From Nonlabens ponticola (GTDB lineage Bacteria > Bacteroidota > Bacteroidia > Flavobacteriales > Flavobacteriaceae), in contig NZ_CP034549.1 of assembly GCF_003966335.1 (NCBI RefSeq), positions 2,040,001-2,072,000 of the forward strand: a DNA stretch of 32,000 nucleotides, written 5' to 3'. The notes below the pieces were generated by a model. The model had not been told where the DNA came from. It made no database searches and was given only the letters and a program-made list of their open reading frames with translations. The position numbers were made by a program, and so were the translations under genes. Positions within the stretch are counted from its first letter, which is position 1, and the number at the start of each line of letters is the position of its first letter. This document shows, piece by piece, positions 1 to 32,000 of this stretch.

Positions 1-2
1 AG

Positions 3-1298
3 GAAGAATACATCATGGAAGAAGCCATAGGTTCAAAGATTGCCGATTATCTGATTAAACCGGTGAACCCTAATCAAATTTTGCTTTCTCTCAAAAAGAA
101 TCTGGATCATTCAAGACTAGTGAATGCAAAGACCACTAGTGATTACCAGCGAGAATTCCGTAAGATAGCAATGGATTTGTCGATGATCAATAGTTATGAT
201 GAATGGGTGCAGCTGTATCAAAAGTTGCTCTTTTGGGAACTTGAACTAGAAGATATTGACGACACAGGAATGTTTGAAATATTGACGGCTCAAAAAACAG
301 AGGCCAATCAACAATTCTGCAAATTTATTGATCGCAATTATTCCGGCTGGTTTGACGATGAAGAAGACGCGCCTACCTTGAGTCATACTTTATTTAAACA
401 AAGGGTTGCACCACATCTTAAAGAGAAACAACCTGTGTTACTAGTCGTTATTGATAATTTAAGGTATGATCAATTCAAGGCGTTTGAAAATATCATCAAT
501 AATCATTACAAGAAAGTTGAAGAGGATCCATACTGTTCTATTTTACCTACGGCAACACAGTATGCGCGCAATGCCATATTCTCTGGACTCATGCCGGCAG
601 ATATGGAAAAAAGACATCCTAATTTGTGGCTCAACGATACCGATGAAGGTGGTAAGAATATGCACGAGAACGAGTTCCTAGAAGCGCAGCTCAAACGATT
701 AGGGTTAAACATCAACCATCAATATCATAAGATTACCAATGAGAGCAGTGGCCGCAAGCTAGCGGAGAATTTCAAAACTCAAAAGGATAATGATCTCACG
801 GTGATCGTTTATAATTTTGTGGATATGTTATCACATTCTAAAACCGAGATGGAAGTCATCAAGGATCTTGCAAGCACTGATAAATCCTATAGGTCTCTTA
901 CCGTTAGTTGGTTCAAGAACTCGCCATTGTTAGAAATGATACAGCGCGGTCAAGAAATGGGCATGAAACTCATACTTACAACCGATCACGGTACGATCAA
1001 CGTATCGCAACCTAGTAAGGTGGTTGGCGACAAGAACACAAGTTTGAATCTGCGTTATAAGACCGGTCGCAGCTTGAGTTATGAAGACAAAGACGTGGTT
1101 GCCGCAACAGACCCGGCAACTATTAAGCTACCTAAGATCAATATGAGCAGTAGCTTCATATTTGCCAAGGGTGATCTATTCTTTGCCTATCCCAACAACT
1201 ATAACCATTATGTAAGCTATTATCGCAATACTTATCAACATGGTGGTGTCTCGTTAGAAGAAATGCTTATTCCCTACGCGGTTTTTACTCCTAGATAA
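3..1298 (+). CDS. porX: PorX-like response regulator with C-terminal PglZ/alkaline-phosphatase-like domain. 5' partial: the frame is open to the window edge.
   Basis: The frame stays open upstream of the ATG at 15 (..EEYIMEE..). ADYLIKPVNPNQILLSLKK is the end of a receiver domain. DNLRYDQF and TTDHGT are PglZ-type motifs. The gene sits next to tsaE. Confidence 0.7.
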   Translation, partial: EEYIMEEAIGSKIADYLIKPVNPNQILLSLKKNLDHSRLVNAKTTSDYQREFRKIAMDLSMINSYDEWVQLYQKLLFWELELEDIDDTGMFEILTAQKTEANQQFCKFIDRNYSGWFDDEEDAPTLSHTLFKQRVAPHLKEKQPVLLVVIDNLRYDQFKAFENIINNHYKKVEEDPYCSILPTATQYARNAIFSGLMPADMEKRHPNLWLNDTDEGGKNMHENEFLEAQLKRLGLNINHQYHKITNESSGRKLAENFKTQKDNDLTVIVYNFVDMLSHSKTEMEVIKDLASTDKSYRSLTVSWFKNSPLLEMIQRGQEMGMKLILTTDHGTINVSQPSKVVGDKNTSLNLRYKTGRSLSYEDKDVVAATDPATIKLPKINMSSSFIFAKGDLFFAYPNNYNHYVSYYRNTYQHGGVSLEEMLIPYAVFTPR

Positions 1299-1708
1299 TG
1301 GAATATACTCTCGATCAGATTGATGAGGCAGCGCAGTATGTTCTTGCTTGCGCGAAAGCTGACACATTATTATTTCCAGCAGAAATGGGAACAGGTAAGA
1401 CAACACTTATCAAGGCTATTTGCAAGCTGGCTGGTGTGCAAGACGAAATCACCTCACCTACGTTTAGTCTTGTGAATGAGTATCAAGCCTCGCGTAACAA
1501 AATTTTCCACTTTGATTTGTACAGAATCAAGTCACTCGATGAACTACACGATATAGGAGTTGAAGATTATTTGGACAGTGCTCATTTAAAACTCGTTGAG
1601 TGGCCAGAGGTTTTGATGCCGCTTCTTACTCGTTATCAGTTAATCGATATGCAAATTATTGATAAAAACAAAAGAGCTGTTCGAGTAAGTGATGTCGTTA
1701 ATCGATAA
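1298..1708 (+). CDS. tsaE: tRNA threonylcarbamoyladenosine (t6A) biosynthesis ATPase TsaE
   Basis: 136 aa with Walker A GTGKTT, then SPTFSL and HFDLYR, typical of the YjeE/TsaE family. There is a 1-nt TAATG overlap with the upstream gene. Confidence 0.85.
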   Translation: MEYTLDQIDEAAQYVLACAKADTLLFPAEMGTGKTTLIKAICKLAGVQDEITSPTFSLVNEYQASRNKIFHFDLYRIKSLDELHDIGVEDYLDSAHLKLVEWPEVLMPLLTRYQLIDMQIIDKNKRAVRVSDVVNR

Positions 1709-1865
1709 AAAGTTTTATCTTTAAGCAACGTTTTATGTTAGTATTAAGAGATATTGAGTCTTTTAACTAGTAATACTGTTTTTTACCCATGGTTTTAACA
1801 TAACGGTAAAAAAAAGAGGTTGTGCGATTAGGTTTGTCTCAACAAATAACTTAAACCTCAATATC

Positions 1866-2009
1866 ATGACTAAGAAATCACTCAAAGCTTTTGCATTTTT
1901 ATCTCTATTTGCAGTATCTTTAGCTGCAACAGCAACAACTTTCTCACCTGAAGACACAGCTAAAAAAGACATCGAAAAAGCGAGGATCAAGTTACCTAGT
2001 CGCGGGTAG
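1866..2009 (+). CDS. Small hypothetical secreted or membrane peptide (47 aa)
   Basis: ATG ORF not in the supplied track: MTKKSLKAFAFLSLFAVSLAATATTFSPEDTAKK.., with a signal-peptide-like N-terminus. No homology recognised. Confidence 0.3.
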   Translation: MTKKSLKAFAFLSLFAVSLAATATTFSPEDTAKKDIEKARIKLPSRG

Positions 2010-2013
2010 TTTT

Positions 2014-2451
2014 GTGGCAGTAATACTAGCCATAACTCCATACTTTTTTTATTTATATGAAATTGTTCCCGATCAGAAGATTTGGAACAATTTTTTATTT
2101 GAATACGAGTCAGGTTGGTATGAATCTGCAACCCTGTCGATGTGGACGATCATGGGTAAGTTTATTCCATTCTACTTGATGGTTCTTTGGTTCTTAACTT
2201 GTAAACACTGGTGGTATCACTGCATTATTATTCCAATGGCAATGTTTGCATTTCAAATGTATAGTGCCATCAATGACGATCTAGAGTTTATGGATCAATC
2301 TGATGAACTAGCTTTTCTGGTTCCCGTAGTTATTGCCGCACTATCCATGAGTTATCTGGCGCGTACTGTCGTATTTGACAAAGTTCACGGTATTGATATT
2401 TCAGAAATTGAACAAGGAATAAAGAAACCTAGTGATAGATTCTTTAAATAA
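2014..2451 (+). CDS. Hypothetical integral membrane protein
   Basis: GTG-start ORF of 145 aa with several hydrophobic, aromatic-rich segments. No family recognised. Confidence 0.5.
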   Translation: MAVILAITPYFFYLYEIVPDQKIWNNFLFEYESGWYESATLSMWTIMGKFIPFYLMVLWFLTCKHWWYHCIIIPMAMFAFQMYSAINDDLEFMDQSDELAFLVPVVIAALSMSYLARTVVFDKVHGIDISEIEQGIKKPSDRFFK

Positions 2452-2477
2452 AAAAGAACCCAAACAAGCTTTCTCCC

Positions 2478-3677
2478 ATGGGCTCTATTCAAACACCTTT
2501 TACTAAGGATCAACTCATACCGCAAGAAGAGCGGTTAGAAATACAACGTAGCAAAAAGGAATTGCTCATTGGGATCCCTAAGGAAAACCAGCAGTATGAA
2601 AAGCGCATTTGTCTTACACCAGATGCCGTTGCTGCTATCACTGCACACGGCCATCGCATATTGTTTGAAAAAGGTGCTGGTAGTGAGAGTAATTTCACAG
2701 ACCAGCAATACCTAGACGCAGGTGCAGAACTTACGGCTGATAAAAGCAAGGTTTTTTCCTGTCCTACTATTCTCAAAGTAGCTCCACCTAGCACAGAAGA
2801 GATAGACTTGATCAAACCACAAACAGTTTTGATAAGTGCCCTGCAACTCAAGACTAGGAATAAATCATACTTTGAAAAATTAGCTGCCAAAAAAGTCACG
2901 GCACTAGCTTTTGAATTTATTCAAGATGAGCACGGACATCATGTTGCAACTACAGCTCTTAGTGAGATATCAGGGGTAGCATCAGTCCTCATTGCTGCAG
3001 AGCTTCTCACAAGCGGTGCAAATCGTACTGGACAATTATTCGGTAACATAACGGGCGTTCCACCTATAGAGGTAGTTGTCATGGGTGCTGGCGTGGTAGG
3101 TGAATTTGCCATACGCACTGCTATTGGTCTAGGAGCCAATGTCAAGGTTTTTGATAACAGCATCGCAAACTTAAGACGCGTCAAGGATAACATTAGCCAA
3201 AGTTTATATACCTCTACCCTGCAACCTAAATATTTATCCAAAGCATTACGCCGCTGCGATGTGGTCATTGCGGCTTTAAGTGGTCAAAATCGCGCCCCTG
3301 TAGTGGTTTCCCAAACCATGGTAGAAAACATGAAAGCTGGTGCCGTCATTATTGATATTAGTATTGACATGGGTGGTTGTTTTGAAACAAGCGAACTCAC
3401 CACACATGAGAAGCCAACATTTGTAAAATACGGTGTGACACACTATTGTGTTCCCAACTTGCCGTCCAGATATTCAAGAACCGCTAGCATATCGTTGAGC
3501 AATATTTTCACTTCATACTTACTCAACATTGCAGATGACGGCGGTATTGAGCATAGCATAAGAATGGACAAAGGACTCAAGAATGGTATCTATTTATATC
3601 ACGGTATCGTGACCAACAAATCTGTTGGAGAGTGGTATGACTTACCTTGCAGCGATGTAAATTTGCTCATCTTTTAA
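2478..3677 (+). CDS. Alanine dehydrogenase / PNT (transhydrogenase alpha)-family NAD(P)-binding protein, long paralog
   Basis: 399 aa. GIPKE..EKR..LTP N-terminal signature and a VVVMGAGVVG Rossmann motif, as in the AlaDH/PNT family. Confidence 0.7.
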   Translation: MGSIQTPFTKDQLIPQEERLEIQRSKKELLIGIPKENQQYEKRICLTPDAVAAITAHGHRILFEKGAGSESNFTDQQYLDAGAELTADKSKVFSCPTILKVAPPSTEEIDLIKPQTVLISALQLKTRNKSYFEKLAAKKVTALAFEFIQDEHGHHVATTALSEISGVASVLIAAELLTSGANRTGQLFGNITGVPPIEVVVMGAGVVGEFAIRTAIGLGANVKVFDNSIANLRRVKDNISQSLYTSTLQPKYLSKALRRCDVVIAALSGQNRAPVVVSQTMVENMKAGAVIIDISIDMGGCFETSELTTHEKPTFVKYGVTHYCVPNLPSRYSRTASISLSNIFTSYLLNIADDGGIEHSIRMDKGLKNGIYLYHGIVTNKSVGEWYDLPCSDVNLLIF

Positions 3678-3686
3678 AATCACTAC

Positions 3687-4067
3687 ATGAATTTTGTTAA
3701 GCGCCTAGGATATTATATGGGCGGTTTTGCCATAGGTCTAGTATTTCTAGTTTTTTTTCTTACTGGTAAAAGAGCGCAATGCAACTGGTTTCCAGAAGAT
3801 CGCGTCATGGCAGATTTTAAAAGAAAATCAATCACACTATCACCAGAAGTGCGTGAATTACTCAAAAATCAAGAGCTAGATACACTTACCATACAGATGA
3901 TCCTGCTATACGGTGATGTAGATTTTTCAAAGTCAAATACAGATACTGTTCCTTGCAGCTTTTACTATGTGAATGGCAGGAAGGAAATGGAAAAAACGGC
4001 TCTTAGAGTGCGCAACTGTGATAAGATTCTTCGGGTAGAAGAAGTTATTTACGAGAAAGAAAATTAG
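3687..4067 (+). CDS. Hypothetical membrane-anchored protein
   Basis: 126 aa with one N-terminal TM helix (GGFAIGLVFLVFFLTG). It follows the upstream gene after a 9-nt gap. Confidence 0.45.
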   Translation: MNFVKRLGYYMGGFAIGLVFLVFFLTGKRAQCNWFPEDRVMADFKRKSITLSPEVRELLKNQELDTLTIQMILLYGDVDFSKSNTDTVPCSFYYVNGRKEMEKTALRVRNCDKILRVEEVIYEKEN

Positions 4068-5233
4068 ATACCGCGGCGTTCGATTTCCTGTTCAATCAAC
4101 GCTAGCTCTCTTCCTACCTGACCAGCTACAGACGTGTTTTCCTGCGCGCGACGTATTAAATAAGGCATCACATCTTTTATCGGGCCAAAAGGTAAAATCT
4201 TAAACACATTATGACGCAGCGCTGCCAGATTAAAGGATAGATTATCACTCATACCGTACAGTTGACCGAACCAAACGTCCTTATTATTTGCATCAATTCC
4301 TTTTTCCTGCAAGGTTTTCATGGCAGCCAGCGTGCTTTCTTCATTATGCGTTCCTATACATAACTTGATCACATCCAGTCGATCTAGAATAAAATGCATA
4401 ACACTGTTAAAAACTTCGTCTGTTTCTTCCTTATCAGCACAAATAGGTGAAGTGTAATTGAATTGCTTTGCGCGCGCGCGTTCTTTCTCCATGTAAGCGC
4501 CTCGAACGATTTTGGCACCTACGATAAAGTCATTCTCAACCGCGTCTTTATATAACTCCTTTATGTAATCTAGGCGATCGTGACGATAACACTGTACAGT
4601 ATTATAGATATAGGCTTTACCCTTATTGTACCGTGCCATCATATCTCTTATAAGTTCATCGGCGGCGTCTTGCATCCAGCTTTCTTCGCCGTCAAATAGT
4701 AAAGCAATATCACTTTCTACGGCCGTCTTACATAGTAGATCCACACGATTGATAACTCGTTCCCATTCTAATTGTTCAGGTTCTGTCAATTCTTTTTTCT
4801 CACTCAGCTTTTGCCACAAATAAAATCTACCGATGCCGGTAGGTTTCACCACCTCAAATGGTAGTGCATCATTGCTAGCTGCAGCATGAATCAAGGTTAA
4901 TTTTTTACCTACGACGTTGTCAAAATCTGCCTCGCTTTCCTTGCCTTCAACGCTGTAATCAAGAATGGAACTCACACCTTTCTCATACATTGCATCGACT
5001 ACCGGCATACATTCATCCTCAGTCGTACCGCCACAAAATTGATCAAACACGGTATGACGCACCAGCTTTTTTATAGGCAAGCCCATTTTAAGACCTGTCA
5101 TGGTCAATTTTGAGCCCACATCAACCAGCCATTGCCTTCCCATCATGCTAAAAATGAATTGAGACTTCTTCAAATCCTTATCAGATTTCAAAGCAAATGC
5201 AGTCGCGGTATCGTTAAAAATGTTTTGATTCAT
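4064..5233 (-). CDS. Proline dehydrogenase (monofunctional PRODH)
   Basis: VFDQFCGG, VSSILDYSVEG and GQLYGMSD..L are typical of the PRODH TIM barrel. I chose the start at MNQNIFNDTATAFALK (internal Met 17 of the track ORF), as in roughly 390-aa flavobacterial PRODHs. Confidence 0.8.
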   Translation of the reverse strand: MNQNIFNDTATAFALKSDKDLKKSQFIFSMMGRQWLVDVGSKLTMTGLKMGLPIKKLVRHTVFDQFCGGTTEDECMPVVDAMYEKGVSSILDYSVEGKESEADFDNVVGKKLTLIHAAASNDALPFEVVKPTGIGRFYLWQKLSEKKELTEPEQLEWERVINRVDLLCKTAVESDIALLFDGEESWMQDAADELIRDMMARYNKGKAYIYNTVQCYRHDRLDYIKELYKDAVENDFIVGAKIVRGAYMEKERARAKQFNYTSPICADKEETDEVFNSVMHFILDRLDVIKLCIGTHNEESTLAAMKTLQEKGIDANNKDVWFGQLYGMSDNLSFNLAALRHNVFKILPFGPIKDVMPYLIRRAQENTSVAGQVGRELALIEQEIERRGI

Positions 5234-5322
5234 AGTAGCAAATATAAATAGGTCACGGCTCCCATTTGTTAGGGAAATCATACTTTTGATGCAGTTAGAA
5301 AAATGTTGAGATGAGTAGTGAT

Positions 5323-5341
5323 TACGCTTTCGCGAAAGCTA
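5323..5341. repeat. Copy of the GCTTTCGCGAAAGC palindrome family (intergenic, between the divergent PRODH gene and aroB)
   Basis: tacgctttcgcgaaagcta. The 14-nt perfect palindrome core lies at 5326-5339. Confidence 0.9.
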
Positions 5342-5379
5342 ACTCAAACACCAACTTTCCTGCATAATCCTATATCCTC

Positions 5380-6450
5380 ATGACCAGTATAATCAGTTCA
5401 AATTATGCCATCCATTTTGCTCAAACGGCCTATACAGAACTCAATAAATTCATCGCAAACAAGCAACCAAGCAGCATTTTTATCCTCGTGGATGAAAATA
5501 CGATGCAACACTGTTATGCACCATTCATACAACAAGTAGAAACTAGTGCGCGTATAGAAGTCATTGAGGTTGAAGCTGGTGAAGAATTCAAGACCATTGA
5601 TACTTGCAGTGGCGTATGGAATGCTCTCATTGAATTAGGTGTTGATCGCAACAGCCTTTTTATAAGTTTAGGTGGTGGAGTTATTACCGATCTAGGTGGA
5701 TTTATAGCAGCAACCATTAAACGTGGTATAGATTTTATTCATGTACCTACTAGCTTGTTGGGTATGGTAGATGCTGCTATAGGCGGCAAGAATGGTGTAG
5801 ATCTAGGTCATTTGAAAAACCAAATAGGTGTGATACAACCACCAGCGATGACACTGGTTGATCCATTGTTTCTGGATACGTTACCGCAACAACAGTTGCT
5901 TAATGGCAGTATCGAGATGTTTAAGCACGGACTCATCGCAGATCGCAGATACTGGGAAAATATGCTGGACCTGCAATTGAATTTTGATCACGACCGTCTT
6001 GATCCATTGATCTATCAATCGGTTGTTATTAAAAATGATGTCGTCATGGGCGATCCTTTTGAAAAAGGTGCTCGCAAATCTCTCAATTACGGTCATACAA
6101 TAGGACATGCTATTGAATCCTACTGCATGAGCAGTCAAGATCACGAGACCTTACTACATGGTGAAGCGATTGCAGCTGGTATCCTTATAGAATCATATCT
6201 AAGCAGCCAGTTTACTGGTTTGAGCGATGCGGATTTTGATCAAATTAAAAAATGGTATCAATCTCTTGAATTGGACATAAAGTTTGATATTAAGGATGTC
6301 GAGGCGATGATTGGACTTATGGCTCACGATAAGAAAAACGTCAATGGCGAGACTAGATTTGTGTTACTGGAAAGCATAGGAGCATTTAAAACAGATTGCA
6401 CCGTTCCTGTTGATGATATTCTTACTGGTTTTAAATTATACCTAAGCTAG
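5380..6450 (+). CDS. aroB: 3-dehydroquinate synthase
   Basis: 356 aa. GGGVITDLGGF, PTSLL..VDAAIGGKNGV and NYGHTIGHAIE are canonical DHQS motifs. Confidence 0.88.
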   Translation: MTSIISSNYAIHFAQTAYTELNKFIANKQPSSIFILVDENTMQHCYAPFIQQVETSARIEVIEVEAGEEFKTIDTCSGVWNALIELGVDRNSLFISLGGGVITDLGGFIAATIKRGIDFIHVPTSLLGMVDAAIGGKNGVDLGHLKNQIGVIQPPAMTLVDPLFLDTLPQQQLLNGSIEMFKHGLIADRRYWENMLDLQLNFDHDRLDPLIYQSVVIKNDVVMGDPFEKGARKSLNYGHTIGHAIESYCMSSQDHETLLHGEAIAAGILIESYLSSQFTGLSDADFDQIKKWYQSLELDIKFDIKDVEAMIGLMAHDKKNVNGETRFVLLESIGAFKTDCTVPVDDILTGFKLYLS

Positions 6451-6522
6451 ATGAAATTGCCATCTAGATTGTGATGTCTCAATATTTTTAATAATTTCCC
6501 ATTTTCAATGTAAACTCTTATC

Positions 6523-6843
6523 ATGAGAAATGTTATTGTAGATTATAAAAAACTTACACCAGACGTCCTGCAGCTACTGGTAGAACGCTATCCTGACGGT
6601 TATGGCGATGACGATGTCATATCGTTTAAGAATCATAAGTATGAGACGATTCACGCCGTCGAGGTTAAGACTGAAGACACTAAATATCTTGTCAAAATAT
6701 CGCAAAAATTAGAAATGCAAATGGAGGCATTTGACGTGGATGATTATGATGACCACCAGATGGACGACCCTGAAGCCCTACCAGAAATGGATCCCAACGA
6801 AGTAGCTGATGACGTTGCAGATGATGAAGCTGACGAAGATTAG
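6523..6843 (+). CDS. Hypothetical small protein with a strongly acidic C-terminal tail
   Basis: 106 aa. The C-terminal 45 aa are rich in D and E (DVDDYDDHQMDDPE...DDVADDEADED). Confidence 0.5.
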   Translation: MRNVIVDYKKLTPDVLQLLVERYPDGYGDDDVISFKNHKYETIHAVEVKTEDTKYLVKISQKLEMQMEAFDVDDYDDHQMDDPEALPEMDPNEVADDVADDEADED

Positions 6844-6872
6844 TTAGCAGTTAGCAGTTAGCAGAAAAATAT

Positions 6873-6920
6873 TAAAGGTTTAGAAAATTGATGCAAATAC
6901 ATCGCTTTTCTAAACCTTTA
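6873..6920. terminator. Bidirectional intrinsic terminator between convergent genes
   Basis: A 15-bp perfect stem, taaaggtttagaaaa (6873-6887) with ttttctaaaccttta (6906-6920). An A-run upstream gives a T-run on the minus strand for sucC. Confidence 0.65.
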
Positions 6921-6975
6921 TCTCTTTAATACTAATTCAGTAGCTACTAATTATAAGCAACCAAGAAGTAGATGA

Positions 6976-8169
6976 CTATGCGAGTACTGCTTGTACCTTG
7001 TCTGCGGCTTCTTGGAACTGTACAGCACTTTGTACGTCCATACCACTGTTATCTATAAGTTCTTTAGCGATCTCTGCATTAGTTCCTTGTAGTCTTACAA
7101 TCAATGGAACGTTCATGGCATCACCCATACTTTTCTTAGCATCGATTATTCCTTGTGCCACACGGTCACAACGTACAATACCACCAAAGATGTTGACCAA
7201 TATTGCCTTTACACCTTTATCCTTTAAGATGATCTTGAATGCTTCTTCTACACGCTTAGCATCTGCAGTACCACCTACATCTAGGAAGTTTGCTGGTGAT
7301 CCACCCGATTGTTTGATCAAATCCATGGTAGCCATAGCAAGTCCAGCACCGTTTACCATACATCCTACATTACCATCAAGGTCAACATAGTTCAAGCCTA
7401 CAGCCTTTGCCTCTACCTCTACTGGATTTTCTTCACGTACATCACGCATTGCCTCTAGATCCTTGTGACGGAATAATGCATTCTCGTCCAAAGTGATTTT
7501 ACAGTCAACTGCAATGATGCGCTCATCACTTGCCTTTAATACTGGATTGATTTCAAAAAGTGCGCTGTCAGATCCTACATAGGCTGCATATAGTTTAGAA
7601 ACGAACTTGGTCATTTCCTTAAATGCCTTACCGCTCAAACCTAGATTAAAAGCAATCTTACGAGCCTGGAATCCTAAAAGACCCAATGCTGGATCTACAA
7701 CCTCAGTAAATATTAAATGTGGAGTTTCTTCTGCAACTGTTTCTATGTCCATTCCACCTTCGGTAGAATACATGATCATATTTTTTCCTTGTGCACGATC
7801 TAGTAATACAGACATGTAGAATTCCTCTACCTCTACCTCACCTGGCTCATAAACATCTTCTGCGATCAACACTTGGTGAACCCTTTTACCTTCGGCAGTG
7901 GTTTGTGGAGTTACTAGATCCATACCTATAATTTCTCCAGCGATTGTTTTTACATCGTCAAGGCTTTTTGCAAGTTTTACACCACCACCTTTACCACGTC
8001 CACCAGCGTGAACCTGTGCTTTGATGACGTGCCATCCTGTACCGGTTTCCTCAGTAAGTTCCTTGGCAGCTGCAACAGCTTCATCAGCTGTAGTGGCCAC
8101 TTTACCACGTTGAATGGTAACACCGTAACTAGCTAAAATTTCTTTTCCTTGATATTCGTGAAGGTTCAT
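6976..8169 (-). CDS. sucC: Succinate--CoA ligase (ADP-forming) beta subunit
   Basis: 397 aa. MNLHEYQGKE..., VIKAQVHAGGRGKGGGVK and NIFGGIVRCD are unmistakable SucC motifs. Confidence 0.95.
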   Translation of the reverse strand: MNLHEYQGKEILASYGVTIQRGKVATTADEAVAAAKELTEETGTGWHVIKAQVHAGGRGKGGGVKLAKSLDDVKTIAGEIIGMDLVTPQTTAEGKRVHQVLIAEDVYEPGEVEVEEFYMSVLLDRAQGKNMIMYSTEGGMDIETVAEETPHLIFTEVVDPALGLLGFQARKIAFNLGLSGKAFKEMTKFVSKLYAAYVGSDSALFEINPVLKASDERIIAVDCKITLDENALFRHKDLEAMRDVREENPVEVEAKAVGLNYVDLDGNVGCMVNGAGLAMATMDLIKQSGGSPANFLDVGGTADAKRVEEAFKIILKDKGVKAILVNIFGGIVRCDRVAQGIIDAKKSMGDAMNVPLIVRLQGTNAEIAKELIDNSGMDVQSAVQFQEAADKVQAVLA

Positions 8170-8200
8170 ATATGTTGTTTAATTACTGTAATTGTTTGAG

Positions 8201-8208
8201 CAAAAATA
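8201..8208 (-). promoter_or_regulatory. Bacteroidota -7 box (TAnnTTTG) for sucC
   Basis: The minus strand reads TATTTTTG, 31 nt upstream of the sucC ATG. Confidence 0.4.
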
Positions 8209-8339
8209 ATGAAGCATATCGCTATTGCGAAATTATTACCCTTAAAAGGATGTTAGTTGTTGGTGTGGTAGGTATCACTATTGTTTTTGGTTCATGTTTG
8301 TTCTTAATATCTTGAATCCTTTGCTTGACAACCAAGGTT

Positions 8340-8665
8340 TCACGACTGCACTTCGACTAAGCTCAGTGACCGTCGTTAGAAATAGTTTCCTACGCGATTA
8401 CGTGGAGTCAGATGCTGAAATAAATTCAGCATGACAAACATGGTTGTGATTGTCACCCTGAATTTATTTCAGGGTCTGTGCGATGTTCTGACCCATGTCA
8501 GATGCTGAAACCAGTTCAGCATGACAGAAGTTTGCTGCGTTAGGGACCTGCCTGTCGTGCCTCGGGCAGGCAGGTTGTAGTGAAAAACCTTTTTAAGCCT
8601 TTTTTACAGGAAACATTTTGGCTTAAAAAGATTGCAGCGGAAAGCCCGGCCGCAGGCGCTGCGAT
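8340..8665. repeat. Array of short stem-loop (REP/MITE-like) elements in the sucC-lysA intergenic region
   Basis: Hairpins at 8407-8436 and 8497-8526 share the same arms, gtcagatgctgaa/ttcagcatgac, with different loops. Further hairpins lie at 8452-8476 (ccctgaa/ttcaggg), 8546-8574 (acctgcctg/caggcaggt) and 8594-8627, plus a GC-rich one at 8634-8663. Confidence 0.7.
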
Positions 8666-8824
8666 GAGCAGTGCCGTAGTGCAACGCCCAATTGAAAAAC
8701 ACCATGAAAGCTAAAGCGAAAAACAACATCTTAACTCAAGTTATAAATGGCCTGTAACCACGCAAAATAACGATGCGCTCTATAAACTTCTCGTTAATAA
8801 TAGGGTAAAATGGTCTTGCCCTAT

Positions 8825-8832
8825 TACTTTTG
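8825..8832 (+). promoter_or_regulatory. Bacteroidota -7 box (TAnnTTTG) for lysA
   Basis: TACTTTTG, 30 nt upstream of the ATG at 8862. Confidence 0.4.
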
Positions 8833-8861
8833 TTGGCTTAATCAATTTTAATCGCATAACA

Positions 8862-10094
8862 ATGAATGCACAAGATCTATTAAACATTGCACAGGAACAC
8901 GGTAGTCCTGTCTATGTCTATGATGCGGCGACGATGGTGTCGCAGTATGAACGTTTGACGTCCGCTTTTGCGAAAGTGGAAAACCTTAGAATTCACTACG
9001 CTGTAAAGGCGTTGTCAAACATTTCTATCTTGAAGCTTTTTAAACAGTTAGGCGCCAGACTCGATACCGTGAGTCTACAGGAAGTCAAGCTGGGTCTAGC
9101 GGCTGGCGTGGATCCCGCTAAAATTATCTATACGCCTAATGGCGTTTCCCTTGAGGAAATTGAGCGCGTGGCTGAGATGGGCGTGCAGATCAATATTGAC
9201 AATTTATCTATTCTTGAACAATTTGGTGCCAAGCATCCTACGGTTCCCGTTTGTGTGCGTATCAACCCGCATGTAATGGCTGGTGGTAATGCTAATATTA
9301 GCGTTGGGCATATTGATTCTAAGTTTGGTATTTCCATTCATCAAATTCCGCTATTGTTGCGCATCGTCGAGAATACAGGCATGAAAGTGAATGGCGTGCA
9401 TATGCATACCGGTAGCGATATTCTGGATATAGGCGTGTTTTTATACGCAACGGAAATTCTTTTTGAAACGGCGGCGAAGTTTAAGGATCTGGAATTTATT
9501 GACTTTGGCAGTGGTTTTAAGGTTCCTTATAAGGAAGGCGATGTATCGACTGATATTGAAGAACTAGGCGATCAACTGAGCGATAGGTTCAATGAATTTT
9601 GTAAGTCCTATGGTAAGGATATAGCGCTGGCGTTTGAGCCTGGTAAGTTTCTGGTATCGCAATCGGGCCACTTTCTGGCTCAAGTGAATGTGATCAAGCA
9701 GACGACGAGCACGGTTTTCGCACACATAGATACTGGTTTTAACCACTTGATACGTCCTATGATGTATGGTTCCTACCATGGTATTACCAACATATCTAAC
9801 ATAGATGGTAAAAACCGATTCTATAGCGTGGTAGGCTACATCTGTGAAACGGACACGTTTGCTAACAACAGACAAATTTCAGAAATCGCCGAAGGTGATA
9901 TCCTGTCGTTCTCTAATGCGGGTGCGTACTGTTTCTCCATGGCTAGCAATTACAACAGCCGCTACAGACCTGCTGAGGTGCTATGGCACAACGGCAAAGC
10001 CCACTTGATACGTGAGCGCGAGACGTTTGACGACATCTTGAACAAGCAAGTGGATGTTGAGATTGAAGTGGGTGGCGAGTTTGTTGAAGCTTAG
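8862..10094 (+). CDS. lysA: Diaminopimelate decarboxylase
   Basis: 410 aa. HYAVKA (PLP lysine), HMHTGS, EPGK/EPGR-like EPGKFLV and CETDTF are fold-type III PLP decarboxylase motifs. Confidence 0.9.
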   Translation: MNAQDLLNIAQEHGSPVYVYDAATMVSQYERLTSAFAKVENLRIHYAVKALSNISILKLFKQLGARLDTVSLQEVKLGLAAGVDPAKIIYTPNGVSLEEIERVAEMGVQINIDNLSILEQFGAKHPTVPVCVRINPHVMAGGNANISVGHIDSKFGISIHQIPLLLRIVENTGMKVNGVHMHTGSDILDIGVFLYATEILFETAAKFKDLEFIDFGSGFKVPYKEGDVSTDIEELGDQLSDRFNEFCKSYGKDIALAFEPGKFLVSQSGHFLAQVNVIKQTTSTVFAHIDTGFNHLIRPMMYGSYHGITNISNIDGKNRFYSVVGYICETDTFANNRQISEIAEGDILSFSNAGAYCFSMASNYNSRYRPAEVLWHNGKAHLIRERETFDDILNKQVDVEIEVGGEFVEA

Positions 10095-10122
10095 TTTGCA
10101 TCATATTATTAGATATGCTGTC

Positions 10123-10605
10123 ATGATGATTTTGATGGCTCTTTTGGCAAGCTGTTCAGTTATTAAATCAGACGCCGATGAAGTCGATAAGATTAGAAAA
10201 AATCAAGATTTCACGGTAATCACACCAGAAGGCTGGACACCATTTGTTGATCACCACTACTTAAGCTATACTCCTCATAAAACTGGTAAATTATTCAGGA
10301 CTTACGTGAGCGTAGAAAAATTGCCCTTAGAAGATGTTTACACTACTCTGGATGATTATGTAGATTATTGGATTAAGTATCGCAAGACAGATGAAGTAAA
10401 AAAAGCTATTTCTAGTGATTTTGATAATGCTATTCAAACAAGTACTGAACGTATTGATTACGATGGTCAAAAGCGGCGTTCAATGAATATTTATTTTGAA
10501 TATGATAATTACTATTACCAATTTGTATATTCATCAGTAGATGAAGATTACGACCAGTATTTTGAACCTGCTATGCAGATTTATGATAGTATCTCTTTTA
10601 AGTAA
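10123..10605 (+). CDS. Hypothetical lipoprotein
   Basis: I prefer the internal ATG, which gives MMILMALLASC (lipobox LLASC). The 10054 start in the track would overlap lysA by 41 nt. Confidence 0.55.
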   Translation: MMILMALLASCSVIKSDADEVDKIRKNQDFTVITPEGWTPFVDHHYLSYTPHKTGKLFRTYVSVEKLPLEDVYTTLDDYVDYWIKYRKTDEVKKAISSDFDNAIQTSTERIDYDGQKRRSMNIYFEYDNYYYQFVYSSVDEDYDQYFEPAMQIYDSISFK

Positions 10606-10613
10606 ATGGTATT

Positions 10614-10647
10614 AAACTCTCAATCTTTTCAAAGATTGAGAGTTTTT
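10614..10647 (+). terminator. Intrinsic terminator after the lipoprotein gene
   Basis: Stem aaactctcaatc/gattgagagttt followed by TTTTT. Confidence 0.7.
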
Positions 10648-10734
10648 AAATTACACATTGTTCTGTTTTGTTTACCTGGCCTGAGCTAGACGAAGGGTCT
10701 CAGCATATCACAGTCGATTACCTAAATACTACAT

Positions 10735-10770
10735 AGCTATCTATTCATGATGTAATAGATAGCTTTTTAT
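10735..10770 (+). terminator. Second, orphan intrinsic-terminator-like hairpin
   Basis: An 11-bp stem, agctatctatt (10735-10745) with aatagatagct (10754-10764), an 8-nt loop and a TTTT tail. No ORF lies upstream of it. Confidence 0.45.
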
Positions 10771-10776
10771 TTACGT

Positions 10777-10796
10777 GGATACCGCTTTCGCGAAAG
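10777..10796. repeat. Left arm of a 20-bp inverted repeat, an asymmetric variant of the palindrome family
   Basis: ggataccgctttcgcgaaag is the exact reverse complement of 15168-15187. Confidence 0.9.
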
Positions 10797-11017
10797 TTTG
10801 CTTTTTGAAAGATTCTGCGGTGTTTGAAGTGGTTTGTTGGATGTTGATGTGGTTATTGCAAGTTGGTTTTGTGTTTCTTTACCAAGATTGATGTTGGTGA
10901 AAGTCGACTTCTTTTAGAATAACGTTGCATAATACACCAGTAGAGTGTTATGTGCAAATGATTCAAACCGATCACATAACATTCTTTCTGATTCTGTATA
11001 GGTGATATAGTTTTGGG

Positions 11018-11025
11018 TATGTTTG
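11018..11025 (+). promoter_or_regulatory. Bacteroidota -7 box (TAnnTTTG) upstream of the NTase-like/DUF262 operon
   Basis: TATGTTTG, 31 nt upstream of the ATG at 11056. A second match, TAGTTTTG, lies at 11008-11015. Confidence 0.4.
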
Positions 11026-11055
11026 TATATCTACCAATAAGGCATAACTAATAAA

Positions 11056-11646
11056 ATGAATAAAGAAGAACTAATAGAACATTTGATTTCCAAATCTGAA
11101 TTGGACATTTACTATGATTATCTTTTAGGTCAAGAGGTTTGGTATTTTAAGAACAATGGAGATGACTTTAGTTCCGATTACGACTCTTTTAAAAAGTTTA
11201 TTTCTCGAAATCTAAATATCCCATTTAACAATATTTCAATTGTTGGTAGTGCTAAAACCAGATACAGCTTTTCACCGTCTAAAAAATTGTCCGAGTTCCA
11301 CGAGCATTCAGATTTTGATTTAATAATTGTTTCAAATAAACTTTTCCGAAACATTTGGGAAGCTTTTAGGGATATTTCTTCAGGACAATATTTACAAAAT
11401 TACAATCAAAAATGCGGTAATGTGTTCAGTGGATTCATAAGTATAAAAGACGACGACCCAACATACGGAAATGAAACACTCGAAAATTGGCAGAGGTCAG
11501 TACTAGCTTTTAAAGCGGAACTGCAGTTAACATTCAATATACAGCATGAAATAAACTATCGAATATACTCAGATTGGGAATCGGTTGAAGAATATCATCT
11601 GAAAGGAATAACAAAACTAAAAAACTCAGTGAATGAAACTAATTGA
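11056..11646 (+). CDS. Hypothetical protein with pol-beta-superfamily (minimal) nucleotidyltransferase-like motifs
   Basis: 196 aa. ISIVGSAKTRYS (G-S motif) is followed about 25 aa later by SDFDLIIVS (DxD). A third acidic cluster is KDDD. The gene is very AT-rich and overlaps the next gene by 14 nt. Confidence 0.45.
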   Translation: MNKEELIEHLISKSELDIYYDYLLGQEVWYFKNNGDDFSSDYDSFKKFISRNLNIPFNNISIVGSAKTRYSFSPSKKLSEFHEHSDFDLIIVSNKLFRNIWEAFRDISSGQYLQNYNQKCGNVFSGFISIKDDDPTYGNETLENWQRSVLAFKAELQLTFNIQHEINYRIYSDWESVEEYHLKGITKLKNSVNETN

Positions 11647-12703
11647 ACAAATTGACATACAACCACAAACATCTAAATGGCTTTATGACCTTAGCCAAAA
11701 AGGATTGTTAGAAGTAGATAATTCATTTCAGCGTAATTACGTTTGGACAGTAAAAAATCAAATTCAACTAATTGAGTCAATTCTTATTGGTTACCCGATA
11801 CCAGAAATTTATTTATGGAATACGGGAACAGATGAAAATACAGGAGATACTAAGTATTCAATTATTGATGGGCAACAACGATGCGGTGCTGTTTTTCAAT
11901 TTATAGCCAACACTTATAAGCTCAAAGAAAGTCACCTTGATGAGAATAATCCTAAACTTTCGACAATCAAAAATAGATTTTTCAAAGATTTGGAAACGGA
12001 AGATAAAAAGGCAATTTGGTCTTATGTGTTTTCAATACGATTGGTAAGAAATCAGGTGGAACGAGTATCTATTGTGAATATGTTTTTACGCCTTAACAGT
12101 AATAATATGACTCTGAATCCTCAAGAACTAAGAAATGCCGAATTTGAGGGTGAATTCATGAGTTTAGCTTCTAAACTATCTGAACTTAATTTTTGGGATG
12201 AAAACAAAATATTTGGTGTCGCCGATAGAAGAAGAATGAGAGATATCTCCTTTGTAAGTACGCTTTTAGTTTTCATGAAAAAAGGAATTGGTGAAGATAT
12301 CGGTAATGCCAATTTAAATCAGATTTATGATTTGTATAATGACGAATACCCTGATAAAGAAAAGGATAAGAGCAAATTCACTTCGATAATCGATGAAATA
12401 CATAAGATTATTGATAGTAATACAGAGAGAATTAAAATCTTAAAACGTCAAGTACATTTTTATACCTTATTTACAGTTTTATTTGACTTGTTAAACAATC
12501 AGGCTAATTTGACGGACAAACAAATTTCCAACTACCGCGATTTCATTGATAATTACGAAAATGAAGTTGTTTTAGCAAAATACTTCCCAGAATTAATTAG
12601 AGATATTTATCTATACAAATCTTTAGTAAAAGAAGGAACAAGACAGAAGTCTAACAGGTTTGAGAGACACAGAATATTGAAAAAAATAGTTCTGAGTAAA
12701 TAG
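11633..12703 (+). CDS. DUF262 (ParB/Srx-fold, GmrSD N-terminal-like) domain protein without a DUF1524/His-Me nuclease domain
   Basis: 356 aa. FQRNYVW..Q...LIESIL.GYPIPEIYLW, IIDGQQR (DGQQR signature) and LRLNSNNMTLNPQELRNA match the DUF262 pattern. The C-terminal half looks helical, with no H-N-H or EHxxP-type motif visible. Confidence 0.75.
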   Translation: MKLIEQIDIQPQTSKWLYDLSQKGLLEVDNSFQRNYVWTVKNQIQLIESILIGYPIPEIYLWNTGTDENTGDTKYSIIDGQQRCGAVFQFIANTYKLKESHLDENNPKLSTIKNRFFKDLETEDKKAIWSYVFSIRLVRNQVERVSIVNMFLRLNSNNMTLNPQELRNAEFEGEFMSLASKLSELNFWDENKIFGVADRRRMRDISFVSTLLVFMKKGIGEDIGNANLNQIYDLYNDEYPDKEKDKSKFTSIIDEIHKIIDSNTERIKILKRQVHFYTLFTVLFDLLNNQANLTDKQISNYRDFIDNYENEVVLAKYFPELIRDIYLYKSLVKEGTRQKSNRFERHRILKKIVLSK

Positions 12704-12939
12704 CTATGCTCAGAATTGACCATACGTAAAACTAACTAAATCGCTAAAATGGACGCATTTTATCTAAACACCAAACGAAAAGCAAAGTTCGATGAATTTC
12801 TACGCTACGCATAGCCAATATAGTTTTAGCCTATTGCCAGCATGCTTAACTTCTTGTTTTCTTCTCACTCACATACTCGCTCGTCAGAGCAAGGATGAAA
12901 ATCAGATTTTGAAAACGATCTTGTCAAGAAATTCATCCT

Positions 12940-13434
12940 ATGAAAAACTCCTTTAAACTACTGGTACTCTCTTCATGCATTATCTCATGCACTCCATCAA
13001 TTAATTTTGAAAAAGCTGAAGAATTGACCAATTTAATCGAGAGCAACAGTAAAATTTATCGATTCTCTATAAATGAGAATACAACGACTATAAATGGTAA
13101 AGAAATAATTACCAATGAAGAAGATATTGGGTATGTAAAGGAAAAGGGTTTGATGTTTGAATCTAAACGAGACAACTTACAAGAGTTGGAAATGTCAATT
13201 GAAGATTTGGAATCTTTCTTTTTCATATTTGAAAACACAAAAGCATATAGTGTAGATTTTAAGGATGGCAAAGCATATTTCATTGTGGATAGTTTTTTGG
13301 ATAATTCTAAAGGATACCTATACTCAAAAGAAGAGTTAAATACTGATAAAAGCTCAATAAAACTAAATGACGGTAATATTAAAGTTTTGGATAAAATCAG
13401 ACCAAATTGGTATAAAGCAACCGCATGGCACTAA
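12940..13434 (+). CDS. Hypothetical lipoprotein
   Basis: 164 aa. The signal and lipobox region reads LLVLSSCIISC. AT-rich, no family recognised. Confidence 0.5.
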   Translation: MKNSFKLLVLSSCIISCTPSINFEKAEELTNLIESNSKIYRFSINENTTTINGKEIITNEEDIGYVKEKGLMFESKRDNLQELEMSIEDLESFFFIFENTKAYSVDFKDGKAYFIVDSFLDNSKGYLYSKEELNTDKSSIKLNDGNIKVLDKIRPNWYKATAWH

Positions 13435-13453
13435 GTGTGAATAATTTTTCAAA

Positions 13454-14074
13454 ATGATCTTATTCATAATCCGATTTTGTAGATTCTCTTTTTTCACAGG
13501 TATGCTGCTATTAACTAGCTGCAAACAAGATAAACCAGCAGCCACGAGTCAATCGATAAATAAAAAAGCTACTACCATAACGGTATCTGAAACTCCAGTT
13601 TTCAAATACGACTCTCTTTACATTGCAAATTCATTTGATTATCCTGTAGGTAAACCTAGTGCCAAAGGCTACTACAACGCACAGAAGTTTCAAGAGAATA
13701 ATCATCTAGGTGATGACTGGAATGCTGTGACCGGTGGCAATTCTGATTTGGGCGATCCCATTTATTCCATTGCAAATGGTTATGTCAAATCTACTCAAGA
13801 TCATGGTGGTGGTTGGGGAAAAGTCGTCAGAATCATTCATCAAATGCCAAATGGCAATTTTATGGAGTCTTTGTACGCGCATTGTGAGAGCATTCTTGTA
13901 CAAGAAGGCAAATACGTAGGTAAGGGCGATCAAATCGCTACCATGGGAAACGCAGATGCAGCCTACCTCGCTCACTTGCATCTAGAGATTAGAGATAGTA
14001 TTAACAGGCAACTAGGTGCTGGTTATTCTACAGATACAGATGGTTATGTGGATCCTACTGCGTTTATTTCATAG
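13454..14074 (+). CDS. M23 (LytM/lysostaphin-type) zinc metallopeptidase, lipoprotein
   Basis: 206 aa. Lipobox LLLTSC, HLGDDW (HxxxD) and AHLHLEIR (HxH) are the M23 zinc-ligand motifs. Confidence 0.8.
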   Translation: MILFIIRFCRFSFFTGMLLLTSCKQDKPAATSQSINKKATTITVSETPVFKYDSLYIANSFDYPVGKPSAKGYYNAQKFQENNHLGDDWNAVTGGNSDLGDPIYSIANGYVKSTQDHGGGWGKVVRIIHQMPNGNFMESLYAHCESILVQEGKYVGKGDQIATMGNADAAYLAHLHLEIRDSINRQLGAGYSTDTDGYVDPTAFIS

Positions 14075-14130
14075 CATCGATAGCAGCTACATTCACTATA
14101 TTTAAGTCTCTTTAGTTGATTTAAAAAGCC

Positions 14131-14643
14131 ATGAAAAAATATCTAGTATTTATTTTCATTTTGACCGCAGCAAAAAGTTTTGCTTGTAATTGCGGAATAG
14201 TGAGACTATCAGATTTGCAACAATCAGAATTGGCAAAATCAGAATGCATATTTATAGGTGAGGTTATAGAGATCGATGATACTAATCTTACATTCAAAAT
14301 AATAGTAACTGAATCTCTCGATAGCGGTGATGCTATAGGAAATACTTACCTAGGCAAGAATTGGAAGTCATGTTCACCGGTCGTGGACGCACATGGACAA
14401 TGGATCATGTACGGGCAAATGAAAGATGGGTTTTTACGACCTAATTTATGTGGTATAAGCAGAAGCTTTGAAGACCCAATCGTTAGAAAGGTATCAAATA
14501 ATCCAAACCTCTACAGCAAAAACATCAACGACGAGGAAAGAAAAAGGCTTTTCAATAAATTACAAATTGAAAACAAGCGAAAAGCAATCACCGACCTAGA
14601 TCATGAAATCAACGCCCTGCGCAGATTAAGAGACGAGAAATAA
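14131..14643 (+). CDS. Secreted Cys-x-Cys protein with a TIMP/NTR-like cysteine pattern and a charged coiled-coil tail
   Basis: 170 aa. The signal peptide ends ..AKSFA, then CNCG. Cysteines fall at mature positions 1, 3, 21, 63 and 89. Segments such as ECIFIGEVIEI and QWIMYGQMKDGFLRPNLCG resemble the TIMP N-domain layout. Confidence 0.35.
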   Translation: MKKYLVFIFILTAAKSFACNCGIVRLSDLQQSELAKSECIFIGEVIEIDDTNLTFKIIVTESLDSGDAIGNTYLGKNWKSCSPVVDAHGQWIMYGQMKDGFLRPNLCGISRSFEDPIVRKVSNNPNLYSKNINDEERKRLFNKLQIENKRKAITDLDHEINALRRLRDEK

Positions 14644-14653
14644 ATCCACCACC

Positions 14654-15022
14654 ATGCAAGTTACAGCCGCCAAAAATGAAAAAGTAGCCCAAATGATATT
14701 TGGTAATATCTATCCGCTTTACTTAGATAGATTGATAAAAAAGGGTCGTACCAAAGAAGAACTAGACCAGGTCATCAAGTGGCTTACTGGTTATGATCAA
14801 GCAACGCTGGAACAGCTTATTGAAGAAAAGGTAACCTACCAGACCTTTTTCCAAAATGAAACCATGCACCAAAATGCCCAGATGATCAAAGGCGTAGTCT
14901 GCGGCTATCGCATAGAAGAAATCCCAGCAGAGTTTGCTGTTTATAAGCAATGCCGACAGTTAGAAAAACTTATTGATGAACTCGCTCGAGGCCGCAAAAT
15001 GGAAAAGATATTACGTTCTTGA
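14654..15022 (+). CDS. DUF2200 family protein
   Basis: 122 aa. IFGNIYPLYLDRLIKKGRTKEELDQVIKWLTGYD matches my recollection of the conserved DUF2200 N-terminus. Confidence 0.65.
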   Translation: MQVTAAKNEKVAQMIFGNIYPLYLDRLIKKGRTKEELDQVIKWLTGYDQATLEQLIEEKVTYQTFFQNETMHQNAQMIKGVVCGYRIEEIPAEFAVYKQCRQLEKLIDELARGRKMEKILRS

Positions 15023-15167
15023 AAAGTCACGCTTGACGCAATCTTATTTACTATTCTGCTTTTTCAAAGTTTTGAAATAGATTATTTATGTAAAGCAACT
15101 ACCTATCGATAGTTGAACTTCCAATCGATATCCTATCAAATTCTTTAGAAATCTGCCATTTAGCACT

Positions 15168-15187
15168 CTTTCGCGAAAGCGGTATCC
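15168..15187. repeat. Right arm of the 20-bp inverted repeat
   Basis: ctttcgcgaaagcggtatcc is the exact reverse complement of 10777-10796. Confidence 0.9.
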
Positions 15188-15370
15188 CAAATACTTTATC
15201 TAGGACCTAGGAAAAATTGTTCTAGCGTTGACAGGTGCTTACTGGCTTGGTGAATTACAAGACTATATCGAGAAAGTGACCTTTGCAGAGATCGCAATGC
15301 TTCCTAAAGCAGCTTTAACAATCAGTCGCTTTGTATTAAAATTTGGGATTGAGATATCATTATTTAAGAA

Positions 15371-15523
15371 GTGAATAAAAAACACTTAAAAATCGACATC
15401 ATCCCTAACCTTGTCAGTCCAAAGTGTACCGTAGATGGTAAACGTTGGATTATAGCCATCAAAGAATTAGGCGTTGAAGATCAAATTGAAATCGAGAGGA
15501 GTCCTTTTCAACTCAATTCATAG
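15371..15523 (+). pseudogene. Degraded N-terminal remnant of a DsbA/FrnE-family thiol oxidoreductase
   Basis: A 50-codon GTG ORF, ..LKIDIIPNLVSPKCTVDGKRWIIAIKELGVEDQIEIERSPFQLNS*. It parallels the FrnE-like N-terminus (KIDI.SD.VCPWCYIGKRRLE.A...L.....EIEW.PFQLNP). The CPWC active site has decayed to SPKC, and the rest of the gene (about 180 aa) is missing. Confidence 0.4.
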
Positions 15524-15706
15524 CGACTGATTTTACATTACAACCAGTAGTGAAATTTGTGATTAAATTAAAAATAATGTAACATACCCCATAAAAAACA
15601 GGGTTGTAAACACTAAATATGTATTTTGTGAAAAACAAACCCCATCGTTTTTACACCTAGCGTCAAAATAATTCGAAATTGCTGAAGTAAACTAAAAACG
15701 CGCACC

Positions 15707-16792
15707 ATGATCGTAGGCATTCCCAAAGAAATTAAAAATAATGAAAGTAGAGTCAGTTTGACGCCTGCCGGCGTTTATGAACTGGTTAAAAACAATCACA
15801 CGGTCTATGTGCAGACGCAAGCCGGTATAGGCAGCGGTTTTACTGATGATCATTACTTAAAGGCTGGCGCTACTATCCTGGATACGATTGAGGAAGTCTA
15901 TGCCATTAGTGAGATGATAGTCAAGGTCAAGGAACCTATTGCGCATGAATATAAGTTGGTTCGCGCGGGACAGGTACTGTTTACCTACTTCCATTTTGCT
16001 TCCAGTAAATCGTTGACAGAGGCTATGATCAAGTCCAAAGCCGTTTGCATTGCCTATGAAACGGTAGAAGACGATGAAGGGTCACTGGTGCTGCTCACGC
16101 CCATGTCTGAAGTAGCAGGAAGACTTGCCATACAGCAAGGTGCCAAGTATCTAGAAAAACCTGTAAAAGGTCGTGGCGTTCTTTTGGGCGGCGTTCCAGG
16201 TGTCGCACCGGGAAAAGTGCTGGTTTTGGGTGCTGGCGTTGTCGGTATTCAAGCAGCCAAAATGGCGGCAGGACTAGGCGCGCATGTGACCATCATGGAT
16301 GTCAACATGAAGCGCCTGCGTTATGTCAATGATGTCATGCCACCGCATGTGGTGACCGAGTTCTCTAATGAATTTAATATCAGGAAGCACATTAAAACGC
16401 ATGACCTTATCATAGGTGGTGTGCTCCTCAAAGGTGCCAAAGCGCCCAATCTAATCACTCGTGATATGCTCAAGGAAATGCGACCAGGTACGGTTATCGT
16501 TGATGTTGCCGTGGATCAAGGTGGTTGTGTAGAAACCACCAGACCTACCACGCATGAAGATCCTATATACATCATTGACGATGTGGTGCATTATTCGGTT
16601 GCCAATATGCCTGGAGCCGTACCATATACATCGACCGTGGCATTAACAAATGTGACCTTACCGTATGTACTGCGATTGGCAAATCAAGGTTGGGAAACAG
16701 CTTGTGGGAATGACCCTAGTTTACACAAGGGTTTGAACATCATTGATGGAAAAGTGATGTACCATGAGATTAATGAAGCGTTTGGTTGGTAA
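15707..16792 (+). CDS. ald: Alanine dehydrogenase
   Basis: 361 aa. MIVGIPKEIKNNE.RV.LTP, VKVKEP, VLVLGAGVVG and VDVAVDQGG are canonical Ald motifs. Confidence 0.9.
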   Translation: MIVGIPKEIKNNESRVSLTPAGVYELVKNNHTVYVQTQAGIGSGFTDDHYLKAGATILDTIEEVYAISEMIVKVKEPIAHEYKLVRAGQVLFTYFHFASSKSLTEAMIKSKAVCIAYETVEDDEGSLVLLTPMSEVAGRLAIQQGAKYLEKPVKGRGVLLGGVPGVAPGKVLVLGAGVVGIQAAKMAAGLGAHVTIMDVNMKRLRYVNDVMPPHVVTEFSNEFNIRKHIKTHDLIIGGVLLKGAKAPNLITRDMLKEMRPGTVIVDVAVDQGGCVETTRPTTHEDPIYIIDDVVHYSVANMPGAVPYTSTVALTNVTLPYVLRLANQGWETACGNDPSLHKGLNIIDGKVMYHEINEAFGW

Positions 16793-16855
16793 GTAAAATA
16801 GTGAACTCACGGTGCCTGTATCAAAATGCAAATCTAATCCCGATTAAAAATTTGA

Positions 16856-16863
16856 TATTTTTG
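16856..16863 (+). promoter_or_regulatory. Bacteroidota -7 box (TAnnTTTG) for the DUF808 gene
   Basis: TATTTTTG, 21 nt upstream of the ATG at 16885. Confidence 0.4.
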
Positions 16864-16884
16864 TAGTTCAATCAATTTCCTTAC

Positions 16885-17769
16885 ATGGCCTCAGGATTCT
16901 TCGCACTATTAGACGACATCGCAGTACTTATGGACGATGTTGCGGCTATGAGTAAAGTCGCAACCAAAAAAACTGCAGGAATTCTAGGTGACGATCTTGC
17001 TGTAAATGCAGAGAAGGCATCTGGATTTGTTTCTTCGCGAGAAATACCTGTTTTGTGGGCAATTACCAAAGGTTCTGCTTTAAACAAGCTCATCATCTTA
17101 CCTATCGCATTTTTGCTCAGTGCGTTCTTACCAGTTGCGGTCACGATTATTTTATTGTTGGGTGGCGTTTATCTAGCCTTTGAAGGTGCCGAGAAGATCT
17201 ACGAGTGGATTTTTCCGCATGCTGCTCCAGAGATTGACATCCCATCTAGAGAATTGACAGAAGATGAGATTGTTGCTCATGAAAAGGAAAAAATTAAAAG
17301 CGCTATTGTTACAGACTTTATTCTTTCGGTTGAGATTGTCATTATCGCATTAAGCGCCGTCGTGACAGAACCTATTCTTAATCAAATTCTGGTCGTTACG
17401 GTGGTAGCGATAGTTGCGACAATTGGCGTGTATGGTATCGTTGCAGCCATAGTACGCATGGATGATCTAGGTGCGCGTTTAATACGCAATAGTGGTGATA
17501 CCGGCATCATAAACGGTATCGGTAAATTTCTAGTGGCGGCGCTGCCATGGATTGTGAAGAGTCTTTCTGTGATTGGTACGATTGCGTTGCTCCTAGTTGC
17601 TGGTGGCATTTTTGTTCATGAATTACATTTTATTCATGACTTACTGCACGGCTTGCCTTCCATAGTTGCCGAGGCGCTTACCGGTTTAGTGGTTGGCTTT
17701 GTGGCTTTGTCATTGTATAAATTACTTAAGTTTCTGTTCTTTAAAAAAACATCCTCAACTGATCACTAG
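16885..17769 (+). CDS. DUF808 (YedI-like) inner membrane protein
   Basis: 294 aa. FFALLDDIAVLMDDVAAMSKVATKKTAGILGDDLAVNAEK closely parallels the YedI N-terminus. Multiple TM segments. Confidence 0.8.
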   Translation: MASGFFALLDDIAVLMDDVAAMSKVATKKTAGILGDDLAVNAEKASGFVSSREIPVLWAITKGSALNKLIILPIAFLLSAFLPVAVTIILLLGGVYLAFEGAEKIYEWIFPHAAPEIDIPSRELTEDEIVAHEKEKIKSAIVTDFILSVEIVIIALSAVVTEPILNQILVVTVVAIVATIGVYGIVAAIVRMDDLGARLIRNSGDTGIINGIGKFLVAALPWIVKSLSVIGTIALLLVAGGIFVHELHFIHDLLHGLPSIVAEALTGLVVGFVALSLYKLLKFLFFKKTSSTDH

Positions 17770-17779
17770 AACAGAATAA

Positions 17780-19228
17780 GTGAGCGACAAAATTGCTAGA
17801 ATGTATTGGACTGTTTGCCCAAGCTGCAAGGGCCGCGGCTCAACACGTGGTCGTATTAAGAAAAAAGCAAAACTCGATTACCAGCGAAAACTAGAAACCT
17901 ACCTGCAATCAAATCAGCTAGGCTATGCGCCTATAAAACCACGAGCTATTTTATCAACTTGCAAAAATTGTCAAGGTTCTGGGCTGGTAAAATCAGGTGA
18001 ACCTACTCCAATCAATAACGATTTACCGCAGGTGGCTATTGTCGGTGCAGGAATTGGTGGTACGGCACTGGCTGTTGCTTGCCAGCATCGTGGTATCCCA
18101 TTTACCTTATTTGAGCGCGATGGCAGTTTTGACGAGCGATCGCAAGGTTATGGATTGACGTTGCAACAGGCACACAAGGCGATGCAGGGCTTCGGTATCG
18201 AGCAGCTAGAAAATGGCGTGGTAAGTACGAGACATGTGGTTCATGATACTGCTGGTAATATTCTAGGAGAATGGGGTTTGCGAAAATGGCTTGAAAACAA
18301 TAAGCCAGCAGCCAATAAAAACACCAATATTCATATAGCGCGCCAGACATTACGTCAAAGTCTGATGGATATGCTTGACAATCCAGAACAAATCAAATGG
18401 GATCACCAATTGACAGATCTTCAAACCATTGAAAACAATCAGATTCAATTATCCTTTCAGCACAATGATACCGCTGTAAGCTTCAAAGCAGATCTAGCTG
18501 TCGGTGCAGATGGCATACGCAGCAAGACACGTGAACTTATCTTGGGCGATACGATAGAATCCTTGAGGTATTTAGAATGTATCGTTATGTTAGGGATATG
18601 TCCGTTAGAGAATATTAAAGATCTAAATCATGAATTGCTGGATAACGCTACTGTTTTTCAAACGGCTAATGGTCACGAGCGCATGTACATGATGCCGTAC
18701 AAGCAAGATCAGATCATGTGGCAATTTAGTTATCCGATTGATGAAGAAGCTGCCACGAGGTTGAGCAAGGCTGGCACTACAGCTCTTAAGAAAGATGTAC
18801 TGCTACGGACTAAGAGTTGGCACGATCCTATTCCACAAATTATTGAGGCAACTAGTGAGACTTTAATCACTGGTTATCCAGTTTATGATCGTGATGTTTT
18901 GAATGATTACGCTTTCGCGAAAGCGGAAAATTCAACATTATTAGGAGATGCTGCTCATCCCATGAGTCCATTCAAGGGTCAAGGCGCTAATCAGGCATTA
19001 CTGGATGCGTTATCGCTAGCACGAAATATCTATCACGGTTGCAGACCTCAATCCAACTGGCGAGAAAAAGGAATAAGAAAAAGTGCTTTGATGCAGTACG
19101 AAAGAGAAATGATCCAGCGCAGCTCAGTCAAGGTAAAAGAATCTGCAAGAGCAGCCAGATTCCTGCATACTGATGAAGTCATGAAAAAAATGGACGCACC
19201 ACGCGGCAGAGCAGCTAGTGACTCATAA
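17780..19228 (+). CDS. FAD-dependent (class A flavoprotein) monooxygenase with an N-terminal double CxxCxGxG zinc-finger-like extension
   Basis: GTG start. CPSCKGRG and CKNCQGSG lie in the first 70 aa. VAIVGAGIGG..FERD is the dinucleotide fold, and GDAAHPMSPFKGQGANQALLDA is the FAD/NAD(P) fingerprint. Confidence 0.75.
   Translation: MSDKIARMYWTVCPSCKGRGSTRGRIKKKAKLDYQRKLETYLQSNQLGYAPIKPRAILSTCKNCQGSGLVKSGEPTPINNDLPQVAIVGAGIGGTALAVACQHRGIPFTLFERDGSFDERSQGYGLTLQQAHKAMQGFGIEQLENGVVSTRHVVHDTAGNILGEWGLRKWLENNKPAANKNTNIHIARQTLRQSLMDMLDNPEQIKWDHQLTDLQTIENNQIQLSFQHNDTAVSFKADLAVGADGIRSKTRELILGDTIESLRYLECIVMLGICPLENIKDLNHELLDNATVFQTANGHERMYMMPYKQDQIMWQFSYPIDEEAATRLSKAGTTALKKDVLLRTKSWHDPIPQIIEATSETLITGYPVYDRDVLNDYAFAKAENSTLLGDAAHPMSPFKGQGANQALLDALSLARNIYHGCRPQSNWREKGIRKSALMQYEREMIQRSSVKVKESARAARFLHTDEVMKKMDAPRGRAASDS
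18908..18925. repeat. Intragenic copy of the palindrome family, translated as YAFAKA
   Basis: tacgctttcgcgaaagcg, in frame within the monooxygenase CDS. Confidence 0.9.
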
Positions 19229-19340
19229 CATCGGATCATTTTCCTGACAGCCACTCGCCTATCTTTAACCTTATCTTCTTATTGAGATCGCGCTCGTCGA
19301 TGGCTCAATTCCTACCTTTGCAATAGGAAATTTGAATTTT

Positions 19341-21182
19341 ATGACACAGCACAGCGCTACCGATTTTATTACCAAAACACTGGAAAACAAACCTCAAGAC
19401 TGGCTAGGATTGACCACACACAGGCTGGATATCTATGAAGAGAAGTTTGCCAAAGTCCAGTTTCTAGAACAATATGAGCAGCTGTTTAATGAAAACAATC
19501 ATAGCACGCAAGCTCTAGCAAAGTTGCCTACAGCATATGATTACATACGATTGGGTCATCCACTTTCTTGTGTTCTAGAATGGGGAATTTCTCAACAATA
19601 CAAGGTGCCAGCAGACAATGTCATCAGTTTTCAATCTCAAACGGTTCCCATATTGGCTGTTTTGAGAAAAAATCTTCTTGATAATCGCAAGACCCTTATT
19701 GTTTACAAGGACCAGTTACCAGCACATTTTGATGCTGAAACGGTACGCAAGGTCTATGGTTACAACTTTGAACTACAACAGGTGAGCAATATCAACGAGG
19801 TTCAATCCTTTAATGGAAATGTTATCTATCTGTTTGAATCTGCTACTATAGGAGATTTTGAACTTCATGAAAGTATTGATTTTTATGTGAGTACACATAG
19901 TTCATTGGGTAGTGTTTTGCTCATGGATAACAGCGTGAGTAACTACGTGAGCGACGTCCAGCACGTACGTCGTCGCGAGACGGTAGCAATGACGCCTAGC
20001 AATTCACTCATCGCCTTAAATGCATTTGTAGCTAATGCTTCTGTGGATCTAACGGCTCATGATTTTGAGAATGATAAACGCAGTGTGCTCAAATCTGTAA
20101 AAGATATTACTGGCACTAGCTTGCAGCCCATCGTTGGTTCCAGCGGTTTGAGCGTGCAGTATGCTATTATGATGGGATTGATCGATCACGCCATTGAGCA
20201 TCATCCCAATAAGCCTATCAAGTTTGTCGTGCCACCCAATTGCTACGGTGGTACCAATGATCAAGCACGTCGCGTCGCCGCCTGTCTCGATAATGTCGAG
20301 GTCGTGGATCTACCAGTTGATGGTAATAACGACATGGTACGCAGCGTGGATCGGGTATTGGACGATTTGGCCCAACAGGACGCTATTCCCTACATCATTG
20401 CAGAGATTCCTACCAATCCTCGTGTAGAAGTTCCTGTACTGGAAGATTTACGGGATGCGCTTTCGCGAAAGCGTAACACACCTAATAACACCACTGCTAT
20501 CGATCCAGTTTTTATCCTAGATCAAACATTTTGTCCTAACTATGAGTTTTTGGGTGAAGGCAAAATTTTATCTGAGGTAAGAACCATATCCTATGCTAGT
20601 GGATCCAAGTTTCCTAGCGGCGGTAGATGCACGGCAGGTTATGCGGTAGGGAATAATAAGGTGGCAGACTTGATGGAAAAACTTGAGTTGCACCTGCAAT
20701 TATGCGATAATGAGGCTACTGCGCAACAGTATGAAATCCTGGCAGAACAGTTGCCGTCAATGAATAAGCGTATCGCTGCAGCTTATGAAAACACTCGAGA
20801 ATTTGTAGAATTCATCAAGGAAACACTTCCAGCGGCTAAAATCAATTTTGTTAGTGAAGAACTAGCATCGCATGGATTTACACCATCGGTTTTTTCAATG
20901 GACTTACCTACTAAGGGTGACACCGCAGAGGAGCGCGAGCAATACAAACGCGATCTCAATCTTAAATTGATACATAAAATGATCGACGAGATTCCAGCAG
21001 AAAGTAAGTTTTGTGTCAGTTATGGTCAACTGAAAGGCTGTTACTGGACGGTACCAGCAACGAGCACTCAAGGAACTACTAAAGAAGGTGATAAGGACTA
21101 TATCGTTCGTGCCTCACTATCACCAGACCTGGATCTTGAGAAACACAAGCAAGTTTTTAAAGATTTTGTTGAACATTTATAA
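19341..21182 (+). CDS. Large PLP-dependent enzyme related to the Cys/Met-metabolism (cystathionine gamma-synthase/lyase) family, with a long N-terminal extension
   Basis: ILDQTFCPNYEF (compare DNTFATP) and SGSKFPSGGRCTAGY (compare S.TKY.GGHSD..GG, PLP lysine) lie in the C-terminal half. I prefer the ATG at 19341 over the TTG at 19332. Confidence 0.5.
   Translation: MTQHSATDFITKTLENKPQDWLGLTTHRLDIYEEKFAKVQFLEQYEQLFNENNHSTQALAKLPTAYDYIRLGHPLSCVLEWGISQQYKVPADNVISFQSQTVPILAVLRKNLLDNRKTLIVYKDQLPAHFDAETVRKVYGYNFELQQVSNINEVQSFNGNVIYLFESATIGDFELHESIDFYVSTHSSLGSVLLMDNSVSNYVSDVQHVRRRETVAMTPSNSLIALNAFVANASVDLTAHDFENDKRSVLKSVKDITGTSLQPIVGSSGLSVQYAIMMGLIDHAIEHHPNKPIKFVVPPNCYGGTNDQARRVAACLDNVEVVDLPVDGNNDMVRSVDRVLDDLAQQDAIPYIIAEIPTNPRVEVPVLEDLRDALSRKRNTPNNTTAIDPVFILDQTFCPNYEFLGEGKILSEVRTISYASGSKFPSGGRCTAGYAVGNNKVADLMEKLELHLQLCDNEATAQQYEILAEQLPSMNKRIAAAYENTREFVEFIKETLPAAKINFVSEELASHGFTPSVFSMDLPTKGDTAEEREQYKRDLNLKLIHKMIDEIPAESKFCVSYGQLKGCYWTVPATSTQGTTKEGDKDYIVRASLSPDLDLEKHKQVFKDFVEHL
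20457..20475. repeat. Intragenic copy of the palindrome family, translated as ALSRKR
   Basis: gcgctttcgcgaaagcgta, in frame within the PLP-enzyme CDS. Confidence 0.9.
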
Positions 21183-21266
21183 GAGCCTATTTTAAAACAC
21201 CTTTAAGGTAATCATGATACACGGCGTACATTATTTGACCTAATTTAGACTTCTATTTGACTTGAA

Positions 21267-22052
21267 ATGATCGCAGCAGTAACCTTATTTCTTATAGTTT
21301 CTTTATCGGCATTGATTACCAAAATCGCTGCCATAGCTCTCACGCACACAGGTTTGTCGACTGAGGTTGCAAAGTTTCAGGCAAGGTCTGCCTACACAGG
21401 TGCAGGATATAGCACGGCAGAGTCTGAGAATATCATGAACCATCCAGTGCGTCGCAAGATCATCTACAATTTGATGTTGATAGGTAATGCAGGTATCGTC
21501 ACCGCCATGTCCTCGCTCATATTGACATTTGTCTTGCCCGACACGCTAGCCTCAAGGCTATACGGATTACTCATCGTGGTAACTGGTATGGCATTTTTGT
21601 TTTGGGCGATACGCAGTAAATGGGTAGATCGTGGACTTTCTAGAATTATTGACCGACTGCTCAAAAAGTACACTGATATTGAGATCCATGACTTTGCCGC
21701 GGTACTTCATCTCAAGGATGACTACAAGATCAGCAAAGCGACTGTCGATACTGATGGCTGGATGTGCCACCGCACCTTGATGGAACTTAATTTGCGAGAA
21801 GAAGGAATTACCATTCTGGGCGTTGATCGAGGCGACAATCAGTATTTTGGCTCACCTTCAGGCGAATTCAAGATCTTACCTCACGATATTGTCACCATTT
21901 ATGGTAAGGCAGATGGTATCAAAAGTCTCTACAATCGCAAGAAAGATCATTACGCCAGATTGGAACACGACAAGGCAGTAAAACAAGAAGAACAACGCAG
22001 AAAAGAAGAACAAAATCGTGTTAAGGAAAAGGAAACCGAGCAATCAAATTAA
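21267..22052 (+). CDS. Membrane protein with a C-terminal TrkA-C (RCK_C) domain and a K/E-rich tail
   Basis: About 3 TM segments at the N-terminus. TLMELNLREEGITILGVDRG...ILPHDIVTIYG has the typical TrkA-C pattern. Confidence 0.6.
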   Translation: MIAAVTLFLIVSLSALITKIAAIALTHTGLSTEVAKFQARSAYTGAGYSTAESENIMNHPVRRKIIYNLMLIGNAGIVTAMSSLILTFVLPDTLASRLYGLLIVVTGMAFLFWAIRSKWVDRGLSRIIDRLLKKYTDIEIHDFAAVLHLKDDYKISKATVDTDGWMCHRTLMELNLREEGITILGVDRGDNQYFGSPSGEFKILPHDIVTIYGKADGIKSLYNRKKDHYARLEHDKAVKQEEQRRKEEQNRVKEKETEQSN

Positions 22053-22075
22053 ATTGTAGCTATTAATCTTTTAGT

Positions 22076-22119
22076 ATTACGCTTTCGCGCCTGCCTGCCG
22101 GCAGGCAGGAAAGCGTAAT
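22076..22119. terminator. Nested palindrome (family copy interrupted by a second GC-rich palindrome), likely a terminator for the upstream gene
   Basis: attacgcttt-cgcg-cctgcctgccggcaggcagg-aaagcgtaat. The outer 10-bp arms and the inner 10-bp arms are both perfect. Confidence 0.6.
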
Positions 22120-22181
22120 TATTAATACACACTTAAACTAGGTACGGTCATTGTCGTTGTATCTTGCCGCAAAAACAAGCC

Positions 22182-22952
22182 ATGCGCGTATTACTACTAT
22201 CCATTTTTTTACTTTCCACTACCCTATCGCATGCCTATGATTGGGGTAAAACGGGCCACAGAGCCACAGGTGCCATTGCCCAAAAATACTTGAACAAAAA
22301 AGCACGCAAGGCGGTCGCAGAATTACTGGATGGTGAGTCACTGGCATTAGTTTCCACTTATGCAGACGAGATTAAGAGCGATAAACAGTATAGATCTTAC
22401 GGTCCATGGCATTATGTAAACGTACCATTTGAGACAACTTATGATAAACACGAGCCAAGTGATCGTGGCGATTTAATTACTGGTATTGACAAATGCATTG
22501 AGATATTAAAATCAGACGATGCCAGCAAGGAGATCAAAGCGTTTCACCTGCGATTATTGGTTCATCTTGTAGGTGATTTACACCAGCCTATGCATACAGG
22601 ATTGAGTGAGGATAAAGGCGGTAATGATTTTCAAGTACAGTGGTATAATGACGGTACTAATTTACATTCCGTTTGGGATACGCGTATGATTGAAAGCTAC
22701 GGCATGTCTTACACTGAGCTTGCTGACAATGCTGATCGCATCTCAAAAAAAGAGCGCAAAGCAATGGCCGCAGGCACACATCGTGAGTGGATGGAAGACA
22801 GCCGCGACCTTGTAAAAGATATTTATAGAAACACAAATAAAGGCGATAAGCTAGGCTACCGTTACATGTACGATTACATGGATATCTTGAGGGATCAATT
22901 GCAAAAAGGTGGAGTACGACTGGCTGCGCTGCTTAACGATGTATTAGGCTAA
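22182..22952 (+). CDS. S1/P1-family zinc nuclease, secreted
   Basis: The signal peptide MRVLLLSIFLLSTTLSHA is followed by WGKTGH. HLVGDLHQPMH and NLHSVWD are S1/P1 motifs. I prefer the ATG at 22182 to the TTG at 22164. Confidence 0.8.
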   Translation: MRVLLLSIFLLSTTLSHAYDWGKTGHRATGAIAQKYLNKKARKAVAELLDGESLALVSTYADEIKSDKQYRSYGPWHYVNVPFETTYDKHEPSDRGDLITGIDKCIEILKSDDASKEIKAFHLRLLVHLVGDLHQPMHTGLSEDKGGNDFQVQWYNDGTNLHSVWDTRMIESYGMSYTELADNADRISKKERKAMAAGTHREWMEDSRDLVKDIYRNTNKGDKLGYRYMYDYMDILRDQLQKGGVRLAALLNDVLG

Positions 22953-23012
22953 AAGCAATTTTTTATTACTGTATAAGCTATAAATGTGTAAATAAATGCA
23001 CATTTGTAAACG

Positions 23013-24251
23013 ATGCTATTTTACAGAAACCCTTATTCTTTATCTAAGCAGCTATTATGTTTCTGTTTAGTTTTAGCAACTCAATTTGCTTTTGGCCAAG
23101 AAATCCCGGTCAAATTTCAAGCAATAGAGCTACTACAAATACATATACAAACAACAGATAGTCTAGAGATACTGGATGATCAAGAATATGTGACAGCCAC
23201 CCTAAGACTAAAAAAGGACGATGCGCTGATCATTATTGATGAGCCTCTTAAAATAAGAACTCGTGGTAATTCTACCAGTTCGTTTCCTAAACGACCATAT
23301 CAATTAAAGTTTTACGACAAGCAGCGCATGGTAAGCATGCCAGCAGACAAACGCTGGGTCCTGCTAGCTAATTACTCTGATAAAACAATGCTGCGCAATT
23401 CCATAGGATTTGCCTTAGGGCATTATAGTCAACTAGATTTCACTCCTATGAGTAAACACGTAGAGCTGTTTATTAATAACCAATATCAAGGGTTATACCT
23501 GCTTGCTCAAAAAGTTGAAGAAAGTAAGAACAGAGTTGACCTGAGTGAAGATGGTTTTCTCATCGAGGTAGAATTAGAAAATCGCATAGAAGAAGATGAT
23601 AGTTGTTTCTCCACATCACATGAAACCTATTGCATTAAATATCCAGAAATATCAAAAAAAGATAATCGATTTGCTGAAATCAAAAAACAGGTAACTGAGA
23701 TAGAAGAATCAATCTATAATTTTACTACTGATAGCAGCGGCGTGCGATCCTATGAAAAATATCTTGATGTAGAATCAGTCATCGACTGGTACCTGATCAA
23801 TGAAATTACTAAAAACAATGACGCTAAATTTCATACCAGTGTCTTTATGAGTAAAGCAGCTAATGGCAAATTGAAACTAGGTCCAGTTTGGGATTTTGAC
23901 ATTAGCATGGGAAATATTGATTACAATGGTAATATGAATCCAGAAGGCTTCTGGGTAAAAAAGGCTGATTGGTTCAAGGCTCTTTTTAAAGACCCACAAT
24001 TTGCAGGTCGTGTGCGCAATAGGTTCTTTGAATTTTATGACAACAGGAATCTAATTTTTGAATTGATCGACAACCACGCACATCAGTTGAGAGAAGCGCA
24101 AATACGCGATGATCAGCAATGGAATATCATAGGAACAAAAGTCTGGCCCAATTACAAAGTCTTTGATACCTATCAAGAAGAAGTCGACTATTTAAAAGAC
24201 TGGCTAGAAACACGTTATCAATGGCTGGACGCTGCCTATAGGCGACTATAA
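23013..24251 (+). CDS. CotH kinase family protein, secreted
   Basis: 412 aa with a signal peptide. KRPYQLKF, LLANYSDKTMLRN, YQGLYLLAQKVE, DWYLINEITKNNDA and GPVWDFDISMGN match the CotH pattern. Confidence 0.72.
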   Translation: MLFYRNPYSLSKQLLCFCLVLATQFAFGQEIPVKFQAIELLQIHIQTTDSLEILDDQEYVTATLRLKKDDALIIIDEPLKIRTRGNSTSSFPKRPYQLKFYDKQRMVSMPADKRWVLLANYSDKTMLRNSIGFALGHYSQLDFTPMSKHVELFINNQYQGLYLLAQKVEESKNRVDLSEDGFLIEVELENRIEEDDSCFSTSHETYCIKYPEISKKDNRFAEIKKQVTEIEESIYNFTTDSSGVRSYEKYLDVESVIDWYLINEITKNNDAKFHTSVFMSKAANGKLKLGPVWDFDISMGNIDYNGNMNPEGFWVKKADWFKALFKDPQFAGRVRNRFFEFYDNRNLIFELIDNHAHQLREAQIRDDQQWNIIGTKVWPNYKVFDTYQEEVDYLKDWLETRYQWLDAAYRRL

Positions 24252-24311
24252 TTCTTTTATTGTTTAATTTAATGGCAATTTTAAGCAATGGCTTTGAAAC
24301 ACTGCTTACTT

Positions 24312-24344
24312 TTACCCTATCAGTTAAGTAGGGTAATAAATTTG
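24312..24344 (+). promoter_or_regulatory. Hairpin plus a TAnnTTTG -7 box upstream of acs
   Basis: An 8-bp stem, ttacccta (24312-24319) with tagggtaa (24329-24336), is followed immediately by TAAATTTG (24337-24344), 22 nt upstream of the acs ATG. Confidence 0.4.
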
Positions 24345-24365
24345 CTACTACATTAAACAGCATCA

Positions 24366-26276
24366 ATGAGTAATTATCATATCAAGGGTCTAGAGGAATA
24401 TTTTCAAGTGTACCGTAAATCCGTACATCAACCAGAAGAATTCTGGGCAGAAATTGCCCAAGAGAATTTCTTATGGAGAAAAAAATGGGATCGTGTCCTA
24501 GAGTGGGATTTTGAAAAGCCTTCAATTAAATGGTTTCAAGGAGCCCAGCTTAATATCACTGAGAACTGTCTGGACAGGCATCTCTATTCTCACGGCGATA
24601 AGACTGCTATCATTTTTGAGCCCAACAATCCAGATGAAGATGCAAAGCATATAACGTATAAGGAGCTACACCAGCGAGTTTGTAAAATGGCTCTTGTTCT
24701 CAAGTCTCAAGGAATAGAAAAAGGTGATCGCGTTTGTATTTATCTACCCATGATTCCAGAATTGGCGATTTCTTTGTTAGCCTGCGCGAGAATTGGTGCT
24801 GTTCATTCAGTAGTATTTGCTGGTTTTTCTAGTCAGGCGTTACAATCCAGAATCAATGATGCAACTTGTAAAATGGTGATCACCAGCGATGGTTCCTATC
24901 GCGGTGCAAAGACGATTGACTTAAAAGGAATCGTAGATAGATCACTAGAAAACACTCCAAGTGTTGAATCAGTCATTGTTGTCAAAAGAATAGCAAGCGA
25001 GACTGCAATGCAATCCGGTCGTGATTACTGGTTGCACGATTTATTAGAAAAGGAAACTCAAGATGATTGTCCTATAGAAATCATGGATGCAGAAGATCCA
25101 CTCTTTATTCTTTATACGTCTGGATCTACTGGCAAACCTAAAGGCATGCTACATACCACGGCTGGCTATATGGTTTATAGCGCCTATACATTTAAGAATG
25201 TCTTTCAATATGAAGAAGGTGATGTCTATTGGTGCAGTGCAGATATAGGTTGGATCACCGGTCACAGTTACATTGTTTATGGGCCGTTGGCTAACGGCGC
25301 GACGACCGTTATGTATGAAGGCGTGCCCAACCATCCTGATTGGGGTAGATTCTGGAAAATAATTGATAAGCATCACGTTAATCAATTTTATACAGCGCCG
25401 ACTGCTATTAGAGCATTGGCAAAAGAAAGTTTGTCACACGTCGAGTCGCATGATTTGAGCTCGCTCAAGGTTCTGGCCACCGTTGGTGAACCAATCAATG
25501 AAGAAGCCTGGCATTGGTATAACGAGAACATAGGCAAGAAAAACAGCCCAATAGCTGATACCTGGTTTCAAACAGAAACCGGTGGCATCATGATAAGCCC
25601 TATTCCTTATGCGACGCCCACAATTCCAACTTTTGCGACCTTGCCGCTGCCAGGTATACAACCTGCGTTGATGGATGAAAACGGTCAGGAAATTAAAGGA
25701 AATCAAGTGAGCGGTAGGATGACCATTAAATTTCCATGGCCTGGAATGGCTAGAACTATTTACGGTGATCATGAGCGGTTTAAAGACACTTATTTCTCTG
25801 CTTACAACAATTATTACTTCACGGGTGATGGCGCTAACCGTGATAGCACTGGTTACTATCGTATCACGGGTCGTGTGGATGATGTGATTATTGTTTCAGG
25901 GCATAATCTAGGAACCGCGCCTATTGAAGATGCCATCAATGAGCATCCAGCTGTTGCAGAGAGTGCGATCGTTGGTTTCCCGCACGACATCAAGGGGAAT
26001 TCCCTTTATGGATTTATTATACTCAAAGAAACAGGTAGTGATCGCAATCAAGAAAACCTCAAAAAAGAAATCAATCAAGTTATTACTGAACGTATAGGTC
26101 CTATCGCCAAGATGGAAAAAATACAGTTCGTTCCTGGTCTCCCTAAAACTAGATCAGGCAAAATCATGAGACGCATTTTACGCAAGATTGCAGCGAATGA
26201 GCTAGATCAATTAGGCGATATATCAACGTTGCTCAATCCAGAGGTTGTGGATGATGTTATTAAAAATAGATTGTAG
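24366..26276 (+). CDS. acs: Acetyl-CoA synthetase (AMP-forming)
   Basis: 636 aa. YTSGSTGKPKG, WCSADIGWITGHSY, YFTGDGA.RD and PKTRSGKIMRR are canonical Acs motifs. Confidence 0.95.
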   Translation: MSNYHIKGLEEYFQVYRKSVHQPEEFWAEIAQENFLWRKKWDRVLEWDFEKPSIKWFQGAQLNITENCLDRHLYSHGDKTAIIFEPNNPDEDAKHITYKELHQRVCKMALVLKSQGIEKGDRVCIYLPMIPELAISLLACARIGAVHSVVFAGFSSQALQSRINDATCKMVITSDGSYRGAKTIDLKGIVDRSLENTPSVESVIVVKRIASETAMQSGRDYWLHDLLEKETQDDCPIEIMDAEDPLFILYTSGSTGKPKGMLHTTAGYMVYSAYTFKNVFQYEEGDVYWCSADIGWITGHSYIVYGPLANGATTVMYEGVPNHPDWGRFWKIIDKHHVNQFYTAPTAIRALAKESLSHVESHDLSSLKVLATVGEPINEEAWHWYNENIGKKNSPIADTWFQTETGGIMISPIPYATPTIPTFATLPLPGIQPALMDENGQEIKGNQVSGRMTIKFPWPGMARTIYGDHERFKDTYFSAYNNYYFTGDGANRDSTGYYRITGRVDDVIIVSGHNLGTAPIEDAINEHPAVAESAIVGFPHDIKGNSLYGFIILKETGSDRNQENLKKEINQVITERIGPIAKMEKIQFVPGLPKTRSGKIMRRILRKIAANELDQLGDISTLLNPEVVDDVIKNRL

Positions 26277-26287
26277 TTGGTTGGTAG

Positions 26288-26309
26288 TTACGCTTTCGCG
26301 AAAGCGTAA
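26288..26309. repeat. Full 22-nt perfect palindrome copy, 12 nt after the acs stop (possible terminator hairpin)
   Basis: ttacgctttcgcgaaagcgtaa is identical to 30030-30051. Confidence 0.9.
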
Positions 26310-26405
26310 TAAATAAAATATCATGACATATTTTAAACGTGAATATCTGCGACTTTCACACTAACAATATTTGAGTAATCTTTGTGGGATTCACTTTCAA
26401 TCCAC

Positions 26406-27056
26406 ATGGAATACAAAACGAAGTCTCACAAATACTACAGCAACTTAAGACCAGAAATGCAAGCCTTATTGCCAAAAACCGCACGTCGTGTATTGGATGT
26501 AGGTTGCGGTGCTGGCGCCATGGCATACCAACTTAAGGAAAGATATAAGCTGGAAGTTTGGGGAATTGAGTTTTATGAGGCAGAGGCTCTAGAAGCTCAA
26601 AAAGTACTGGACAAAGCTTATATCGGCGGTATTGAAGAGAACCTCGAGTATTTACCTGATGATTATTTTGATGCGATATACTTGAACGATGTACTTGAAC
26701 ATCTCGCTAATCCCAATCAGGTGTTGGATGGATTGAAGTCAAAGTTGAACGTGGAAGGAGTTATCATCAGCTCTATTCCTAATGCGCGATACCATAAAGT
26801 GATGAGACAGTACATTTTTGGAAAAGATTGGAAATATACCAAAGCTGGCATCATGGATTTTACGCACCTGCGTTTCTTCACATCGCTTAGTATAAAACGT
26901 ATGTACAAAGAGTTGGGATATGAGATACAGCTGCATAAAGGCATTAACAAGACTAGTTCACTAATGCCATACCTTCTCAACATACCTTTATTGGGTACTG
27001 GTGGCGATCTATTTTATACGCAGTTTGCAACAGTAGCCAGTAAGGCTAAATCTTAA
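26406..27056 (+). CDS. Class I SAM-dependent methyltransferase
   Basis: VLDVGCGAGA (motif I) and D.IYLNDVLEHL (Methyltransf_11/23-like). I prefer the ATG at 26406 to the GTG at 26382. Confidence 0.72.
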   Translation: MEYKTKSHKYYSNLRPEMQALLPKTARRVLDVGCGAGAMAYQLKERYKLEVWGIEFYEAEALEAQKVLDKAYIGGIEENLEYLPDDYFDAIYLNDVLEHLANPNQVLDGLKSKLNVEGVIISSIPNARYHKVMRQYIFGKDWKYTKAGIMDFTHLRFFTSLSIKRMYKELGYEIQLHKGINKTSSLMPYLLNIPLLGTGGDLFYTQFATVASKAKS

Positions 27057-27076
27057 GCATATCTTTTATAGCAAAC

Positions 27077-27107
27077 AAAAAAGCAGCTCAAGGAGCTGCT
27101 TTTTTTG
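27077..27107. terminator. Bidirectional intrinsic terminator
   Basis: aaaaaagcagctc-aa-ggagctgcttttttt. A GC-rich stem is flanked by an A-run and a T-run, between convergent genes. Confidence 0.75.
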
Positions 27108-27124
27108 TCAATACACGTCGCTAG

Positions 27125-27799
27125 TTAATTACGTCTGCGGCGATTGTTGTTGTTGCGGTTACTGCCTTTTTTTGACCTGCCGCGGTTGTTATTATTATTG
27201 TTATTACGACTGCGGTGCGTGTTGGTATTACGATAAATCAAGGATTTTGATTCTAGTAAATCCTCGTCTTTGGCAGCGAGATTAATCTCACCATTACTTA
27301 GTTCAAAAAGATGCTTAAAGATTACTGCATCATCCACGCTGTCCTTATTCCAATTAAGGAAGGACTTTTTCATGTGGTTGGCGATGATAAAGGTAAGTGC
27401 CTCGCGCTTCTCACCTTTTTCCCATGACAAGGCCACATTAATCATGCTCTGGATATTGTTACCATAAAAACGGTAACGTGGTTTCTTTTGTGGATAAGGC
27501 ATTCTAGGCGGTTGTGCCTGCAATTCTTCTCTAGTAGGTTTAGGAAACGGTGAATCAACATCAAGGTCAAAATCTGCGATGATGAATAATTGATCCCAAA
27601 GCTTGTGTTGAAAATCTGCTACATCTCTCAAATGCGGATTTAAATTTCCCATCACGCCGACGATGGCATTAGCCATGCGGTTACGCTCTGCTGGGTCCTC
27701 TAGAGACTTGCAGTGCTCAACTAATTTCTGGATGTGACGACCATATTCAGGTATATTGAGCTGATTGCGCTCAGTATTATATTCTAGGGATGATATCAA
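27125..27799 (-). CDS. DUF4290 family protein with an Asn/Arg-rich low-complexity C-terminal tail
   Basis: LEYNTERNQLNIPEYGRHIQKLVEHC matches the DUF4290 N-terminus common in Bacteroidota. The tail reads NNNNNNNRGRSKKGSNRNNNNRRRRN. Confidence 0.72.
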   Translation of the reverse strand: MISSLEYNTERNQLNIPEYGRHIQKLVEHCKSLEDPAERNRMANAIVGVMGNLNPHLRDVADFQHKLWDQLFIIADFDLDVDSPFPKPTREELQAQPPRMPYPQKKPRYRFYGNNIQSMINVALSWEKGEKREALTFIIANHMKKSFLNWNKDSVDDAVIFKHLFELSNGEINLAAKDEDLLESKSLIYRNTNTHRSRNNNNNNNRGRSKKGSNRNNNNRRRRN

Positions 27800-27885
27800 A
27801 ATGTATTGGTATTCTTAATTGTGAAGTGCTGCAAAATACTCAAAAAGCAAATAATAAAGCCAAAATTATATCTAAATAGCTACTG

Positions 27886-28173
27886 TTACAGTGAAATAAC
27901 GCCTTTTACAACACTTACTTCCTTATACTTAGCAATAACGGCGTCAGGATTTTTCATCTGCACGACGATGGAAACACTGGTGTATTTTCCTTTACTCGAC
28001 TGTTTTGTGGTAATGACAGCTCCCATGTTATCAAATATATCCTCAATCTGTTGGATCTTGTTATCGTCAGATGGTACGATAAACTTGTACAGGTATTTAT
28101 TGGGCCACAAACTAGTATCGGCTAGTTGTGCTTTAAGCTTGATGTAAAACTCGTCTGATGATGGATCGTTCAT
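27886..28173 (-). CDS. DUF493 (YbeD-like) family protein
   Basis: 95 aa. P.KYLYKFIVP and SSKGKYTSVSI parallel YbeD. The + strand ORF at 27806-28147 is its antisense shadow. Confidence 0.7.
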   Translation of the reverse strand: MNDPSSDEFYIKLKAQLADTSLWPNKYLYKFIVPSDDNKIQQIEDIFDNMGAVITTKQSSKGKYTSVSIVVQMKNPDAVIAKYKEVSVVKGVISL

Positions 28174-28189
28174 AAATAATAAAGATGTG

Positions 28190-28197
28190 CAAATATA
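28190..28197 (-). promoter_or_regulatory. Bacteroidota -7 box (TAnnTTTG) for the DUF493/DUF4290 operon
   Basis: The minus strand reads TATATTTG, 16 nt upstream of the start codon at 28173. Confidence 0.4.
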
Positions 28198-28246
28198 ATC
28201 ATGGCTAGATCGGGTTGCATCACTCCTATTTAGTTAATTTGTAATT

Positions 28247-28775
28247 GTGAAAAAAATGCAACGCATACTTCTTATAGGTGGCCCAGGAACTGGTAAATCC
28301 ACCTTGATCAATGATTTAGAAAATCGAGGCTTCAAAGTGCATCATGAGATTTCTCGTGAAGTTACCGCGCGAGCACAGCAACAAGGAATAGAGCAACTGT
28401 TCTTGACAGACCCGATGGCTTTTAGCAATCAATTGCTCGCTGGTAGGATCCAACAATTTGTGGATGCTGTGCCTGGAATTAATTTCTATGATCGTGGAAT
28501 TCCCGATGTACCTGCCTATCATAAATTTACCGGCGATCACATTCCCGAGAATTATCTTGAAGCATCCAAAAATTATAAATACGACCAGGTATTTCACCTA
28601 GCACCATGGGAAGAAATCTATGCTCAGGATAGCGAGCGCTATGAGAGTTTTAGCCAGGCCAGTGCGATTGATAAGGCGCTTAAAAACTTTTACCGTGGAT
28701 TGGGTTATGATTTAATCACCATACCTCAAACCACAGTAGAAAATCGAATTAACTTCATACTAGACCATGTAAATC

Positions 28776-28786
<11 letters not shown>
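28247..28786 (+). CDS. Small AAA/P-loop ATPase (NadR C-terminal / kinase-like)
   Basis: 179 aa with Walker A LLIGGPGTGKST. GTG start (alternative ATG at 28256). Overlaps recQ by 11 nt. Confidence 0.6.
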
Positions 28787-30663
<1,877 letters not shown>

Positions 30664-30671
<8 letters not shown>

Positions 30672-31620
30672 GAAATTGAAAATTGTCTTCTACGGTACGC
30701 CAGAGTTTGCCACTGGTGTTCTAGAAACGCTACATAAGTCACCGCATGAGATAGTAGGTGTAGTTACCGCACCAGATAAGCCTGCTGGACGTGGTCGCAA
30801 GATTCAGGAAAGTCATGTAAAACAGTATGCCGTGCAAAATAATTTGAACGTGCTGCAGCCTACTAATCTTAAAGCTCAAGAATTTCTGGACGACTTACAA
30901 AGCCTTGAGGCAGATTTGCAAGTTGTCGTTGCCTTTAGAATGTTGCCTAAAGCTGTGTGGAGTATGCCGTCACGAGGAACTTTTAATTTGCACGCCAGCC
31001 TATTGCCTCAATATCGTGGAGCAGCACCTATTAACTGGGCAATCATCAATCAAGAGAAGGTTACTGGTGTTACAACCTTTTTTATTGATGAAAAAATAGA
31101 TACTGGAGCCATTATAGATCAAGAGAGCATTTCTATAGAGAAAGACGAGAATGTTGGTTCTTTATATAGTACGCTAATGCAATTGGGAGCTCAACTCACT
31201 CTCAAAACGGTAAATGCCATTGCCAAAGGCGATGTAAGCACTACCATTCAAAAGAATGCACAAGATCTTAAGGAAGCACCCAAACTAAATGCCAAAAACA
31301 CAACCATAGATTTTGAAAAATCAGCTAGAGAGGTTGATGCCTTGGTACGTGGCTTGAATCCCTATCCTGTCGCAAAGGCTAGTTTAATACAAGATGGAGA
31401 GCAGATGACAGTGAAAATTTTTGAAACGAGGATTATTGAAAAAGATCACCACATGACGGCTGGCAGCATCGTCATTGACGATAAGAGGATGATAGTTGCT
31501 TGTGAAGATAATTGGGTCGAGATCATCGAGATACAATTGCCCAATAAGAAACGAATGAAGATCGCTGATCTTCTTAACGGCTATTCATTCGCGCCGGATG
31601 CTAGATTTGGCAAGGCATAG
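30664..31620 (+). CDS. fmt: Methionyl-tRNA formyltransferase
   Basis: 318 aa. IVFYGTPEFA, PDKPAGRG, NLHASLLPQYRGAAPI and TG.T.F..DE..DTG are canonical Fmt motifs. There is an 8-nt overlap with recQ. Confidence 0.92.
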
Positions 31621-31684
31621 CGATAAAATGATACGAACGCCAATGAGTTATTAACAATTGTTCGTGTTTATGAACATTTTATCG
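31621..31684 (+). terminator. Long imperfect hairpin after fmt (possible terminator)
   Basis: cgataaaatg (31621-31630) pairs with cattttatcg (31675-31684). An inner pair is acgaac (31633-31638) with gttcgt (31660-31665). Confidence 0.35.
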
Positions 31685-31724
31685 GTTTTATTGCTGTAAT
31701 CCTTGTGTGGTAGCATAATTCGGA

Positions 31725-31732
31725 TAAATTTG
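31725..31732 (+). promoter_or_regulatory. Bacteroidota -7 box (TAnnTTTG) for the HU gene
   Basis: TAAATTTG, 41 nt upstream of the ATG at 31774. Confidence 0.35.
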
Positions 31733-31773
31733 TTTCACATTTTAGTTTAACCAACATTAATTTAAACTCCGTT

Positions 31774-32000
31774 ATGAACAAAACAGATTTAATTGAAGCA
31801 ATGGCAGAAGATGCTGGCGTTTCAAAAGCAGCAGCAAAAAAAGCACTAGAGTCATTTCTAGGAAACGTTGAAAAGAGCCTTAAAAAAGGTGACCGTGTAT
31901 CTCTAGTAGGATTTGGTTCTTTTTCAGTTTCTAAAAGAGCAGCTCGTGAAGGTAGAAACCCACAAACTGGTAAGACGATCAAGATCGCTGCTAAGAAAGT
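31774..32000 (+). CDS. hup: HU family DNA-binding protein (3' partial, runs off the window)
   Basis: Not in the ORF track because it is truncated. My own translation is [75 protein letters not shown], the canonical HU/IHF signature. The minus-strand ORF at 31668-31982 is its antisense shadow. Confidence 0.9.

What the first reader, a model, noticed from the sequence alone, without database searches (positions are those of the whole stretch)
11056..12703. Coupled nucleotidyltransferase-like ORF and nuclease-less DUF262 (DGQQR) ORF: candidate uncharacterised two-gene defence module
**Seen in the sequence**
- Two ORFs overlap by 14 nt (11633-11646), which implies translational coupling.
- Two TAnnTTTG boxes lie upstream (11008-11015 and 11018-11025).
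- A roughly 400-bp non-coding gap separates the pair from the preceding gene.
- ORF1 (196 aa) carries the minimal pol-beta nucleotidyltransferase pattern: IVGSAKTRYS, about 25 aa, SDFDLIIVS, and a later KDDD.
- ORF2 (356 aa) has the full DUF262 signature: FQRNYVW, GYPIPEIYLW, IIDGQQR, LRLNSNNMTLNPQELRNA.
- I cannot see any DUF1524/His-Me or HNH-type motif in the C-terminal half of ORF2.
- My hand counts of sample 60-nt lines give about 25-30% G+C here (11041-11160, 12361-12420). The sampled lines in lysA and ald (9061, 9601, 16201) give about 48-58%.

**Established knowledge**
- In characterised defence proteins (GmrSD type IV restriction, BrxU, SspE), DUF262 is the NTP-binding ParB-like module and is fused to a DUF1524 nuclease effector.
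- DndB is a related DGQHR protein.

**Inference**
- Here the nuclease effector is absent and a separate small NTase-like partner is genetically coupled instead.
- I do not recognise this architecture as a named system.
- The NTase could be the effector (nucleotidylation or signal synthesis) or a toxin or antitoxin-like partner, with DUF262 acting as the nucleic-acid or NTP sensor.
Basis: partly seen in the sequence, partly recalled or inferred. Interest (0 to 1): 0.75.

Follow-up and report, generated by a model that had tools for sequence, protein, structure and literature searches.

The report
Mobile nucleotidyltransferase-like plus DUF262 gene pair
Two overlapping genes in this Nonlabens genome, a small nucleotidyltransferase-like protein and a nuclease-less ParB-like NTPase, form an ancient, always-paired, horizontally mobile module that in related bacteria comes with its own cytosine methylase, which points to an uncharacterised restriction-like immunity system.

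Summary
ORF1 (11056-11646, 196 aa) and ORF2 (11633-12703, 356 aa) overlap by 14 nt, and all quoted motifs are present.

- **ORF2:** a ParB-DUF262 NTPase with an all-helical C-terminal domain and no DUF1524/HNH nuclease. It resembles Menshen NsnA and PD-T4-2_A in architecture but is an ortholog of neither.
- **ORF1:** no database family passes threshold. The GS...SDxD signature is near-invariant, the predicted α/β order fits a minimal pol-β nucleotidyltransferase, and relatives give recurrent sub-threshold NTP_transf_2/Polbeta hits. Fold searches found nothing significant, so the NTase call is probable, not proven.
- **Pairing:** an ORF2 homolog lies directly downstream in 22 of 22 genome loci and in 8 of 9 distant family representatives, across Bacteroidota, Gammaproteobacteria and Bacillota.
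- **Mobility:** DNA homology ends at the two genes (11041-12712). In Teredinibacter the pair is an integron cassette.
- **New finding:** in a divergent clade an orthologous C5-cytosine methylase is co-inherited directly upstream. Other relatives sit beside m5C restriction-modification systems with Vsr, on integrative elements.

Neither the window nor any locus of its clade has a nearby methylase or a defence island. No PADLOC model or paper searched describes the pair. Verdict: a new variant of nuclease-less DUF262 systems, function unproven.

The parts
11056..11646 (+). ORF1, 196 aa: divergent minimal (MNT-type) pol-beta nucleotidyltransferase-like protein. It is the upstream partner of the pair.
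   Evidence: ORF confirmed. It is 100% identical to a Nonlabens ponticola hypothetical protein, with 136 homologs of about 196-198 aa. The wider family has 907 cluster representatives at E<=1e-3. The AF2 model has pLDDT 93.9 and an alpha-beta(GS)-alpha-beta(DxD)-alpha-beta order. 47 of 114 relatives hit NTP_transf_2 and 13 hit Polbeta, all below threshold. No Pfam, NCBIfam or PADLOC hit for the window protein itself.
11245..11250 (+). Codons for G64-S65, the NTase 'hG[GS]' motif.
   Evidence: G64 is invariant and S65 is present in 111 of 114 diverse family members.
11308..11319 (+). Codons for S85-D86-F87-D88, the 'SDxD' metal-binding strand typical of MNT-type NTases.
   Evidence: S85, D86 and D88 are invariant in 114 of 114 members. 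The sub-threshold Pfam NTP_transf_2/Polbeta alignments in relatives fall on this strand.
11633..11646 (+). 14-nt overlap of the ORF1 stop and the ORF2 start (ATGAAACTAATTGA): translational coupling.
   Evidence: The overlap is identical in length in the window and in every window-clade locus checked. Divergent relatives keep tight junctions, often with a GGAGG-like Shine-Dalgarno inside the ORF1 3' end.
11633..12703 (+). ORF2, 356 aa: ParB-DUF262 NTPase plus helical ParBDB-like domain, with an NsnA / PD-T4-2_A-like architecture and no nuclease domain.
   Evidence: Pfam GmrSD_N 8.6e-26. PADLOC NsnA 3.4e-38 over the full length and PD-T4-2_A 5.6e-23. Foldseek top hits are BrxU (probability 0.96-0.97), then ParB/Noc CTP-binding domains.
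11717..12145 (+). DUF262 (ParB/Srx-like NTP-binding) domain, aa 29-171. It contains motif I QRxxxW (aa 33-38), motif II DGQQR (aa 79-83, nt 11867-11881) and motif III FxxxN (aa 151-155).
   Evidence: Domain limits. All three motif cores are invariant in 35 homologs. Motif definitions are taken from PMC12065111.
12152..12700 (+). All-alpha C-terminal domain (aa 174-356), equivalent to the ParBDB DNA-binding domain of NsnA. It is not a nuclease.
   Evidence: The AF2 model shows only helices from aa 174 onward, with pLDDT above 90 from about aa 240. The NsnA profile aligns through to aa 353. There is no [DE]HxxP, HNH or PD-ExK pattern, and H275 is the only invariant histidine.
11041..12712 (+). 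Limits of the horizontally transferred cassette: the two genes plus about 15 nt upstream and about 9 nt downstream.
   Evidence: blastn homology to 26 related loci (67-76% identity) starts at 11041-11104 and ends by 12712. The flanks are unrelated. This is the lowest-GC stretch of the window.
11008..11025 (+). Two TAnnTTTG boxes (Bacteroidota -7-like), a possible local promoter acquired at this insertion site. They are not part of the conserved cassette.
   Evidence: Present as described. The motif is not enriched in the window (33 found, 36 expected). The boxes lie upstream of the homology boundary.
10606..11055 (.). 450-bp non-coding gap upstream, holding two hairpins (10614-10645 and 10735-10764) that probably terminate the upstream gene.
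   Evidence: No Rfam family matches. No methylase remnant is detectable.

Best explanation
The pair is a self-contained, horizontally mobile, restriction-like immunity cassette.

**ORF2 as sensor.** ORF2 is a ParB-DUF262 NTPase with a helical ParBDB DNA-binding domain. I propose it is the NTP-driven DNA sensor that reads whether DNA is foreign or how it is modified. This is the role the same domains play in GmrSD, BrxU, SspE, Menshen NsnA and PD-T4-2_A.

**ORF1 as catalytic partner.** ORF1 is made at a fixed ratio through the conserved start/stop overlap. It is a divergent MNT-type nucleotidyltransferase that most likely works in complex with ORF2. It supplies the only other catalytic activity in the system, which is nucleotidyl transfer. 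I take this to be the effector step. Possible targets are a nucleic-acid end, a tRNA or a protein, and the effect would be to stall phage replication.

**Link to cytosine methylation.** In a sister clade a dedicated C5-cytosine methylase is co-inherited directly upstream. There the pair plays the 'R' role of a restriction-modification system, gated by m5C.

**The window's clade.** It travels without a methylase, even as an integron cassette. It must therefore be harmless to unmodified host DNA. It is either modification-dependent (type IV-like) or triggered by infection.

**What is shown and what is inferred.**
- Shown: the domain content of ORF2, the near-invariant catalytic-type motifs in both proteins, the obligate pairing, the mobility, and the methylase co-inheritance in the sister clade.
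- Inferred: complex formation, ORF2 as sensor, ORF1 as effector, the target, and the defence phenotype.
For: - **Pairing:**
  - An ORF2 homolog lies immediately downstream in 22 of 22 genome loci.
  - The same holds in three further genomes.
  - It also holds in 8 of 9 distant family representatives, with profile E from 1e-47 to 6e-15.
  - ORF2 is 33% identical (E 2e-59) to the partner in one distant locus.
- **Coupling:** the junction is tight everywhere.
- **ORF2 identity:** searches place it as a DUF262 NTPase with intact motifs I-III and an NsnA-like helical C-terminus.
- **ORF1 identity:**
  - G64, S85, D86 and D88 are invariant, and S65 is present in 111 of 114 sequences that go down to 22% identity.
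  - The predicted secondary-structure order fits an NTase.
  - 47 of 114 members hit NTP_transf_2 and 13 hit Polbeta, in the correct register, and no other family is hit by more than 4.
  - UniRef names three homologs as nucleotidyltransferases.
- **Methylation link:**
  - A C5 methylase lies directly upstream in L020, L021, L022 (degraded), L029, L035 and L036.
  - These methylases are 39-68% identical to each other but 24-32% identical to other C5 methylases in the same loci.
  - In L022 the triad is decaying together.
  - Other relatives adjoin NgoMIV-, NaeI- and MspI-type systems with Vsr, integrases, recombinases or plasmid genes.
- **Mobility:** homology is confined to 11041-12712, the GC is low, attC-like repeats flank the pair in Teredinibacter, and insertion sites vary.
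- **Precedent:** nuclease-less DUF262 sensors with separate effectors are validated defence systems (PMC12065111, PMC10952713). HEPN-ParB-methylase operons were noted earlier (PMC3710099).
Against: - There is no experimental evidence for any member of the family.
- ORF1's NTase fold is not confirmed by structure comparison.
  - The best PDB hit is Tam41 at E 0.3, and the best viral-library hit is at E 0.08.
  - PDB profile searches found nothing.
  - hhalign against kanamycin nucleotidyltransferase gave probability 0.5%.
  - All Pfam hits are below the gathering score.
- The third catalytic carboxylate is not fixed in position across the family.
- In the window and in most loci of its clade the neighbours are housekeeping genes.
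  - Only a minority of flanks carry defence genes such as AbiU, Olokun, specificity subunits or PIN.
  - No C5 methylase occurs in the window or in any locus of its clade.
- The methylase linkage comes from a small, non-randomly sampled set. The six directly linked cases belong to one clade.
- One distant relative (L038) has no ORF2-like frame in the 396 nt downstream.
- Neither protein carries a recognisable nuclease. If restriction needs DNA cleavage, this model lacks an executor.
Confidence: 0.45

Rival explanations
1. Toxin-antitoxin-like logic. ORF1 is an MntA-like regulator that nucleotidylates ORF2 and keeps it inactive. ORF2, a ParB/Srx-fold protein, would itself be the toxic effector, acting as a nickase/DNase or as an NTP-dependent DNA clamp. 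Infection or loss of the cassette would release ORF2.
For: - The gene order has a small upstream NTase translationally coupled to a larger downstream partner. This is the order of MntA-HepT type VII TA modules (established knowledge; PMC13000451 abstract).
- ORF1 has the MNT-type GS...SDxD signature.
- Neither protein has a dedicated nuclease domain, so ORF2 may have to be the effector.
- Some ParB/Srx proteins, such as Osa, are reported as DNases (cited in PMC12065111).
- The cassette moves as a bare pair, as TA modules do.
Against: - Both proteins diverge at similar rates across loci, for example 83/82, 67/66 and 40/35% identity. There is no fast-evolving antitoxin.
- ORF2 has no HEPN motif.
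- The co-inherited methylase in the sister clade fits self/non-self marking of DNA better than an addiction module.
- In characterised DUF262 systems the domain is a sensor/NTPase, not the executor (PMC12065111, PMC10952713).
Confidence: 0.2
2. ORF1 is not a nucleotidyltransferase. It would be a new-fold subunit that uses its invariant SDxD acidic pair for metal-dependent DNA cleavage, or else a non-catalytic adaptor. ORF1 and ORF2 together would form a two-subunit restriction endonuclease, classical in the methylase-linked clade and type IV-like in the solo clade.
For: - No significant structural match to any NTase despite a model with pLDDT 93.9.
- PDB profile searches were empty.
- All Pfam NTase hits are sub-threshold and limited to the DxD strand.
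- The third NTase carboxylate is not conserved.
- The methylase-plus-pair operon has the shape of a restriction-modification system that needs a nuclease.
Against: - GS is near-invariant 20 residues before SDxD, and the helix-strand order matches the pol-beta NTase core.
- The only Pfam families hit recurrently are two NTase families of one clan.
- There is no PD-(D/E)xK, HNH or GIY-YIG pattern.
- The top PDB fold hit, though not significant, is an NTase-fold enzyme, Tam41.
Confidence: 0.15
3. The module modifies or maintains DNA rather than restricting it. The ParB-like NTPase would target the NTase, and the methylase where present, to DNA to write or extend an epigenetic mark or to process m5C-related damage. 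This would be analogous to ParB-like DndB/DpdB in modification complexes, or to phage clusters that combine a C5-MT, an AMP-forming ligase and a ParB-domain protein.
For: - The pair is tightly linked to C5 methylases and Vsr in divergent relatives.
- Phage cytosine-hypermodification clusters combine C5-MT-like enzymes, adenylating enzymes and ParB-domain proteins (PMC12783734, PMC8256090).
Against: - The window clade has no methylase within reach and still conserves all catalytic motifs.
- The pair-adjacent methylases have ordinary m5C motifs, with ENV, QxRxR and a PCP variant that NgoMIV/NaeI-type methylases also carry.
- There is no TET, glycosyltransferase or ligase partner.
- No close relatives occur in phage genome collections.
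- The nearest characterised relatives of ORF2 are defence sensors.
Confidence: 0.1
4. The pair is a housekeeping or otherwise non-conflict gene pair, or a decaying remnant with no current function in this genome.
For: The neighbours in the window and in several relatives are housekeeping genes.
Against: - The distribution is patchy and cross-phylum, at variable insertion sites, with low GC.
- One copy is an integron cassette.
- Both ORFs are intact with invariant motifs.
- Divergent relatives sit with restriction-modification and mobile-element genes.
Confidence: 0.05

Closest known systems
Menshen (NsnABC): NsnA component
   Same: ORF2 has the NsnA type I architecture: ParB-DUF262 with motifs QRxxxW, DGxQR and FxxxN, followed by a helical ParBDB domain, with no nuclease. 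The PADLOC NsnA model aligns over its full length at E 3.4e-38 (PMC12065111).
   Different: - There is no NsnB ABC ATPase and no NsnC effector next to ORF2.
- The partner is an upstream NTase-like protein.
- A genuine NsnA scores 360 bits against the model and ORF2 scores 130.
PD-T4-2 (DUF262 protein plus HEPN protein, E. coli ECOR65)
   Same: It is a two-gene system built on a nuclease-less DUF262 protein of about 360 aa. ORF2 hits the PD-T4-2_A model at 5.6e-23. HEPN and MNT domains are classical functional partners, so the two systems look like alternative pairings on one sensor scaffold.
   Different: - Here the partner is NTase-like, not HEPN. ORF1 gives no PADLOC hit at E<=1 and has no Rx4-6H motif.
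- Here the partner lies upstream of the DUF262 gene.
- The match to the A model is modest (80 bits).
GmrSD / BrxU / SspE (type IV and phosphorothioate-sensing restriction enzymes)
   Same: They share the N-terminal DUF262 NTP-binding domain with DGQQR. The best structural match of ORF2 is BrxU. The helical middle domain is equivalent to ParBDB (PMC12065111).
   Different: The DUF1524 His-Me nuclease is absent. ORF2 ends after the helical domain.
MntA-type minimal nucleotidyltransferases (type VII HepT/MntA TA) and NTase toxins AbiEii/MenT
   Same: These are small stand-alone pol-beta-type NTases with a GSxxxG...SDxD signature. They act in two-gene conflict modules by nucleotidylating a partner protein or tRNA (established knowledge).
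   Different: - ORF1 does not reach the threshold of any NTase family.
- It has about 20 residues between GS and DxD, three extra N-terminal helices, and a conserved C-terminal NYRIY...YH element.
- Its partner is a DUF262 protein, not HEPN or AbiEi.
Type II m5C restriction-modification systems
   Same: In the sister clade an orthologous C5 methylase is co-inherited immediately upstream of the pair, in an operon shaped like M followed by R.
   Different: - There is no recognisable endonuclease fold.
- The 'R' function would be two proteins, an NTase-like one and a ParB-like one.
- The window's clade lacks the methylase altogether.
Dazbog (DzbAB)
   Same: It is a two-gene defence system containing a DUF262 protein without DUF1524 (PMC10952713).
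   Different: No Dazbog model is among the PADLOC matches for either ORF1 or ORF2 at E<=1. That PADLOC-DB v2 contains Dazbog models is my recollection and was not verified here.

Membership tests
GmrSD-family type IV restriction enzymes | N-terminal DUF262 (GmrSD_N) domain with the DGQQR NTP-binding motif | tested here: met
   PF03235 at 8.6e-26, covering aa 29-171. DGQQR is invariant in 35 homologs. BrxU is the top fold hit.
GmrSD-family type IV restriction enzymes | C-terminal DUF1524 His-Me finger nuclease ([DE]HxxP), fused or as a separate GmrD | tested here: not met
   No DUF1524 hit. Residues 174-356 are predicted all-helical. There is no [DE]HxxP motif. ORF1 and the other neighbours are not DUF1524 proteins.
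Menshen (NsnABC) | NsnA: ParB-DUF262 plus ParBDB | tested here: met
   The NsnA model aligns aa 7-353 to profile positions 46-379 of 385 at 3.4e-38. The score is 130 bits against 360 for a genuine NsnA, so this is a relative with the same architecture, not an ortholog.
Menshen (NsnABC) | Adjacent NsnB ABC ATPase and NsnC effector | tested here: not met
   Downstream of ORF2 are a 164-aa ORF with no family and an M23 peptidase. Relatives show no ATPase next to the pair.
PD-T4-2 | PD-T4-2_A DUF262 protein | tested here: inconclusive
   The match is 5.6e-23 and 80 bits over aa 17-309. It is weaker than the match to NsnA, and no family threshold was available.
PD-T4-2 | HEPN partner (PD-T4-2_B) | tested here: not met
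   ORF1 has no PADLOC hit at E<=1, and neither protein has an Rx4-6H motif.
Pol-beta nucleotidyltransferase superfamily (MNT type) | hG[GS] motif followed by [DE]h[DE]h on the next strand | tested here: met
   G64 is invariant, S65 is present in 111 of 114, and S85-D86-x-D88 is invariant in 114 sequences. They sit at the ends of predicted strands E60-63 and E87-92. The spacing is 20 residues, longer than the usual 9-13.
Pol-beta nucleotidyltransferase superfamily (MNT type) | Third catalytic carboxylate on the following strand | tested here: inconclusive
   D132 and D134 are nearly invariant in the close clade. Across the wider family there is only a positionally variable acidic patch at 131-135.
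Pol-beta nucleotidyltransferase superfamily (MNT type) | Significant sequence-profile or fold match to a known NTase | tested here: inconclusive
   - 47 of 114 relatives hit PF01909 and 13 hit PF18765, in the right register, but all are below the gathering score.
- Foldseek gives only non-significant NTase-fold hits.
- hhalign against kanamycin nucleotidyltransferase gives the right register at probability 0.5%.
Pol-beta nucleotidyltransferase superfamily (MNT type) | Nucleotidyl-transfer activity | not testable with these tools
   This needs a biochemical assay.
Type II restriction-modification system | Cognate DNA methyltransferase linked to the restriction genes | tested here: not met
   A C5-methylase HMM finds nothing in the 32-kb window or in any window-clade locus. 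It is met only in the sister clade: L020, L021, L029, L035 and L036.
Type VII toxin-antitoxin (HepT/MntA) | HEPN RNase toxin partner with Rx4-6H | tested here: not met
   ORF2 is a DUF262/ParBDB protein with no Rx4-6H motif.
Anti-phage defence system (generic) | Enrichment next to known defence genes or on mobile elements | tested here: inconclusive
   - Window clade: mostly housekeeping flanks, with a few defence genes among 105 flank ORFs.
- Divergent relatives: 9 of 9 loci with usable context have a C5 methylase or Vsr nearby, often with REases, integrases or recombinases.
- The sampling was small and no background control was computed.
Anti-phage defence system (generic) | Protection phenotype | not testable with these tools
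   This needs phage challenge experiments.

The most novel reading that the evidence does not exclude
The pair, with its methylase in the sister clade, defines a new class of restriction-modification-like immunity. In this class 'restriction' is carried out by nucleotidyl transfer rather than by an endonuclease. A ParB-like NTPase would read cytosine-methylation status and direct a minimal nucleotidyltransferase to tag or cap invading nucleic acid, or a replication factor. Methylase-less derivatives would have become free-moving cassettes that integrons can capture.
Probability: 0.2. Interest if true: 0.85.

Novelty: new variant of a known kind. Interest (0 to 1): 0.62.

Why it matters
- **Unexplained effector step.** DUF262/ParB-like NTPases are recurring sensors in bacterial immunity (GmrSD, BrxU, SspE, Menshen, PD-T4-2, Dazbog). 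How the nuclease-less versions signal to their effectors is largely unknown.
- **A minimal, widespread system.** This pair has about 900 sequence clusters across at least three phyla. It consists of one sensor-type protein and one small enzyme-like partner, and it contains no recognisable nuclease.
- **A ready-made genetic test.** The methylase-linked sister clade allows a direct test of whether the pair's activity is gated by m5C.
- **Possible new mode of restriction.** If the NTase-like protein is the effector, this would be a way of restricting foreign DNA without cleavage.
- **Link between two module types.** The system would connect HEPN/MNT-type conflict modules with DUF262-based DNA sensing.
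- **Annotation gap.** Current defence-annotation tools would miss the system, or would report ORF2 alone as an orphan DUF262 or NsnA-like protein.

Tried and rejected
- **Foldseek on the ORF1 model.** Nothing significant against the PDB or BFVD.
- **PDB profile searches.** The close (A1) and broad (A2) ORF1 profiles returned only chance hits.
- **hhalign against kanamycin nucleotidyltransferase.** The sequence was recalled from memory and verified as 1KNY. The register was correct but the probability was 0.5%.
- **Direct family scans of ORF1.** Pfam, NCBIfam and PADLOC gave no hits.
- **ORF1 as the partner of an E. coli prophage DUF262 gene (L040).** Rejected: hhalign probability 0.15%, and that locus is not clearly PD-T4-2 either.
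- **PADLOC 'REase_II' hit as evidence that ORF2 is a restriction enzyme.** Rejected: the model matches only the DUF262 region and also matches a genuine NsnA.
- **Pair carried by phages or plasmids.**
  - There are no close relatives in IMG/VR.
  - INPHARED has no ORF1 relative and only distant DUF262 proteins.
  - Only one plasmid or chromid carries it.
  - The PHROG families phrog_32008 and phrog_2598 do match.
- **Wider locus scans.** Scans with diverse alignments failed for lack of a conserved peptide block.
- **Upstream gap.** No Rfam family, no methylase remnant, and no convincing flanking repeats.
- **TAnnTTTG enrichment.** None: 33 found against 36 expected.
- **Hypermodification-type methylase next to the pair.** Rejected: the m5C motifs are canonical, and the PCP variant of motif IV is shared with NgoMIV/NaeI-type methylases.
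- **Literature.** Searches for an NTase-DUF262 system found none. The supplements of the Menshen paper were not available.

Full report
**1. The observation**

The window holds ORF1 at 11056..11646 (+, 196 aa) and ORF2 at 11633..12703 (+, 356 aa), overlapping by 14 nt.

The upstream gap is 450 bp. Both TAnnTTTG boxes exist at 11008-11015 and 11018-11025. The motif is no more frequent in the window than in shuffles: 33 matches against 36 +/- 5.6 expected.

The pair is 31.1% G+C. The window is 39.7%, lysA 44.6% and ald 46.2%. The pair is the lowest 1.67-kb stretch in the window.

The window comes from Nonlabens ponticola: both proteins are 100% identical to its proteins.

**2. ORF2**

- Pfam places GmrSD_N/DUF262 at aa 29-171 (8.6e-26) and finds nothing else.
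- PADLOC's best matches are NsnA of Menshen (3.4e-38, aligned end to end) and PD-T4-2_A (5.6e-23).
- The three DUF262 motifs defined in PMC12065111 (QRxxxW, DGxQR, FxxxN) are invariant in 35 homologs.
- The AlphaFold model has mean pLDDT 73, and above 90 from about aa 240. Everything after aa 174 is helical.
- Foldseek returns BrxU at probability 0.96-0.97, then the CTP-binding domains of ParB and Noc. No nuclease appears.
- There is no [DE]HxxP, HNH-like, HEPN or PD-(D/E)xK pattern. H275 is the only invariant histidine.

ORF2 is therefore a ParB-DUF262 NTPase with a ParBDB-type helical domain and no DUF1524 nuclease.

It is not an NsnA ortholog. A genuine NsnA, from Vibrio phage L9-1 with NsnB next to it, scores 360 bits against the same model, while ORF2 scores 130. 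No NsnB or NsnC gene is nearby.

**3. ORF1**

The window protein hits nothing in Pfam, NCBIfam or PADLOC. It has 136 close homologs of 196-198 aa in Bacteroidota and Gammaproteobacteria. An exhaustive profile search finds 907 cluster representatives at E<=1e-3, nearly all stand-alone proteins of about 200 aa.

Evidence for a nucleotidyltransferase:

- In 114 sequences that go down to 22% identity, the only invariant residues are G64, S85, D86 and D88.
  - S65 is present in 111 of 114.
  - The majority sequence reads GSAKxGFS...SDIDxxIVS, which is the MNT-type signature.
- The AlphaFold model is confident (pLDDT 93.9).
  - Its element order is helix 38-53, strand 60-63 ending at GS, a short helix, strand 87-92 carrying DxD, a helix, strand 127-131 followed by an acidic patch, a helix and a strand.
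  - This is the order of the pol-beta NTase core.
- 47 of the 114 relatives hit Pfam NTP_transf_2 and 13 hit Polbeta. No other family is hit by more than 4.
- Those hits fall on the SDxD strand in the correct profile register.
- UniRef names three homologs as nucleotidyltransferases.

Evidence against:

- All the Pfam hits are below the gathering score.
- Foldseek against the PDB and BFVD gives nothing significant. The best PDB hit is Tam41, an NTase-fold enzyme, at E 0.3.
- PDB profile searches are empty.
- hhalign against kanamycin nucleotidyltransferase aligns helix-strand-GS in register but with probability 0.5%.
- The third carboxylate is not fixed in position.

I put the NTase fold at about 0.7.

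**4. The pair is obligate and ancient**

- In 22 of 22 genome loci fetched with the ORF1 profile, an ORF2 homolog follows directly. One is cut by a contig end. One, in a Clostridiaceae genome, is degraded.
- The same holds in three further genomes.
- It also holds in eight of nine distant family representatives, with profile E from 1e-47 to 6e-15.
- In one distant locus the partner is 33% identical to ORF2 (E 2e-59).
- The exception is a 1-kb contig (L038) with no ORF2-like frame in the 396 nt downstream.
- The 14-nt overlap is identical in length throughout the window's clade. Most divergent relatives keep junctions of -11 to +16 nt.
- The two proteins diverge at similar rates.

**5. The pair is a bare mobile cassette**

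- Nucleotide homology between the window and 26 related loci starts at 11041-11104 and ends by 12712. The flanks are unrelated even in the closest relatives.
- Insertion sites differ between genomes and are mostly housekeeping: here lysA, lipoprotein-like ORFs, an M23 peptidase and ald.
- In Teredinibacter purpureus the pair sits in an array of small same-strand ORFs. These are separated by repeats that start with ...CTAACAAG and end with ...GCGTTA(GGC), which match integron attC core sites. An IS110 transposase is nearby.
- The upstream gap in the window has no Rfam match and no methylase remnant.
- The repeat search found no convincing element boundaries.

**6. The link to cytosine methylation**

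- In L020, L021, L029, L035 and L036 a C5 cytosine methylase lies directly upstream on the same strand. The gap is 2-14 nt, or a 14-nt overlap.
- In L022 a methylase fragment, an ORF1 fragment and a frameshifted ORF2 are decaying together.
- These pair-adjacent methylases are 39-68% identical to one another. They are only 24-32% identical to the other C5 methylases in the same loci. They form an orthologous group inherited together with the pair.
- Other relatives sit beside complete m5C systems:
  - M plus R of NgoMIV type, on a plasmid-like contig.
  - NaeI, Vsr, HNH and a methylase, on an integrase island.
  - Vsr and MspI after an integrase and a resolvase.
- All nine divergent loci with usable context have a C5 methylase or Vsr within about four genes.
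- A C5-methylase HMM finds nothing in the 32-kb window or in any locus of the window's clade.
- Among 105 flanking ORFs of that clade, only a few are defence genes: AbiU, Olokun OloA/OloB, specificity subunits, AIPR and PIN.
- The pair-adjacent methylases have ordinary m5C motifs. Their PCP variant of motif IV also occurs in the NgoMIV/NaeI-type methylases.

**7. What it most likely is**

The best-supported reading is a restriction-like immunity cassette.

- ORF2 is the NTP-driven DNA and modification sensor. The same domains play this role in GmrSD, BrxU, SspE, NsnA and PD-T4-2_A (PMC12065111, PMC10952713).
- ORF1 is a stoichiometric catalytic partner. Its nucleotidyl-transfer activity is the only other enzymatic function available to act as an effector.
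- The co-inherited methylase in the sister clade implies that the pair's activity is gated by m5C there.
- The solo clade moves without a methylase. It must therefore tolerate unmodified host DNA, so it is either modification-dependent or triggered by infection.
- I give this reading 0.45 overall.

Rivals:

- A TA-like arrangement in which ORF1 holds ORF2 in check by nucleotidylation (0.2).
- ORF1 as a non-NTase nuclease or adaptor subunit of a two-protein restriction enzyme (0.15).
- A DNA-modification or maintenance module (0.1). Phage clusters of a C5-MT, an AMP-forming ligase and a ParB-domain protein are the precedent.
- No conflict function at all (0.05).

**8. Comparison with known systems and novelty**

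Nuclease-less DUF262 is not new. Menshen, PD-T4-2 and Dazbog all have it. HEPN-ParB-methylase operons were noted in 2013.

What I could not find anywhere is the NTase-like partner family, its obligate upstream pairing with an NsnA-like protein, or the methylase-NTase-DUF262 triad. I looked in:

- PADLOC-DB v2.
- The 2025 Menshen survey of DUF262 neighbourhoods.
- Searches of about 8 million papers and preprints.

A description in a journal outside that library, or in REBASE, cannot be excluded.

I classify the pair as a new variant of a known kind. It is an attractive experimental target because it is small, widespread and comes with a natural methylase-linked control.

**9. Limits**

- There is no experimental evidence.
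- The divergent loci were few and were not sampled at random. The six directly methylase-linked cases belong to one clade.
- Only 32 kb of the N. ponticola genome was visible, so an unlinked methylase cannot be excluded.
- The ORF1 fold assignment rests on motifs, predicted topology and sub-threshold profile hits.

Noticed in passing
L027 (Teredinibacter purpureus CP060092.1) 4000-20594; the pair is at 10001-11657: The pair lies in an array of many small same-strand ORFs. These are separated by repeats of about 60-115 nt that begin ...CTAACAAG and end ...GCGTTA(GGC), which match integron attC R''/R' core sites. An IS110 transposase sits at 13639-14901. This looks like a sedentary chromosomal integron with the pair as one cassette.
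   Followed up: partly
L020 2296-3402; L021 6926-7987; L029 4931-5986; L035 1158-2291; L036 3878-5014: The C5 methylases directly upstream of the pair form their own orthologous subfamily, 39-68% identical to each other. Their motif IV reads GGPPCPDFS, with Pro in place of the usual Gln of PCQ. The NgoMIV/NaeI-type methylases of L037 and L039 also have PCP (GGLPCPPFS). The target sequence is unknown. Several neighbouring systems are of NgoMIV, NaeI or MspI type, enzymes that from memory recognise CCGG-core sites (not checked here).
   Followed up: partly
L022 (Clostridiaceae bacterium 35-E11 CP121688.1) 7267-9100: A methylase fragment, an ORF1 fragment (aa 136-194 only) and an ORF2 split over three frames lie together, next to a reverse-transcriptase gene (RVT_1, 9547-10149). 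The whole triad appears to be decaying as a unit.
   Followed up: partly
L041 (Vibrio phage L9-1 OR762784.1) 488-4796: A P2-like (Peduoviridae) phage carries a cytosine-specific methyltransferase. It is followed by a 646-aa NsnA with an N-terminal extension (360 bits) and by NsnB (344 bits). This is a phage-borne Menshen system with a methylase directly upstream.
   Followed up: no
L040 (Escherichia phage vB_EcoM-689R6 ON470584.1) 2953-4664: Next to the integrase of an icd-adjacent prophage lie a 350-aa DUF262 protein (NsnA model 109 bits, PD-T4-2_A only 49 bits) and a 216-aa protein. The 216-aa protein has no PADLOC hit and no similarity to the ORF1 family. This may be yet another two-gene DUF262 module with an unknown partner.
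   Followed up: partly
window 11056-12703 (PHROG matches): ORF1 matches phrog_32008 (9e-9, full length) and ORF2 matches phrog_2598 (6e-41, full length). Both families have unknown function, so homologs of both proteins exist in phage or prophage protein sets. Even so, tblastn found no ORF1 relative in INPHARED, and the IMG/VR scan found none.
   Followed up: partly
L038 (ENA metagenome scaffold, 1063 nt) 47-667: This ORF1-family member (P0259) has no ORF2-like reading frame in the 396 nt downstream. It is the only exception to the pairing that I saw. It could be a decayed locus, an assembly problem or a truly solo gene.
   Followed up: partly
window 10054-10605 and 12940-13434: Two low-GC ORFs (33.7% and 29.9%) flank the cassette. 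They have lipoprotein-like N-termini (LLASC, LSSC) and no Pfam family. The whole 10.0-13.5 kb stretch is below the window's GC, so the pair may have landed in an already variable region.
   Followed up: no
window 10614-10645, 10735-10764, 10942-10985: The upstream gap holds a perfect 15-bp hairpin just after the 183-aa ORF, a second terminator-like hairpin with a T-run, and a 13-nt inverted repeat about 25 nt upstream of the TAnnTTTG boxes. The inverted repeat could be an operator.
   Followed up: no
L036 (ENA metagenome scaffold) 1-6678: This is a dense m5C island. It runs methylase, BpuJI_N/NOV_C-type endonuclease, methylase, Vsr, a third methylase, and then the pair, all on one strand with overlapping or abutting genes.
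   Followed up: no
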